In this document: positions 1 to 64,000 of the stretch, one piece after another
Numbering within the stretch: position 1 is the first letter of the stretch
Layout of the letters: every line of letters starts with the position of its first letter
Source of the DNA: a virus
Direction: 5' to 3' (one strand)
IMG/VR virus record: IMGVR_UViG_3300008117_000025
Location: 96,001 to 160,000 of that record
Length of the DNA stretch: 64,000 nucleotides
The notes under the pieces: generated by a model
The model's database searches: none
What the model was told of the DNA's origin: nothing
Seen by the model: only the letters and a program-made list of their open reading frames with translations
Translations under genes and position numbers: made by a program

Positions 1-1603
1 TACTTCCGATTGTAGTATTACTTGGGTCTATATAGAAAGTAAGATCTTCATCTTTAGTGTATATAGCTTTATCTATTACTTCTACATTTAAATCTTTTAC
101 TAAGCAATTCAAATTAATTAACGATTCTTGATTAGGTTCAAATGCATAAACTTTTTTAGCTCCTTTATTAATTGCTAAAAGTGAAAATAATCCACTATTT
201 GCTCCAACATCAAAAACAGTTTCCATTTTATCTAACTCATAGCAATCATATTTGTTCTGGAGGAACATTTCTCGATAATTGTTGAATAAACAATCAAATG
301 GATTATCAATATTTAGTTTTACTTCTTTTTTAATAACATTTTTAACAAATAAATCCTTTAAAAATAAGAAGTTATCATTTTCATCATAAAATTCAACCGT
401 TATAGTTCCTACAGCCGGGTCAGTAGCAAAATTTATGGATGATGTTGGTGTTGGAATTACCCACCAACTGCTATAGTTTATAAAAGTAACGGGAAACCAA
501 TAGAGAGGAGCATTAGAATCTTTTTCCTTAATAGAAATTTTATAGGAATTAGGTTCAGCCCTTTTATAATTTATCGAAATTTTATTTTCTTCAGGTTGAA
601 TATCAACATCAAAATAATTGCTTATGCTATTTGTGTTCATTTTTATATTTAGTTTGTTTAATATTTTTTCTATGTTTTGATTTTTATCACTAAAGTTTAA
701 ATATTCAATATTATCGTACTTATTAAAGTAGTTTAAATATACGTCCAAATTATAAATTAAAGAAGGAACTCTCCAACTAATAGCTTCTCTAATTACTAAA
801 GGCATTGTTTCTTTATCATTGATATGTCCTCTAGAAGTAAATAAGAATAGATCAGCCATTTGATAAAATGCATCTACATCACTTCTTTCTCCCCACCATT
901 TACAGTTAGGAGGAAAATCCTTCATTATTGGTTCCCAATAATATTTAAAATTATCAGCTTGATTACCAATAAAATGGAATTGAATTGGATAATCCTGCAT
1001 TTGTTTTGCGTATTCAACAACTTCGGCTTGATTTTTTCTAGAGGTAAACAAACCTACATTAATAACATGTTTTTTATTAGGATCTAATCCTAACTCAGCT
1101 AATAATTCTTCTCTAGATTTTGTTTTTGTTTTGTATTCAATTGGGTATTCTACTAATTCACAAGGTATATTCAATGGTTTATATGCTTCAACTTGATATT
1201 GACTAACCATTGCAAAGTGATCAGGAAAGTGTTTTTTATTTGATATATCAAAACTAGAATCATGAGAAGTTTCAACTATCTTATATTTTCTATTTGAATT
1301 ATATAACTTTACAGCTAAATCATATGGCATAAACATTTCAGGAATTTCCTGGAGGTGAATAACATCTGGGTTTATTTTTTCAATATGTTCAAATAGTTTT
1401 TCTCTGGGTTCTCCTAGGGTAATTAGTCTGTTTCCCAATAAGTTGACGACTCTATTACGTTGAACTACTAAAACACCCCCTGTAATGTTATCCCATTCAA
1501 TACACCATACTTCACAACTTTCATTTAAAACCTCCATTTGTTTGTAAAGGTATTGAGGCATTCCTCCTGTAGATAGGTGAGGAGCAATAAAAAGTATTTT
1601 CAT
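1..1603 (-). CDS. GT-B (GT4-like) glycosyltransferase fused to FkbM-family methyltransferase; runs off the window and is absent from the ORF track
   Basis: Manual translation from ATG at 1603: MKILFIAPHLSTGGMPQY...HVINVGLFTSRKNQ...ADLFLFTS...ETMPLVIREAIS (GT-B motifs), continuing in frame to VFDVGANSGLFS...VYAFEPN (SAM-binding FkbM motif); no stop seen before the window edge. Confidence 0.85.
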   Translation of the reverse strand, partial: MKILFIAPHLSTGGMPQYLYKQMEVLNESCEVWCIEWDNITGGVLVVQRNRVVNLLGNRLITLGEPREKLFEHIEKINPDVIHLQEIPEMFMPYDLAVKLYNSNRKYKIVETSHDSSFDISNKKHFPDHFAMVSQYQVEAYKPLNIPCELVEYPIEYKTKTKSREELLAELGLDPNKKHVINVGLFTSRKNQAEVVEYAKQMQDYPIQFHFIGNQADNFKYYWEPIMKDFPPNCKWWGERSDVDAFYQMADLFLFTSRGHINDKETMPLVIREAISWRVPSLIYNLDVYLNYFNKYDNIEYLNFSDKNQNIEKILNKLNIKMNTNSISNYFDVDIQPEENKISINYKRAEPNSYKISIKEKDSNAPLYWFPVTFINYSSWWVIPTPTSSINFATDPAVGTITVEFYDENDNFLFLKDLFVKNVIKKEVKLNIDNPFDCLFNNYREMFLQNKYDCYELDKMETVFDVGANSGLFSLLAINKGAKKVYAFEPNQESLINLNCLVKDLNVEVIDKAIYTKDEDLTFYIDPSNTTIGS

Positions 1604-1623
1604 AACTTATAAAACTAATTTAT

Positions 1624-1809
1624 TTATATTTCATTATTAATAGGAGCGGCTTTATATTGTCTTTCTGTTGGATCAGCTGATTGTAATTCAGCTGCTTTAT
1701 CTATTGCCTCTTGTTCAGTAGGGTAGATATATTCTGGGTCATTTGGGTTTAATTTGGCAACCCAAATTTGATCGTTTCCAGGGATAAATTGCATTAATAC
1801 TATATACAT
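1624..1809 (-). CDS. Hypothetical protein, 61 aa
   Basis: ORF track; start overlaps the upstream stop (TAATG). Confidence 0.7.
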   Translation of the reverse strand: MYIVLMQFIPGNDQIWVAKLNPNDPEYIYPTEQEAIDKAAELQSADPTERQYKAAPINNEI

Positions 1810-2765
1810 TATTGTTTATTTATACTGTTATAAATATCATTTATATTAAACATTTCATTTGCATCTATATAAGGACATTCATGTAATATACCATCTAAAT
1901 TATAATCAAACATATATGAATCGATTAATTTAAGACCACCTTGTTTTGGTGGATTTGCTACAATATTGTTATGGATATCATATCCAAACACAACAGGTGA
2001 TGTACCAACCCATAACACAGTTGATGGAAGTTTAAAAGCAGCCGCGGCATGTTGCATGCAAGAATCAATTAATACACGTTTTTTAGCGTTTACCATCATA
2101 GCAAACAATTCCATATTCGTCATTGCTTTATCTATTACTTCAACACCATCTAATTTTTGTGAATCAGGTCTAGTAATTTGAAATATATGGTAATCTTTTT
2201 TATACTTATCTACTATTTGTTGAGAATAATCATACGGCATATCTCTAGCCCAAGAATAACCATATTTTTGACCAGTTAATGGACCACCATTAGTTTGTAA
2301 TATCATTGTTGGTTTATCTCTTAACCACAAACCAGTAGTCATTTTTTGAGCCATATTGACAAATATCTGTGGTTGTTGTCCCGTATAAGGTATATTTAAA
2401 ATATCACACCAATTGTTTATCAGGTGTTTTCTGCGCAGAATATGGTCAGTTTGGTTATATGGTTCTTGTTTAAAGAAAAGCGTATCTTTATCTTTTATAT
2501 AATCATCATAAAAGTAGGATTTATTTCCTGAGAAATAAACTCTATCAATAAATGGATTATTTAGAAAACATTCTGGATGAGATACAACCATAATTAATTT
2601 TCTATCGGGGTATGTTTCTTTTATTGTTTGGCATAGTGCTGTTGCAGCAATATTTTTTCCTAATCCTCCATCAATATGCCAAACTAAATATTTTTCTGTT
2701 TTTGGTGTTTCCGGTACAGAAATAATATTACCTTTTTTCTTCGCTTGGTAAGTGTATCCTTCCAT
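1809..2765 (-). CDS. Glycosyltransferase, GT9/heptosyltransferase-like
   Basis: HIDGGLGKNIAATAL...YPDRKL...LNNPFIDRVY N-terminus and LIDSCMQHAAAAFKLPSTVLW C-terminal motif resemble GT9. Confidence 0.7.
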   Translation of the reverse strand: MEGYTYQAKKKGNIISVPETPKTEKYLVWHIDGGLGKNIAATALCQTIKETYPDRKLIMVVSHPECFLNNPFIDRVYFSGNKSYFYDDYIKDKDTLFFKQEPYNQTDHILRRKHLINNWCDILNIPYTGQQPQIFVNMAQKMTTGLWLRDKPTMILQTNGGPLTGQKYGYSWARDMPYDYSQQIVDKYKKDYHIFQITRPDSQKLDGVEVIDKAMTNMELFAMMVNAKKRVLIDSCMQHAAAAFKLPSTVLWVGTSPVVFGYDIHNNIVANPPKQGGLKLIDSYMFDYNLDGILHECPYIDANEMFNINDIYNSINKQ

Positions 2766-3436
2766 TATCCTACTTTATTAAATAATAATTCAGTTAAACT
2801 ATGTTCATCACCAATTTTACCTTTTGGTAAAACATTAAATGCTAAACTTTTCCTTGTTAATTTACTTTTATTTACAGGAACAGAGTGAAATACATAAGAG
2901 GGAAATAACAATAATAATCCTGGAGTGTAATTAACTGAAAATGAATCCCAAGCGTATTGTGATTTTCTTCTATCTGATTGATATTTAGGTGCTAGGTAAG
3001 AAACATTTGTTCCTACAATTGGTTTATGAAATGAAATTGCAGGAATATCTTCATCTTCCTCACCATAATAAAATACACCTGAAATTAGGCTATTAGGGTG
3101 AGTATGCATTGTGTGGTGTTGGCCTGGGGATTTGTGTGAGATCCATGATTGTGAGAATGCATATTCATCGTATGCATACATCAATATTTCTTTTGCAAAA
3201 TGGAGTAAGGATTGCATTATAAAATCAGCTAATGGTTTGCATTCTTTATGTTCTAGAATATAAGTATCTTTTGAATGAAAACCATATTCGCTTGCTTTAC
3301 CTCCATCAATTAACTCACAGCTATCTAGATGTTTAATTGTTTTATCTAAATCACCATCAGTATAGACTGCTGTAAACAGAGGTGATGGAAATAGAGGTAA
3401 TACTTCAATTGTTTCTTTATTTAGCATAACGTCCAA
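2765..3436 (-). CDS. Putative 2OG-Fe(II) oxygenase (TIGR02466-like)
   Basis: HTHPNSLISGVFYY, LLLFPSYVFHSV, RKSLAFN. Confidence 0.8.
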   Translation of the reverse strand: MDVMLNKETIEVLPLFPSPLFTAVYTDGDLDKTIKHLDSCELIDGGKASEYGFHSKDTYILEHKECKPLADFIMQSLLHFAKEILMYAYDEYAFSQSWISHKSPGQHHTMHTHPNSLISGVFYYGEEDEDIPAISFHKPIVGTNVSYLAPKYQSDRRKSQYAWDSFSVNYTPGLLLLFPSYVFHSVPVNKSKLTRKSLAFNVLPKGKIGDEHSLTELLFNKVG

Positions 3437-4070
3437 ATATTATTTCACTAATAGTTTCTTGATCACCTAATGTACCTTTAGTTAATGCATTAATACCTAA
3501 TGCTTTTCTTACTCTATTAGTATTATTAGGAGGAACACCGTGCATCAAATGCGAAGGAAATATAATAAGATTATTCTGCTTAGGTTGAAAGTATATTTCT
3601 TCTTGTGAATAAAGATGATCTTGATAATCAGCACATATTGAAGGTTCTAAATAGGAACGATGATATGATCTTACCTCTTTACTAAAACATATTGCTGAGT
3701 CTCCTTCTTGTACGTCATAGTAAAATACACCTGCAATTAGTGTGTTTGGGTGAGTGTGTGCTTTGTGAAATTGCCCTGGCATTTTGTATGTTAGCCAGGA
3801 TTGGGCAAACTGTAATTCATCATATGCATATCTCATAATGCCAGTAGCAAATTGATTGAAATGATACATTACAAAATCTGCTAATGGTTTACAAACAGGA
3901 TTATCAATTATATAACTATTTTTAGAGATCATTCCATAGCCACTACCGTGTGCTTCATTCATTTCACAACTATCAAGGTATTTTACTATTTCAGTTGTGT
4001 CACCGTCATATGTTGTAACATATAATGGTGTAGGAAATAAACTAAAAACATGCACATTATCCTTATTCAT
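3417..4070 (-). CDS. Putative 2OG-Fe(II) oxygenase (TIGR02466-like), paralogue of the adjacent gene
   Basis: HTHPNTLIAGVFYY, LIIFPSHLMHGV, RKALGIN. Confidence 0.8.
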   Translation of the reverse strand: MNKDNVHVFSLFPTPLYVTTYDGDTTEIVKYLDSCEMNEAHGSGYGMISKNSYIIDNPVCKPLADFVMYHFNQFATGIMRYAYDELQFAQSWLTYKMPGQFHKAHTHPNTLIAGVFYYDVQEGDSAICFSKEVRSYHRSYLEPSICADYQDHLYSQEEIYFQPKQNNLIIFPSHLMHGVPPNNTNRVRKALGINALTKGTLGDQETISEIIFGRYAK

Positions 4071-4072
4071 AT

Positions 4073-4660
4073 TTAAGCATTTAAAGGAACAAAATTAAAA
4101 GCTACAGATATTCTTTCTTTATGACTTTCATTACGTTCAACATGGTGTTTAACCCAACTGGGAAATAAATAGAATGTGGATGTTTTAGCTTGTTTGCTAC
4201 AATTAAGAGCATTTGCCATTGTTTGCTCATTAATGTCTTTTAAAAAGAACTCAGCATTATCTCCTCTATGCAATACTAAATCACCCATATTTTCATCAGG
4301 TACATCTACATAATATACTCCGGACAGTACACTTTTTTGGTGGTCATGGAGTAAATTATAGTCATGATGACCATTAATATTAATCCATAAATTACCAAAT
4401 TTTAATTGTGTACCTGTATAACGATAGCAAACATCATTTACAAACACAGTCATATCATCTATTAGTGTTTGGAGTGAATCGGGTACGGGAAAAAGTAATT
4501 CGTTGCTGTGCCACCCTCCTCTATTAGAGATAGTAGCACCAGGTTTCTTTTCACGTACTTTTAAACAGTATTGTTTAATTTCATCGTTATCAATTCCAGA
4601 AACAGGACATTCCCACACTGGTGTTGCAAACCATAATTGTTCAAAAACCTTAAATTCCAT
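4073..4660 (-). CDS. Putative 2OG-Fe(II) oxygenase (TIGR02466-like)
   Basis: GGWHS, HDHQKSVLSGVYYV, LFPSWVKHHV, RISVAFN. Confidence 0.8.
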   Translation of the reverse strand: MEFKVFEQLWFATPVWECPVSGIDNDEIKQYCLKVREKKPGATISNRGGWHSNELLFPVPDSLQTLIDDMTVFVNDVCYRYTGTQLKFGNLWININGHHDYNLLHDHQKSVLSGVYYVDVPDENMGDLVLHRGDNAEFFLKDINEQTMANALNCSKQAKTSTFYLFPSWVKHHVERNESHKERISVAFNFVPLNA

Positions 4661-4672
4661 AACTATTATTTA

Positions 4673-5287
4673 TTATCTAAAGGGACGACCCCCTGTCCAA
4701 AAAACCAAACATTTTCTTGTTCCTTTTGTTATTGGTTTTACTCTATGCATACAGAAAGCAGGAAAAATAATTACATCACCTTTCTCTCTTGGTACAGTAA
4801 CAAAACCATCTTTACCACCCATCCAAATTTCAAATTCACCACCTTCATAATCAGTTGAATCTGATAATTGAACTGTCATTGCTAGTTTTCTTTTATTAAC
4901 ACCATATGCTCCAACATCCATATGCCAATCAAGATGACCTCCGTCTTCAGGATAAATAACATAGTGAATTGGATCAGTTACAACATCAATATCAAAATGA
5001 AATAAAGCATCGTTTGCTTGTAGTGCTAAAGGAAATAATAATTCATATAACCATTGAGAATGATTTGCTGGGGTGATGTAGGCAATATCTCTATTGTTTG
5101 TTCTGTAAGCATCTGTATCTGTACCTAATTCAGCAACACCTGTTCTGCCTTTAGAGAATTTGTAATTAGCATAAACCATATCCTCTAATTCTTTGATCAT
5201 TTGATCATTGAATACATTTTTAAAATAATAAAAATCATTCCAATTAGAAGTTGGTTTGAAATCGTTGTATGGTTTTAAAGGAAACAT
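4673..5287 (-). CDS. 2OG-Fe(II) oxygenase, prolyl-hydroxylase/PKHD-like
   Basis: WHMD (HxD), RKLAMTVQLS, YEGGEF, HRVKPITKGTRKCLVFW. Confidence 0.85.
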   Translation of the reverse strand: MFPLKPYNDFKPTSNWNDFYYFKNVFNDQMIKELEDMVYANYKFSKGRTGVAELGTDTDAYRTNNRDIAYITPANHSQWLYELLFPLALQANDALFHFDIDVVTDPIHYVIYPEDGGHLDWHMDVGAYGVNKRKLAMTVQLSDSTDYEGGEFEIWMGGKDGFVTVPREKGDVIIFPAFCMHRVKPITKGTRKCLVFWTGGRPFR

Positions 5288-5290
5288 AAC

Positions 5291-5875
5291 TTACTTTTTA
5301 TAATGGGTATACCACCCTGTAAAAATATATTTTGTTTGTGTTGGTGAAGGAATTCCTCGGTGGGTATGAGTCCAATCAGTAGGCCAAATTAATAATTTGC
5401 CTTGTTCTGGTTGCTCGACATGATTTTGGTAATAGAATTGAGTTCCACCTCCATCATTTACTGTATTAAGATAAACCATCCAAACAAGCACTCTTGCCGA
5501 AGCAGGAATGCCTGCTCTTTCACAGTGCCACCCATAAAATGCTTCCCCAGGCTCATAGCGTTGCATATTAAATAAGGTATCTAATCTAAAGTCATCCATT
5601 TTTTGGAATGCTTGCTCGTGTCTAAAAATATACTTTGATATATTTTCTTCAACAACATCAACTAGATATCTTAAAGGTTTTCCCCAATCTGGGTGTTGTA
5701 GAAAGGTTGGATCAAAAGAAATATCCATTGATTTCTTCACATCGTGCTTTTGTACAACTTCTTCATTGTACCTAAAAGCACCAGGTTGCTTTAATGGAGA
5801 TTGCTCAAATAATTCTATAACCTCTTCACAAAACCCAGGATCTAAAGCCTTAGGGTTTGAATATATAAATTGCAT
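5291..5875 (-). CDS. 2OG-Fe(II) oxygenase, prolyl-4-hydroxylase-like phage family
   Basis: MQRYEPG..WHCE, VWMVYLN, GGGTQF, WTHTHRG, KYIFTGW. Confidence 0.85.
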   Translation of the reverse strand: MQFIYSNPKALDPGFCEEVIELFEQSPLKQPGAFRYNEEVVQKHDVKKSMDISFDPTFLQHPDWGKPLRYLVDVVEENISKYIFRHEQAFQKMDDFRLDTLFNMQRYEPGEAFYGWHCERAGIPASARVLVWMVYLNTVNDGGGTQFYYQNHVEQPEQGKLLIWPTDWTHTHRGIPSPTQTKYIFTGWYTHYKK

Positions 5876-6561
5876 TACTGCTTATTTTGTAACTGTTTTT
5901 GTGCCATAACTGCTTCGTGAGTTAAAGCATTTTGTTGTTTCAAACGCTCCATTGTTTGAAGCTGTCCCATTACATTTGCTACTTCGGTTGGGTCTGAGTG
6001 TTCATTTAATGCGCTTGCTCTGTAGGCTAATCTATGGTGTAAGCTAACGGCTTGATGTGTATTTACTTCTTTTGTATCAAATGACCCATCATCCAATTCT
6101 GTTTTTAATTTAGACCAAGTTTGAATTTCACGAACACGATCGTGAGCTACTTGTTCCATACAAGCTTTATTATATAGATTTTGATCTAAATCAATTTGAA
6201 GTGACATAATCTCCAATTGATCAGCAGCTTCTTCAGCTTCTTTCATTTTTTTCTCTAATTTAAGGCGTTCAACAGTTGAACGTCTCATATCAAATGAAAG
6301 ATTCATTAATGCATCAAAGTGAGCTGACATTTCTCTAACTGATTGCCAGTACTTAGCTGCTACTGTTGGAAATTTACCATCGTTAAGAACTGAAACACGC
6401 ATTTCGGTTTCTGTTCTAAAGATTTGTTTCTTATTCCAGTTGTCAGCTAATTCTTCTTTTAATTGAAGAATTTGTTGTGCATCATTTGGTTTAAGGATAG
6501 CAAGGATGTTCTTTAAATCTTCTGTAACTTGTATTTGGTTGTTTTCTGTGTTTTCAGACAT
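5875..6561 (-). CDS. Hypothetical coiled-coil protein, first gene of the oxygenase operon
   Basis: 228-aa helical ORF directly below a Bacteroidota-type promoter; coupled to the next gene. Confidence 0.75.
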   Translation of the reverse strand: MSENTENNQIQVTEDLKNILAILKPNDAQQILQLKEELADNWNKKQIFRTETEMRVSVLNDGKFPTVAAKYWQSVREMSAHFDALMNLSFDMRRSTVERLKLEKKMKEAEEAADQLEIMSLQIDLDQNLYNKACMEQVAHDRVREIQTWSKLKTELDDGSFDTKEVNTHQAVSLHHRLAYRASALNEHSDPTEVANVMGQLQTMERLKQQNALTHEAVMAQKQLQNKQ

Positions 6562-6581
6562 AACAGATTTATTTTTATAAC

Positions 6582-6613
6582 TAAATATACGAAACTAAAT
6601 TTGTACTTCCAAA
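6582..6613 (-). promoter_or_regulatory. Putative Bacteroidota sigma70-type promoter
   Basis: Minus strand TTTG-N20-TATATTTA versus consensus TTTG-N19-21-TAnnTTTG. Confidence 0.55.
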
Positions 6614-6868
6614 TTAAGGAAGTACAATTGGTTGAGGATAAGGCATTCCAGATTCAGCAGTCCAATCTGCTTGTGCTTGTGCAACAACAGCATCAACAGC
6701 AGCTTGTGCTTCTGCTTGTGTTTTTTCAATAGCACTAACACGTGTTGCCCAAGTTGTGTTTTCAGTTACCCAAATATCGGCAGGATATCCCGCAACGTGA
6801 GCTAATTCGTTATCTTCATGGGTAATGAATCCTTTACCCCAATTAGTAGCTTGATAATAATAAGGCAT
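6614..6868 (-). CDS. Small hypothetical protein, possible fibre-associated chaperone
   Basis: 84-aa ORF directly after the Kelch fibre gene; function inferred from position only. Confidence 0.65.
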   Translation of the reverse strand: MPYYYQATNWGKGFITHEDNELAHVAGYPADIWVTENTTWATRVSAIEKTQAEAQAAVDAVVAQAQADWTAESGMPYPQPIVLP

Positions 6869-6882
6869 ATTGTATTATTTAC

Positions 6883-6890
6883 AATAAATA
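6883..6890 (-). promoter_or_regulatory. Putative late-promoter motif TATTTATT
   Basis: Abuts the upstream TAA, 14 nt before the ATG; recurs before many genes. Confidence 0.5.
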
Positions 6891-9800
6891 TTAATCTAAT
6901 AAAATAAAATATGTTCTGCCTCTAGCAGCAGCTGCTGATTCATAGAATGTCCAAAATATTGATGCTTGAGAAGAAGCAGCACCCAATGTTGGGTTAGAAA
7001 AGTATGAAGCAGTAGTTAAAATTCTAAATTCACCTCTTACACTTTGGTTAGTAATTACAGCGCCACCCGTAGTACCATCAGCAGATATTGTTGTATAGTT
7101 AGCTGTTGGTGTAAAAGTAGTAGTGTTTGTATTCTCAAATGCAACCCCTCTTATAAATAAATAGTTACCACTACCACTAGTTAAGTTGGCTAAGTTTATA
7201 CGAAGAGGTTGGGAAGTACCACCAGCTGCAGAAGATGTTACAGAACCTGTATAAGCGATGGCCCGCTGATCTGTAACAAATCTCCATCCAGTTGCTGCTT
7301 TGGCAGTAATAGATGCTGTAAAAGAAGCTGTGATTGCTGTGCCTGCAGGTATATCGTATGAAGCTGTTAAATAAAATAAAGCTAATGTTGAACCTGCACC
7401 TGCAGCATCGTTTGATGAACGTTCTGATATTTTTGACCATGTATTTCCTATTCCTGCAGCATCAACTGAACCGTTTGAATTAAGTTTGATGATACGATTT
7501 GGTTGTGGGGAGAATGAAGCAGAGTATGTTGTAAAACCACCTACTGCTATGATATCATCATCGGAGTGGATGTAATAATCTTCTACGTCTACTGCTGCGC
7601 CGAAGCCAGAACCTATGTTGAATGTAGTGTCTCTTGATCCACTTAATGATAAACGAACAGAACCACTAAATGTTGAACCAGAGAATTGAGTAAATGTACC
7701 TCCAATTAAAAGAGTATCTTCAGATGAGAAATATTCTTCAGTGCAAGAAACAATGGTTGGAGTACCTCCTCCAAAAGCTAAACCTGCATCTTGAGTGCCA
7801 GCTCCTGCTAATTGAATTCTACCAGTAATTAAAGCACCACCTGCTGTCCAAGTAGACCCATCATATTCTTCTGTACAACTTAGACTAGGAGATATAGCAT
7901 CTCCTCCTCCTACAGCTAAAGCGGCGTTTTGTGTACCTGCCCCTGCTAAACTATTTCTAGCAGTAATTAAAGTACCACCTGTTGCCCATGAAGTACCATC
8001 ATATTCTTCGGTACATGATACTGCAACTGAAACAAATCCACCAAAAGCAACAGCAGCATTTTGGGTGCCATCACCATTTAAATATTGTCTAGCAACTATT
8101 AAGTTCCCTCCGGCTGTCCAGGTAGAACCATCATATTCTTCTGTGTTATTTATGCATGCAGGAGCCGGTGCCCCAATACCTCCACCCATAACTAAAGCAG
8201 CATTTTGGATTCCTGCACGACCCATAAGCGCTCTAGCAGTAGCCATAGTTCCACCTGAGGCCCAAGTAGATCCATTATATTCTTCACTAATTCCTGTAGC
8301 TGTATTAGGTCCAACAAGAAGTCCACCAGCTACTAGAGCAGCATTTTGAGTACCCATACCTACTAACCAATATCTTGAGGTAATTAAATTACCTCCTGAA
8401 GACCAGGTAGACCCATTATATTCTTCTGCAAGATTACCAGCTGGAACACCTGGACCTCCACCAGCTGTTAAAGCAGCATCTTGGGTTCCGGTGCCGGCAG
8501 CAACTTCTCTAGCAGTAATTAAAGCGCCTCCTGCCGTCCAAACATCAACACCACTAGAAGGATAATTCACAACAACACTCCCAGTGTTATTCAATCCAGC
8601 ACCAATAGAAGCAGAAAATGCAGTATCTAATGTTCCATCAGTATTAATTTTTACTATACGGTTTATATTTGAACCGGAGTATGCTGTAAACGCTCCTACA
8701 GCAACGATGCTGTTGTCTGGTAGAACAGCGATGCTGTTGGCGGCTGCGTTGAAGCCTGCGCTACCTATGTTGAATGATGATGTTGAGATGAGGTCACCGG
8801 TAAGTGCATTGAGGAGAGCAATACGGTTACGTGTTGAGCCTGAGACTGAGGTGAAATTGCCTACTGCAAATAAGGAGGGGCTGTTATATTCTTCAGTACA
8901 AGTAAGAACCCCAGAAAATCCCCCACCAACTGCTAATGCTGTGTTTTGAGTGCCTACACCTGCTAGACTAAATCTATAAGTAATTAAATTATTACCATTC
9001 ACCCAAGAAGTACCATCATATCTTTCTGTAGAAAATTGTGTAATTGGTGTTTGAGATGATCCTCCAAATGCAAGAGCTGCATTTTGAGTACCTGCTCCTC
9101 CTAAATCAGTTCTAGCACAAGCCATAGTACCACCGGCTATCCAAGAGGTACCATTATATTCTTCTGTGCATGATAAACGAATTGTTGGACCCACCTGTGA
9201 AAATCCTCCAAATGCTAAGGCTTCATTTTGAGTACCTACACCTCCTAAATACCCCATAGCAGTAATTAAATTACCACCTGTTGTCCAAATAGACCCATTA
9301 TATTCTTCTACACTAGACCCAGCAGGTGTAAATCCACCAATAGCTAATCCTGCATTTTGGGTGCCTGCTCCTGCTGAAGCAAATCTAGAAACAATTAAAT
9401 TACCGCCTGCTGTCCAAGTAGAACCATCATATTCTTCTGTGCATGATACTGTTGTTGGTGTTTGTCCTCCAAAGGCTAGGCCTGCATTTTGAGTGCCGGC
9501 GCCTGCTAGATTATCTCTAGCATTAATTAAAGCACCACCTGCTGTCCATATAGAACCATTATATTCTTCAGTGCAGGATACTGCTACTGAGGGAAAACCT
9601 GTGCAATCTCCACCAAAAGCTAAAGCTTCATTTTGAGTGCCGGCGCCTGCTAGATTATCTCTAGCAGTTATTAGAGCTCCTCCTGCTATCCAAGCACCGC
9701 CATTATAAAATTGATAACATCTTACATCAACCGGACTAAAGCCATCGCCTATATTGAATGATGTATCTATAGCTCCACCTCCATCAATACGAGCACTACC

Positions 9801-12089
9801 ACTGTAGGTAATACCGTTGTAGCTGGTGAAGGCGCCGCCGAAGATGAGTTTGTTTGTGTATGTTGTACCAGTAATAGTATATTCTTCGGTGCATGCTACT
9901 GTAACGGGAACTGGTGTTGCTCCACCAAAAGCTAAAGCAGCATTTTGGGTACCGGCTCCTGCTAATGAACTTCTAGCAGTAATTAAAGTACCTTTTGCTG
10001 TCCATGAAGTTCCGTTGTATTCTTCTGTGCATCTGAATGTTAAACTTATAGTACTTCCACCAAAAGCTAATGCTTCGTTTTGTGTCCCAGCACCTGCTAA
10101 GCCTGCTCTGGCAACGATTAGTGTTCCTCCGGCTGCCCAAGTAGATCCGTTATATTCTTCTGTGCATCCTATTCGGATTCCTAGTGTATCTATTCCTCCA
10201 AAGACTAAAGCTGCATCTTGAGTGTCGGCACCTACTAGGCCAGATCTAGCAGTAATTAAAGTACCTCCTACTGTCCATGAAGTACCGTTGTATTCTTCTG
10301 TGCATGCGGTATTGGTAGGAGATACAAATCCACCAATAGCTAAAGCGGCGTTTTGTGTACCTGCCCCTGCTAAACCATTTCTAGCAGTAATTAAAGTACC
10401 ACCTGTTGCCCATGAAGTACCATCATATTCTTCTGTACAGGACAAACTTGTTGGATTATTTCCACCAAATGCTAATCCTGCATTTTGAGTACCGGTGCCT
10501 GCTAAGCTTGATCTGGCAACGATTAGTGTTCCTTCGGCTGCCCAAGTAGATCCATTATATTCTTCTGTACATGTTACATCTGCTGGGTTTGATCCTCCAA
10601 AAGCTAATGCTTCGTTTTGTGTCCCAGCACCTGCTAAGCCTGCTCTGGCAACGATTAGTGTTCCTCCGGCTGCCCAAGTGGCACCACCAACATATCCACC
10701 AGCAACATCTTGTACAATTATAGTACATACAGTATTATCAAAACCAGTACCTACATTAAATGATGGATCTTCAGTACCGTCTGGGTTAAGGCGAATAGCA
10801 CCATTAGGTATAGTGCCTACTGCTATGATTTTGTCTGAGATGCAAGTGGATGTTGTTGTGGCTGTGTATTCTTCTGTGCATGCGGTATTGGTAGAAGATA
10901 CAAATCCACCAATAGCTAAAGCTGCATTTTGAATACCAGCTCCAATATTAGCAGATCTAGCAGTGTTAAAAGTAACACTTATTGTTGACCAAGTAGTACC
11001 ATTATATTCTTCTGTGCATGTAGCAGGGGCTGTGCCGCCAAAGGCTAAAGCTTCATTTTGAGTACCAGCTGCCGCTACAATTCTAGCAGTATTCAAAGCA
11101 CCACCAGTTGACCAAGAAATACCATTATATTCTTCTGTACATGTTCTTGCGATTGGTGTTCCACCACCGATAGATAAGGCTGCATTTTGGGTTCCTGTAC
11201 CTGTTGCAGAATTTCTAAATGAATTAATTATGCTACCACCAGTAGTCCAAGAAGTACCATTATATTCTTCTGAAAGTCCTGGTGAGCTAGCAAGAATACT
11301 TAATCCAGCATTTTGGGTGCCTGTTCCTGCTGCATCATATTTAGCAATAGTCATTGCTCCTCCAGCTGCCCAAGTAGATCCATTATATTCTTCCGTAATA
11401 GTTTGTTGTGTAACTGCTGGGAGTGTAGTAGTTCCTCCTGCAGCTAAGGCTGCATTTTGGCTGCCAGCTCCTCCTATATATGATCTAGCAGTAATTAAGT
11501 TACCTCCTGCAGACCATGCAGATCCATTATATTCTTCAGTTAGATTACAAACAACCGAGCTGAGATCGCCTCCAAAAATTAAAGCTGCATTTTGAGTACC
11601 AGCGGATGTAAGATCTGCTCTAACATTAATAAATGCTCCTCCTACACTCCACACTCCGCTTCCACTATAATAAGACCCAGTTACATTAGGTTGTATAGCT
11701 AATTTAAAAACGGAGCCATCAACTAATCTATAATTAGGAATAAAACTAGTATCTAAAGTTCCATCTGTATGTAAACGAACAATATTAGGAGCATCTTGTC
11801 CATTATAAGTAGTAAAAGCACCACCAACCAATATTTTACCATCTGATTGTGATACTATTGAATATGCTGTATTATTAAAGCCTGTACCCTGCTGAAAGTT
11901 ATAGTTAATAGCGTTATCCCTTACACTAGTAACAAAGTTTGTTGCTGTACCTGCTGCTGAGTTATCTGCTGCAATAAACAATACTGCCAAATCACCAGAC
12001 CGTATAGCTTGTGAAGAAGTAAATGCAAGCGTTGTACCTGCAATTTTATTGTTAGTTGCTGCAAAGGATCCTGAACTTACTATTGCCAT
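6891..12089 (-). CDS. 1732-aa tail fibre/receptor-binding protein with 24 Kelch-like repeats and 7 delta-60-like repeats
   Basis: Four blocks of six WxxGGxLIxARxxLAGAGTQNAALAFGG...CTEEY repeats interleaved with DGKILVGGAFTTYNG...RLxxDGTLDTSF-type repeats; located in the fibre cluster. Confidence 0.8.
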   Translation of the reverse strand: MAIVSSGSFAATNNKIAGTTLAFTSSQAIRSGDLAVLFIAADNSAAGTATNFVTSVRDNAINYNFQQGTGFNNTAYSIVSQSDGKILVGGAFTTYNGQDAPNIVRLHTDGTLDTSFIPNYRLVDGSVFKLAIQPNVTGSYYSGSGVWSVGGAFINVRADLTSAGTQNAALIFGGDLSSVVCNLTEEYNGSAWSAGGNLITARSYIGGAGSQNAALAAGGTTTLPAVTQQTITEEYNGSTWAAGGAMTIAKYDAAGTGTQNAGLSILASSPGLSEEYNGTSWTTGGSIINSFRNSATGTGTQNAALSIGGGTPIARTCTEEYNGISWSTGGALNTARIVAAAGTQNEALAFGGTAPATCTEEYNGTTWSTISVTFNTARSANIGAGIQNAALAIGGFVSSTNTACTEEYTATTTSTCISDKIIAVGTIPNGAIRLNPDGTEDPSFNVGTGFDNTVCTIIVQDVAGGYVGGATWAAGGTLIVARAGLAGAGTQNEALAFGGSNPADVTCTEEYNGSTWAAEGTLIVARSSLAGTGTQNAGLAFGGNNPTSLSCTEEYDGTSWATGGTLITARNGLAGAGTQNAALAIGGFVSPTNTACTEEYNGTSWTVGGTLITARSGLVGADTQDAALVFGGIDTLGIRIGCTEEYNGSTWAAGGTLIVARAGLAGAGTQNEALAFGGSTISLTFRCTEEYNGTSWTAKGTLITARSSLAGAGTQNAALAFGGATPVPVTVACTEEYTITGTTYTNKLIFGGAFTSYNGITYSGSARIDGGGAIDTSFNIGDGFSPVDVRCYQFYNGGAWIAGGALITARDNLAGAGTQNEALAFGGDCTGFPSVAVSCTEEYNGSIWTAGGALINARDNLAGAGTQNAGLAFGGQTPTTVSCTEEYDGSTWTAGGNLIVSRFASAGAGTQNAGLAIGGFTPAGSSVEEYNGSIWTTGGNLITAMGYLGGVGTQNEALAFGGFSQVGPTIRLSCTEEYNGTSWIAGGTMACARTDLGGAGTQNAALAFGGSSQTPITQFSTERYDGTSWVNGNNLITYRFSLAGVGTQNTALAVGGGFSGVLTCTEEYNSPSLFAVGNFTSVSGSTRNRIALLNALTGDLISTSSFNIGSAGFNAAANSIAVLPDNSIVAVGAFTAYSGSNINRIVKINTDGTLDTAFSASIGAGLNNTGSVVVNYPSSGVDVWTAGGALITAREVAAGTGTQDAALTAGGGPGVPAGNLAEEYNGSTWSSGGNLITSRYWLVGMGTQNAALVAGGLLVGPNTATGISEEYNGSTWASGGTMATARALMGRAGIQNAALVMGGGIGAPAPACINNTEEYDGSTWTAGGNLIVARQYLNGDGTQNAAVAFGGFVSVAVSCTEEYDGTSWATGGTLITARNSLAGAGTQNAALAVGGGDAISPSLSCTEEYDGSTWTAGGALITGRIQLAGAGTQDAGLAFGGGTPTIVSCTEEYFSSEDTLLIGGTFTQFSGSTFSGSVRLSLSGSRDTTFNIGSGFGAAVDVEDYYIHSDDDIIAVGGFTTYSASFSPQPNRIIKLNSNGSVDAAGIGNTWSKISERSSNDAAGAGSTLALFYLTASYDIPAGTAITASFTASITAKAATGWRFVTDQRAIAYTGSVTSSAAGGTSQPLRINLANLTSGSGNYLFIRGVAFENTNTTTFTPTANYTTISADGTTGGAVITNQSVRGEFRILTTASYFSNPTLGAASSQASIFWTFYESAAAARGRTYFILLD

Positions 12090-12102
12090 AACTTGTTTAT
12101 AA

Positions 12103-13818
12103 TTATTTTATAAAATCAACTTGCACACCTATTTCTGTTAGAGAACCAGTAAAGTTTACTATATTAAAATATAATGTATCTCCTATATTAAAATTTGTAT
12201 TTTGTAATGTTGAGCTTGATACCCAAGATCCAGTTATGTTAACGGAAAGGTTTGAAGCTAACAAAGTAGTTGCAGCAGTATTTTTAAATGCATTTACTAC
12301 TAAACCAGATCCACTATCTCTAAATCCTGCTACTAAACTAGCTGTGCAGGTAAATGGAGCTCTCCATCCTACAAATGAGCCTGTATCGGATTGAGCAACA
12401 AGGCTATTATTAATTATGACAATTGATTTAGAGAAGCTAGTAAAACCAGCACTTATACCACTGGTACCACTACTTCCTGTTTGACCACTAGTGCCGCTTG
12501 AGCCTGATGTAATACCAGGAGCGGATGTGCCTGAGGTGCCACTTGAGCCTGTTTGACCGCTTGTACCGCTTGAGCCTGTTTGACCTGAGGTGCCGCTTGA
12601 CCCTCGTGTGCCACTAGTGCCGCTTGATCCGCTTGTTCCGCTTGAACCATTTTGACCAGAAGTACCACTTGAGCCAGTTTGACCAGAAGTACCGCTTGAA
12701 CCTGTTTGACCGCTTGTACCACTTGAACCGGTTTGACCTGAAGTACCGCTTGAACCTGTTTGACCACTTGTGCCGCTTGAGCCTGTTTGGCCTGAAGTGC
12801 CGCTTGAGCCAGTTTGACCGCTAGTACCACTACTGCCTGTTTGACCACTTGTGCCACTCGAGCCAGTTTGACCGGAGGTACCGCTTGAACCTGTTTGACC
12901 GGAGGTACCGCTTGAACCTGTTTGACCTGAGGTGCCGCTTGAGCCATTTTGGCCTGAAGTACCGCTTGAGCCGTTTTGGCCACTAGTACCACTTGAGCCT
13001 GTTTGACCAGAAGTGCCACTTGAACCGTTTTGGCCGCTAGTACCGCTAGAACCTGTTTGACCGCTTGTGCCGCTTGAGCCATTTTGGCCTGAGGTGCCGC
13101 TTGAACCATTTTGACCAGAAGTGCCACTTGAGCCTGTTTGACCACTAGTACCACTAGAGCCATTCTGACCTGAGGTGCCACTTGAGCCTGTTTGGCCGGA
13201 GGTGCCACTTGAGCCTGTTTGGCCGGAGGTGCCACTTGAGCCTGTTTGGCCGGAGGTGCCACTTGAACCGTTTTGGCCGCTAGTGCCGCTTGAACCGTTT
13301 TGGCCTGAGGTACCGCTAGAGCCTGTTTGGCCGCTTGTGCCGCTTGAACCATTCTGGCCTGAGGTGCCACTTGAGCCTGTTTGGCCGGAGGTGCCACTTG
13401 AACCGTTTTGGCCGCTAGTGCCGCTTGAACCTGTTTGGCCGCTTGTGCCACTTGAGCCTGTTTGACCTGAGGTGCCGCTTGACCCCCGTGTGCCACTAGT
13501 GCCGCTTGAACCGCTAGTACCACTTGAACCATTTTGGCCTGATGTGCCAGAAGAGCCTGCAGTACCACTAGTTCCACTAGTAGCAGCTGTATATGAAGTT
13601 CCGTTTATATTGAGAGAACCAGTTATGTTTACTGAGCCCGTAAATTGATGTGTGTTACTTGATAGGCTACCAAAGCGAGTAGATCCTGTTACAAAATCAA
13701 TAGATGAAGTTATTGTTTGTACATTAAGTGTTTGAGCAGTAATTGTATTAGTTACAACTACACTACCTGTAACACTTAAATCGTTAAAACTACCCGAATC
13801 TGTATAAAATATTGGCAT
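12103..13818 (-). CDS. Collagen-like (Gly-X-Y) fibre protein
   Basis: About 370 aa with Gly at every third residue (GTSGQTGSS/GTSGQNGSS) between short N- and C-terminal domains. Confidence 0.8.
   Translation of the reverse strand: MPIFYTDSGSFNDLSVTGSVVVTNTITAQTLNVQTITSSIDFVTGSTRFGSLSSNTHQFTGSVNITGSLNINGTSYTAATSGTSGTAGSSGTSGQNGSSGTSGSSGTSGTRGSSGTSGQTGSSGTSGQTGSSGTSGQNGSSGTSGQTGSSGTSGQNGSSGTSGQTGSSGTSGQNGSSGTSGQNGSSGTSGQTGSSGTSGQTGSSGTSGQTGSSGTSGQNGSSGTSGQTGSSGTSGQNGSSGTSGQNGSSGTSGQTGSSGTSGQNGSSGTSGQTGSSGTSGQNGSSGTSGQNGSSGTSGQTGSSGTSGQTGSSGTSGQTGSSGTSGQTGSSGTSGQTGSSGTSGQTGSSGTSGQTGSSGTSGQTGSSGTSGQTGSSGTSGQTGSSGTSGQNGSSGTSGSSGTSGTRGSSGTSGQTGSSGTSGQTGSSGTSGTSAPGITSGSSGTSGQTGSSGTSGISAGFTSFSKSIVIINNSLVAQSDTGSFVGWRAPFTCTASLVAGFRDSGSGLVVNAFKNTAATTLLASNLSVNITGSWVSSSTLQNTNFNIGDTLYFNIVNFTGSLTEIGVQVDFIK
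12460..13585. repeat. Coding tandem repeat of 27-nt units (about 30) with variable synonymous sites
   Basis: Units such as gaggtgccacttgagcctgtttggccg; no unique spacers. Confidence 0.9.
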
Positions 13819-13825
13819 GATCTAA

Positions 13826-13833
13826 TATAAATA
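13826..13833 (-). promoter_or_regulatory. Putative late-promoter motif TATTTATA
   Basis: 7 nt before the ATG at 13818. Confidence 0.5.
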
Positions 13834-13834
13834 T

Positions 13835-16800
13835 TTAATTAGTTTCCCCATATGCTGTTGCTATCCAATATGTTGTTCCTGCTAATCCTACATTACTATT
13901 TGCATTTATAACAAAGCTACCAGATACTTTACTTTCTACAGTCCATGTTCTTGAATCTTCGCCTGTTATAACTACAGCATAGTTTGCATCAGCAAAAGCT
14001 GCAGCAAAAGTTATAGTTGATTTTCTAGGATTACCAGCAAAGGATCCTGCAGCTACTGATCCTGCTTTTGTTTTTAATCCAGAAACACCAGCATTTAAAG
14101 CATAAGAAGCAGTTGTTGCAAACGAAGCAGTACCTAATAATGAACCTGTAAAGTTAGTAGCAATTATTGAACTAGTTACATTCAAAATACCACCCGTAAA
14201 GCTCATACTTACAGATGCTGTTGCTGCATTAACTGTACCGTCTGATAATAGTATTCTTCCTGTAGCAGGACTATTAATTGTATTAAAACCAGTACCAGCA
14301 GTACCTGAGGAGCCACTTGTACCAGTAGAGCCTGATGTGCCACTAGAACCAGAAGTGCCAGATGAACCTGAAGTACCACTAGAGCCGCTTGTACCACTGG
14401 TGCCACTTGAGCCACTTGTGCCACTTGTGCCACTTGAGCCGTTTTGGCCTGAGGTCCCACTTGAGCCGCTTGTGCCAGACGATCCATTTTGACCACTAGT
14501 GCCACTAGATCCACTTGTACCACTTGAACCACTAGTACCTGATGAGCCAGATGTACCTGCTGTGCCTGAAGTACCAGTAGTTCCTGAAGTACCGCTTGTA
14601 CCTGTAGTACCTGATGTGCCACTAGTTCCACTAGTTCCTGAAGTAGCAGCTGTATAGGAAGTTCCGTTTATTGTAAGAGAACCTGATATATCTAAGCTGC
14701 CGCTTACTATAAAATTATTTGAAAATGAAGATGTTGCAGCATAGGATGCAGATGCAGGAATACCATTTACCCACAAACCAGCATTATAAACTAATGCTTG
14801 TCCTGTTGAAGGAGAAGAAATAGTTACATCACCTAAATCATTTAAGTTTGTTACTGCAGCACCACCACCACCTGAGGATCCGGCTGTGTTTCTGAATAGG
14901 CCAGCTTGGATTATTTTATTATTTGCTGTATCAGATAAATCAGTTGTATCACCTTTAGCAATAATGTAACCAATAAACGGTAATGCTAATTGACTAGTTG
15001 GTGATTCAACAAATTCTTCTGTTGTAATACTTTGAAGTGCTGTTGAAAGATTGTCATAAACATTTTGACCATAATAGACATATGATAAATTATTAACAAC
15101 ACCCTGGAATACTCTTTGTATTGTCCATTGACTTGCACTTACTGTTTGAAGTGTACCAGATCCATTGTCGTATTTAGTAGGATCAATAACTGTATAAGGA
15201 ACACCAGCATTAGTTGCAGCTCTATATCCCCCTGTTACTCCTGGATCTCTGTATACCCTAACTAAACTACCAGTAGCAATAGTAGTAGAATCATAAATTG
15301 AAGGTGAAGTTGGATTTTGACTATAAAAACCACCATAGCGATATGCTTGTCCAGAAGCAATACTAATTCTTAAACTGCTTGTTTGTGGAGTAATATCAAA
15401 TCCACTTATTTTTAATGGACCAAATGCTCTAACAAACTGATTTGATTGTTCTGATTGGCCATATGTTGTTACACGAGCATCAGCAAATGAACTAATACTT
15501 GATGTTGTTAAATTAAATATATAACCTAATGGGAATTGTTCATTATATTGTTGAGGAGTAAATGGAGAAGTTTGTTGTATTAAACTACCATTTGAATCAA
15601 TTAATAGATAAGTTACTTGAGATGAAGTTATATATTGAGCACTAGCTGTTATAGGGCCAAATTGAACATAGGTTGGATTTGTACTATTGTGTGAGCTGGT
15701 AATAGCATTGTGATCTATAATTAGACCAGCACCTGGTGTGACATAAAGTATAGAGCCGGAGAATGTGGTAACGCCACCCCAAACAATACCAGTATCAGTT
15801 CTTTCTTCTAACCAGTGTGTTTCCCAAAGAGCACTATTGTTTCTATAATGTAAATTTGGTATAGTATCATCTAAAGAAGAAGTTACAAAGAAATAAGATG
15901 AAGATACATTTGATCCACCTGGGTCAGTTCCAGGTTTTAATTCTAAATAGTTTCTAATTGCAAATATATTTGCAGAAGAAGCTGTTGAAGCAAAACTAGC
16001 TGTTGTTGCTGTAGCAGCATTACCACTTATAGATGCACTAATATATGATTCATTCTCCCATTTAGTAGAAGTAGAATTATATACTAATGCTTGACCGTCT
16101 GTAGGTCCTGATATCATTACATCAGATAAATCTACTAAACGAGTAGTTATTACTGATCCACCACCACCTGATCCTCCTACTGATCTAAATAGACCTCCAG
16201 GTACGATCGTGAAGTCATTAGCATTTGTAAATACACCACTTCCGTTAATTATAACAGCACCTAGATAAATTGCATTAGCAGCTGTATTAGGAGCTTCTAC
16301 GAATGGTTCTATGTTTATATTTGCAATAGCTTCAGATTCTGAACCGTAATAAGCATTACCATAATAAACAACTATTGCTTTAGCTACACTATTAGGAAAC
16401 CAGAATACTCTTTGAATAGTCCAGTTTAAATTTGCAGGTGGAGGTACTGCTGTTAATGTACCATTATTAGAATATTGTGTAGGGTCAATTGATGTAAATC
16501 CAGCTCCTCCGTTAGTTTGATAAACCCAAGTAGATCCTGATTGATAATATCTGTATATTTTAGAAATACTAGTTCCTGAGTCAACAGCATATGATGGTTC
16601 GTTTGGATCTATAGTATAATTAGATCCTGGAGAATAAGCGGTACCACTACCTACTACTAAACCACCTGTAGAAGATCCACTAGGTGTTAAAGTAAATCCT
16701 GATAATTTTAATGGACCAAACGCTCTATTGAATATATTTTGTGATTGTTCAAAACCATATGCTACAGAAGGCTGTGTTTTGACAGCATTAATTGTAGATC

Positions 16801-19800
16801 CATTTTGAAATAATACAACACCTATATTAATTAATGTATCAAACTGTCCATTACTAAAAGGAGTTCCTTGTTGGAAGATATTACCAGTCGAATCAACAGC
16901 AACAAAAGCTTGTTGGTAAGATGCTGTTAAAGGAGCAATACTAGCTGATAAATTGCCCCAGTTAAGGTATTGAATTGTTGGGTAAGGATTATCATTTAAA
17001 CTTGCATTTAAATCAACAATAATACCACTACCACTACTAATATTATATGTAGTAGATCCTGTAGCAGCTGTTATTACACCACCATTTAATAATCCAGTAT
17101 ATAAATTACCTTCTAACCAACGTAAACGAGTTGTATTAGAATATCCTCCTCCATTCTGAGAAAAATATAAGTCATTTGTAGATCCACTTACATAAATGTA
17201 AGAGGCAGATATTGAAGTATCTATATTTGTTGTTACAGGATCAAATCTATGATAACCTGATTGCCTAATATCACCATATATTTGTACTGATGCTGTTGCA
17301 GCTCCCGGTCCACTAGATCCAGAAATAGTAATACTACCTGATAATGAAGTATTTCCAAGTAATATATTGTTACCTATTTGGGTAGTAGAACCACTTACTA
17401 GGAAACTGCCTGTTATAGTTTGAATACCAATAAAAGTATTTGAACCGCTTGTATTTAATGAACCAGTTAATTTATAAGAGCCAATTAATTCTTTAGAATT
17501 AACCCAAACACTACCACTCTTTATAAATAAATCACCATATGATGAAGTAGTTGTACTATCAACTACATCATGTAATTCTCCTAATTCATATCCATTATCA
17601 ATCTTAATGTAGATTGAACCTACATTATTATCTATTCTTTCAGCATATCCTAATCTTACACCATGAAGTGGTGCTACAGGAGGAGTTTGAGTGAATTGAC
17701 CCGCTGAGCTACTTAAAAATATTAATTGACCTCCTACTAATCCTGTTGTATTTAATCCTCTTAAAGTACCTTCTGTTTGTACCCAACCTTCATCACCAGC
17801 GTTAATTGTTTCAGCAATAAAACCTAATGTATTAGCTGAACCTTGTTCAGCAGTTGCTGAAGCTAATTTAACAGCTATTCTATTACCTTGAGAGCCTGAA
17901 ATATATACTACTTGACCTTTAGTTAAGGTTCCACCACTATTATTGTAAACATATTGAAATAAATCTTCACCTATATTTAAAGTTACATTACCTCCAGCTA
18001 ATCCAAATTGTAAAGTACCTTCACCACTATCATATCCTAGTCTACCAAGAGCAGAAGCAAATGAAGCACTAGTATTAAAATCAATGTAATCTACATTAGT
18101 TATAGATCCTGATGTGTAATTTAATGAACCTGAAATATAAACAGATCCTGTTATATACAAAGCACTTCCACTATAAGTTAAATTAGCGGAAGCAGTTGCA
18201 GCATTTACACTACCGTCTGATAATAATATTCTGCCTACAGCAGGATCATATATTGTATTAAAGCCAGTGCCACTTGTGCCGCTAGAACCTGAAGTACCTG
18301 ATGAGCCAGAACTACCTGATGTTCCAGAAGAACCACTTGAACCTGATGTTCCAGATGAGCCACTTGTACCAGAGCTTCCTGATGTTCCTGAAGAACCAGA
18401 ACTACCACTTGTGCCTGAGCTTCCACTTGAACCTGAAGTTCCTGATGAGCCTGAACTTCCTGATGTACCACTTGAACCTGAACTACCACTTGTGCCTGAA
18501 GACCCAGAGGTACCGCTAGTTCCGGATGTACCAGAACTGCCGCTTGTACCAGAAGAACCACTTGTTCCTGAGGAGCCACTTGATCCTGCTGTACCACTTG
18601 TGCCTGAAGAGCCTGCGGTGCCGCTAGTTCCACTAGTAGCAGCTGTATATGAGGTTCCGTTTATAGTAAGGGAACCAGTTATATTTACTGATCCAGTAAA
18701 CTGATGGATATCACTTAATTCATCTCCAAATTTATTACTTCCACTGCTATATATAATAGAGGAAGTTATGTATTGTACATTTAAAGTTTGGGCAGTAATT
18801 GTATTAGTTACAGTTAAAGAACCACTAATAAAAGTACTACCAGTAATATTAAAATTACTATTACTATAAGTTAAATTGACAGAAGCCGTTGCTGCGTTAG
18901 CTGTACCATCTGAAAGTATTACTCTACCTTGAGAAGGAGAATTAATAGTATCAAAGCCTGTACCGCTTGTACCTGAACTTCCAGAAGAACCACTTGATCC
19001 ACTTGAACCTGATGTACCAGATGAACCTGAGGTACCACTAGATCCTGAAGAACCAGATGTACCTGAGCTGCCACTAGAGCCAGATGTTCCGGAGGAGCCG
19101 GAGCTTCCTGATGTGCCTGAAGAGCCAGAACTGCCTGAAGTTCCACTTGAACCCGAAGTACCTGATGATCCAGAGGTACCACTTGAACCACTAGAACCAC
19201 CAGTACCACTAGAGCCGCTTGTACCGGATGAACCAGAAGAACCTGCTGTACCGCTAGATCCTGCTGTACCACTTGTACCAGAAGAGCCTGCTGTACCACT
19301 AGTTCCACTAGTAGCAGCAGTATAAGAGGTACCATTTATAATTAAAGAACCAGTTATATCTACTGATCCGGTAAACTGGTGGGTATCTGTTAATAAAGAA
19401 CCAAATCTAGTTGATCCAGTTACATATTCAGTAGAAGATGTAATTGTTTGAGCGTGAATTGTTTGTGCTGTAAGAGTACCTCTTACTGTAAAATTATCTG
19501 CTGAAGAAGCGGTTGCTGCATTAGAAGCAGATATAATACTATTAGAACCATAAGGACCCCAAACATTAGCTCCTGTTATAAAAGATGCTGTTAATGCATT
19601 TTGTGCCCAACTAGAAGTACCATGTAAAGAACCAGTAATACCATTTAAAACAGTTAGTGAACCACTAATATTTAAAGAACCAGTTAATTCATGTTGATTA
19701 TTAGGATTTAATACTAATTTTTTATTTGCTTCTGTATCAGTACCACCAGCAAAAAACATTACTGGGTGGTTTGAGGCATTACCTATATGTAAGTGGTCTC

Positions 19801-20908
19801 CGGTAGAATATAGGTAAGCATCATTAGCCATACCTATAGCATTAGGTTGACTATAGTTACTACTATTGATACCCATATCAATGTAGTAACTAGATTCATT
19901 TCCTATATCATTAGTAGCAACTATATCAGCAGATGCTGTAGTTCCTGAATTTATATTTTGGATAGAAATTTGTGAGTAGTTATTTACATCTGATTCTGCT
20001 TGGATTAGATTGTATGTATTAGGAGCTGCAGGGGGAGCTACTATTCTTAACGCTGGTAGGGCAGGGCTTGCTGCGGAGCTTGTAGTATCAGTATTAAAAC
20101 TTGTTACACCTTCAGGATGAAACCAAATTTTAGCATTTGCTGTAGTGTCTAAACCACCATTAAATATAACAATTTTTTTATCAGCAGCAGCGTTTCCTAT
20201 ATAAAAGTCGTTTGCTTTAGAGAATAAATAACCATCATTTCCTAAACCAACAAAAAATGGATTATTATATGTACTACTATTAATACCAAAATCAACATAG
20301 TAATTATCTTCATCACCTATATCGTTTGTAACAACAATATCAGTTGATGCTAATGATCCACTACTTATATTTTTAAAGTTAACTTGAGAATAATTATCAG
20401 TATTGCTTCTACCAACAATTAAGTTATATGTTGTATCATCATGAGATACAATCAATAATGTTTCTGGGTTAAACTGGTCAAAAGAGCTAGTATTGATTGC
20501 AACACTACCGCTTTGATTGATAAGAAGTAAAGTAGTATTGCCTGAAGGGTCAGGAACATTATATGTTACTTCAAAAGCTCTCTCAGGATTAATGCTAACA
20601 CTAGCTGTAACACTACCTGTTACTATTCTGGAACTATCTACAACTGGTAGATTAGCTACATATGATGCTGTTAAAGCATAACTTGCGGTACCTAATAATG
20701 AGCCAGTAAATGAGCCTGAAAATGAGCCTGTAAATGCTCCTATTTTAGAGCCAATCGTAACAACTTCTTCACCGCTAGAACCTGACTTTTTCATAAAAGC
20801 CAGACCGTCGTATGTATTTAAAGCAATCTCTCCAAAATCAAGAGAAGAGGTAGTTGGTATTCTACCTGGTACCGCAGAACGGCGTAATTTTAAATATTGA
20901 TTCGACAT
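13835..20908 (-). CDS. 2357-aa modular tail fibre protein with three Gly-X-Y tracts
   Basis: N-terminal LKLRRSAVPGRIP...GEIALNTYDG fibre-attachment-like motif; three GTSGSS tracts; internal duplicated domains. Confidence 0.8.
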   Translation of the reverse strand: MSNQYLKLRRSAVPGRIPTTSSLDFGEIALNTYDGLAFMKKSGSSGEEVVTIGSKIGAFTGSFSGSFTGSLLGTASYALTASYVANLPVVDSSRIVTGSVTASVSINPERAFEVTYNVPDPSGNTTLLLINQSGSVAINTSSFDQFNPETLLIVSHDDTTYNLIVGRSNTDNYSQVNFKNISSGSLASTDIVVTNDIGDEDNYYVDFGINSSTYNNPFFVGLGNDGYLFSKANDFYIGNAAADKKIVIFNGGLDTTANAKIWFHPEGVTSFNTDTTSSAASPALPALRIVAPPAAPNTYNLIQAESDVNNYSQISIQNINSGTTASADIVATNDIGNESSYYIDMGINSSNYSQPNAIGMANDAYLYSTGDHLHIGNASNHPVMFFAGGTDTEANKKLVLNPNNQHELTGSLNISGSLTVLNGITGSLHGTSSWAQNALTASFITGANVWGPYGSNSIISASNAATASSADNFTVRGTLTAQTIHAQTITSSTEYVTGSTRFGSLLTDTHQFTGSVDITGSLIINGTSYTAATSGTSGTAGSSGTSGTAGSSGTAGSSGSSGTSGSSGTGGSSGSSGTSGSSGTSGSSGTSGSSGSSGTSGSSGSSGTSGSSGSSGTSGSSGSSGTSGSSGTSGSSGSSGSSGSSGTSGTGFDTINSPSQGRVILSDGTANAATASVNLTYSNSNFNITGSTFISGSLTVTNTITAQTLNVQYITSSIIYSSGSNKFGDELSDIHQFTGSVNITGSLTINGTSYTAATSGTSGTAGSSGTSGTAGSSGSSGTSGSSGTSGSSGTSGTSGTSGSSGTSGSSGSSGTSGSSGSSGTSGSSGSSGTSGSSGSSGTSGSSGTSGSSGTSGSSGSSGTSGSSGSSGTSGSSGTSGTGFNTIYDPAVGRILLSDGSVNAATASANLTYSGSALYITGSVYISGSLNYTSGSITNVDYIDFNTSASFASALGRLGYDSGEGTLQFGLAGGNVTLNIGEDLFQYVYNNSGGTLTKGQVVYISGSQGNRIAVKLASATAEQGSANTLGFIAETINAGDEGWVQTEGTLRGLNTTGLVGGQLIFLSSSAGQFTQTPPVAPLHGVRLGYAERIDNNVGSIYIKIDNGYELGELHDVVDSTTTSSYGDLFIKSGSVWVNSKELIGSYKLTGSLNTSGSNTFIGIQTITGSFLVSGSTTQIGNNILLGNTSLSGSITISGSSGPGAATASVQIYGDIRQSGYHRFDPVTTNIDTSISASYIYVSGSTNDLYFSQNGGGYSNTTRLRWLEGNLYTGLLNGGVITAATGSTTYNISSGSGIIVDLNASLNDNPYPTIQYLNWGNLSASIAPLTASYQQAFVAVDSTGNIFQQGTPFSNGQFDTLINIGVVLFQNGSTINAVKTQPSVAYGFEQSQNIFNRAFGPLKLSGFTLTPSGSSTGGLVVGSGTAYSPGSNYTIDPNEPSYAVDSGTSISKIYRYYQSGSTWVYQTNGGAGFTSIDPTQYSNNGTLTAVPPPANLNWTIQRVFWFPNSVAKAIVVYYGNAYYGSESEAIANINIEPFVEAPNTAANAIYLGAVIINGSGVFTNANDFTIVPGGLFRSVGGSGGGGSVITTRLVDLSDVMISGPTDGQALVYNSTSTKWENESYISASISGNAATATTASFASTASSANIFAIRNYLELKPGTDPGGSNVSSSYFFVTSSLDDTIPNLHYRNNSALWETHWLEERTDTGIVWGGVTTFSGSILYVTPGAGLIIDHNAITSSHNSTNPTYVQFGPITASAQYITSSQVTYLLIDSNGSLIQQTSPFTPQQYNEQFPLGYIFNLTTSSISSFADARVTTYGQSEQSNQFVRAFGPLKISGFDITPQTSSLRISIASGQAYRYGGFYSQNPTSPSIYDSTTIATGSLVRVYRDPGVTGGYRAATNAGVPYTVIDPTKYDNGSGTLQTVSASQWTIQRVFQGVVNNLSYVYYGQNVYDNLSTALQSITTEEFVESPTSQLALPFIGYIIAKGDTTDLSDTANNKIIQAGLFRNTAGSSGGGGAAVTNLNDLGDVTISSPSTGQALVYNAGLWVNGIPASASYAATSSFSNNFIVSGSLDISGSLTINGTSYTAATSGTSGTSGTSGTTGTSGTSGTTGTSGTAGTSGSSGTSGSSGTSGSSGTSGQNGSSGTSGSSGTSGQNGSSGTSGTSGSSGTSGTSGSSGTSGSSGTSGSSGTSGSTGTSGSSGTAGTGFNTINSPATGRILLSDGTVNAATASVSMSFTGGILNVTSSIIATNFTGSLLGTASFATTASYALNAGVSGLKTKAGSVAAGSFAGNPRKSTITFAAAFADANYAVVITGEDSRTWTVESKVSGSFVINANSNVGLAGTTYWIATAYGETN
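14295..14645. repeat. Gly-X-Y (GTS/GSS) coding tract 3 of the giant fibre
   Basis: Visible 9-nt periodicity. Confidence 0.85.
18262..18640. repeat. Gly-X-Y coding tract 2 of the giant fibre
   Basis: Visible 9-nt periodicity. Confidence 0.85.
18958..19318. repeat. Gly-X-Y coding tract 1 of the giant fibre
   Basis: Visible 9-nt periodicity. Confidence 0.85.
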
Positions 20909-20921
20909 GTCTTAGTATATA

Positions 20922-20959
20922 CTAACGGTAAAAGCTATATATATAGCCGTTAATAAATA
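20922..20959 (-). promoter_or_regulatory. TATTTATT motif followed by a leader hairpin
   Basis: Minus strand TATTTATTAACGG-CTATATATATAGCTTTTA-CCGTTA; contains the palindrome GCTATATATATAGC. Confidence 0.5.
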
Positions 20960-21175
20960 TTAATAGTCGCCTAAATCTACAGTAAAGAAACTACCACTAT
21001 CACCAAATGTATCAATATTTTGAATTGTAAGTGAACCTGTAGTAGTTGGAGTTGAAGTAACAATAGCAGAACCAGATATAATTAAAGCATTATTCTCACC
21101 ACTAATAGTAAGTTGATTTGAACCACTATCATAGGACATATTAGATAATACTTGTTTTAGTTTTAAATGTGCCAT
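20960..21175 (-). CDS. Hypothetical structural protein, 71 aa
   Basis: ORF between tail-completion and fibre genes. Confidence 0.7.
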   Translation of the reverse strand: MAHLKLKQVLSNMSYDSGSNQLTISGENNALIISGSAIVTSTPTTTGSLTIQNIDTFGDSGSFFTVDLGDY

Positions 21176-22447
21176 TTATACAAATTTACCTATTGCTAGA
21201 ATTTGATCTGCTACTCCTCCGTCATTACTAAATGTAATTGGTTCTCCTCCTACTCCTAACTGAGCTGGGTCTATAGTTAATGTGCAGGTTCCATCTCCAT
21301 TATCAGCAAAGCTAACTATAGAAGAAGAATCTATTAATTGACCATTTAAAAAGAAAGTAAAATTAGAAACAGTAGTTGCCGGTAAAGGAGAAGGTGCTGT
21401 TAAGAAAGAAGTATTAAAGGTTGCTGTGGAGTCAGTAAAAGATACAGCATACTCTGTTTTATTTGCTAATAAATAATTAGATAAATTCTCGGGGATAGTG
21501 ATTTGAGAATTAACATTCACATTGTAAGAATCAGCAAATGAAGTACCACCCATAGCTGTTTTTGGTGCTGATTTTCCTCCTGCTATTGATATTTCAGAAC
21601 TACTATCAGTTTCAAATGTAAATTTAATTTGAGCAGGAGAATAATGGATATTTGTATCTGATAGATGTTGATTAATAGAGTCTGCTATTAAATATCCATT
21701 TACTTTTAAGCTAACTGTAGTAGATGATATTCTATCTTCACCTGTATTAATAATATTTGTTATACCAAATGAATCTAATGATGTTCTAAATTGCCATCTA
21801 TTAGCATCACCCCAATATGAATCAGAAGCATATTCAATTGCTTCAATTAATTTATTGTTCTGTTCAACGTAGTTTGTTAATAAAACACAGTCATATGATA
21901 TAGTAACATAATCAGGAACTACAGAAACGTAAAATTGTTTTGATGGTGTTCTATTTGTTAAAACAGAAAATTGATCATATTGGTTTCTTTGATTATATCT
22001 AGTTTCAAAAGTTTGAAATAAAGAAGCTAAGTTACCATCTATTTTATTACCTAATGTTCTATTTTTTTCAACATTTGTTCTTTTAAACATTATAAGGGGA
22101 AAAACAGCTTTTCCATTAGTATCTCTGTAATATCCGTCAGCTTGAACTGATTGCCAGCGCTCAGGAGAACCATACATTACTTGAACAGCTATTCTATTTC
22201 CATCTTGTACTATTGTTGGTTTAATAACATTTTGAAAATAATGCATTAATGCATAATCAATATCCTCTAAACCAATAGCAATATCCTTTATCTTATCAGT
22301 TTTACGAGTAGTATTTAATGCTCTGTTTTCACGATGAGTAAATACATTTTGACTAATCGGTTTACCCTGATTAAGAAAAGGAGTAATAGTATCTTGTACT
22401 ATTTCTGCTTGGTTTTTTGGTATTGGTTTTCTATCTCTAGTAGCCAT
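21176..22447 (-). CDS. Tail completion/sheath stabiliser, T4 gp15-like
   Basis: DIDYALMHYF...VMYGSPERW...PLIMFKR, PDYVTISY; follows the neck genes. Confidence 0.55.
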   Translation of the reverse strand: MATRDRKPIPKNQAEIVQDTITPFLNQGKPISQNVFTHRENRALNTTRKTDKIKDIAIGLEDIDYALMHYFQNVIKPTIVQDGNRIAVQVMYGSPERWQSVQADGYYRDTNGKAVFPLIMFKRTNVEKNRTLGNKIDGNLASLFQTFETRYNQRNQYDQFSVLTNRTPSKQFYVSVVPDYVTISYDCVLLTNYVEQNNKLIEAIEYASDSYWGDANRWQFRTSLDSFGITNIINTGEDRISSTTVSLKVNGYLIADSINQHLSDTNIHYSPAQIKFTFETDSSSEISIAGGKSAPKTAMGGTSFADSYNVNVNSQITIPENLSNYLLANKTEYAVSFTDSTATFNTSFLTAPSPLPATTVSNFTFFLNGQLIDSSSIVSFADNGDGTCTLTIDPAQLGVGGEPITFSNDGGVADQILAIGKFV

Positions 22448-22827
22448 TATATTCTACCTCTTTTTTTAAGGTCGATTAACTTATCAAGAGCAGTCATTGC
22501 TCTAAATAATTTATTATGAAGACTATTTATTTCTTTTGCTACTGCTTTAATATCAGGATCAGGAGAAAAAGTAAATACATCAAATTCTTTTTTATTTTGA
22601 ATAATGTCTCTTTTAACCTGATCCATCTTAGGTAAATTAATTACCTGAGAAGCACTAGTAATTTCAGGGCGACTAGGATCAATAGGGATCATAATAGATC
22701 CTTTTGTAAATAATTCATCACGCTCTTCAGGAGTTAAATCAGCAATAGTAAGTTCTCTGCCTGATGGCTTATCAGCGTAAATTTTTTTTGGTTTCTCTAG
22801 TTCTTTTAAAATATCTATTAATTTCAT
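22447..22827 (-). CDS. Hypothetical protein with MKLIDILKE leader
   Basis: ORF track; shared leader motif. Confidence 0.75.
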   Translation of the reverse strand: MKLIDILKELEKPKKIYADKPSGRELTIADLTPEERDELFTKGSIMIPIDPSRPEITSASQVINLPKMDQVKRDIIQNKKEFDVFTFSPDPDIKAVAKEINSLHNKLFRAMTALDKLIDLKKRGRI

Positions 22828-22832
22828 AATAA

Positions 22833-23174
22833 TTAGTATGATCCTACTTTAATAATTGTTGGGTATCTAGGTATAAACTGCAACAAACCAGGAACTTTAT
22901 TTTTAGTTACAGCGTCTATACCAATTTCTTTAATTGATGTCTTTGCATCTCCTCTACCAATATATTTTATTTTAAGTAAAGAATATTCGTATTTGTCAGT
23001 TGCTTTAGCATTTAAAAAGTCACTTTGTTCAATAGTAACAACAACTACACCACTTAATGCTCTAATCTCATTATAAACTTCTACTTTATTTTGATCAGCA
23101 GCTGTTTTAATAAGTACATCACATCTAAAAATTGTGATACCTTCGTTTAATAATATTTTACCTAATAATCCCAT
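22833..23174 (-). CDS. Hypothetical protein (leader ends ILLNE)
   Basis: ORF track; coupled start. Confidence 0.75.
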   Translation of the reverse strand: MGLLGKILLNEGITIFRCDVLIKTAADQNKVEVYNEIRALSGVVVVTIEQSDFLNAKATDKYEYSLLKIKYIGRGDAKTSIKEIGIDAVTKNKVPGLLQFIPRYPTIIKVGSY

Positions 23175-23785
23175 TAGCTATATTGAATTAAGTTAAGTCT
23201 TGTTGTTCTTGTTAAATGAGCACTTAAAGTAAATAATACAATTTGTCCTGGGGTTCCTAAGGAAGATCCTGCTCCTGTTCCTCCAGGTATTGTTATAAAT
23301 GATCTATCTACAGTAAATACTTCATAATATTTTTCTTGATCAGTTATTATATCACCTACTTCAGGAATAAAATCTAACTCTACTAATGCTATTTTTGATA
23401 TAGTAACTTTTATAGTTTGGTTTACATCAGGACCAAATTCAGTATCAGTATAAGCAAATTCACCTCTATCAATTAAACACCTTACTTCAACAGGAGGGTA
23501 ATACCATTTTTCTGTTGATTCACCATACATATTTACTTTAGTCTTATATAAATCAATTTTAAAATATCCAACTTTTTGGTTTGAATATTTTATAGCAGCA
23601 TCCGCTGCTTCATCAGGATATGTGTTAGGTCCACCACCTAATCCTGCACTTCCAGTTGGTGGTTGTGGAGGTGTAGTCGGTGCCCCTGGTTTGGTTGCTG
23701 AGGCAGTTGGAGCAGAATTTGGGAAATCTGCTAAATCACAGTCTCCTAGATTTATATATCGTTGTACTCCTCTAAACTGCTTCAT
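23174..23785 (-). CDS. Neck/head-closure protein, T4 gp14-like
   Basis: NMYGESTEKWY...PEVGDII motifs; synteny after the gp13-like gene. Confidence 0.55.
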   Translation of the reverse strand: MKQFRGVQRYINLGDCDLADFPNSAPTASATKPGAPTTPPQPPTGSAGLGGGPNTYPDEAADAAIKYSNQKVGYFKIDLYKTKVNMYGESTEKWYYPPVEVRCLIDRGEFAYTDTEFGPDVNQTIKVTISKIALVELDFIPEVGDIITDQEKYYEVFTVDRSFITIPGGTGAGSSLGTPGQIVLFTLSAHLTRTTRLNLIQYS

Positions 23786-25407
23786 TAGAAAACATATATT
23801 GGTAAAGGAATTTGTTGTAATGTATCACGCTGGAATTGAGATTCTTGTTGCTTGCGCTCTAATTGTCCTTTACGTGACGTTTCATTTAACATTTCCTTTA
23901 ACTCAGTTATTAATTGTTCTTTTTCTGTTCTAGAATCAGCTACTAATTCAGATCCTTGAAGTGAACCTACACCTTGAACATTTACATTTGCAAATTGAAT
24001 ACGAATGTGTGCTTCAATTTCACGACACAATGCTAAGGTATATTTAAAAATCCAAGTTCTACCTACAGTATTAATTTTAGCATAAATTGGATTACGATAA
24101 GGAACATTCATAATGTCTGTTACAACATTGTTTCTAGTATCCTTGATAACACTAAATTTATCACTTATAGTAACATATTCAAAAAATAAATTCTTATCCA
24201 TTGTAGGGATAGGAAATATTTTTAATTTATTATTTACTAAATTAAATGAATAAGCTGATTTTCTTATTTGATCATTAAATTCAATTGCTTGGATTTTTTG
24301 TACATCAAAATGAATTGGCATTAATAGGAAATTAACACCAGGAGAAAATTGACCAAATCCAAAAGTCTCAAGTAATGATTGTATACCAGTACCTGTACCT
24401 GCATATGGATCAAAGTAACGAACGATTGCAGGGGGTTCTTCATAAAATATTCTTCTAATTTCAATTCTATCACCAGGATCTAATGATGCTGAAGCTGCAG
24501 CCCATACATTTAAATCGTAATCTTGAACTCCCATAGACATTGAAACAGAACCAGTTAATACAGTGTATTTTCCTCCTACTCCTGTTTCTGATGCATAATC
24601 TTCAGCAATAGTAGTTGTTAATGTAGCAAGATTATTGCTTAATATTTTATTATTTAATTCTGGTTCTAGGCTATCTTGAATATAAATTGTTGGAATTGTA
24701 TTTCCTCCAAATATAGGGGATCCACCTGCTATATTATAGTCTGAGGTGAAAACATATACATAACTTTCCCCAGGAGTAATAACTCCATCTACTGTTGGTC
24801 CTCCCAATCTATTTAATTGATTATAGACAAAAGCACTTAAATCAATAATATTCCCTGAAACAGAGTCAGTGTATTCAGTTGCAAATGTAATTGATTTTAC
24901 ATAGTCTTTATTGGGTAAAACAAAATCAGAAACAGATGCAGAAATAATATACACATTACCATCATCAACTGATTGAGAGAAAGTTGCATTATATTCAATA
25001 TCGGCTTGAGTGGCCCATCTAGGTCCTGACCAATTTACAGGTGAGTTTATATCAATGCTATCAACATAAGTAACAGTAGCGTTATTAAGTTGAGCTGATG
25101 GAGATCCCTCCATGTTAAGGTACTGGTCTCTAATTTTATATTGGTAAACTAGATTACCATAAGTAGTAACTGCTTCTTCAAAAGCAGCATATACTGTTAA
25201 GTCAGAAATATTAAGTTGTGTATTACCTAATCCACTAGCGCCTAAACGTTGTGCAACAAAACGTGCACAGTTTTTAGCATCACGAACAAACTCAGGATCG
25301 TTATCGTAATATTCAAATGGTGTATTACATTTAACAGGATTTAAATACGATGTATCACCGTAATATTCATCCCACAGTCTTTTTAGATTGATTGCTTTTG
25401 CGGCCAT
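23785..25407 (-). CDS. Neck/head-tail adaptor, T4 gp13-like
   Basis: ARFVAQRLG...VYAAFEEAV N-terminus; WIFKYTLALCRE...GSELV...EKEQLITEL C-terminus; synteny. Confidence 0.6.
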   Translation of the reverse strand: MAAKAINLKRLWDEYYGDTSYLNPVKCNTPFEYYDNDPEFVRDAKNCARFVAQRLGASGLGNTQLNISDLTVYAAFEEAVTTYGNLVYQYKIRDQYLNMEGSPSAQLNNATVTYVDSIDINSPVNWSGPRWATQADIEYNATFSQSVDDGNVYIISASVSDFVLPNKDYVKSITFATEYTDSVSGNIIDLSAFVYNQLNRLGGPTVDGVITPGESYVYVFTSDYNIAGGSPIFGGNTIPTIYIQDSLEPELNNKILSNNLATLTTTIAEDYASETGVGGKYTVLTGSVSMSMGVQDYDLNVWAAASASLDPGDRIEIRRIFYEEPPAIVRYFDPYAGTGTGIQSLLETFGFGQFSPGVNFLLMPIHFDVQKIQAIEFNDQIRKSAYSFNLVNNKLKIFPIPTMDKNLFFEYVTISDKFSVIKDTRNNVVTDIMNVPYRNPIYAKINTVGRTWIFKYTLALCREIEAHIRIQFANVNVQGVGSLQGSELVADSRTEKEQLITELKEMLNETSRKGQLERKQQESQFQRDTLQQIPLPIYVF

Positions 25408-25981
25408 TATTTAAGTAGTATTTAACACGTATAAATATACTTAATCTATCTTTCAAGTCAATTTGTGCAGTATCACCACATATGAGCATTTTACTACCTT
25501 CACATATTCTTCCTAATAATAATTCCATTTGTCTGTGGGTGATGTTTTGACCTTCGTCAACTACTACAGCGCAGTTAGTAAGGTTACGACCACGCATAAA
25601 TGCTAATGGAATAACTTCAATGTGCCCTTCCATTATTTCTTTATCGATTTTTTCTTTATTGTATAATCGATACATGTTGTCATAAATGGCTGCTGTGTAT
25701 GGAGCTAATTTAGCATCTTTATCGCCAGGAAGATATCCAATTTCTTCTCCTGATGTTACAGCAGGGCGAGTAAGTATTACTTTCTCTACTTCATGGCGAA
25801 ATAATAAGTCAAGAGCAACTTGCGCTGCTAACATTGATTTACCACTACCAGCACTACCTTTTAATACTGTAATTTTATTTTGGAGGACAATTGCTTTAGC
25901 TTCTTTCTGCTCTTCGTTGAGAGTAACCGCAAATTTAATCGGATTTTTGAAGCTCTTCTTTTTGGGAAGGTGATCAGTCAT
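25367..25981 (-). pseudogene. phoH: PhoH-family ATPase, C-terminus apparently lost
   Basis: GSAGSGKS, LTRPAV, IGYLPG, PLAFMRGR, VVDEGQN, GDTAQIDL; then reads through intergenic DNA into the next gene. Confidence 0.75.
25430..25437 (-). promoter_or_regulatory. Putative late-promoter motif TATTTATA
   Basis: 22 nt before the neck-gene ATG. Confidence 0.5.
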
Positions 25982-25994
25982 GTAACACGTTTGC

Positions 25995-26002
25995 TATAAA
26001 TA
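25995..26002 (-). promoter_or_regulatory. Putative late-promoter motif TATTTATA
   Basis: Directly after the capsid-gene terminator, 13 nt before phoH. Confidence 0.5.
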
Positions 26003-26060
26003 TAAAAAAAAAGCCCAACCTTACGGGGTTGGGCTTAATTTACTAACCTTACGGGGTTAG
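26003..26060 (-). terminator. Double hairpin and intrinsic terminator after the capsid gene
   Basis: Minus strand CTAACC-CCGTAA-GGTTAG, then AAGCCCAACC-CCGTAA-GGTTGGGCTT and a T run. Confidence 0.85.
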
Positions 26061-26073
26061 ATTATATGTTGGA

Positions 26074-27693
26074 TTAGAGGGTATTTAAACCAGCAACATA
26101 TACTTTACCATAGTAGTCAGGACGGATCATCTTCTTAGCGTAACGAGTCATCAAACCTTTTCTAGGAGTGAAGGTTGTTGGATCGTAAAGAAGTGGAGTC
26201 ATGATCAATGGAACGTATGGAGCGAATACAGCACCGCACTCAAGGAACTGAGCACCTTTGTAACCCATGAGGATTACGTTCTCAGTCATGTATGGGTTCT
26301 TGTATACTTTGTAGCGGCTGTTCAAAGAACCAACTTTCTGAATACCGAAGTTGAATTCCATTTTCTCGCCGTCACCATCAGAAGCAAATCCAGGAATAGA
26401 TTCAAGGATAGTAGCTACAGAAGGAGAAGTAATAAGGAAATTAGCACCACCACGTAAAGTTAACTGATGGATTGTGTTGGAAACTTTCTGTAATTTAGTA
26501 CCTAAAGTTTGGAACCAACCGCCTTGAGTGTTGTAGTAGCCAAGATCAGTAGCAGCACCAGTAGAATCTAAAGACTTGTTATTAACAGCAGTCCAACGAT
26601 CAACAGTATAAGCATTCTGGATTAACATGTCAAGGATTTCGAGGTCGATTTCCATAGAGATGTACTGAGAAAGGATACCAGTTAATTCAGCTTCAGCATC
26701 AATGCTATGATAAGCATTCAAATCCTGAGCGAATTCTGGAGTCCATTGTGCTTTTAACTTACGAGTTTTAGCAACGATAGCTTCAGATTTCAACTGAACG
26801 TCAATAGAAGGGATGTCGATAGTAGCAGGAGCATTTGTAGCACCAACTTTGGTTTTTCCGTCTTCAAAATCACCACGGCTGTCAGGAGTGTTTTGGATGT
26901 CATAATACAATGTTACGCCACCAACTAAAACACCAGCAGCAATGTTGGTAACTTTAGAAGTAGGAACAATAAAGGAAGCGGTAGTGTTAGCAGCATTGAT
27001 AGTAGTGAAAGCCTGTAATACATCAGTAACACCAAGGGTAGAACCAGAAGCGATTACGAAAGCACGAACACCATTTACATCAATGTTTGAAGGAAGAGCA
27101 ACGTTAACTTTGTAGTAGCTAGTCACAGAAGCTGAGTAGTTAGAATCAAAGTTAAAGTCAGACCAACCGATAGAGCTAGTAACAGCAGCTACACCAGAAG
27201 CGGTGTATTGGTTAATAGAGTAACCAAAGCGACCAGCACCATACAAAGAAGCGGTGTTAGCGAAATCAGTTACATTGTTAGTTGGAGCAGCGCTATAGAG
27301 AGAATCACCAACACGAAAAGGTTTAATACCGTTAGCATATTTGAAATCAAGATAGAATACAAGACCAGAAGGTAAGTTCATTGGTTGTACACTAACGAAT
27401 TCTTTAGCTGCGATTTCACCAAATACGCGGCGAACTAAAGGCAAAGCAACACCAGCCCAGTTCTCACTGTTGTATCCACCACCAGACATGCTGTTAGTTC
27501 CACCAGTTACGTTAGCTTCGGTTACTAATTGTTTTGCTTGGTTTTCAAGCAACATTGCCATTGTGTTTTTGTCAGTAGTAGAGCTAATACCTTCTAAAAG
27601 GCCAGATTTAGCCCACTTGCTTGACAACTTTTTTGCATCATCCATCACCACTTTATATTGGTTAGATGATTCGAGGAGTTGTTGTACGTTCAT
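26074..27693 (-). CDS. gp23: Major capsid protein, T4 gp23 family
   Basis: VSVQPMNLPSGLVFYLDFKY, KTRKLKAQWTPEFAQDLNAYHSIDAEAEL, YAPYVPL-like FAPYVPL, PRKGLMTRY. Confidence 0.97.
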   Translation of the reverse strand: MNVQQLLESSNQYKVVMDDAKKLSSKWAKSGLLEGISSTTDKNTMAMLLENQAKQLVTEANVTGGTNSMSGGGYNSENWAGVALPLVRRVFGEIAAKEFVSVQPMNLPSGLVFYLDFKYANGIKPFRVGDSLYSAAPTNNVTDFANTASLYGAGRFGYSINQYTASGVAAVTSSIGWSDFNFDSNYSASVTSYYKVNVALPSNIDVNGVRAFVIASGSTLGVTDVLQAFTTINAANTTASFIVPTSKVTNIAAGVLVGGVTLYYDIQNTPDSRGDFEDGKTKVGATNAPATIDIPSIDVQLKSEAIVAKTRKLKAQWTPEFAQDLNAYHSIDAEAELTGILSQYISMEIDLEILDMLIQNAYTVDRWTAVNNKSLDSTGAATDLGYYNTQGGWFQTLGTKLQKVSNTIHQLTLRGGANFLITSPSVATILESIPGFASDGDGEKMEFNFGIQKVGSLNSRYKVYKNPYMTENVILMGYKGAQFLECGAVFAPYVPLIMTPLLYDPTTFTPRKGLMTRYAKKMIRPDYYGKVYVAGLNTL

Positions 27694-27724
27694 TTTTAAA
27701 CGATTTAAAATTGGGTTTTGTTAA

Positions 27725-28843
27725 TTAAAATTTATTAATACCTGCTAACATTTGCCATCTAGCAACAGTATCGTTTACTTCAACGATTTGTTTTTTAGGG
27801 GCTACACCAGCAGCTTTAGAAGCAAATCCTAATGATTCTTTGATTGTGCTTTTCTTAGATTTTGCAATAGCACCATTCATTGATTCAAAAATAGCTTTAG
27901 CTTCTTTTGTAGTAGTTGCTTTATCGAATTGAGCAATTACTTTGAGTTTTTGTGATTCGTTCAAATTCTTAGCTTTGAAGATTTTGTTAACGTAAAGTAA
28001 CTTAGCATTGAGTAAGTTAGTTTCGTTTAATTCGTTACGAAGAGCATTGATAGTTTCAATTGCTTCTTTCATTTCTTTTTCATCTTCTTTTTTCTTCTTG
28101 TCGTCTTTTTTCTTAGCTTCGTACATATCATCTTTATCGTCGTCAGCTTCGTCTAAGGCATCAAGTTCAGCTAATAATTCTTCTAAATCGAAATCTTCTT
28201 CGATTTCTTCATCACCAGCTTCAGCGTCAACGTTTACAGCCACTTCATCTTCACCACCCATGTTACCCATGTCAGCGCTCATATCACCCATTTCTGGGGC
28301 TTCGCCACTACCCATTTCGGCAGAGATAATGTCTTTGATAATGTCTTTCAATTCGTCAACTGTTAAGTCGGTAATTTTGTCGGCTTCTTCAGCTTCTTCT
28401 TCTTCGGATTCCTCTTCTTCAGATTCTTCCTCTTCAGATTCTTCTTCTTCGCCTTCTTCAGCTTCATCAAGATCTTCTTTATCTTCTTTTTTACCTTCTT
28501 CAAGTTCATCTTCTTTACTTAATTCAGCTAAAATTTCAGATAAATCGAAATCTTCTTCAAGCTCATCGTCGCCTTCTTCTAATGAGGCGTGTAATTTTCT
28601 AGCATTAACGCGTTGAATGTCATCGGTAGCATAGTTGTCTGTTCCGAGTTCCATTTCATCAAGCTCTTCCTTGTCTTTAGCTTCGTCTAAATCTTCATCC
28701 ATTTCTTGTAACTTTGCAGCTAACATGGATTGAAGTTTTGGAGCAAGAGCTTCTTCAAGGGCAGCTTTAGCGTTTGCTAAGGCAGCTTCGCGAACGGCTT
28801 TAGCGTCGGCGATAGCCTCTTTGAATAAGTCTTTGTTTGACAT
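27725..28843 (-). CDS. Prohead scaffold/core protein (gp22-like); likely start MSNKD at 28843
   Basis: Acidic coiled coil; LNETNLLNAKLLYVNK; between protease and capsid genes; AAGGAG before the ATG at 28843. Confidence 0.8.
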   Translation of the reverse strand: MSNKDLFKEAIADAKAVREAALANAKAALEEALAPKLQSMLAAKLQEMDEDLDEAKDKEELDEMELGTDNYATDDIQRVNARKLHASLEEGDDELEEDFDLSEILAELSKEDELEEGKKEDKEDLDEAEEGEEEESEEEESEEEESEEEEAEEADKITDLTVDELKDIIKDIISAEMGSGEAPEMGDMSADMGNMGGEDEVAVNVDAEAGDEEIEEDFDLEELLAELDALDEADDDKDDMYEAKKKDDKKKKEDEKEMKEAIETINALRNELNETNLLNAKLLYVNKIFKAKNLNESQKLKVIAQFDKATTTKEAKAIFESMNGAIAKSKKSTIKESLGFASKAAGVAPKKQIVEVNDTVARWQMLAGINKF

Positions 28844-28963
28844 AAAATTGTTCTCCTTAAATTTAATTGAGGAAATAAGATTATTAGGAAATCTTAATAG
28901 GGGGTTTGTAATATACCCAGGTTGCATAAAGAATGGGCAACCTATTTAGGATGCCCATAAATA
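28844..28963 (-). promoter_or_regulatory. TATTTATG motif plus structured 5' leader of the scaffold-capsid operon
   Basis: Three hairpins and an alternative pairing (see findings). Confidence 0.5.
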
Positions 28964-28993
28964 TATGTAGATATGTAAAAACGCAAACTGTTT

Positions 28994-29599
28994 TTAAACA
29001 GCTGCTATCTTTTGTGCTAGTGCTATTACCTCAGATGTTTTAAAAGCGGATAAACCACCTTCTAAGCCTTTAACTATGGCAGTATGTGCATCTACTGCTC
29101 CCATTCCACTTGATATAGCAGCAGCTGCTAATATAGCAGCATATACACCATGAGCAGCATCATATAATTGTGATGATTTATCTTGTACTTCTTGTCCTTT
29201 AAATTTTTTAGGAAAAGATTTTTGTAAAATAACACCGATGGCATCTACGTATGCTTCTTCTAATTGATGACCCCAATGTTTAAGAGCATTACCTACTGCT
29301 GTTCCTTGTTTTTTATCTTTTTGAAAAATAGAAGCAATACCATTTACAGCTTTACCAGCTAAATTTATTAATCCAGGAGCACCAGCAATTAGGCCTAAAG
29401 CTAAACCAGCGGCTTCATCAATTTCACCATCATTTGGAGATAATTGAACTGAGTTTGCTCCTGATTTAAGCATATTTAGTGCTAATTTTAGTCCTTGTTC
29501 AGCATCTTTATCAGCTACAGGATCAACTTGTTCGGCTTCAGTAATAATACCGGCTAATTGTTGCCAACGTTTTGCTTCTTGTATTAACATAGTGGACAT
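28994..29599 (-). CDS. Hypothetical head-associated protein with hydrophobic helices
   Basis: RWQQLAGIITE leader; Ala/Gly-rich hydrophobic segments. Confidence 0.75.
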   Translation of the reverse strand: MSTMLIQEAKRWQQLAGIITEAEQVDPVADKDAEQGLKLALNMLKSGANSVQLSPNDGEIDEAAGLALGLIAGAPGLINLAGKAVNGIASIFQKDKKQGTAVGNALKHWGHQLEEAYVDAIGVILQKSFPKKFKGQEVQDKSSQLYDAAHGVYAAILAAAAISSGMGAVDAHTAIVKGLEGGLSAFKTSEVIALAQKIAAV

Positions 29600-30201
29600 A
29601 CTCCTGTTGCGTTACAAATAATTTCAGTTATTAAGCTATTTACTTTGCTATAATCTTTTATAGAACCAAATTTCTTTGACTCAGCTAATTGCATATATGC
29701 TTGTGGAGTTGAAGGTACTGATACTAGATCCCAACACAATAGTTCGAAATCATCTTGTACTTCAACTGTTTCGCCTAATTGCTTAACAGAGCCCATACCA
29801 CGAGATGAAATACCAAGTGGAATACCAGACATTACTAATGCTTTAGCGATATTGCCTGAAGGTGTAGGTAATAATTGTAATTTACCCATTAAATCATTTC
29901 CTTTCCACCATACCTCAGTAATAACGTGGGAAGTATTTGCAAGGTTTACAACAGATGCTTCAGGATGATCGAGTTCTCCTAAGGCAGTACGTGTTTTTAC
30001 TGGTCCATCTGTGTATTTTTTTACTTCTCTTTCAAGAATTTCGCGAGGATATACACGACCATTGCCATTCTTTTGCTCAGCTTCTTGTAATTTACCAACA
30101 AGGGTAACAAGGTTTTTACCTTCACCTAATTGTTTATTTTCAACAATGGTTAGGTTTGCTGTTTGGAATGGAGTGTGATCTATTAATAATGATTTATTCA
30201 T
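29584..30201 (-). CDS. gp21: Prohead protease, T4 gp21 family
   Basis: NGNGRVYPREIL, ALGELDHP, GISSRGMGS, WDLVSVPSTPQAY. Confidence 0.95.
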   Translation of the reverse strand: MNKSLLIDHTPFQTANLTIVENKQLGEGKNLVTLVGKLQEAEQKNGNGRVYPREILEREVKKYTDGPVKTRTALGELDHPEASVVNLANTSHVITEVWWKGNDLMGKLQLLPTPSGNIAKALVMSGIPLGISSRGMGSVKQLGETVEVQDDFELLCWDLVSVPSTPQAYMQLAESKKFGSIKDYSKVNSLITEIICNATGVCPLC

Positions 30202-30202
30202 A

Positions 30203-32089
30203 TTAGTATTCGTTTTCAGCGTCTAAATTATCTCTACCATCATAATATTCAGCAATTACTTCACGTACAACTTCTTCTAATGATGATTTAAATTTATCAA
30301 ATGAAGCACCTAAATCTTTTTTATCACCAACAGAGGGTAATTGTCCCATAGCCTGTTTAACAGCGTGTCTTAATGATTTTTCATTATATACGGGGTGTGA
30401 TATAACTGTTTTATAGGTATCTTCTAATTCTTCTTCTTCAATTTCAACACCAGGAATAATTTTTTTTAATTCTTCTGCTTCTACATTATTCAAAGTACCA
30501 CTAAACATAAATTCACCACCAGCCTCATTTAACTTTTTTTTTGAATCTTTAACTTTAACCATTTGATTAGCTTTATCAACTAATTCAACTGCTTCTTTTT
30601 TCTTTCTAGCCTTTTTCTCTTCAGGTGCTTTAACTTTAGGAGCTGAAGGTGATTCAACGCCAGCTAATTTTAATGCTGTGTAGTAGAATGGATTTTCTCT
30701 TAAATGATCCAAAGCAATTTTCTTTGCTTTATCTAAATCATCTGTATGTTCCAATTCAACTTTAATACCCATTCTTACTTCTTGTGGATGGAATTGATTG
30801 GGATGATCTGCTACTGCTTCTTTTTTCTTTTTAGCTTCATTAATTTTTCCTTCTGTAGGAGCAGACATTTCATCACCCATATTTCCTGGGTATAAGTCAA
30901 CACTTTCACCACGATTTCTAACAAACTTATCTAATATATGATCAATAAGTCCTTCAGAATTATCAAAGTAATAACTTTTATCTTTTTTAAATTCAGGAGT
31001 ACGGAAATAAGCATCAATTTCTTCAAAAGATTCGTATGGTATTTCTTCTCCACTTTCTTTTTCGTATCTTTGGTTTATATAATCGTGTAATCTTTCAAGA
31101 TCATAAGATGTTTTATCACTAGGATCATCCCATCCATAATAACCTTCATCCATATTTTTTAAACTTTCACTTGCATCCATACCATAGGCATCAAACATAT
31201 CAGGATCTTCATAGTCTTCATCTTCAGGATAAAATTGATCATCAACGACTTGAATTGATTTAGGATCAACATATATAAATCCTTCTCTATCTATTGAAGA
31301 AATAGTAGCAGTATATCTAGTATCATCTTCATCATATAAATCTACTGTTCCTCCAGGAGCATCAGGTTCACCACTTTGATTATCAACATACAATGTTTTA
31401 CCATTATACTCATAAGTAGGTTCATCAGTATATTCTTCACTAAGTCCACCTTCAAAATCTTGGAATTTAGTATATTTGCCTGCTTCTTCTTCTTCACCTC
31501 TAGAGATCATGTCTTCGATATCAGCATCTTCATTACCACTGAACATTGCTACAATTTGTTTAGCAGCATCTAATGGATTTTCAAATTTATCTTTTAAATT
31601 ACGTTCAGTAGTATTATCCATATAATCCTTAATATCCTCAAATACTTCTGCTGAAATATCAGGATATTCGTTTTCAATTACACCCCATATACGTCCTTTG
31701 TAAGAAGCAGCATATTTTTCTTCTGGGTCGTAATACTCAGTTAAATCACCTTCATGTCCTTCAACATCAACAGCATCTTGTGGGAACATAGATTCTAATT
31801 CATCTGGGTCCATGCCTGTATTTTGGGCTAGGAGTTCTAAAGCTTCAGAATATGAGTATCCTTTAGCAAGAAGATTTTTAAAATCATTTTCAACACCACC
31901 TAATTCAGCGTTGCGGTTAAGATCACCTTCAGTTAAAATAGCCTTGTTTTTAAGGATTTTAACAGCATCTTTAAATGAAGTTACATTAGTAATGTATTGA
32001 GGCATCATCATACGAACATTTCTCATAAAGTTCGATTGTGACATTTTGCCTTCTTTCAAATCGCGATATTGGTTTGCTATACTTTTCAT
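30203..32089 (-). CDS. Acidic putative head-internal protein with a DUF5661-like segment
   Basis: MGIKVELEHTDDLDKAKKIALDHLRENPFYY; many L/I-x-E sites. Confidence 0.7.
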   Translation of the reverse strand: MKSIANQYRDLKEGKMSQSNFMRNVRMMMPQYITNVTSFKDAVKILKNKAILTEGDLNRNAELGGVENDFKNLLAKGYSYSEALELLAQNTGMDPDELESMFPQDAVDVEGHEGDLTEYYDPEEKYAASYKGRIWGVIENEYPDISAEVFEDIKDYMDNTTERNLKDKFENPLDAAKQIVAMFSGNEDADIEDMISRGEEEEAGKYTKFQDFEGGLSEEYTDEPTYEYNGKTLYVDNQSGEPDAPGGTVDLYDEDDTRYTATISSIDREGFIYVDPKSIQVVDDQFYPEDEDYEDPDMFDAYGMDASESLKNMDEGYYGWDDPSDKTSYDLERLHDYINQRYEKESGEEIPYESFEEIDAYFRTPEFKKDKSYYFDNSEGLIDHILDKFVRNRGESVDLYPGNMGDEMSAPTEGKINEAKKKKEAVADHPNQFHPQEVRMGIKVELEHTDDLDKAKKIALDHLRENPFYYTALKLAGVESPSAPKVKAPEEKKARKKKEAVELVDKANQMVKVKDSKKKLNEAGGEFMFSGTLNNVEAEELKKIIPGVEIEEEELEDTYKTVISHPVYNEKSLRHAVKQAMGQLPSVGDKKDLGASFDKFKSSLEEVVREVIAEYYDGRDNLDAENEY

Positions 32090-32091
32090 AG

Positions 32092-32226
32092 TTATCTTCC
32101 TTGGCCACGATAGTTTTTTTCGCTTCTATCGTGTTTGTTAAATGATTTTTTTGCTTTACCTAATTTACGTTTACCAAAGGTGATCTTACGGGATTCACCC
32201 ATTTTGGAACCTTTTGCTTTAGCCAT
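32092..32226 (-). CDS. Small basic protein, 44 aa (below the ORF-track cutoff)
   Basis: MAKAKGSKMGESRKITFGKRKLGKAKKSFNKHDRSEKNYRGQGR fills the gap between flanking genes. Confidence 0.75.
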   Translation of the reverse strand: MAKAKGSKMGESRKITFGKRKLGKAKKSFNKHDRSEKNYRGQGR

Positions 32227-32275
32227 TATTGGTACAAGTTTTTAATTTTGTTATTTATTTTAAATTTAGATAGAT

Positions 32276-32635
32276 TTACATCTGTTCCTGATTGTAATCT
32301 TCTTTATAGTATCTAATATTATCAGCAATATCATCAAGTTCTCCTACACGTTTATTGAATAAAAGTCTTTTTAGTTTAGGATATGGAGTATCTTCTATTT
32401 CATCATCAAAACTTTCAATGGCCTGTAATAGATTGTTATATTCACTGGATTTTTTGCCGGTTTCAGTCCATTGCATAACATCATCGTAATGTTTTAATAA
32501 TATATCTCTATTGACAACAATATATTTGACAAATTCTTCTTTATTATCATCAATATCAAAACTCATACCTTCATTTATTTTTAAAATACCAGCTAATTGC
32601 TGCATTCTTTTTATTTCGTTGATTTGCTGTTTCAT
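32276..32635 (-). CDS. Hypothetical head-associated protein
   Basis: INEIKRMQQLAGILKINE leader. Confidence 0.75.
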   Translation of the reverse strand: MKQQINEIKRMQQLAGILKINEGMSFDIDDNKEEFVKYIVVNRDILLKHYDDVMQWTETGKKSSEYNNLLQAIESFDDEIEDTPYPKLKRLLFNKRVGELDDIADNIRYYKEDYNQEQM

Positions 32636-33165
32636 TATTGATGCAAATTTTTAATTTTGTTATTTAAATGATTTACCATTTCGGAAATTTTACCAATGTT
32701 ATTTTGGGTAGCTTTCCAATATTTTATTCCTTCTTCACCTTCACTTAATTCTTGCTTCATGCGAGAAGTATATTCTACAATACGATCAATTTCAGCTAAT
32801 TTACGTTTTACTTCACGAATTGCTTTATGTAATTGTTCAGATTTGGTTCTGAATTTTACATCTTTTTTAAACTTAGAATATGTTACTTCGTTAAGTAATT
32901 CTTGCTCGATAATTTTTAATAGTGATTCGTTCATAGCAGATTTTTTACCTTTCCATAATTCTTTATAATCAAGCACTTTAGAATTTTTAGGCATTCCTGG
33001 TGCTAATTTCCATCCTGATCTTTGTGCTTGTTTAGTAGCGGCGTTTGGGCCTTGCCCTTTTTTAGCAAATGCTAGTGGAGTAGAATATGCTTCTCCACTA
33101 CCAGTAGTAGACATTTCTTCTAGCTGTTGACGTATTAGGGATTTTATGTATTCTTTTAAATTCAT
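32635..33165 (-). CDS. Hypothetical head-associated protein
   Basis: LKEYIKSLIRQQLEE leader; coupled starts. Confidence 0.75.
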   Translation of the reverse strand: MNLKEYIKSLIRQQLEEMSTTGSGEAYSTPLAFAKKGQGPNAATKQAQRSGWKLAPGMPKNSKVLDYKELWKGKKSAMNESLLKIIEQELLNEVTYSKFKKDVKFRTKSEQLHKAIREVKRKLAEIDRIVEYTSRMKQELSEGEEGIKYWKATQNNIGKISEMVNHLNNKIKNLHQ

Positions 33166-33500
33166 TATTTTAAAGTAACTTCAAATATTATTCCACTTAT
33201 AGGGCTTGTTATTTTTTTAGTTTTAGGATCCTCTACGTGACCAAACTGATGATTAAAAGCAGAAACAGAACATTCAATCACAAATGTTCCTGCTACTTTA
33301 CTAAAATCACTAAGTCTAGATATTTTATGTACATTTATACTATAATCATTGTTAATTTTAATTGGACCCATTTCTCCAACAAAATTATTCATTATATCAC
33401 ATATTTTACTCTTAGGAAGATTTATTTTATATTTTTTCCCAGACTCAAAATTAATTGGAGCTCCTTCTTTTATCCCAGCTAATTCTTGTAGTCTATTCAT
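33165..33500 (-). CDS. Hypothetical head-associated protein
   Basis: MNRLQELAGIKE leader. Confidence 0.75.
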   Translation of the reverse strand: MNRLQELAGIKEGAPINFESGKKYKINLPKSKICDIMNNFVGEMGPIKINNDYSINVHKISRLSDFSKVAGTFVIECSVSAFNHQFGHVEDPKTKKITSPISGIIFEVTLK

Positions 33501-33501
33501 T

Positions 33502-34356
33502 TTATTTAGCGCTTTTTAATTCTTCTATTAATTGATAATATTGCAAAAGAGAAACAATATTTTCATCTTTTACATTTTGTGTTTTGTCTAATGGATGTAA
33601 TAAGGTAACCACTTCAGCCAATTTAATCTGAGTGGTTTTATCGGCTACTGAAGGTATTAATTTTTTAATTTCTTCAGTAATAGTATTGAAATTAGTATTA
33701 ACAAAATCACGTAATTTAGTTGTATTACTAATATTATTAATAAATTCTTTCAATATGAGTTTTTGGCGATCTGATAAAGTAGCATATTTGCTGTTGAATT
33801 TCTCCAACAACATGCGATAAGCAAGTATACGAGAACCCTTATCCATATTAGCATATTCTTCCATTACACGATCTTTAACACCTTCCTTATTTACTTCTTT
33901 ACGTGTAATGTGCTCTAATAATGTAATCTTATTATCAATGATTTGCTGTGGGTCAGTAAATTCAAGTGAATTGTGTACCTCGATTAAATTATATACAGCA
34001 GCATACTGTGAGTAGTTATTGATTTTGGCTTTGAAGAATTCTTCAATGTCGTATGTTTCACGTATTTCCTTAATCAAATTGTATTTTTCCTTACGTAAAG
34101 CCGTTTTGTTTAAACGCAAAGAAGCATCCAACGTTGCGTTGATGAATGTTTCAGCTTTAGCTTCACTTAATGATTTAGGAGATACTAAGGTTTGATATAA
34201 TTTATATTCTTTAGCTAATTCGGATTTGCCAAAATATTTTCTAACCAATCCAACAGCCGCAGAATCTTTATTAGAAATGGTATCTGAGGCTATTTGGCGA
34301 ACCAATAGCTCGAATAAGATACCAGTATTCTTGAACTTGCTGTGTTTAATTTTCAT
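33502..34356 (-). CDS. Helical protein downstream of portal (possible prohead core)
   Basis: MKIKHSKFKNTGILFELLVRQI...; position between portal and protease. Confidence 0.7.
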   Translation of the reverse strand: MKIKHSKFKNTGILFELLVRQIASDTISNKDSAAVGLVRKYFGKSELAKEYKLYQTLVSPKSLSEAKAETFINATLDASLRLNKTALRKEKYNLIKEIRETYDIEEFFKAKINNYSQYAAVYNLIEVHNSLEFTDPQQIIDNKITLLEHITRKEVNKEGVKDRVMEEYANMDKGSRILAYRMLLEKFNSKYATLSDRQKLILKEFINNISNTTKLRDFVNTNFNTITEEIKKLIPSVADKTTQIKLAEVVTLLHPLDKTQNVKDENIVSLLQYYQLIEELKSAK

Positions 34357-34376
34357 AATGAATAGTATGCACTATC

Positions 34377-34384
34377 TATAAATA
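34377..34384 (-). promoter_or_regulatory. Putative late-promoter motif TATTTATA
   Basis: 20 nt before the ATG at 34356. Confidence 0.5.
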
Positions 34385-34389
34385 TTTAA

Positions 34390-36276
34390 TTATTGTACGC
34401 CCTTGATATTTTTTTCATCTAATAGTGATGGTTCTTGTTCAGGTTTGAACACTAATTCTTTGCGAACTATATTCATACCTTCAAACAAATGCTTATTTCT
34501 TTTCAATTCATTTAATGCTAATGGTGAACCACCTTTTGGTGTTCCTTCACCAGTTTCATTAGGAGTTGATAAAGTATTATTAGCTATCTTACCTGTTCTG
34601 TCCTTACCTAATGGATCTTGTTGTGTTCCAACTATAGATGCTCTTTCTTTAGGACGACCAGGTTTTTTCTCATCATATCCAGCAGGTACAGGACCATTAT
34701 CGTTCATTCCTGATCTGCCTTTACCATATAATGATGCTAAATCGTGTGGTGTACCAAATGATCTACCTGTTTTAGCTGGGTCGTTGCCTTCATTTTCAAT
34801 TTGAGCTAAACGGAATACGCGTTTTTTATCTTCAATCATTAAATCACGGTATTCATCAAATTCATCTTCACTAAATTGGAATATTTTATCATAAATCCAA
34901 TCTGAAGGGAGTAAATTGGTATCCTGGATTGATTTAGCTAGGTCAACTTTTTCCTTCCATAATGCTATTTTTTCTTGTTCGTAGATTATAGATGGAACTG
35001 TTAAAGATAATTCAAAGTTTGACAATGCTTCACCATCATATCCTTGAACATATAAATGCACTAATGCAATTTTATACAATTCAGATAATGCAATACGTTG
35101 AATACGTTCTACTGTGCGAGCGAAGCGAATATCTTCAGCAGCTAATGTAGCTTTACCTTCAAGATCTTTTTCAAATCCAAAGAATGCTTTAGGCACTTTT
35201 AACGCAGCTAACATTTCATCACGTAAGAAATTTACGTCTTCAATTGCATTATATTCAAGACCTTTAATGGTATCAATCTTAGTTGCTGTATCATTACCAC
35301 GAGTTGGAAGATAAAAGTCTTCCATCATGTTTTGTACATTATATTTTAAATTATATTCACCAGTTTGTTGATCAACATATGGAGTTTTCTTCATCTTCTG
35401 CATTATTTTCTGCATGAATCCGTCAACTTCATGTGGTGGAATATTACCAACATTAACAGTGAATACGCGTTTTTCTGGGGCGCGAGTAATACGATGCAAC
35501 AACATTGCATCTTTCATTAGCACATATTGCTTATATGTTTTACGAGCAGGCTCAATGTACGATCTACCATAAGGTAAATAGTTAGCATCAGTTAATAATC
35601 TAAAGTGAGCTACTTCGTAGTTTTCAAGTATAATTTTACCCTCTTTATCTTTAGGACGATCAATCATACTACCACCCATAGCAATAACCATAGGATCGAT
35701 TCTAAAACGTACTAAAGATGGATTGTGAGGGTCTAATCCTTCCTCACGAATCATATCATAAACAGATAATGGTGTTACATTGTATACACCAAATTGATCT
35801 GCTATTTCAAGGTGTAAATAGAAATCACCATATTTACACATGTTTCTAATCCACAACCATAAGTTAAATTCGATGTTTAAAACATCGTAAAATAAATTAT
35901 AAAGAATACGCTGGATATTATCGTCAGCGCTTCTAATTTGTAATATTTCACCTACTTCGTTTTTTAAAGTAGATTCATCAGAAATAATGTCAAGAGTAGA
36001 TGCAATGATTGATTCTGTATCCATAGCTTCATAGTCAGTATACAACTGAATACGAAGTGTTTGGTAATTCATTGTAGGGTTGTATGGCATATTAGCGCCA
36101 TAGCGGTGTAGCTTAGTAAATCTATCAATAAGAGCGTTGGTCTTTACATTACCATATGCTTGAATTTTATCAACATCTATGGTTTTTAATTGATTGCCAC
36201 CAACATTTCTTATAATAACGTCTGTGCTGAAGAGACGTCTTAATCTATCGAATAAGCCTATTTGATTTTCAGCCAT
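34390..36276 (-). CDS. gp20: Portal protein, T4 gp20 family
   Basis: LPYGRSYIEPARK, HRITRAPEKRVF, EDFYLPTRG, TKIDTIKG, ALKVPKAF, EDIRFARTV. Confidence 0.95.
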   Translation of the reverse strand: MAENQIGLFDRLRRLFSTDVIIRNVGGNQLKTIDVDKIQAYGNVKTNALIDRFTKLHRYGANMPYNPTMNYQTLRIQLYTDYEAMDTESIIASTLDIISDESTLKNEVGEILQIRSADDNIQRILYNLFYDVLNIEFNLWLWIRNMCKYGDFYLHLEIADQFGVYNVTPLSVYDMIREEGLDPHNPSLVRFRIDPMVIAMGGSMIDRPKDKEGKIILENYEVAHFRLLTDANYLPYGRSYIEPARKTYKQYVLMKDAMLLHRITRAPEKRVFTVNVGNIPPHEVDGFMQKIMQKMKKTPYVDQQTGEYNLKYNVQNMMEDFYLPTRGNDTATKIDTIKGLEYNAIEDVNFLRDEMLAALKVPKAFFGFEKDLEGKATLAAEDIRFARTVERIQRIALSELYKIALVHLYVQGYDGEALSNFELSLTVPSIIYEQEKIALWKEKVDLAKSIQDTNLLPSDWIYDKIFQFSEDEFDEYRDLMIEDKKRVFRLAQIENEGNDPAKTGRSFGTPHDLASLYGKGRSGMNDNGPVPAGYDEKKPGRPKERASIVGTQQDPLGKDRTGKIANNTLSTPNETGEGTPKGGSPLALNELKRNKHLFEGMNIVRKELVFKPEQEPSLLDEKNIKGVQ

Positions 36277-36298
36277 GTTTTGTATTTAATAATATACC

Positions 36299-36312
36299 AA
36301 TAAATATTTATT
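36299..36312 (-). promoter_or_regulatory. TATTTATT motif inside the 14-bp palindrome AATAAATATTTATT
   Basis: Between the terminase stop and the portal start. Confidence 0.5.
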
Positions 36313-37891
36313 AACCAAGTACCCATGAAATATCTTCGAATCCCCCACGACCATCATTAATCATGAATGGGTTTTGATATCCACTAGGTACTGTTGGTCC
36401 TCCTATATAACCTGTTTTAGTAATACTAGATACCATAGCCCTGTTTAAATCCATACCCTGCTCATAAAATTTCATTGCAGTATCTCTTGTAAACAAACCT
36501 ATACCTAAAGACATTACTAAATCATCGTTATAACCGTTTTGTGCTTGAGCTTTACCATTTTGCCAAATAAACACACGTAATTCTTCTAATAAACGTTTTG
36601 ATCTAAACACAAAGACCTTCTCTCGAATGTACGACTCCATTTTTGAAACAACAAGGGGTCTTGTTTTGGATGACATTGTAAAACCAGGAACCGTTTGTTC
36701 TTTATCCATTTTATCTAGCCATTTATCTATATGCATTTCACCATAAGCACGAGGTGAATAATATAATTTTTGATATCCTTTTTCTATAATAGTATTAATA
36801 ACGTCCCATCCAACATTCGCATTCTCCACCACGAGCAAAGCATTATTATACTCAGTAGCAACAGAAACAAGCATGTTTCCAAAAGTACGAGTGTCAATTT
36901 GCGATTTATATTCAGCCACTTGCTCACAAGTCGTCGCATCAATGACATGGAAAGCAGAAAAGTCGCTACCATCTCCGCGAGCAACATCAGCACATACAAG
37001 ATACTGCTTACTATAATCAGGATACTGCCAAATCCAATAGTCGCCACCCATAAACCTGCGTTCCACAGGATCTTGTAAATATGTTTCTTCATAAAATGAT
37101 AATAAATCAGGTTCAACTACTGAATTACCAGAACCTAAAAAGTCACATTCATATTCCTGAGCAAATTCTCTAGGTGACATGTTTGTTCTTTCTCTTTGTT
37201 CCCAAGCTTCATCTCTATCTGGATGTAGGCTCCAAGGTAGTTTAATTGCTTTAAAGTCGTTTTTACCTATTTCAGCCTCAGCATACATTCTATGAAACCA
37301 GTTACCTACACCATTTGGAGAAGATAAAGCAATAATTCCTCCACCTGTTGCAATTGTAGGTTTAATACTTGTATAAATTCTATCAATACCCTCAATAAAC
37401 GCAGCCTCATCCACTAATAATAAAGACACGGCGTAGGATCGACCTGCATCTGATGCTGCTGATGTAGCTACAATTTGAGAGTTATTAGCTAATTTAAGTG
37501 ATAATTTATTGTCTGAAACTGGTTTTTGATTGCCTTTTAGCCAGCTAGGTAGGTTATTATACATAAACTGTACCTTTTCAACCATGCCTTTAGCTGTTTC
37601 TTGTTTTGTTGCTATACAAAGTACTGTTTTGTCTTTTTGAAATAACATCATCCACAAAGAAAAACCAGCAACTAATGTTGATATACCTAACTGTCTTGAT
37701 TTATTAATGATACAGAAACGATTATTTCTAAAATCATTTAGTGTTTGTTCCTGGAATGGGTAAAGGTGAAATAAAATTCTGCCTTTGATTGGGTGTGTAA
37801 TATAACAGTATTTACGGAAGAAATGTACAGGATCAGTAGCACACTTAACATATTCCTGTTTAATTATTTCTTTAATATTGGCTTGACTCAT
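36311..37891 (-). CDS. gp17: Terminase large subunit, T4 gp17 family; likely start MSQANIKE at 37891
   Basis: KSRQLGIST (Walker A), LLVDEAAF (Walker B), SSPNG, ADVARGDGSDFS, DDLVMS. Confidence 0.95.
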   Translation of the reverse strand: MSQANIKEIIKQEYVKCATDPVHFFRKYCYITHPIKGRILFHLYPFQEQTLNDFRNNRFCIINKSRQLGISTLVAGFSLWMMLFQKDKTVLCIATKQETAKGMVEKVQFMYNNLPSWLKGNQKPVSDNKLSLKLANNSQIVATSAASDAGRSYAVSLLLVDEAAFIEGIDRIYTSIKPTIATGGGIIALSSPNGVGNWFHRMYAEAEIGKNDFKAIKLPWSLHPDRDEAWEQRERTNMSPREFAQEYECDFLGSGNSVVEPDLLSFYEETYLQDPVERRFMGGDYWIWQYPDYSKQYLVCADVARGDGSDFSAFHVIDATTCEQVAEYKSQIDTRTFGNMLVSVATEYNNALLVVENANVGWDVINTIIEKGYQKLYYSPRAYGEMHIDKWLDKMDKEQTVPGFTMSSKTRPLVVSKMESYIREKVFVFRSKRLLEELRVFIWQNGKAQAQNGYNDDLVMSLGIGLFTRDTAMKFYEQGMDLNRAMVSSITKTGYIGGPTVPSGYQNPFMINDGRGGFEDISWVLG

Positions 37892-37894
37892 ATA

Positions 37895-37902
37895 TATAAA
37901 TA
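37895..37902 (-). promoter_or_regulatory. Putative late-promoter motif TATTTATA
   Basis: 3 nt before the terminase ATG, just after a hairpin. Confidence 0.45.
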
Positions 37903-37911
37903 TATAAGGGA

Positions 37912-37934
37912 AGCCCAATCTTATCGATTGGGCT
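37912..37934 (-). terminator. Terminator-like hairpin
   Basis: AGCCCAATC-GATAA-GATTGGGCT; weak U-tract. Confidence 0.6.
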
Positions 37935-37955
37935 CGCGTATGGGCATGCAAGAGT

Positions 37956-38630
37956 TTACTTAGCTAACAACGTATAAACTAATCCACCAATAACAACACC
38001 AGTTCCTATCTTAACAAATTTATTTTGGATTTTGAGTTTCTTATTTTGTAATTGAATTTGTTTATATTGGTCTTTCCAATCAGCAATTTGTGTATCTTTG
38101 ATAGTAATGATACCTTTGTAGTTATTTTCTTTGCCTTTAAATTCATCAATAATTTTATCTCTAAGGATAACTTTATCTTCAGTTAAAGCAATAACACTAT
38201 CTTTAACAACTATAATTTGTTTAGCACCATCTAATTCAACTAAATCTTTAGCGGCACTAACTAATACTGGTTGTGCTACTGGGAGTGGATTAGTAACTGT
38301 ATCTTCTGGGTAGCGTTGATTGAATGAGGAGATAAGTTCTGCTTCAGAATAAGTGTCAATTTTCTTTTTAGATGAATCAACCCATTTAGTAACAGTAATT
38401 ACTTTTTCTTTTTGATTACTTAATTGATAATCCAATTCTAAGCTTTGAACATATAATTCATCAATAACAGAATCTCTTTTATCAATATCTACTTCTAAAG
38501 AATCAACAACATGAGTTAAACTATCTTGTTTTGCTACAAATTCTTTTGATAATCCATCAAATTGGCATTTATCAACAAATACCCAAAACAATAAAGCTAC
38601 AACTGCAAGAGGGAAAACTAATTTTTTCAT
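37956..38630 (-). CDS. Membrane-anchored coiled-coil protein (spanin-like possible)
   Basis: Hydrophobic N-terminus, long coiled coil, hydrophobic C-terminus. Confidence 0.6.
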   Translation of the reverse strand: MKKLVFPLAVVALLFWVFVDKCQFDGLSKEFVAKQDSLTHVVDSLEVDIDKRDSVIDELYVQSLELDYQLSNQKEKVITVTKWVDSSKKKIDTYSEAELISSFNQRYPEDTVTNPLPVAQPVLVSAAKDLVELDGAKQIIVVKDSVIALTEDKVILRDKIIDEFKGKENNYKGIITIKDTQIADWKDQYKQIQLQNKKLKIQNKFVKIGTGVVIGGLVYTLLAK

Positions 38631-38633
38631 ATA

Positions 38634-39587
38634 TTATTTTTTAATACCAGCGTAATATTGCATTCTACCTTTCATCCATTCATCTAATGTTTCTTCTTCT
38701 TCAGGCTCAGCTGCTGGTTTTTCAATTGGTTTACCTGTAATTTTAGATTGGCGTCTTTGTAAATATTCAGAGTTAGCTAATAGATCATTCATTTTCTTTT
38801 GTAATCTATCTTTCAATCCACGAAGATTTTCAATTTCAGAAGATGGTTCATCTGTAATATCACTAATATCTCTTCTAGAACGTTTAGTTTTTAAAATATC
38901 GCTTTTAACTTTAGCTAAACGACCTTCAAGATCAGTATATTGCATAAATGCTTCATAATCGTCATCTGACATTGAAGCAGCAGATATATCAGCAGTTTCA
39001 ATTTCACCTGCTTCAGGCTCTTCATCACCACTACCCATTGCTTTAGCAAATGATGCTTCGATTTCTTCATCACTCATATCACCTGCTAAACCACCCTCTG
39101 GTCCTTCTTCACCTGCTGGTACTTCTTCACCTGCTGGTTCAGTCGTAGGACGATTAAGGCGTGGAGCTGCTTGGGTACCTGATGGGATAATAACGCCATC
39201 AGCTACAAGTGCCATAAAATCAGCATTAATTGGATTTTGTTTATCATATCCTAAAGCACCAGCTACATCCATTTTAGACATTGGTTCTTCAGTAGCTTGC
39301 ATTGCTGATACAATTCTTGCTTTTTTACCTGCAAAATCAGCAGCAGCTGCATCCGGAGCTAGTTCATAGCGTACGGCTACGTTTGCTAATTCATCAATAG
39401 CATCTTCTGTAATTTCTTCTCTACCTGAAGATATATCACCTTTTTTAAGTTGCAATGCTTTAATTTTAGCATCAATTGCTTTCATTTCAGCATCTTTTGC
39501 TGATTTTTCAGCTGGGGAAATGTCGGCTTCATTTATTACTTCTTGTATGGCTTTACGTACAAGTTCTTGTAAATCTTTTCTATTCAT
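38634..39587 (-). CDS. Acidic putative head-internal protein; likely start 39587
   Basis: LQELVRKAIQEVINE leader; C-terminal RMQYYAGIKK. Confidence 0.7.
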   Translation of the reverse strand: MNRKDLQELVRKAIQEVINEADISPAEKSAKDAEMKAIDAKIKALQLKKGDISSGREEITEDAIDELANVAVRYELAPDAAAADFAGKKARIVSAMQATEEPMSKMDVAGALGYDKQNPINADFMALVADGVIIPSGTQAAPRLNRPTTEPAGEEVPAGEEGPEGGLAGDMSDEEIEASFAKAMGSGDEEPEAGEIETADISAASMSDDDYEAFMQYTDLEGRLAKVKSDILKTKRSRRDISDITDEPSSEIENLRGLKDRLQKKMNDLLANSEYLQRRQSKITGKPIEKPAAEPEEEETLDEWMKGRMQYYAGIKK

Positions 39588-39604
39588 GTTTTGGTCGTTA
39601 TACA

Positions 39605-39612
39605 TATAAATA
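39605..39612 (-). promoter_or_regulatory. Putative late-promoter motif TATTTATA
   Basis: Abuts the upstream TAA. Confidence 0.5.
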
Positions 39613-40131
39613 TTAAATATTTTGTAAAATTATAGCGATACGTTCCTCAGTTGTACCCTCTACCTTAATTAACTTATTAGGTTTATATTCTTCTAATGCC
39701 ATTTGAATAGCAGTATCTATTTTTGATCTATATTCTAAATTAGTTTCACGAATACCATTATCTTCTATATCAACACCATTGGGTGATACATAAATAACCA
39801 TATCATAATAATCTTTAAGATGCATAGCAGCCTCAACAAATGCACGTTTTTCGAAATCACTAATTGATTTTGCTGATAGAGTAAATGAGCAGACATCCCA
39901 AATTGTTCTATCAGTAATAATATTATCGTATAGCAATTCAGTAGAACGTTCAGCTAGAAATACAAATTGACCACGCAGTGTAGAATCAGTATTAAGTGGA
40001 ATACCTAAATCACGCAAATATTTACTACGTTCAGTTTGTACACTATGATCTTTAAATTGATCTAGTTCACCTAATGCTTTTGCTAATGTAGTTTTACCTA
40101 CAGACATTGTACCAGCTAATCCTATTCTCAT
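39613..40131 (-). CDS. P-loop nucleotide kinase (AAA_28/NadR-like or dNMP kinase)
   Basis: GTMSVGKTT Walker A; ITDRTIWD; EDNGIR. Confidence 0.8.
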   Translation of the reverse strand: MRIGLAGTMSVGKTTLAKALGELDQFKDHSVQTERSKYLRDLGIPLNTDSTLRGQFVFLAERSTELLYDNIITDRTIWDVCSFTLSAKSISDFEKRAFVEAAMHLKDYYDMVIYVSPNGVDIEDNGIRETNLEYRSKIDTAIQMALEEYKPNKLIKVEGTTEERIAIILQNI

Positions 40132-40346
40132 TTTTTATTATTAATTTTTTTCATTTGACGTGCTGTCTTTTTAATTTGTTTAGCTTCCTTAGCACGTGCT
40201 TTAATCGCTTTATCTGCTCCTGCTTTATATTTAATATCTACAGAAATAGGACCTTTGTCGAATTTATCTAAATCAAAAGTCCATGTTTCTATAGTTTCTT
40301 CATCTTCATATACACGAGTAAACTTTCTTTCCTTTACTTCTTTCAT
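40128..40346 (-). CDS. Hypothetical protein, 72 aa
   Basis: ORF track; ATGA overlap with the kinase. Confidence 0.7.
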   Translation of the reverse strand: MKEVKERKFTRVYEDEETIETWTFDLDKFDKGPISVDIKYKAGADKAIKARAKEAKQIKKTARQMKKINNKK

Positions 40347-40373
40347 GTTATAAAGATATAATATTAATTTTGC

Positions 40374-40610
40374 TTAAACCCTAGCACCTGCAGATTTACC
40401 AGCTGCTGTTTTATACCAAGGTTGTCCATTAACATCTTTTTTCTTTTCTTCCCATTGTTCCTTAGTATGTTTAATACCAAATAAATAATATTCAGAGGCA
40501 CGTTTATTACCTTGTGGAATATAAGCAGGTCCATCCCAATTATGCATTTTACCGTCTAGATAGTAAACAATACTACCATCTGCTGTTTTCATTTTTCTTA
40601 CTTCTGACAT
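40374..40610 (-). CDS. Small protein with an LHxxDGPA-type repeat unit
   Basis: GKMHNWDGPAYIP...EYYLFG. Confidence 0.7.
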   Translation of the reverse strand: MSEVRKMKTADGSIVYYLDGKMHNWDGPAYIPQGNKRASEYYLFGIKHTKEQWEEKKKDVNGQPWYKTAAGKSAGARV

Positions 40611-40617
40611 GTTTGTT

Positions 40618-42069
40618 TTATTTTAAAAGTGATTCTGCAACATAAATACCATGTGCACCGGAAACTGTAATACCACGAGCTGATAAGGCATCGCCTACAA
40701 AGTGTACATTTGGGTATTCTGTAAGTGATAAATTATGATAATTAACAAGTGGTTCAGGTGATAGATATTTTACCTCAGGAATATACATCCCCCAATCATT
40801 ACCAAATTTAAATACTTTATTCATATCAAAAATAAAATCAGTAATATATTTAAAGTATCCTTGGAATTCTTTTTCTACATCTTTCAATCCAATTTCATCA
40901 ATTTGGGCTGTATTGATAGGTGTTCCTTCTGATGTATTGGATGGATTGCGTGTACCTTTAGGTGAAAAATATAAACCGGTATTATTAGGTTTTGTTTGTA
41001 ATTTATTTACTAGATCGCGTGACCATTTAAATGGATCTTCAATACCTTTAATTTCCATTAAGATACCAAAATTAGTCATTTTATTTTCAAATTCCTTACC
41101 TTTTTTGGCGTGACCATTATAACTTACATCCCCATATGTTTCCTCAACTGCCACATAAGCAGCGTTATTATTCGTACAAAAAGAACGAAGGGATACATTA
41201 TCGAATTTTTGATAGAGTTTAAAGTCATAGCTTACATCGATTAATTTCTGGAAGTATTTTTGTGGTGCCTCAAAACGAACTCCAATTTGTACTGATTTAG
41301 GTTCGTTAGGTAGTTTATATTGATCTGATAGTGCTTGGGCAAAATCAATACCTGATTTACCCACAGCGAATATAAGGGTATCATATTCAATATTAAACAA
41401 TATTTCGGGATGTTCTGAGTAATATAATAGATTTTTATCTTCAAAATGGATATTGCTAACAGTAGCATTCCATGTAAAATTAACACCACTATCACCTAAA
41501 TATGAATACCATGCTTTAGCAATCTCATGTAAGAAATTAGATCCAATGTGCCATACAGGAAACATTCTCAAACCAAAGTATGGTTTGATAAATTCAGGTT
41601 CCTCTTGTGGATCAGACATAAATATTTCTTCTGGTTTAGGGTGGAAACGAGTAAAGTTATCTACTACTTGTTTCATTAATTCCATAGCTTTTTCTTCACC
41701 ACAGTATTTAGATAATTGACCACCAATTGCTGTGTGGTAAGTTAATTTACCATCAGACCAACCACCGGCACCAAGCATGCCAGTCATTACTTCTTCAGGT
41801 AAACGGCTATGTGGATCATTACCTTTATCAATAATAGTGATTAGTTCACCAGGATAGCCATTATCTACTAATTTAGTAGCAGCATTAATACCAGCTACAC
41901 CGGCACCTACAATTACAATTTTCTTATATGTTAGTATTTCTTTTACAGGTGGTGGCGTTTCTTCTATTGGAGATGGAGGAATAATAGCTGTTTTAATTCT
42001 GCTCTCAGCAGGAACAGCACTGTTAACCATATTATTCCATCCTCTAATTGCGTTTTGATGATTTCTCAT
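40618..42069 (-). CDS. FAD-dependent oxidoreductase (COG2509-like)
   Basis: IVIVGAGVAG, GMLGAGGWSDGKL, VRFEAP, RSFCTN, HFVGD. Confidence 0.85.
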   Translation of the reverse strand: MRNHQNAIRGWNNMVNSAVPAESRIKTAIIPPSPIEETPPPVKEILTYKKIVIVGAGVAGINAATKLVDNGYPGELITIIDKGNDPHSRLPEEVMTGMLGAGGWSDGKLTYHTAIGGQLSKYCGEEKAMELMKQVVDNFTRFHPKPEEIFMSDPQEEPEFIKPYFGLRMFPVWHIGSNFLHEIAKAWYSYLGDSGVNFTWNATVSNIHFEDKNLLYYSEHPEILFNIEYDTLIFAVGKSGIDFAQALSDQYKLPNEPKSVQIGVRFEAPQKYFQKLIDVSYDFKLYQKFDNVSLRSFCTNNNAAYVAVEETYGDVSYNGHAKKGKEFENKMTNFGILMEIKGIEDPFKWSRDLVNKLQTKPNNTGLYFSPKGTRNPSNTSEGTPINTAQIDEIGLKDVEKEFQGYFKYITDFIFDMNKVFKFGNDWGMYIPEVKYLSPEPLVNYHNLSLTEYPNVHFVGDALSARGITVSGAHGIYVAESLLK

Positions 42070-42539
42070 ATATTAATCCAATTTGGTTTGTTGTTTAATT
42101 TGTTCCAAGATAAGTTCTTTATTTTGACTTTATCTTCTATATAAAATTTTTTATAAGCAGAAATAGTATCTTCACCTTTAAATTGATCAGGCATACATTG
42201 TGGGGGCGGAGTAAATCCATTATCTGGAATAGAAGGTTCATTTAATTTACACCATTCAAGTACATCTTGTGTTTTATGGCGTTTACCATAGCGTTTAATA
42301 AATTCACTACAAATTTCCAAACCATGTTCTACTAACCAACGATAATGTTGAATTGATTCACGTACCCATTTAGTTGATGGGTGGTTGAAATGGGCTTTTT
42401 TGTATGGAGCTTCTTTACCAATAGCCCAATGTGTAGTACAACACATTTGTGCTGATTCAATTTGCATTTTGCGGATGTGGTCATCAGCAAGCTCTTGTGC
42501 TGCTGTGATTGGATCGGTATTAATGTAAAATATATTCAT
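42066..42539 (-). CDS. Pyrimidine-dimer DNA glycosylase-like protein
   Basis: MNIFY...AAQ..D.H..KM.IESAQM, YKKAHFNHPSTKWVRES, PPQCMPD. Confidence 0.8.
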   Translation of the reverse strand: MNIFYINTDPITAAQELADDHIRKMQIESAQMCCTTHWAIGKEAPYKKAHFNHPSTKWVRESIQHYRWLVEHGLEICSEFIKRYGKRHKTQDVLEWCKLNEPSIPDNGFTPPPQCMPDQFKGEDTISAYKKFYIEDKVKIKNLSWNKLNNKPNWINI

Positions 42540-42543
42540 ACTA

Positions 42544-42574
42544 TAAAGGTATAAAATTTATTTTGACTTACAAA
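42544..42574 (-). promoter_or_regulatory. Putative Bacteroidota sigma70-type promoter
   Basis: Minus strand TTTG-N19-TACCTTTA, directly after a terminator. Confidence 0.55.
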
Positions 42575-42581
42575 TAGAGAA

Positions 42582-42602
42582 AGCCCACCTTTAGGGTGGG
42601 CT
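42582..42602 (-). terminator. Intrinsic terminator hairpin
   Basis: AGCCCACC-CTAAA-GGTGGGCT followed by TTCTCTATTT. Confidence 0.7.
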
Positions 42603-42657
42603 ACAGCTCCAATATTTTTGTCTCTTACGAGCGAACAGGCTATAAATCTGTTCTATC

Positions 42658-43821
42658 TTATTGTAAAGCAGGAGCATTGTTATAGTCAATGACTAGTGTT
42701 TTTCCTCCTCTTTTAGATTCAAATTTAGCTTGTTTATAAGGTATTGTTCTAAAATCTATACCATATTTTTGATTTTCATGGCGAGCTAACCATATAATTG
42801 GTTTATCTTCTTCAGTTAAATCATTTATATTATCTATATTTCTTGTAGTACTAATATTTAATATTCCATCTTGTAAATTAAAATCACCCTTAGAAAAAGA
42901 ACGTTGTACTATTTTTGCATCTTCAGATCCAAAAGCAATTTGTTTTACAATTTTTTCATCATTTAGAGGTGGATAATTTTTTATTAATACCACTCCATAC
43001 CTTTTATCATCCCTAGGATCAATCATATCTAAAACGTATGATTGAAAAGGATTTTCTTTAAGTATTAGATTATCAATTTTTCCTGCTTTGCCTTGTTCAA
43101 CAAATTTATTAAGCAAATCTGAAAATTGTTGTCTTTCGCTACTCCACCAATAAATTCCATCTTTTTTAACTGAGATACTTTGGTTTTGGGATGTGCTGTA
43201 TAGCATTACATCTCCTTTCATTCCTAATTTTTTACCTTTATAACCTATATTTTCAGCCTTTTTTACACCTTCTACTATAATTTCAGGACCTTCTTTAGCT
43301 ATAAACTTAATAGTAAGAGGATTATTATCATTTTGTTCAATATAGTTATTAATAACATTTACTAATTCAGTTTCATTTGATACTCCTCTTCCTCCACCTT
43401 CTTGTCCTCCTAAATCAGCCGATTTATATATAGCATTTATACTTAATGCAGTTTCCTGTCCATTTAGTTTGCCTACTAATTTTATATCGCGAGCAGAAGC
43501 AGCATCTCTAAAAGCACCAACTAAATTGGATTTTTCTTCTTTATTTTCTGCTTTAAAAATTTCATCACCTACAGCAACATAATCAATAATAAATTCATCT
43601 TCACCTTTTACTCCTATTCTAAAAGGCTTACTATCGTAAAATTTATTTGAAAACTGATCAGGACGTTTTTTAATTGATTTTAACGATAGCATAGCTTCTT
43701 CTAATTCATGTTCTTGAATTATTTCCTGTAAGAGAGACAGTTTAATAGGATCGTTTAAATCAACAATCCCATCGTGGCAACGAAATGACCACTCATTTAA
43801 TATTTTGTCTATAACTTCCAT
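42658..43821 (-). CDS. Hypothetical protein, possible PD-(D/E)XK fold; likely start MEVIDKILNE at 43821
   Basis: NETELVN...KGDVML...ISVKK pattern; the ORF-track N-extension overlaps the upstream gene. Confidence 0.65.
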   Translation of the reverse strand: MEVIDKILNEWSFRCHDGIVDLNDPIKLSLLQEIIQEHELEEAMLSLKSIKKRPDQFSNKFYDSKPFRIGVKGEDEFIIDYVAVGDEIFKAENKEEKSNLVGAFRDAASARDIKLVGKLNGQETALSINAIYKSADLGGQEGGGRGVSNETELVNVINNYIEQNDNNPLTIKFIAKEGPEIIVEGVKKAENIGYKGKKLGMKGDVMLYSTSQNQSISVKKDGIYWWSSERQQFSDLLNKFVEQGKAGKIDNLILKENPFQSYVLDMIDPRDDKRYGVVLIKNYPPLNDEKIVKQIAFGSEDAKIVQRSFSKGDFNLQDGILNISTTRNIDNINDLTEEDKPIIWLARHENQKYGIDFRTIPYKQAKFESKRGGKTLVIDYNNAPALQ

Positions 43822-43822
43822 A

Positions 43823-44353
43823 TTATGCTTCTGCTGGTGGTGGAGTTTCTTCGGCTGGCGCTTCAGGAGCTGGTTCTTCAGCTGGAGGTGTAGTTTCTGG
43901 AGCGCCTGCGGCTGCTGTAAATGCTTCAGCACCAGCATCAGCTTTAGGTGCTTCACCGCCACCTTCTTCTTTATCACCAACAGCATAATTTAATTCTAAT
44001 AAATCAGCTATTCCTTGTTGTGCTCTTTCTAATTCACCTAATTGTTGCATATTATATCTCTTACCAGCTACTTTTGCTGTGTAATTTTTCTTGCCGTCAT
44101 ACACAATTGTGAATTCTTGTTCGTTAATTAATTTGAGGTTGAATGTAGTTGGTTTTGGAGCAACTAAATTAACTTCAGTAATAAAACGACCAAATGATGG
44201 AGACATTAAGTCTTCTACAATCTTTTTTAAACCAGGAAAACGATATATTAAATACATAGATTTAGCAGCACGTTGCTCTCTTGCTTCTTGTTCTGCTAGA
44301 GCTTTACGCACTGCCACTTTAATATATTTCTCTAATAATATTTTTTTACTCAC
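43823..44353 (-). CDS. Hypothetical head-associated protein
   Basis: [12 protein letters not shown] leader; acidic Pro/Ala tail. Confidence 0.75.
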
Positions 44354-44717
44354 TATCTGAATTTTGGCTATATTGGATTTCTTCCTCAGTTAGATATTCA
44401 GCTATACTATGCATATAATCTGAAGCTAAGGTAATATATGCTGATACCCATCCAGGCAATTGTTGGTTGGGTTCAATTAATTGATATATTTTAGCAGCAT
44501 TATTAACCATATCTCTTAATTCACTTTTAGCCATTGTAGCTTCGTGATCTTGAGTTGGAGGCCAACTTAAGTGGCCTTCTCTCATCTTTTTAGCTATTGC
44601 TTGACGGCGCTTTAAAAGATATTTATCTGTCTTATCCTGTTTTCCATCATTGTTGATGTCGGCATCTTCTTTGCCCACAGGATCAAGATTTTCTAATAAA
44701 TCAATGAGTTTAATCAT
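44346..44717 (-). CDS. Hypothetical protein with MIKLIDLLE leader and EF-hand-like [11 protein letters not shown] loop
   Basis: Visible in the translation. Confidence 0.75.
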
Positions 44718-44718
44718 T

Positions 44719-45210
44719 TTATTTATCTTTTTTAGCAGGTGCTTTTTTAGCTACAGGCTTTTCTTCTTTAGGCTCTTCTTTCTTTTCGTCTTTTTTAGGC
44801 TCTTCTTTTTTATCAGCTTTTTTATCGTCTTTTTTACCAACAGCTGGTTTTTTAGCTTTTTCGATAAGACCCATCATTTCTTTAATCTTTTCAGTTTCAG
44901 AAGAAACTTTACCTTCAACTTCAGAAATTTGGTTGTCAAGCATTTCAGCTAATTTAGCATGAGCAGACTTAATCTTTTCTAATTCGTTTACAAACTTTTG
45001 CATATGAGCATATTCAGCTACGAATCCTGGTGCGGATTCGCCACCTTCAGCAATTTGGTATTGACCTAATGCTTCTCTCATACCTTTAAGGCTTTGTAAT
45101 TCTTTTTTAAGGTGTACTAATTTACCACCACTTTTTGGTAATCCACCTTTTTCTTCCATTGCTTCGGCAATTGCTTGGCGAACAACGCTACGTACTTCTG
45201 TGATATTCAT
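44719..45210 (-). CDS. Coiled-coil head-associated protein; likely start 45210
   Basis: [11 protein letters not shown] leader; Lys/Glu-rich tail. Confidence 0.75.
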
Positions 45211-45236
45211 GATTTTGTTTTTGTTGTGTTTATGTG

Positions 45237-45244
45237 TATAAATA
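45237..45244 (-). promoter_or_regulatory. Putative late-promoter motif TATTTATA
   Basis: Abuts the upstream TAA. Confidence 0.5.
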
Positions 45245-46261
45245 TTATAAAGTTTCATCTAGATCGGCTAATCCCGTGTCGTCTTTTCTTAAGTCACGTT
45301 CAATGTCACGCATTGTATCCATTGCCCATTTACGTTGTAATGGTTTTAATTCGCCATTGATTGCGTTTTCAATGAATGGAAAAAATTCATCGTCAATCAA
45401 TTTATATACTTCAGCAAAAAACAATTCACGAACGCGTGCATCATCTATATTCGATTCATTATATAAATCAGATATAGCATCATAAATAAATTTACCATAC
45501 TGTAAATCACGAGGCTCATTTGAGAGCTTGTCAACAGCCCCAACAATGGCTTGATTTTTTTCTTTATCGGCTCCAAAGCCTTCAGTTCCAACGATTTCAT
45601 ATAAACCTTTTACTATTTCATGTACTAACATTGGAAAGCAAATAGCACGAGCCTTGATTACAAATTGCTCGTTTTCTTCATCATATTCCATTTCACTTTC
45701 ACCACCTTGCATTTTTTGACCTTGAGCAAGCATTGCTAACATCATTGCAATTGCATTCTCATCATCATATATACCAAATGCTAATTTTAATATTTCACTA
45801 TATTTTTCAACCAATTCTGGACTGATTTGGTCAAGGTACTCTCTAAAGAGCATAAAGCCAAAAGCACCTCTAATAGAGGCACCTTGTGTAATACCGTTAA
45901 TAATACGGCGTTTTGCTTTTTCAGCTTCAAGAGGCATATTATCTAAACTTTCTTCACCACCTCCCATTCCCATGTTTAGATCTCCCATATCAACTATCTT
46001 AGCATCAATTTTGATGTTTGCATAATCAATAATTGGGTAAGCATCAGTTACCATTTGGGCAGCTACCATTTCAAGTTCATCGCGATATCCTTCTTCTGCT
46101 TGAATAATTTCACCTAATAATGCTTGTGAACGCACCATTGTTTGCATTAGATTTTTATCACCAAGCATTTGGCGTAATGATTCACCTGATTTACCTTTTA
46201 GGGCAGTCATTGTTTTAGGTGAAAATATCTTTTCGTAATCGACTTCTAATAAGCGGCTCAT
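45245..46261 (-). CDS. Hypothetical protein, 338 aa
   Basis: ORF track; coupled to the upstream gene. Confidence 0.8.
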   Translation of the reverse strand: MSRLLEVDYEKIFSPKTMTALKGKSGESLRQMLGDKNLMQTMVRSQALLGEIIQAEEGYRDELEMVAAQMVTDAYPIIDYANIKIDAKIVDMGDLNMGMGGGEESLDNMPLEAEKAKRRIINGITQGASIRGAFGFMLFREYLDQISPELVEKYSEILKLAFGIYDDENAIAMMLAMLAQGQKMQGGESEMEYDEENEQFVIKARAICFPMLVHEIVKGLYEIVGTEGFGADKEKNQAIVGAVDKLSNEPRDLQYGKFIYDAISDLYNESNIDDARVRELFFAEVYKLIDDEFFPFIENAINGELKPLQRKWAMDTMRDIERDLRKDDTGLADLDETL

Positions 46262-46506
46262 TATTTTTTAGATTTAAAGCGTGCTACAATTTTTTTAAGC
46301 ATTTCTTCTTCGTTCATTGCTTTAGGAGCAGGTTTAACTTCAGGATTACCTAATGGACGACGTGGTTTTGGTTTACCTGTATCTGGTTTACCTGGTGCTA
46401 CAGCTGGTCCAGGAGATGGTTTTGGTTTACTAGGTGCCGGAGCATTTTCGTTTAATACTCTATCAACGATCTCACGGATGATTTCTTTAAGTTTATTTTT
46501 GTTCAT
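46261..46506 (-). CDS. Small Pro/Lys-rich protein
   Basis: LKEIIREIVDRVLNE leader; PAPSKPKP core. Confidence 0.75.
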   Translation of the reverse strand: MNKNKLKEIIREIVDRVLNENAPAPSKPKPSPGPAVAPGKPDTGKPKPRRPLGNPEVKPAPKAMNEEEMLKKIVARFKSKK

Positions 46507-46507
46507 T

Positions 46508-49138
46508 TTATTTCTTTTTTTCGTTTATGTGTTTGCGTAGTAATTCTTTAAATTCTGTTAAGTGACTTGGATTGCGGTCAAAATATTCATTTACAATATA
46601 ACGATGAATTTCTGCCAAATTACGTTGTTGTAAGGCTTGTAGTAAATTAGCAGGTGAATCTAACCTTACTAGGGTATTCTGTATAATAAGGAAATGATTA
46701 TTTCCAGGTTGGATTACAACAGATAATACATTTGTATTGTTATTTAATCGAATATTATATATAGCACTTTGTCCACTTTCATATACTTGGTTAACCCTAC
46801 CTCTTCCACCTATTAGATTTTGGCGGCGAGCAACACCTCTATTACCTACTGTAATACCTGGTAACCAGTTTCTTGGCCAGTTTCTTATTATGAAGTTAGC
46901 AGTAGTGAGAGTAGCAGGGATTCCAGCATTTTGAAAAATATCTCCTATTCCAACTTCTCCTTCTGCAGGTGCAGCGGCTTGTTGAGGACGAGGAGCATTT
47001 GGTTGTCCTGCTGGTCTACCTCTTCTTGCAATACCACCTACTTGAGCAGCTATTTGACCAGCTGCTGGTTGTCCTTGTCCTAGTAATTGTCTTGCTAATG
47101 CGCTAGGTACATTTGCTTTAACTAATTTACCTGATTGATCAGATACTTTAAAGCTATTTCTTGGATCTGCTGTGTTGATAAGTAAAGCAGTATTACCATT
47201 CATAGCTGGTTTGTATCTGTTAGTATCTGATACTGGTGGGTTGCTAGATATAAAGTCTTTTTTAGAGTTACCAATCATACTAAATCCTTGATTTCCTAAT
47301 AGTGTAGTTAAATCATTATCATTGAATGTTTGATTTGTTGCTCTTAAATAAGCAAAATAGGATCTCCATTCATTAGCATCTAGACTAGTTGAGGTATTTC
47401 TGCTTCTCCAATTATTACCACTATAATCAGCAATTGATCTTTGTTGGCGTGGATTAATAGTAGCAGGCATTAATAAAAATGCTGATCTTTCACCAGAAGC
47501 CGTTAATACTACTGATGGGATATCCCCATATTGTACTATTCTTTGGTTATAAGGAATAGCATTAATAATCGATGTTAAAGCATCTTTATCTATAGTTGCA
47601 GGAATATTTCGTTCATCATCTCTAAATAAATTTAATGCATTTTGCTGGAATGATTCGTTATCTTTAGCATCAGTAAATGCTTGTTGTACTTCTTCATTAT
47701 CAAAGGGAACTGATGTTATTTTTCCGTCTTCACCTACTTTATATGAAGAGAATGAGTTAGAATCTAATACAATTTCTCCACCTTCTACTGGTTTAACTAT
47801 TAAGGCAGAATTTTCATCCTTTTTAGCATTGTCTAATATTTTTGTAATTAAACTTCTATCAATAATTTCATCTTGAGCTAATTTCAATAGATTTCTTATA
47901 GGGATTTTATCTAGTTCTGGGTAGTCAATAAGATATTTTGATGTACGTTTGTTTAATTTGATGTTGGGGAAATCATCTTCGGCTTGGTATAATCCTATTT
48001 TAATATCATCTCCCAATTCTAATTTAACTATAGTATCACCTTCTTTATTAATATATACTCTTTCATCAGACTCTAAATACCATTTATTTAATTGAGTTAT
48101 AAGTTTTTTAACATCAAATGGAATCTTTTCTTGCGAAAGGTATTTTAAAGGAATTTCATTTTGGAGATTTGCTGTTATTGATCTTCTAATTTGATTTGGG
48201 AACTTATCTAAATTTTTCAATAAAGTAACAGAATCAATAACACCAGGGGATTCAGCTATAAATTTAGCTAATTCAGGATATTTAGGTAAATATTTTTCTA
48301 CAAATTCTTCATCACTAATATCAGAAAACAATTCATTACTTCTATTATTTTTTCTAACTACTAAGTATTGTTGTTTTGCTGAAAAGGGGAATTTAGTCCA
48401 TTCTCTATAACCTACAGATTGATTTCTGTATTGTTGGGTCATTTTTTCAGTTGAAGAAATAGGGATATACTTTAAAATAGATTTAATATTTGGTATATCT
48501 CTTAACCAAGGAACTTCACTTAACAACCCATCAAAATCCATTGGATTTGATTCGTGAGGAGAATTTTTTCTATTTGTATAAACGTATCTTTCATTTTCAT
48601 TAGTTGTTTTAGGATCTCTAACTTGAATAGCAACAAAACTTAATTTATCGCCATCTGAAAGATTATTATTTTTTGCTAGATAAAATGTTGGATAAGATCT
48701 GTATGCACTATAACGATAGCTAGGGAATGAGGATCTAGTTATACACCATTTTTCTCCATCACCGTATCTAATACAGTTATCTTGTTTACTACCATTATAT
48801 ATAACAATAGTATTATCGTCATTATGATATACAACATCTGGGGTGATATCTAGTTCTTCAACACCTTCTTCACCTTTAGTTGCAGTAACTAATCTAATGA
48901 ATTTAGCTATAGACCATTTATTTAAATCTCTTTGATCGCTAGGTAATTTTTCCTTAATACGATCAAAAGTATTGATATATGCTCTTAATTGGTCATCTGT
49001 GATTTGAATATTAAGATCATCAGCTTCTTCTTGGAATCTTTTAATAAAACCTTTTATAGCGTTTTCGCCATAAGCTTCATTAAGCTCATTTTTCCAATTG
49101 TGTACAACGTGTAATATAAATCTATCTATATTTCTCAT
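46508..49138 (-). CDS. 876-aa putative head-internal protein with a CxxYGxGxxWCI domain
   Basis: NCIRYGDGEKWCIT...YPTFY; same domain occurs twice in 51660..55736. Confidence 0.8.
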   Translation of the reverse strand: MRNIDRFILHVVHNWKNELNEAYGENAIKGFIKRFQEEADDLNIQITDDQLRAYINTFDRIKEKLPSDQRDLNKWSIAKFIRLVTATKGEEGVEELDITPDVVYHNDDNTIVIYNGSKQDNCIRYGDGEKWCITRSSFPSYRYSAYRSYPTFYLAKNNNLSDGDKLSFVAIQVRDPKTTNENERYVYTNRKNSPHESNPMDFDGLLSEVPWLRDIPNIKSILKYIPISSTEKMTQQYRNQSVGYREWTKFPFSAKQQYLVVRKNNRSNELFSDISDEEFVEKYLPKYPELAKFIAESPGVIDSVTLLKNLDKFPNQIRRSITANLQNEIPLKYLSQEKIPFDVKKLITQLNKWYLESDERVYINKEGDTIVKLELGDDIKIGLYQAEDDFPNIKLNKRTSKYLIDYPELDKIPIRNLLKLAQDEIIDRSLITKILDNAKKDENSALIVKPVEGGEIVLDSNSFSSYKVGEDGKITSVPFDNEEVQQAFTDAKDNESFQQNALNLFRDDERNIPATIDKDALTSIINAIPYNQRIVQYGDIPSVVLTASGERSAFLLMPATINPRQQRSIADYSGNNWRSRNTSTSLDANEWRSYFAYLRATNQTFNDNDLTTLLGNQGFSMIGNSKKDFISSNPPVSDTNRYKPAMNGNTALLINTADPRNSFKVSDQSGKLVKANVPSALARQLLGQGQPAAGQIAAQVGGIARRGRPAGQPNAPRPQQAAAPAEGEVGIGDIFQNAGIPATLTTANFIIRNWPRNWLPGITVGNRGVARRQNLIGGRGRVNQVYESGQSAIYNIRLNNNTNVLSVVIQPGNNHFLIIQNTLVRLDSPANLLQALQQRNLAEIHRYIVNEYFDRNPSHLTEFKELLRKHINEKKK

Positions 49139-49536
49139 TACTTTGTTTTACCCCATTTTTTACCCTTACCAGGATCTGAACATTGTGAAGGTGTTGGGCG
49201 GCAGGAAGGGTATTTTGCTCGCGTTTCACCTTTTTTACGGCCACAAGGTTTACATTTTTTCTTACCGTCTACCTCGCGACATGTATTACAATCAACCCAA
49301 CCTCCTGTTTTACCAGGTGCACCTTTGCGTTTAAACCAAGTGCGAAGGGTTTCTTTTTTTTTCTCGTCTAATTGATCAATAAGTTCTTCTTTTAATCCTT
49401 TCCAAATATTACCTTTACGGCAACGTACAATAGCACCTGACTTATAGGCAGATGGCTTATCATATTTGCGATCGGCAATTCGTTTGCAACGATCTTCGTT
49501 AAGAATTTCTTTCGCTATGTCGGTTAATTTGATCAC
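49138..49536 (-). CDS. Basic Cys-rich protein (GTG start) with MIKLTDIAKEILNE leader
   Basis: CKRIADRKY...SAYKSGAIVRCR, LRTWF, CGRK...YPSCRP. Confidence 0.75.
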   Translation of the reverse strand: MIKLTDIAKEILNEDRCKRIADRKYDKPSAYKSGAIVRCRKGNIWKGLKEELIDQLDEKKKETLRTWFKRKGAPGKTGGWVDCNTCREVDGKKKCKPCGRKKGETRAKYPSCRPTPSQCSDPGKGKKWGKTK

Positions 49537-49539
49537 TTT

Positions 49540-50010
49540 TTATATATTAAAAAAATATAATAATTGATTTTTCCCATTAATTTTGACCATCTCTAAATTA
49601 TCTGTTGTTCCTGTATATCCTGCATTCATCATTGTATTGATGTTGTTCATGTTTCCTTTATATGCATCCTGTACACCTCTTATAAAATAGGATTCAACAA
49701 AATTATCTTGAAAATCTTCATGTTTAGGATGCCAATCTATAGCATCTTTATATAATTCATGAAGTATTTTAGGATTATTATCTAAAAAAACTATATATTC
49801 TACATCATTAGTTAATACCTTGTATGGTTTATTATCCCAATTCCACTCAGAAATCCATTCATCTTCATTTTCATCTTCATCATACCCTATTAGATGTCCT
49901 AAATCTTGAACAATTAATTGTTTTAATATAGAAGATACCTCTGAATTTTGTTGAAGTTGTCCTGTGGGGGATATTTCAAGTTCTTTTAATATGTCTAATA
50001 ATTTAATCAT
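49540..50010 (-). CDS. Hypothetical protein; likely start MIKLLDILKE at 50010
   Basis: Leader motif sits right after the upstream stop. Confidence 0.7.
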   Translation of the reverse strand: MIKLLDILKELEISPTGQLQQNSEVSSILKQLIVQDLGHLIGYDEDENEDEWISEWNWDNKPYKVLTNDVEYIVFLDNNPKILHELYKDAIDWHPKHEDFQDNFVESYFIRGVQDAYKGNMNNINTMMNAGYTGTTDNLEMVKINGKNQLLYFFNI

Positions 50011-50011
50011 A

Positions 50012-50389
50012 TTACCATTTTCTGCAAGACCAATATCTTGCTTTTGTACGTGGTCCTGGGTTGGCACAGTTATGTCTTGCTCTAAAGGCAGCGCGGCGTT
50101 TAGGATTATTTTTCTTAATGTTCATTCCCTTAGCACCAAAGTTTACTTTTACAACTTTACCTGTTTTAGGGTTTTTAACATATACCTTAAACTTTTTAGA
50201 ATCACCACGCATTGGTTTACCTAATGGTACAGTACGACCTTGATACTTAGCTTCTAACATGCAATCGCAATCAGCTTCGTTAAGTTCGTTTTGATATTCT
50301 TCCATGAATTGAACAAATTCTAAAATGTCTTGTTCATTTTCAACGTCGTACTCTTCTACTTCGTCTATTATTTCTAATAACTTAATCAT
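50012..50389 (-). CDS. Basic domain behind an acidic leader
   Basis: MIKLLEIIDE...MLEAKYQGR...KKFKVYV...FRARHNC...ARYWSCRKW. Confidence 0.8.
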   Translation of the reverse strand: MIKLLEIIDEVEEYDVENEQDILEFVQFMEEYQNELNEADCDCMLEAKYQGRTVPLGKPMRGDSKKFKVYVKNPKTGKVVKVNFGAKGMNIKKNNPKRRAAFRARHNCANPGPRTKARYWSCRKW

Positions 50390-50493
50390 TTGAATTGATT
50401 TAATATCTTGTTATTTTGATCGATTCTTTTTTTATGTTTAAGACCGTTTTTTCTTGATTTCATTGGTCTTTTTTTAGGTGCTGCGTTTGCCAT
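50386..50493 (-). CDS. Small basic peptide, 35 aa (below the ORF-track cutoff)
   Basis: MANAAPKKRPMKSRKNGLKHKKRIDQNNKILNQFK; ATGA overlap with the next gene. Confidence 0.65.
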   Translation of the reverse strand: MANAAPKKRPMKSRKNGLKHKKRIDQNNKILNQFK

Positions 50494-50498
50494 AGTTT

Positions 50499-50732
50499 TT
50501 ATTTTGAATGCCACCAATTACAACAATATTCGTCGGCAGCGACAGGTATTTTAGCATTACCATCACGCCACTGTAACCAATATTTGTTATTGCATAAATT
50601 GCCCTTTTCAACCCAATATTCACAGTTACCACACATTGAACCACCTTTAGTTACTTTCATACCGGGTTTATGATCTGAAGGGTATTCAATTTTACCTTCT
50701 TGGAGTTTAAGTAATTCAAGTAGGCTATGCAT
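50499..50732 (-). CDS. Small Cys/Trp protein with a HiPIP-like cysteine pattern
   Basis: CGNCEYW...LCNN...YCCNWW. Confidence 0.65.
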   Translation of the reverse strand: MHSLLELLKLQEGKIEYPSDHKPGMKVTKGGSMCGNCEYWVEKGNLCNNKYWLQWRDGNAKIPVAADEYCCNWWHSK

Positions 50733-51025
50733 TATTTTACTTTTTTAAGTTTATCATTTTCTTGAGTGAGAAAATCAACCTTAATGCGCAACTCAGCTAC
50801 TTCGGAAGTCAATTTAAGGATCAAATTGCGTAAATCATCTTTTTCAGATGCTGATTCTTCAAGCAATGCTTCTAATTTGGCAATGCGTTCTTTGCAATCA
50901 TGGCGAATAAAATCTTCGTCTTTTTCCTTGTGAATTGCCCTTCTTTCATAATAGCGAAAAGCTGATGTACTTCCCAAAACCGTAATTGCAGTGATTAACA
51001 CTGTCCACAGATTGCTATTTTCCAT
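50732..51025 (-). CDS. Single-TM coiled-coil protein (holin-like possible)
   Basis: LWTVLITAITVLGS helix followed by a coiled coil. Confidence 0.6.
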   Translation of the reverse strand: MENSNLWTVLITAITVLGSTSAFRYYERRAIHKEKDEDFIRHDCKERIAKLEALLEESASEKDDLRNLILKLTSEVAELRIKVDFLTQENDKLKKVK

Positions 51026-51063
51026 CGTAATTTATAAGTTGATTTTATTAGTAAATCATTACC

Positions 51064-51071
51064 TATAAATA
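51064..51071 (-). promoter_or_regulatory. Putative late-promoter motif TATTTATA
   Basis: Abuts the upstream TAA. Confidence 0.5.
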
Positions 51072-51656
51072 TTAAGATCCGATGTGTTCTTTAAGTTTTT
51101 GGATATATTCCTGTAATTCTGCGGTTATTTTTTGCTTGTCTATACCTTTACCTGCCCATTTCTCAACGTCACCCTGTTCAGTTACGAAACCTTCATTACT
51201 ATCTTCTAATGCTATTTCTAGTACAAATTGTTCTAATTCGTCAATGTGTGTTTTAATACCTCGTGTTGTTAAACTACGAGCATATTCTTCGAATTGTCCT
51301 GTGCGTTTTAATTCAGTTTCCATTTCAACAACACAATTAAAACACATTTTGTGTAAAGGCCACATTTTTTTATTTAAGGTGTGGTTTTTCATTGCTTTGT
51401 CACATTTAGGACAAGTTAGTGGTATATTGAGTGCTTCTTTTAATTTATCAAAGCGAGTAACGGTTTGTTTGATACCGTTTTTAATAGTCCATTGTTTACC
51501 CTTTTCTTCCCATACATCACCTTCCTTATGTTCTACTTGTGATTTAGTATAACCAACTTGAGTAACTGTTTTAGCAGTATAATCTTTAGTAATAATATTG
51601 CGCATGCGCTGTACATCGCGATCTTTAAACTCGCGTTTCAACATGTTGTCACTCAT
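51072..51656 (-). CDS. Hypothetical Zn-ribbon protein
   Basis: CPKC...CFNC. Confidence 0.75.
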   Translation of the reverse strand: MSDNMLKREFKDRDVQRMRNIITKDYTAKTVTQVGYTKSQVEHKEGDVWEEKGKQWTIKNGIKQTVTRFDKLKEALNIPLTCPKCDKAMKNHTLNKKMWPLHKMCFNCVVEMETELKRTGQFEEYARSLTTRGIKTHIDELEQFVLEIALEDSNEGFVTEQGDVEKWAGKGIDKQKITAELQEYIQKLKEHIGS

Positions 51657-51659
51657 AAC

Positions 51660-54600
51660 TTATTGATATATCTCGTTGTTTTGTTTGCCAAAATCTCTTA
51701 ATAATATTCCTGCTTTAGCGTTTGCTTCGTTTTCAATTTCACTACCTGTTTTTCCACTTTCATAACTAATTCGTCCGTCTAAATTTTGTTTATGATGAAC
51801 TAATTCATGTGCTAATGTTCTTAATATATCAGCCATGTTTCTATTCTTCACATAAACCCATATTTTATTATCATTCGGATCAAAATAACCAAAACTGCGT
51901 CTGTCTTTTACTTGATTAGTATCGTAGGAGAGGGTTAAGCTACGAGGAGGATTCTGGATTGCCAAATTTTTGCATGCATATTTTATAAATTCTCCAATAG
52001 TACCTGTTTCACTTTCGTCTAAACGTTGTAATTTAGATTTTAAACCTTCATTCATTAATTTTATTTTAGCTAATTCTTTTCTATATTCGTCTACTAATTG
52101 TTTAACTTCTTCCATATATTCTTTTAAAAGGCCTAATTCTTCAGAATTTATATTCCAATCATTAAGAACATCTTTTAATGTAATTCCAGGAGGAGCAAGA
52201 CTCATTAAAATATTATCAGCAAATTTTTTATATTCATCTTTTATATCGCTTCCTGCTTTTACAATTCGGTTTTGTGATATATAAGAGGTTGCATATCTGT
52301 CCTCTTTTTTTACATATTTAAGTGTAGCTATAATTTTGTAAGATTTTATTTTACCACTTAAAATATCATCAATTTTATTATCAGCAGTTTTAATATATCT
52401 AAAAACATATTGTTTATCCCGAAATCCTTCTTGATAATTTTTACCATTCTTATAATCGTAACTATCATTAAGATTACCTAATAAACTATTGTATTTTTTA
52501 TCTAATTCATATTCTGCTTTTTCTTTAGGATCTACTTCTACATCTTTAAATATATTTTTTAAACCTTTAAGTCTAGGATACTTATCTTCTATATTCTTAA
52601 AGAAAGAATAGAAATCTTCCCCCGGATTATCAGCTGTTGTTACAGTGTAATGGTCTATCCCATTATCTGAATACATATTATAGTTAGCATCAACGAATTC
52701 CCCATTTGGGTCAGGATGGACAAATATTACTAATAGATGTGTTATATCTACAAAATTTCCATTTTTATCTTGTTCAGATGATTTTGTATCATCAAATACA
52801 AAGTATGGTGTGCCACTTTCTTCATATCTATAATCATAATATAAATTATCATCACCACGAGCTGAAATACAAAATGAATAGCCATTGCCATATTTAATAC
52901 AGGCATTTTTAGTTTTACCTACATATATTCTTAATCCGTTTTGGTTATAAACTAGATTAGCATCTTTACTAGGTTCACCATCATTTATTTTACCTGCCTT
53001 AATACGCTTTGGTTGATTAGCATCAACTGTAGTTTCTAAATCTTTCCAGTTATATTTAGTAATATCTTTTTCAGTTACTCTAGGACTATCCTTAATTTGA
53101 CTAAAGCGATTAATATATGATTGAATAATATTTACTCCTAAATTAGGTTTTTCTTGTTGAAATTTAGCAGTTAAATCATTAACTAATTTGTTAGAATATT
53201 CATTGATAGAAGTTTCATTTATTAATTTTAACTTAAGTATTTCTCTATCATATTTGTTTGATATTTCAATATAGGTTGATAAAATTTCTTCATGTTCATC
53301 ATCGAGGGGTACCAATTTATATTCTAACTTTGGTGTTAGGTTTAATTTTTTTACATTATCAATCCAACCACTTATATTTTTTTCAAATTCTTTTTCATTT
53401 TTAGCAACTGCATAATTTTTTTGAATAGTCATATATGGATTTAGTTGTCCGTTTTTTTTATCATAAGCTAATAATCGGTAAAAATATAATTGTAGTTCTC
53501 CTTTTAATAATTTAGTTGCTGTAGATTTACCACTCTTAGTATCTTTACCACTTATAATACTCAATGCTGGGTATTCATCAAGAAGATTATCTAGTTTTTT
53601 TTCTTTTTGTCGTTCAAGATTATATATTTTAACATCAATATCACTATCCCCTATAGGTTTATATTGTAATATATTTTTTAATCCATTAAGTTGGGGATAT
53701 ACTTCTGCCATTTCTTCAAAAGTACTAAAAAGCTCTTCACCAGCATTGTTTGCTTCTGTAACAGAAAATGCTTCTCCTTCCTCAACCAATATTACCAATA
53801 AATGAGTAGGATCTATAAAACCATTTTTACCTTTATCACTAGATCTACTATCATCAAATACAAAATATATAGATGCTGGGCCTGACTCTTCATATGATCC
53901 TTCTTCTGATCCTACTCTGTATCGAGCATATAAATTTCTTGAACCACGAGCTGAAATGCAGAAACTATATCCATTACCATACTTTATACAGGATTTTTTA
54001 GATCCACCTTCATATACCCTAATATTATTTTGATTATATAGTAACTCAGCGTTAGTAACATCTCCATCATTTAATTTACCTGCTTTAATACGTTTTGATT
54101 GTAGATTATCTTTTATTGTATCTTCTAAATCACTCCATGAATATTGAAAAATATCACGTTTATTTGCAGATAAATTATTTTTAATCTGATCAAAACGTTT
54201 AATATATTCTTTTACCTGTTCAGTCGATAGTTCAGGATTTTCTTGTGTGAATTTGTCTGTTAGTTGGCTAATAACCTTTTCAGAATATTCTTTTAATGGT
54301 TCAGCAGGTGGTTGTTCAGCAGGAGCCGGTTCTGGTTTGGGTTCTTCTTTAGATTCTTTACCCATTGCTAATAGGAAATCAGCTACTTCAACACCATCAG
54401 GTAAGAATTTTTTAATTTCTTCCTCATTACCATCGCGTATTGCTTTTCTAAGATCAGTAGCATTTAAACCACCAAAATTACCAGCATCGAATATTTTTGC
54501 GTTAGAATATTTACTTAAATTTTTATATCTATCTTCTTCACCTTTACCATAAGCAGCATATACTGTTACCTCAGGATTATTTTCTACAAAATCATATACA

Positions 54601-55736
54601 TCTTTAACAGGTGTAACAGCTGATACTCTTATTTCTACTTTATCACCGTCTACTAATTGGTCTTTGTATAATTCCCAAGCAGCAACACTCTCATCAGGTG
54701 AAATACCATCATGTATTTTAGGTGAAACTAATACTACTACTTGATCTGCTTTATTAAGTAATTGTTTTACTACACTAAAGTGACCTTTATGTGGTGGTTT
54801 GAATTTGCCTGGAAATAGTGCTATTGTTGTTTCACTTTGTTCAAGTAGCAATGATGCAATGTATCTACCTAGGTTAGTTTCACTTAGCATTGAATTTACT
54901 TTATCTAATGATTTTTGTTTATTATCGCCTTTTGGCGTATTTACTTCACCACTTTTAATAGATACCATCGAGTTAAAAACGCCTTTAATGCGGTTTTTAG
55001 AGCGTGGATTTTGTACCTTAGATGATATATTATTTAACAGTTCCTCGAAGCTACCGTCTATTTTGTAGTTGGTAAATAGCTTTTTGATATTAGACCAATT
55101 GCTAGTTTTCCATACTTCGGTACGATCAGTTTCTTTAAAATTATCTAACGTTACGATACGTAATGTTAAACCGGCGCTTGATAAGTTAAATTCATATTCT
55201 TGATTTGCTTCTAGTACAGGTACATTTTTTATACCCATACGAGCAAATATTGATTTAGGATCTTCCTCTAGACATATTACCTTAGCTAATCCTAATAATA
55301 GTCCTTGTATTTCAGCAGGATAATCTAAAAATTCTTTCTTGAATTCAGCTTCATCATCACTAACAGAAACAATATTATCTATTTGAACGTATTGATCTGG
55401 TTGGTCTTCTATAGGATATAGTATGGTAATAATTTCACCTGTGTTGAGGTATTTTTTACCTTTATATTTTTCACTTTTAAAGGGAATAATAACGTCGTCT
55501 GGTAGTGCTGATAGGAATTTAGCTAGCTCTACTTTAATATTTTTCTTGTCTGTTGCTTCTAAATTAACAATTAAGTCAATATCACCAAAATCTTCTTTAG
55601 CGCTTGTATTATATGAACCTGAAATTTTAGCACTTTTAAAAGCAGGAAATTTCTTTAATATCCTGTTGATATAATTATCTGTTGTTTTAGCAACAGAAGC
55701 TCTAGTAATCCTATTTCCACCGGCTGATCCTGACAT
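51660..55736 (-). CDS. 1358-aa multi-domain protein: Pol-beta nucleotidyltransferase, HIGH-family nucleotidyltransferase, two CxxYG repeat domains, HExxH zincin
   Basis: ISGSY...GDIDL; FPGKFKPPHKGH...ATDLR; 2x CIKYGNGYSFCISARG; RTLAHELVHHKQ. Confidence 0.8.
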   Translation of the reverse strand: MSGSAGGNRITRASVAKTTDNYINRILKKFPAFKSAKISGSYNTSAKEDFGDIDLIVNLEATDKKNIKVELAKFLSALPDDVIIPFKSEKYKGKKYLNTGEIITILYPIEDQPDQYVQIDNIVSVSDDEAEFKKEFLDYPAEIQGLLLGLAKVICLEEDPKSIFARMGIKNVPVLEANQEYEFNLSSAGLTLRIVTLDNFKETDRTEVWKTSNWSNIKKLFTNYKIDGSFEELLNNISSKVQNPRSKNRIKGVFNSMVSIKSGEVNTPKGDNKQKSLDKVNSMLSETNLGRYIASLLLEQSETTIALFPGKFKPPHKGHFSVVKQLLNKADQVVVLVSPKIHDGISPDESVAAWELYKDQLVDGDKVEIRVSAVTPVKDVYDFVENNPEVTVYAAYGKGEEDRYKNLSKYSNAKIFDAGNFGGLNATDLRKAIRDGNEEEIKKFLPDGVEVADFLLAMGKESKEEPKPEPAPAEQPPAEPLKEYSEKVISQLTDKFTQENPELSTEQVKEYIKRFDQIKNNLSANKRDIFQYSWSDLEDTIKDNLQSKRIKAGKLNDGDVTNAELLYNQNNIRVYEGGSKKSCIKYGNGYSFCISARGSRNLYARYRVGSEEGSYEESGPASIYFVFDDSRSSDKGKNGFIDPTHLLVILVEEGEAFSVTEANNAGEELFSTFEEMAEVYPQLNGLKNILQYKPIGDSDIDVKIYNLERQKEKKLDNLLDEYPALSIISGKDTKSGKSTATKLLKGELQLYFYRLLAYDKKNGQLNPYMTIQKNYAVAKNEKEFEKNISGWIDNVKKLNLTPKLEYKLVPLDDEHEEILSTYIEISNKYDREILKLKLINETSINEYSNKLVNDLTAKFQQEKPNLGVNIIQSYINRFSQIKDSPRVTEKDITKYNWKDLETTVDANQPKRIKAGKINDGEPSKDANLVYNQNGLRIYVGKTKNACIKYGNGYSFCISARGDDNLYYDYRYEESGTPYFVFDDTKSSEQDKNGNFVDITHLLVIFVHPDPNGEFVDANYNMYSDNGIDHYTVTTADNPGEDFYSFFKNIEDKYPRLKGLKNIFKDVEVDPKEKAEYELDKKYNSLLGNLNDSYDYKNGKNYQEGFRDKQYVFRYIKTADNKIDDILSGKIKSYKIIATLKYVKKEDRYATSYISQNRIVKAGSDIKDEYKKFADNILMSLAPPGITLKDVLNDWNINSEELGLLKEYMEEVKQLVDEYRKELAKIKLMNEGLKSKLQRLDESETGTIGEFIKYACKNLAIQNPPRSLTLSYDTNQVKDRRSFGYFDPNDNKIWVYVKNRNMADILRTLAHELVHHKQNLDGRISYESGKTGSEIENEANAKAGILLRDFGKQNNEIYQ

Positions 55737-56707
55737 TATGCTTTTTCTTTTTGGTAAGGAATTAATTTAGAATTATCAGGTAAGAATTTACCTTTTAATC
55801 CTAGTCTATCTTGGTTATCAATCCAATATTTTTGTAAATTATCAGGTATATCTGCTCTAGTTGAGTCAAGTATTTTAAGATATCTATCCATAATAGAATT
55901 ATATTCTTCTTTGGATATATTTTTTCTTATATAATCTTCTAATTTGAAATAATCATCAAGAATATCTTGAGTTAAATTAAAACCGTATAATTTATTTAAT
56001 AGAGCGATTGCTTCTTTAGGATTAGATGCTTCCTGCTTACCTGTTTCCTTATCTAAAACACCAGTAGTATGACCAAATGTTTTACCTTTATTAGCAAATA
56101 AAGCTAACATTAATTGTGTACGATGTAATCCTTTAACATTGCCCTCATATGATTGAGAATAATAACTAAAACGTAACCATTCAGGATTACCTACATTAAT
56201 ATCGGTTTGAACTGCTTTACCTACTTTTTCACCGTCAGGTCCGTATTGAGGTATAGCACAAAATATAGAGCCGGCACCTGATGCTTTAAGATCAACTTCA
56301 ACGTCAGGTAAAGCATCGTTAATTTTATCTCCAATCAATACAATCATAGCACGTAATTGGAGTTTTTCAGGAGTAGCGGTTCTAGCTTTTTTAGTAAATT
56401 GAGCTAAAAGTTCATTATATTTGTTTTCATCTACACCCCAGCCTTTAAAGTCAGGTTTTCCACCAGGAAATATATTTTGAATATCATATGATAAATCAAT
56501 ATCACCTGACACGGCTTTTTTACCAGCAGATCCTAATTTTTCAAATGCTTTAAACGTTGATGCCTTTGCAGGAAATATTTTAGATAATTGATCTACAAAT
56601 TTTTCAATTGTAGGTTCAATATTGTCTTTTTCAATTGAATCGGTAGTACCAAATACATTACCACCTTCTAACAATATTTGTTTAGCTATTTTTAATAATT
56701 GGATCAT
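55736..56707 (-). CDS. Pol-beta-superfamily nucleotidyltransferase with MIQLLKIAKQILLE leader
   Basis: EGGNVF...LGSAGKKAVSGDIDL...VQTDINV. Confidence 0.75.
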   Translation of the reverse strand: MIQLLKIAKQILLEGGNVFGTTDSIEKDNIEPTIEKFVDQLSKIFPAKASTFKAFEKLGSAGKKAVSGDIDLSYDIQNIFPGGKPDFKGWGVDENKYNELLAQFTKKARTATPEKLQLRAMIVLIGDKINDALPDVEVDLKASGAGSIFCAIPQYGPDGEKVGKAVQTDINVGNPEWLRFSYYSQSYEGNVKGLHRTQLMLALFANKGKTFGHTTGVLDKETGKQEASNPKEAIALLNKLYGFNLTQDILDDYFKLEDYIRKNISKEEYNSIMDRYLKILDSTRADIPDNLQKYWIDNQDRLGLKGKFLPDNSKLIPYQKEKA

Positions 56708-56714
56708 AATTAAA

Positions 56715-56755
56715 CATAAATAGGCAGCTTGGACAGCCCAAGCTACCTATAAATA
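56715..56755 (-). promoter_or_regulatory. Two TATTTAT motifs flanking a 12-bp hairpin
   Basis: Minus strand TATTTATAGGTAGCTTGG-GCTGT-CCAAGCTGCCTATTTATG. Confidence 0.55.
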
Positions 56756-56769
56756 TTTGTTATTTTTGA

Positions 56770-57972
56770 TTATTGACCTTTAGCTGGGAAGCGTGTCCAT
56801 CCATTTATCCATGATGGTCTAGCCAGAGCTTCCATCTCTAATTTAGTGTAATTTTTTTCAATATTACCTTCACCTAATGCTTTTGTTTTCATTTGAGATG
56901 CAGTAAATAATGTTGAAGTTGATTTAAAGTTTAATAATGGATCATATGCTTGAATTTCATTATTTTCAAATTTACTAACACCATCTTTATAAGAGGTTGC
57001 TGTTTCATTTGATTCAATTGAAAATGCACCTTTTTGATATCCTAATATTTTAGAATTAGTAATCGTAAATTGTGTAGCACGTCTCCATCTTAAACCTAAG
57101 TTGTGATTAGCTAAAGCAGCAGCATCAAATGGACCAATTAATGTCATTCCTACTAATTTAGGATGAGTAAATGGTTGAGCGGAAGATCCAACACCATCAT
57201 TATCACATTCTACACCATTACCTGCATCTCCATTATCTACGAATTGAGGGTCACGCTTTGATACTCCATTTGTTACAGTTCCTGTATAACCAAAATCAAA
57301 ATCATAATCATCATCTGCTGTTGCAAATGCATATAGGTTTTTAGGGGATACAGTACCACCAAAGAATTCAAATGCATCGTCGTTAGCATATACTGTTTGA
57401 ACGTTTTCAATTATAGTACCTGAACCTACTCCACCTAATGTTAAAGCGTTAATTTCAGAGTTAGGTAAAGCAGCAACACCAGCATATTCAATACGAACAT
57501 ACTTTAATACACCACTATTGTCAGCATCATTAGTACCACCAAATGCTCTACCAATGCCGCCTTCAATAGTTGGTTCTGATGAGCGATTAGTTTTAGCGCG
57601 ACCTAAAATTACAATACCACCCCAATCGCCAGGAGATCTCTCGCCAGCGTTTTTACCTGAGGTGAATATAATCGGTTTTGTAGATGTTCCTTCAGCAATG
57701 ATTTGGGCTCCTCTTTCAATACACAAAGCACCTTTTTCAGCAATATCGCTTACAATAGTGGTGCCAGGTTGAATAATAATTTTAGCTCCATCAGTTACAT
57801 ACACATATCCTTTTAAAGTCCATACCTTGTCTGATGTTAAGGTAATAGTTGTGTTAATATTGCCATTAAGTACAGTGTTTGATGGTACATTGATAGGTCC
57901 ATCTTCACCACCTAATTCTTTAGTGCAGGAAAATATCCCTACTAATGCTAATAATGTTAATAGCTTTTTCAT
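56770..57972 (-). CDS. Bacteroidota-type lipoprotein with a probable beta-helix fold
   Basis: Lipobox MKKLLTLLALVGIFSC; IQPGTTI, IIAEGT..KPIIFTS, GDWGGIVILG, DDAFEFFGG, GNGVECD. Confidence 0.85.
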   Translation of the reverse strand: MKKLLTLLALVGIFSCTKELGGEDGPINVPSNTVLNGNINTTITLTSDKVWTLKGYVYVTDGAKIIIQPGTTIVSDIAEKGALCIERGAQIIAEGTSTKPIIFTSGKNAGERSPGDWGGIVILGRAKTNRSSEPTIEGGIGRAFGGTNDADNSGVLKYVRIEYAGVAALPNSEINALTLGGVGSGTIIENVQTVYANDDAFEFFGGTVSPKNLYAFATADDDYDFDFGYTGTVTNGVSKRDPQFVDNGDAGNGVECDNDGVGSSAQPFTHPKLVGMTLIGPFDAAALANHNLGLRWRRATQFTITNSKILGYQKGAFSIESNETATSYKDGVSKFENNEIQAYDPLLNFKSTSTLFTASQMKTKALGEGNIEKNYTKLEMEALARPSWINGWTRFPAKGQ

Positions 57973-58445
57973 AAATTAAGATTGATTGTTAATGAGATTG
58001 ATTGTTCGTTGTTTGTTTTGATTAAATTACCTCTTGTTTTTTGGTAGTAGATAGATGGTTGCGCAAGTACATCACCTATTGCCAATTTGATTTCACCTTT
58101 ATTTATCTTACGTAAGTAAACTAAGTCGATTATATCTCTAGAATTTTCAAATATATCAGCATACCCTTGGAATCCAACTGCTGATATTCTGTCTCCTACT
58201 CTATTATATGATACGTTTAATGTATTTTTATTTTTATGGAAATTTAAACCACTGTTAATAACGTATTTTGATTGGCCTTGTAATTGGCGTTTTATACCAT
58301 TTACTTTAACTTCAGAATTAGTTAAAGCTGTATTTGTGTAAAAATCTAACCACTCATTTACTTTTTTACGAATTTCAAATTCAACACCATAAATTATAGC
58401 TGATTTGGGGTTGGTGAATTTCACCTGATTTAGGATAAAATTCAT
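57969..58445 (-). pseudogene. C-terminal fragment of the TonB-dependent receptor
   Basis: YGVEFEIRK, LQGQSKYVINSGL, C-terminal aromatic/hydrophobic beta-signal-like ISLTINLNL; frame-shifted from 58381..60123. Confidence 0.75.
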
Positions 58446-60123
58446 ATTTAAGATCTAAATTATAGATATCTGATTTTTCTAGATTAGGATTACCTAATAA
58501 TTGGGCGTTTCTAACAAAATCATAATAAGCAAAGTTAGCTACTTCTCTAAATTCAGGACGAGATAATGTTTTGCTAGCTGATATGCGGTATTTGGTTTTA
58601 TCTAAATTATAAGATAAATTTAATGATGGTAAAACATCTAAATATTTTCTATTTACATTTACTTTAGTACCGCTAAAATCAGCTGTATTGACATTAAATA
58701 GATTATATTCAGTTCTTAAACCAGTATTTAATTTCCATTTCCCAAATTCATTATCGTACATTGCATATCCATTTGCTAAATCAAAATCAGCTACATACTT
58801 ATCTGTATTGTTTGTGATTTCATTTAGCATATCTGCTGCTTCATATCTGAATATTCTGGCTTTAAAGTTTCTTGTTCTTTTAAGGTATCCACCACCAACT
58901 TTAACTTTATTAAATGATTTATTTAAATTACCATTAAAGCTATTTTCATCCATTACACTCCAAAAACGGTATGTATCTCTCCAGGCTACAGCATAAGGTT
59001 CATTTATACTTAATGATTTTGTAATTGGATTTACTCTATAGTCAGGTTGATCACGTAACATTAAATTATAACCTAAGTTAAAATCTAATGTTTTAATTTT
59101 ACCTTCAAATTGAGAATTTACAACAGTTTTAATAATGTGATTAGAAGCATTACTTCTTACATTTTGAACATTATCATAATTTTCACCATTACGAGTTAAA
59201 TATGATTGTTCAATTTGATGATTAAATAATGTCTTTAAGCTATATTTATTTTTACCTGTATAAGTAATATTAGCTAAACCATTTAATAGTGTTGTTTTAG
59301 TAAATAGTGTATCTTTATACTTATATGCTAATTCGGTTGATGATTGATAATCTTGTCTATCAATATAATTTAAAGAGTAAGTATTTCTAGCTGTGGAGCT
59401 AAATAAGAAATTCCAATTATTTTTCTTTAAACCAAAAGACAAAGATCCATTTGTATTAGGAATAGATGTAAATTGTTTAGCCTGAGGAGAATTAATTAAC
59501 TTAGTATATGCTCTTTTATCTCCATTACTGCTTATGCGGTATTTGTAAGTGGAAGGGAACATTGAAGGGAACTGAATAGATTCCACCAAGTTGAATTTTT
59601 GAGATGTAGACACCACTCCATAACTTGACCCCAGGCTTAAAGAAAAAAAATTGCTAGAAACATCTTTAGTAGCAATTTGAATAACACCACCAGCAAAATC
59701 TCCAGGCAAATTAGCAGTAGCCGATTTGGCTACAATTATATTGTCTATTAATCCTGAAGGTATAATATCGAATGAGAATGCTCTGCGATCAGGTTCAGTT
59801 GATGGTAGGTAGGTTTTATTTAGTAAAGCTAAATTATATCTATCAGCTAAACCACGTACTAATACGAATTTATCGTTTTGAATTGTAACACCATTTACTC
59901 TTTTAAGAGCATCACCTACTGTACGATCTGGTGTTTTTTTAATAAATTCAACTGATAGGCCATCAGAAATAACGGAGCTGTTCCTAATTGTGTTAAGAAC
60001 AGCTACGTTGGTTTCTTTTTTAGTTACGGAACGAACCGTAATATTGTCTAATTTTTTGTTAAATAGTGTGTCTTGAGAAAATAAAAATACAGGACACAAT
60101 AACAAGAATAATAAATGTTTCAA
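58381..60123 (-). pseudogene. TonB-dependent outer-membrane receptor, N-terminal part (TTG start), frameshifted
   Basis: Signal peptide; plug motifs GDALKRVNGVTIQNDKFVLVRGLADRYN and FSFDIIPSGLIDNI; LSRPEFRE, GNPNL. Confidence 0.85.
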
Positions 60124-60151
60124 ACGAGAAATTTTGTTTCACTTATAATTA

Positions 60152-60937
60152 TTAGGCATTTAATTTAATACTCGTGGGTAATAACTCCGTCATAGGCTTA
60201 AAGTCTGGGTTTTCAAGCTTATAGATTTCATATATGTTTTTAAACATGCTGAAATTAGTAGCAATGCCATCTGATGGTTTTAATTGCCATCCTTTACCTT
60301 GAATTGCATCTTTTTTACCCTCACCACGAGTAGATGCTTTTAACCACAAAATACCTGTGCGTTCAATAAGAGTATCGTGTGTTTCATTCCAAGCAACAGC
60401 ATACGCTGCTAATTGTAAATCATATGAAGTATGGAGTGAATTTGATGTTTTAATATCAAGTAACCAAACTTGATCATTTAATCTAACAATCAAGTCAGCT
60501 GTACCTGCATATTCATGAGCGTCTGAAAATAAATGATATTCTGTAGCAATTAGTTCTGGTTTATGTGTATTCCAAAATTCGGCAAATTTAAGAATCATCT
60601 TCCAAACTTCTAAACTATATTCTGCTCTTCCGTTTTCATCTAACCAATTAATTTCTTCACCATTCAAGAAACGATCAATAGCAGTGTGTACTTGTGTACC
60701 TTCAGATGCTGCTCTAGAAGCAATGATATCAGCATTGTGACCTACATCTTTAAGCCACTCATGGAAAAATTTATTTTTAGGAAAATAATTTAATACTGAT
60801 GTTACTGAAGGATAGTATTTGTCGTTGCGTCTATAGAATCGGGAGTCTAAAACATTAATTTGCTTGTCTCCTTGGCTGTACTCAACGATGCGCTTAATTT
60901 TAGGGTCTTTTATGACGTTAACGTGTCTGTCAATCAT
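60152..60937 (-). CDS. PD-(D/E)XK exonuclease (lambda-exo/Cas4-like phage family)
   Basis: YPSVTSVL, GTQVH, AGTADL...LLDIKTS, QLAAYA. Confidence 0.85.
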   Translation of the reverse strand: MIDRHVNVIKDPKIKRIVEYSQGDKQINVLDSRFYRRNDKYYPSVTSVLNYFPKNKFFHEWLKDVGHNADIIASRAASEGTQVHTAIDRFLNGEEINWLDENGRAEYSLEVWKMILKFAEFWNTHKPELIATEYHLFSDAHEYAGTADLIVRLNDQVWLLDIKTSNSLHTSYDLQLAAYAVAWNETHDTLIERTGILWLKASTRGEGKKDAIQGKGWQLKPSDGIATNFSMFKNIYEIYKLENPDFKPMTELLPTSIKLNA

Positions 60938-61875
60938 ATTAGTTGTAGTTTTTTCTCAAGCAAGCTCTGTAAATTCAGAGGTTTTGTTTGCTCAAGAGTG
61001 TTAAGGAATTGTTCAAAACCAATTTCATTAGCGTCTTTACCTTCCATTTCTACAAGATATACTTCTTTACCGTATGACATAAGCATTTCAGCTTGTTTCA
61101 AAGCATCGCGCCTAGCGTCAGCATCTAAAGCAATATAAATTCTATCAACAGAGGCTTTAACTAATTTTTCCATTAGTTTTCCGTGTATTATTTTTCCAAA
61201 TAAAGGAATAACATTTCGTTTAATGGTGAGAGCATCAAATATCCCTTCTACAAGGATAATTGGTGCATCCCAATTTATAAATAATTCCCACCCAATAACA
61301 TCTTTAGCGGATGCAGGTGGGTTCTTATATTTTTGTAATGATGTTTCTTTATAGTCACGTGCTATAAAGTAATTTAATTTAGTATCAGCATCGTATGAAG
61401 GTATAATAACGCGACCTTCATATTTGCCTTCTTTACAAAAACCAATATTATATTTTATAATGTCATTTTGTGTAAGACCACGTTTTTTAAGGAACTTTAA
61501 AGCATGTTTCGCTTCAATTTGTATAATTCTATCTTCAGTTATATTTGAAAAAGATATAAATTCTTTAGGAAGTTCAAGTATATCTGAAGATACACTAATT
61601 TCTTTCTTGTTAGGGACTATTAGAATATTTAATTCAGCAATTTTATTTTGTGGTGCTTTAATTTTCTTAAATAGTGAAAGCAACGATTTACCCTTAGCAC
61701 CACACACCCAACAATGCCAAAAATTCTCACGTTTAGCTGTTGTGCGCAAGTTAATTTCCATTTTGTTTTTATGGTGTGTGCAAAATGGACACTTAAAGGC
61801 ATAGTTACCTTTACTTGTAGATTGCCCTTTGCCTAGTACGGATTCCACTAAAAATAGAAGCGCTGTATTATCCAT
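60934..61875 (-). CDS. dnaG: DNA primase, DnaG-like
   Basis: CPFC...HCWVC Zn finger; RVIIP; TOPRIM ILVEGIFDA; LDAD; KDANE. Confidence 0.9.
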   Translation of the reverse strand: MDNTALLFLVESVLGKGQSTSKGNYAFKCPFCTHHKNKMEINLRTTAKRENFWHCWVCGAKGKSLLSLFKKIKAPQNKIAELNILIVPNKKEISVSSDILELPKEFISFSNITEDRIIQIEAKHALKFLKKRGLTQNDIIKYNIGFCKEGKYEGRVIIPSYDADTKLNYFIARDYKETSLQKYKNPPASAKDVIGWELFINWDAPIILVEGIFDALTIKRNVIPLFGKIIHGKLMEKLVKASVDRIYIALDADARRDALKQAEMLMSYGKEVYLVEMEGKDANEIGFEQFLNTLEQTKPLNLQSLLEKKLQLI

Positions 61876-61880
61876 AACCT

Positions 61881-61912
61881 CAAATATACGAAATAACTTT
61901 GCCTACAACAAG
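61881..61912 (-). promoter_or_regulatory. Putative Bacteroidota sigma70-type promoter
   Basis: Minus strand CTTG-N20-TATATTTG (exact TAnnTTTG -7 element) before the primase. Confidence 0.6.
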
Positions 61913-62334
61913 TCTTTAGTAAAGAATTTACCTAGTATATTATCATTGTATGATCTGTCCTTTCCAATCAGAACTTCTTCTTTACACTGGAAATGCATTT
62001 CGTAATATGTTAATGCTTTTTTAGTTTTGCATTGTATTAGGATCCAACGATCAAAATTTTCCTCGCCATATTCCTTAATATCAGTAAGTAATTGTTTATT
62101 AGACCCCCAATATTTTTGCCAATCGCTTTCAGTACGAATTATTTCGTGAGTTGGTTTGCGACCTGGGCCAGTTTGTTCAGCAAGTTGTTTTTTAGTGAGT
62201 TTGTGTTTTTTATTATTCCAAAACACTTTTTTACCAATATAAAATTTACCTGTTTTTAAATTGGTAATTTTATAAACAAAACCATAATATTTTTCGGGAT
62301 TAGGTATATCCCAACTTTTCCACTTGTGTATCAT
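61903..62334 (-). CDS. GIY-YIG nuclease (Seg-like)
   Basis: GFVYKITNLKTGKFYIGKK, YWGSN, YYE, YNDNI. Confidence 0.8.
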   Translation of the reverse strand: MIHKWKSWDIPNPEKYYGFVYKITNLKTGKFYIGKKVFWNNKKHKLTKKQLAEQTGPGRKPTHEIIRTESDWQKYWGSNKQLLTDIKEYGEENFDRWILIQCKTKKALTYYEMHFQCKEEVLIGKDRSYNDNILGKFFTKDLL

Positions 62335-62705
62335 ATTTCAACTATCCAAATAGATGGATCTATTCCTTTATTTATTAATCCTGACAGTCTGGTATTTCCA
62401 GCTAACAGATCATAGTCTTGATCATTAAATTTTACTGCTATAGGTATTTCTACTTTATTTTGATAAAATGATTTATTAAATCTATCTTTTTTAGGTTCTT
62501 CTAATTTGTTAAAATTTAAATCTATATTACCTAATACATCTTTAATTTTAGAATATTTTATAATGTATCCTTGATTAGCTATTTTTTTCCATTCCTCCTT
62601 TCCCATTTTTTTAAGTTCTGGATATCTGATAGCTTCTTCCCACTCAATGTCGAAATTGGGTTTAGTGTATTTTATTTCTTTTAAAAGATTTAATAGCTTA
62701 ATCAT
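62331..62705 (-). CDS. ParB/Srx-like small protein with MIKLLNLLKE leader
   Basis: PIAVK...DLLAGNTRL resembles the ParB IxDGxHR motif. Confidence 0.6.
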   Translation of the reverse strand: MIKLLNLLKEIKYTKPNFDIEWEEAIRYPELKKMGKEEWKKIANQGYIIKYSKIKDVLGNIDLNFNKLEEPKKDRFNKSFYQNKVEIPIAVKFNDQDYDLLAGNTRLSGLINKGIDPSIWIVEI

Positions 62706-63637
62706 TAGGTGTCATATTTCACAACAAAAGTCATATCAGTATCAGGAGACATTAACATGGGTTTACCAAATTTAGCTACAGCTAATAATTCATTATTGTC
62801 ATTGTATAGTCCTAAAGTAGTAGCGTAGGTGTAAAAATCAGAGCCAGTAGCAAAATTTCTTAAAATACTACCTGTATAACTACCAGTTATGAGTGATGGG
62901 TTATAAGATAAGTTATAATCACTTTCTTTTACTAAACAACGAACTTCATTTTCATAAATGATATGTTCATTTTTAAAAGATATTTGCCAATTATCTGTTT
63001 CAGGGGCTGTTGATAGATCTTGATTTGTTATAACAGCTATTCCTTGAGCATAAAATATATTTCCTATATAATTTTCAGGGGTTATTACGTTTTCTGCAAA
63101 GTAACCTTCGTAATCAAAATAGTTAATATTAATATATCTATCTGTTTCTCCTTGTAAGTCTATAAGATTACCATATCCATCATCAACAATAAAGTAAACA
63201 GAAGAAGACATAATAAAGGTAGTAGGTAATATTTTACTACCGTATACATCTTGATTAACAGATATTACTTGAATAGTTTCATTTATTCCTGTTGGATAAT
63301 TCCTAATTAATTCTTTTTTATCATTATATATAAAATAAGAAGCAGTCGGGCGTTGTTGAGAAGCAGACTCGTAATATATTGAATTTGCTAATGAAGATGT
63401 ATTTAGAGAAGAAGTATAAGTTTGATAATATAACTGATTTATCTGGGAGTATATTAGTCTTTGATATTGGTCATCAGTAGTAGTGGCTTCACCTGTTGAA
63501 AAGGTTCCAACAATGTTAGCACCTTGATATATTTTTAAATAACTAGAAAAAGAAGAAGAAGGAACAGCCCACTGCTTATTAGCAGAATATTGTACAACTG
63601 AAACGTCTGATTTGCTTAACTTTTTGAATGAAGACAT
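62705..63637 (-). CDS. Baseplate/tail-fibre-attachment structural protein
   Basis: C-terminal TTLGLYNDNNELLAVAKFGKP resembles tail-collar fibre domains. Confidence 0.6.
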   Translation of the reverse strand: MSSFKKLSKSDVSVVQYSANKQWAVPSSSFSSYLKIYQGANIVGTFSTGEATTTDDQYQRLIYSQINQLYYQTYTSSLNTSSLANSIYYESASQQRPTASYFIYNDKKELIRNYPTGINETIQVISVNQDVYGSKILPTTFIMSSSVYFIVDDGYGNLIDLQGETDRYININYFDYEGYFAENVITPENYIGNIFYAQGIAVITNQDLSTAPETDNWQISFKNEHIIYENEVRCLVKESDYNLSYNPSLITGSYTGSILRNFATGSDFYTYATTLGLYNDNNELLAVAKFGKPMLMSPDTDMTFVVKYDT

Positions 63638-63640
63638 GCA

Positions 63641-64000
63641 TTAATAATCTAATTTGATTCTAATTAAAGCTTCTTTTGTAAAGTCTTTTGTTAATGGTCT
63701 ACTTAATTTTGCTACCGCTAATAATTCATTATTATCATTATACATACCTACTGATGTAACATATGTTTGTGGATTATTAATTAAAGTAGTATATAACAAA
63801 TTACCATTATCATCTATAATAGATGGATTTGTAGTATAGTTATATTCACTATTTTTTACACGTGTAAAGAAATAAGTTGAAGATACTGTTTCTTCTGATT
63901 GTAGTTTGAATAAGGAACCACTAACTATAGATTTATATAATACTAAGCCGTTATTAGCAGCAGAAGCTGTTATTTGACTTACATTTACAGAAGAGGTAAG
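63641..64000 (-). CDS. C-terminal part of a paralogous baseplate/tail structural protein (starts outside the window)
   Basis: Manual translation: ...FFTRVKNSEYNYTTNPS...VGMYNDNNELLAVAKLSRPLTKDFTKEALIRIKLDY*. Confidence 0.75.
   Translation of the reverse strand, partial: LTSSVNVSQITASAANNGLVLYKSIVSGSLFKLQSEETVSSTYFFTRVKNSEYNYTTNPSIIDDNGNLLYTTLINNPQTYVTSVGMYNDNNELLAVAKLSRPLTKDFTKEALIRIKLDY

Follow-up and report, generated by a model that had tools for sequence, protein, structure and literature searches.

A five-module protein of a marine T4-like Bacteroidota phage with head-protease motifs at its joints, a candidate for injection with the DNA

The P0002/P0001 gene pair

Does a phage protein of 1358 residues that unites unrelated enzyme modules act uncut in the cytoplasm, or is it loaded in the head, cut at its joints and injected with the DNA? 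The question is raised by two genes in a viral stretch of 64,000 nucleotides (the window, positions 96,001 to 160,000 of IMG/VR record IMGVR_UViG_3300008117_000025).

55736-56707, minus strand: P0002, 323 amino acids; a 14-residue leader, then a putative Pol-beta-type nucleotidyltransferase
51660-55736, minus strand: P0001, the polyvalent protein, 1358 amino acids, 154.8 kDa

The two reading frames overlap at base 55736 in TAATG and are translationally coupled, and the same TAATG joins the pair in more than 15 related loci. An earlier note on this DNA had described both genes, the TAATG, the sequence motifs and an internal repeat, and all were found where it had placed them. The pair directly follows a primase and an exonuclease gene, and this gene order is conserved. 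In the cultured relative immuto, the homologue carries the annotation NadR/NMNAT, with genes for NT5C and NAD synthetase close by. Both the conserved place and this annotation are consistent with P0001 being a cytoplasmic multi-enzyme protein of nucleotide/NAD metabolism, encoded by an auxiliary metabolic or replication-module gene and neither cut nor packaged, which we regard as rather unlikely on the evidence given below. A published study of 7-deazaguanine in immuto (PMC10516641) was set aside, since it deals with other genes.

PHROGs and Pfam were almost uninformative for the neighbouring genes. In a promoter-motif search, TATAAATA was not enriched on the coding strand. ATATTTAT showed a strand bias (49 vs 11), yet it occurs genome-wide, upstream of all kinds of genes, and hence no promoter motif here separates late from early genes.

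Domain structure of P0001

P0001 consists of five modules, namely a Pol X-like one (A), a NAD-synthesis-like one (B), two copies of a module termed C, and a small zincin (D). Their boundaries were set by homology and model confidence.

54879-55736, minus strand: domain A, residues 1-286; Pol X-like palm and thumb nucleotidyltransferase, N-terminus (M)SGxxGG invariant
54840-54878, minus strand: A-B linker (TNLGRYIASLLLE), residues 287-299; flanked by the MLSE and LLLE sites
54327-54839, minus strand: domain B, residues 300-470; HIGH-family adenylyltransferase of the NMNAT/PPAT type, HKGH at 316-319, second motif NATDLR
54288-54326, minus strand: Pro/Glu-rich linker, residues 471-483; ends PLKE ahead of C1
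53214-54287, minus strand: C1, residues 484-841; first C module copy, ends KLKLINE
53199-53213, minus strand: C1-C2 joint TSINE, residues 842-846; second L/I-x-E site, directly before YSNK
52047-53198, minus strand: C2, residues 847-1230; second C module copy, ends KIKLMNE
51663-52046, minus strand: domain D, residues 1231-1358; minimal gluzincin, HELVHH and downstream EIENEAN, ImmA/IrrE-like

Domain A folds like the palm and thumb of the Pol X enzymes, and its catalytic residues G40 S41, D52 D54 and D120 are invariant among 30 sequences with 39-63% identity to the query. The Pol-beta assignment in the earlier note could thus be narrowed to a Pol X-like enzyme with conserved acidic catalytic residues. 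Domain A shares the GS...DxD...D catalytic pattern with the family X polymerases (Pol beta, Pol lambda, TdT, ASFV PolX) and is similar in size and layout to the minimal ASFV PolX, but the identity to these enzymes is only 11-15%. It lacks their 8-kDa and fingers domains and has no additional N-terminal domain, the matches covering the palm and thumb only (Pol beta 142-338). Neither a YFTGS-type thumb motif nor the triphosphate-binding Arg could be recognised, and domain A has an additional helical part at its C-terminus and a conserved SGxxGGN at its N-terminus.

Two Pol-beta nucleotidyltransferases had been proposed at this locus. For P0002, what stands is a set of motifs common to both proteins (GGN, GS, DID, VQxDxN) and a weak profile match to domain A (hhalign E 0.0019, probability 14%; E 0.012 in another profile comparison); these values and the BLASTP match (E 0.12) are too weak by themselves, and P0002 had no Pfam match. 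Invariant among 11-13 P0002 homologues are G15 G16 N17, S60, D69, D71, Q167 and D169, as is the whole Q167-x-D169-x-N171 motif. Our best guess for both domain A and P0002 is putative nucleotidyl transfer to nucleic-acid 3' ends.

Domain B carries the HxGH motif (HKGH, coordinates 54780-54791) and a second, SxxxxR-type motif on a Rossmann-like fold, which agrees with its earlier reading as a HIGH transferase. The Z scores of its matches to PPAT, NaMNAT, NMNAT and ATP sulfurylase differ by about 3 units at most, and the best guess is a putative adenylylation of a small phosphorylated compound, for example NMN. No Nampt/NAPRTase (PF04095) was found in the complete 182,846-bp genome (control genomes were detected), and therefore a self-contained NAD pathway is absent.

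The HELVHH of domain D (residues 1310-1315, coordinates 51792-51809) forms an HExxH helix, the third-ligand Glu is on a later helix, and the core has the zincin fold, in line with the zincin named in the earlier note. Like the ImmA/IrrE (Peptidase M78) and Wss1/SprT minimal zincins, it combines HExxH with a downstream E-x-E-A-N, and some of its homologues are annotated as M78. It differs from these zincins in scoring below the Pfam thresholds (DUF6782 16.3 bits, cut-off 27), in having no partner Xre-type repressor and in forming the C-terminal tail of many phage enzymes that are otherwise unrelated. The other modules are joined to domain D more often than to any other partner (the A+B+D core), and D is fused to amidoligase, AAA, NT5C and NTP_transf_2 proteins. 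The last two fusions, found in Atlas clusters, join it to other nucleotide enzymes, as would be expected of a protein of cytoplasmic nucleotide metabolism.

The twin repeat domains reported earlier are real: C1 and C2 are 46% identical over 261 residues (E 2e-66), and CIKYGNGYSFCISARG is present twice in P0001. A third copy lies nearby.

46508-49138, minus strand: 876-residue protein; a leader ending ELNE, the third C module, then about 500 more residues

The C module of this protein was found by profile at residues 15-357 (E 2e-30) and by BLASTP to P0001 (E 1e-11). The family comprises at least 500 sequence clusters, and two C, one H, one N and several Y are invariant in it. One idea is that C101/C111, H155 and N192 may form a candidate thiol-enzyme triad or metal site. 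C2 was modelled by AF2 with a pLDDT of 85. The profile matched no PDB sequence, Foldseek against the PDB gave nothing at E ≤0.001, and Pfam gave no common family for 44 members. In the VIA structure search the matches were filled by the zincin and C was barely covered, and a protein-language-model hint to PcfJ (0.85) was below the meaningful level. A ParB-like middle domain considered in homologues of 750-790 residues was dropped, as Pfam gave no ParB match. The segment-by-segment structure check suggested in the earlier note thus yielded folds for A, B and D, and C had no match in Pfam or the PDB.

Protease-like sites at the domain joints

The T4 head protease gp21 cleaves after L/I-x-E, and N-terminal capsid-targeting leaders of 10-20 residues load the internal proteins and Alt (PMC9026906; PMC5694885). 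Alt itself is cut at ITE-6 and LTE-619 (PMC5694885). A protease of this family is encoded in the window.

29584-30201, minus strand: prohead core protease of the T4 gp21 family; Pfam Peptidase_S77 E 8.8e-34, phrog_207 E 5e-54

The other T4-type head genes recognised by Pfam in the window are Portal_T4 (E 1e-63) and Gp23 (E 1.3e-78), and the head-core genes adjoining the protease have leaders with the same kind of site. In P0001, the boundary sites are MLSE (283-286), LLLE (296-299), PLKE (480-483), KLKLINE (835-841), SINE (843-846) and KIKLMNE (1224-1230). All L/I/M-x-E sites that the earlier note had seen at the boundaries were found, and they are enriched there above chance. The whole protein has 14 [LIM]-x-E sites vs about 18.5 expected from composition; seven of them lie in the 73 residues that make up the four domain boundaries (binomial P = 3.2e-6), and the domain interiors are depleted (7 vs 17.5 expected, P = 0.004). 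If P0001 stayed uncut in the cytoplasm, the L-x-E motifs would be linker or helix-cap features for folding and the leaders amphipathic N-terminal helices with a different role, for instance in assembly or solubility, an account to which we likewise give little credence: it leaves the clustering at the joints and the interior depletion unaccounted for.

The A-B linker is, to judge by its sequence, a retained leader. Its sequence matches MNLGxYIAxxLLE, the start of free-standing D, C and B+C+D proteins, and the MLSE and LLLE sites around it are both conserved family-wide. The model is of low confidence here (pLDDT <50 at residues 287-301), as it is in the B-C1 linker region (pLDDT <50 at 464-470). 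The earlier note had taken KLKLINE and KIKLMNE for relics of fused leaders instead. Since free-standing C proteins end at the equivalent position, which is the conserved C-terminal end of the C module, these two motifs are not relics of leaders, and the leader truly retained is the A-B linker.

Leaders of the MIKL type had also been noted on neighbouring small genes, and they were found at 62331-62705, 50012-50389, 49540-50010, 49138-49536, 44346-44717 and 22447-22827. With P0002 included, seven unrelated proteins of the window have this leader in common, and in the 183-kb genome such N-termini occur only at genome coordinates 118-158 kb, i.e. inside the window. One leader on unrelated proteins is left unexplained if P0001 is a cytoplasmic enzyme.

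56666-56707, minus strand: P0002 leader (MIQLLKIAKQILLE), residues 1-14; ends ILLE directly before GGNVF
49138-50389, minus strand: three small MIKL-leader genes, 49138-49536, 49540-50010 (ATG start) and 50012-50389

Comparison of relatives strongly supported the reading of these motifs as protease sites. P0002 homologues retain MIKL..[IV]LxE/GGNVF (a slash marks the junction), those of immuto and locus L039 have no leader and begin MGGNVF, and that of locus L040 has a different leader ending LLSE/GGNVF; all three variants break at x-E/GGNVF. In the C family, free-standing proteins have leaders of 6-43 residues before the domain, and 122 of 124 have [LIVMF]-x-E at most 2 residues from the domain start (background 2% per position). 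Internal C copies retain L-x-E/YS regardless of the upstream sequence. P0249 and P0263 combine the Cys-rich domain of 49138-49536 with a C module, and the joint reads VLNE/YS or ILNE/YS. An argument against the protease reading is that L-x-E ahead of YS could serve the C fold as a structural N-cap. Upstream of domain D, a site lies within 40 residues in 102 of 103 distinct upstream stretches, with about 0.8 chance sites expected per stretch; by eye, most have [LMV]-x-E/[GS] 10-14 residues ahead of the fold, irrespective of the preceding domain. Free-standing leader-bearing homologues, which the earlier note had proposed to look for, thus exist for C, D and P0002, with short N-terminal leaders ending [LI]-x-E exactly at the domain start, and in natural variants that are leaderless or fused the break falls on that residue too.

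P0001 itself starts MSGSAGGN, invariant in the family, and has no N-terminal leader. Domain A occurs with the N-terminal variants MILLE/SG and MILNE/SG, and a natural fusion in locus L022 reads QTLTE/SGSIGANRI, with the SG of domain A directly behind LTE. Since the SG is invariant, cleavage after the E would recreate the native N-terminus of domain A. A protein left uncut in the cytoplasm would account neither for leader gain and loss exactly at x-E nor for fusions that restore the invariant SG behind L-T-E, though it would agree with the missing leader of P0001 and with the leaderless free-standing A and A+B forms, which are common.

The cuts might also be made by domain D, which would cleave its own polyprotein and remove the neighbours' leaders in trans, before packaging or after injection, leaving the head protease no role; we judge this quite improbable. 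Domain D has an intact HExxH, the downstream Glu motif and the zincin fold, it is the hub of the A+B+D core and of the amidoligase, AAA and NT5C fusions, and a conserved x-E followed by G or S stands 10-14 residues upstream of it in cis. Iyer et al. predicted that such domains act in autoprocessing, and the processing of P1 DdrB precedes its packaging (PMC5512222). However, the joint motif matches that of T4 gp21 exactly, a gp21 homologue is encoded, and the leader-bearing head-core genes by the protease have sites of this kind. No ImmA/IrrE- or Wss1-like zincin with cleavage after Glu is known to us. Free-standing D often has a removable leader, and D therefore looks like cargo rather than a processing enzyme.

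Proposed packaging and injection

Since a head-protease motif stands at each joint, P0001 is probably loaded in the head, cut and injected. We infer its head entry, its cleavage by gp21 and the roles of its enzymes as follows. In this T4-like phage of Bacteroidota, P0001 and the leader-bearing P0002 would be made as precursors and built into the prohead core. The gp21-type serine protease would then cut P0001 after [L/I/M]-x-E at each module boundary, with predicted products of about 32 kDa (A), 20 kDa (B), 41 and 45 kDa (C modules) and 15 kDa (D). The cleaved modules would remain in the head, enter the cell with the DNA and act before phage gene expression, where the enzymes may serve as early counter-defence or repair; RNA repair, NAD regeneration and signal subversion, raised in the earlier note, are candidate roles. 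On balance we favour, with some reserve, this reading of P0001 as polyvalent cargo that is processed by gp21 in the head and injected with the DNA.

Packaging and injection had already been suggested in the earlier note, and homologues in cyanophages speak for this part. The 'cytidylyltransferases' of T4-like cyanophages (S-SZBM1_140, S-CREM2 ORF154, S-SCSM1 NMNAT) are homologues of domain B (profile E 3e-10), with 41% identity to the B portion of P0236, an A+B protein, and with the HxGH and SxxxxR motifs. They begin with T4-like leaders ending I/L-x-E (MRFRQFIIE, MKKFSAFLSE, MKNFHQFITE), and their genes adjoin primase/helicase genes, as here. Proteomes of CsCl-purified virions included them (PMC9146016 for S-SZBM1_140; PMC10665884; PMC9602691), although abundant soluble enzymes may co-purify with virions, as the authors of one study caution (PMC10665884). 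Virion preparations that contain homologues with the same primase-side location (PMC9146016) argue against a purely cytoplasmic P0001. The cyanophage proteins differ from P0001 in being single-domain (360-440 residues, with a C-terminal extension and no A, C or D modules) and in having been seen in virions, whereas P0001 is known from its sequence.

What counts against packaging is that the T4 targeting sequence is N-terminal (PMC9026906; PMC5694885), while at this gene pair leaders are present only in P0002 and, internally, in the A-B linker, with no T4-type N-terminal targeting leader on P0001. In immuto, neither the P0001 nor the P0002 homologue has a leader, so that either a different signal would direct packaging in that phage or the proteins are not packaged. 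Whether the P0002 leader could bring P0001 into the head was addressed by complex prediction of A (1-290) with mature P0002, which gave no verdict (score 0.00, mark 0.32).

Comparison with known systems

Tentatively, and as a possibility only, we propose a plug-and-play address code in a large clade of marine T4-like phages that reaches from Bacteroidota phages to cyanophages. A short amphipathic leader ending [L/I]-x-E, N-terminal or between modules, may load any enzyme module into the head, where it would be freed with a defined N-terminus. P0001-like polyproteins would then be concatenated cargo with the retained leader as an internal targeting signal, and the C module and the paired Pol X-like transferases may be new classes of effectors that are injected and, within the first seconds of infection, act on nucleic-acid ends of the host or the phage. 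If so, the T4 rules of a targeting leader and a Glu-specific head protease would extend to a large, mostly uncultured group of ocean phages, and leaders and x-E joints would predict genes of injected proteins and their exact mature ends from sequence. Three new candidate kinds of injected proteins would be Pol X-like transferases, the C module and ImmA/IrrE-like zincins. The proposal would also give a sequence-level reason for the recurrent NMNAT-like enzymes in cyanophage virion proteomes, and the leaders could be used to load foreign proteins in non-coli phage heads.

Among known systems, the T4 internal proteins (IPI-III) and Alt are similar in several respects. Both phages have a T4-type portal, a gp21-family protease and gp23, short N-terminal leaders on unrelated proteins end L/I-x-E, the cargo set is variable, and Alt is also an enzyme that is cut at both ends. 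In contrast to these proteins, P0001 fuses several modules in a 155-kDa precursor, has its sites and one retained leader at internal joints and lacks the N-terminal leader. The leader sequences also differ, being MIKL.., MNLG.. and MK[IL]LITE.. here, and the T4 cargo consists of an ADP-ribosyltransferase or nuclease inhibitors, whereas nucleotidyltransferases and a zincin are predicted here from sequence.

P0001 also resembles the polyvalent proteins (P1 DdrB, N4 virion RNA polymerase; PMC5512222): disparate domains are grouped around a zincin hub, the phage has a portal-terminase system, and injection with the DNA is predicted. As far as that paper's text was searched, HIGH-family enzymes and the C module do not appear ('cytidylyltransferase' and 'NMNAT': 0 matches). 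The Pol-beta domains described there are minimal nucleotidyltransferases of firmicute elements, whereas domain A is a Pol X-like palm and thumb. Finally, the joints of P0001 match the motif of the head protease, in contrast to the zincin autoprocessing implied for the polyvalent proteins (PMC5512222).

Domain composition of P0001 and P0002

P0001 is a genuine protein, conserved and modular in build, and its joints carry the code of the head protease. Both open reading frames, their TAATG overlap, the HKGH and HELVHH motifs and two CIKYGNGYSFCISARG stretches were all found where the earlier note had placed them.

51660-55736 (-): P0001, 1358 aa, modules A, B, C1, C2 and D
55736-56707 (-): P0002, 323 aa, putative Pol-beta-type nucleotidyltransferase

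An AlphaFold2 model of P0001 residues 1-480, built on 30 homologues, had a mean pLDDT of 89 and a single disordered stretch (287-301). In domain A (1-286), which is Pol X-like, G40, S41 and the acidic catalytic residues D52, D54 and D120 of the nucleotidyltransferase proposed earlier were invariant in the homologue alignment, as were S2, G3 and G6 at the extreme N-terminus. Domain B (300-470), an NMNAT/PPAT-like HIGH adenylyltransferase, contains HKGH and a second motif, NATDLR, and scored above the Pfam CTP_transf_like cut-off. P0002 has the motif order GGN, GS, DxD, VQxDxN in common with domain A, and all are invariant within the P0002 family; the profile-profile match between the two was weak (E 0.0019). 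Two natural fusions were observed. One of 1535 aa (L022:6004-10611) consists of a leader, a P0002-like domain, A, B, further domains and a zincin, and one of 493 aa (L018:1608-3089) has B followed by a P0002-like domain with the joint ..LIRKLILE|GGNVF, where the bar marks the proposed cut point. As Rosetta-stone evidence from sequence, these fusions suggest that P0002, A and B may work together. No Nampt is encoded in the virus record, which is complete (182,846 bp, direct terminal repeats; the window is 96001-160000), so there is no self-contained NAD pathway to which B could belong. The functions of the P0001 modules are predictions from their folds alone.

The twin repeat domains were borne out by an internal repeat with 46% identity over 261 residues (E 2e-66), and a second model covering C2 and D (residues 846-1358) had a pLDDT of 85. 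Module C had no match in Pfam, PDB sequences or Foldseek, and the VIA fold searches barely probed it because zincin matches filled the lists. Its family is large: the 50%-identity library contains 500 clusters with E 0.001 or better, 81 of them reaching E 1e-30 or better. Its invariant positions are two Cys, a His, an Asn and several aromatics. A third copy opens the neighbouring 876-aa ORF (E 2e-30). In domain D, a conserved E-x-E-A-N motif lies downstream of HExxH, an arrangement also seen in ImmA/IrrE, and the closest viral relatives in BFVD are named 'IrrE N-terminal-like' (E 1.7e-9). Amidoligase, AAA and cytidyltransferase proteins in BFVD also end in D-type domains, and Atlas clusters show fusions of D to NT5C and NTP_transf_2. 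The NT5C 5'-nucleotidase adjoining the homologue in the phage immuto (L001 10726-11325) begins with a leader-like MKKVMGNLADLLLE, ahead of its HAD motif.

Among 366 longer homologues A+B+D form the core, which carries up to two C modules (none in some) or a different middle domain.

Other architectures in the family
A alone: about 280 aa
A+B: about 475 aa
A+D: 428 aa
B+C+D: about 820 aa
C-C-D-DUF5661: 1221 aa (P0061)

Genomic setting

Nearly all genes in the window are on the minus strand, and a T4-type head module is present.

36311-37951: large terminase
34390-36276: portal (Portal_T4, E 1e-63)
29584-30201: prohead protease, gp21 family (Peptidase_S77, E 8.8e-34)
26074-27693: Gp23-type capsid protein (E 1.3e-78)

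Between the portal and the prohead protease lies a protein of 628 aa (30203-32089, -) that carries DUF5661 (PF18905, E 9e-10). DUF5661 is joined to C-C-D in P0061, and by eye a DUF5661-like N-terminal sequence precedes a C module in P0246 and P0330, which hints at a head-internal or targeting domain.

Flavobacterium phage vB_FspM_immuto was the only cultured relative found; its gp183 (907 aa, annotated NadR/NMNAT) has 45% identity across 39% of the query. The order primase, exonuclease, P0002-like, P0001-like, 190-aa protein, and leader-bearing small genes with an 875-aa C-module protein is shared with two metagenomic contigs of about 160 kb, and immuto keeps the first four genes in this order. 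In the window, three genes interrupt the exonuclease-P0002 neighbourhood (56770-60123, -).

58381-60123 (-): TonB-dependent-receptor-like protein (Plug and OMP beta-barrel)
within 56770-60123 (-): 158-aa ORF
within 56770-60123 (-): 400-aa lipoprotein with a Bacteroidota-type signal, MKKLLTLLALVGIFSC

This insert is missing from the syntenic contigs L002 and L004 and from immuto, and appears to be an auxiliary cassette of host origin. Upstream of P0002, a gap of 62 nt (56708-56769) contains AAATATTTATAG, followed by the perfect hairpin AGCTTGG GCTGT CCAAGCT directly before the start codon. ATATTTAT is found ahead of many genes, with 49 copies on the coding strand vs 11 on the other across the genome, and is probably a general promoter element.

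Cleavage motifs at the joints

The pattern at the joints is central to the finding and stands up to analysis. Of 14 [LIM]-x-E sites in P0001, 7 lie in the four boundaries, which together comprise 73 residues (binomial P 3.2e-6), and the domain interiors hold 7 vs 17.5 expected. The comparison with relatives is more telling than these statistics. The free-standing leader-bearing homologues looked for in related phages do exist, for C, D and P0002 types. In proteins starting with C, [LIVMF]-x-E lies no more than 2 residues from the aligned domain start in 122 of 124 and exactly there in 85, against a background of 2% per position. The leaders ahead of C vary (6-43 residues, e.g. MKILITESQ.., MKLIDTY..), and internal C copies keep the L-x-E|YS joint regardless of the upstream domain. 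The earlier note had likened two of the joint motifs to leaders, as if leader-bearing genes had been fused; KLKLINE and KIKLMNE are not leader relics but mark the C-terminal end of module C, because free-standing C proteins end there. A small Cys-rich domain, DRCKRIADRKYDKPSAYKSGAIVRCRKG, is free-standing with a MIKL leader at 49138-49536 (-), and elsewhere is fused N-terminal to C (P0249, P0263) with the joint VLNE|YS or ILNE|YS.

P0002 homologues begin MIKL..[IV]LxE|GGNVF. Leaderless forms starting MGGNVF occur in immuto and one IMG/VR relative, and one further relative has an unrelated leader ending LLSE|GGNVF. The usual start of domain A is MSGxxGG, with MILLE|SG or MILNE|SG in its place in three homologues, and the 1535-aa fusion has the joint QTLTE|SGSIGANRI. 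Therefore, a post-Glu cut would restore the invariant Ser-Gly N-terminus in every arrangement. The A-B linker TNLGRYIASLLLE, between MLSE and LLLE, is the N-terminal leader MNLGxYIAxxLLE of free-standing D, C and B+C+D proteins. Upstream of D, a site was found within 40 residues in 102 of 103 distinct stretches, a loose test with about 0.8 chance sites expected per stretch; by eye, most have [LMV]-x-E|[GS] 10-14 residues ahead of the fold, whatever domain precedes. The zincin D could itself do the processing, along the lines put forward for polyvalent proteins (PMC5512222); gp21 is the better fit to the site motif, and a removable leader of its own is often present on D.

Leaders and packaging

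T4 gp21 cleaves after L/I-x-E, T4 internal proteins and Alt are loaded via N-terminal capsid-targeting sequences of 10-20 residues, and Alt is trimmed at ITE-6 and LTE-619 (PMC9026906, PMC5694885, PMC3012670). In the window, a MIKL-type leader is common to seven unrelated proteins and occurs nowhere else in the genome. A second type, ..QQLAGI.xE, is found on small genes that separate portal from protease, the place of the core proteins gp67 and gp68 in T4. In the form ..(R)MQ(Q/E)LAGI-x-x-E it was seen N-terminally, or close to the N-terminus, in small genes flanking the protease, at the position of T4 gp67, gp68 and gp22, and also in immuto gp188.

33165-33500 (-): small gene with this motif
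32276-32635 (-): small gene with this motif
28994-29599 (-): small gene with this motif

P0001 lacks an N-terminal leader, and in immuto both proteins are leaderless. P0001 might enter the head by way of its internal leader, through domain D or in association with P0002. That P0001 is packaged in the head, processed by gp21 and injected is the most likely reading, and one we consider moderately probable.

Related enzymes in cyanophage virions

B has a homologue in the 'cytidylyltransferase' of T4-like cyanophages (566 phage records). A profile built from the B domains of 125 P0001-type proteins matches S-SZBM1_140 at E 3e-10, and the B part of P0236, an A+B protein, is 41% identical to it (E 5.5e-38). 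The cyanophage proteins begin MRFRQFIIE, MKKFSAFLSE or MKNFHQFITE, close to the T4 IPIII leader MKTYQEFIAE (PMC8442874). LC-MS of CsCl-purified virions detected S-SZBM1_140 together with its neighbour 139 (PMC9146016), and related enzymes were found in virions of S-CREM2 and S-SCSM1 (PMC10665884, PMC9602691). The authors warn of possible co-purification of abundant soluble proteins with virions (PMC10665884). The cyanophage genes adjoin primase/helicase and MazG; thus the replication-side position of P0001 is no argument against packaging. The gene directly upstream of the virion-associated cytidylyltransferase in cyanophages has a K-x-D-G motif (VKWDGAP, VKYDGAP).

L046:7478-8671: S-SZBM1_141, K-x-D-G gene
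L044:1303-2265: Syn9 gp183, K-x-D-G gene

This motif resembles that of nucleotidyltransferases of the ligase or capping type; should the likeness hold, the place of the Pol X-like pair would be taken in cyanophages by an enzyme that joins or modifies ends. P0001 is a variation on two known kinds of protein, the T4 internal proteins with Alt and the polyvalent proteins.
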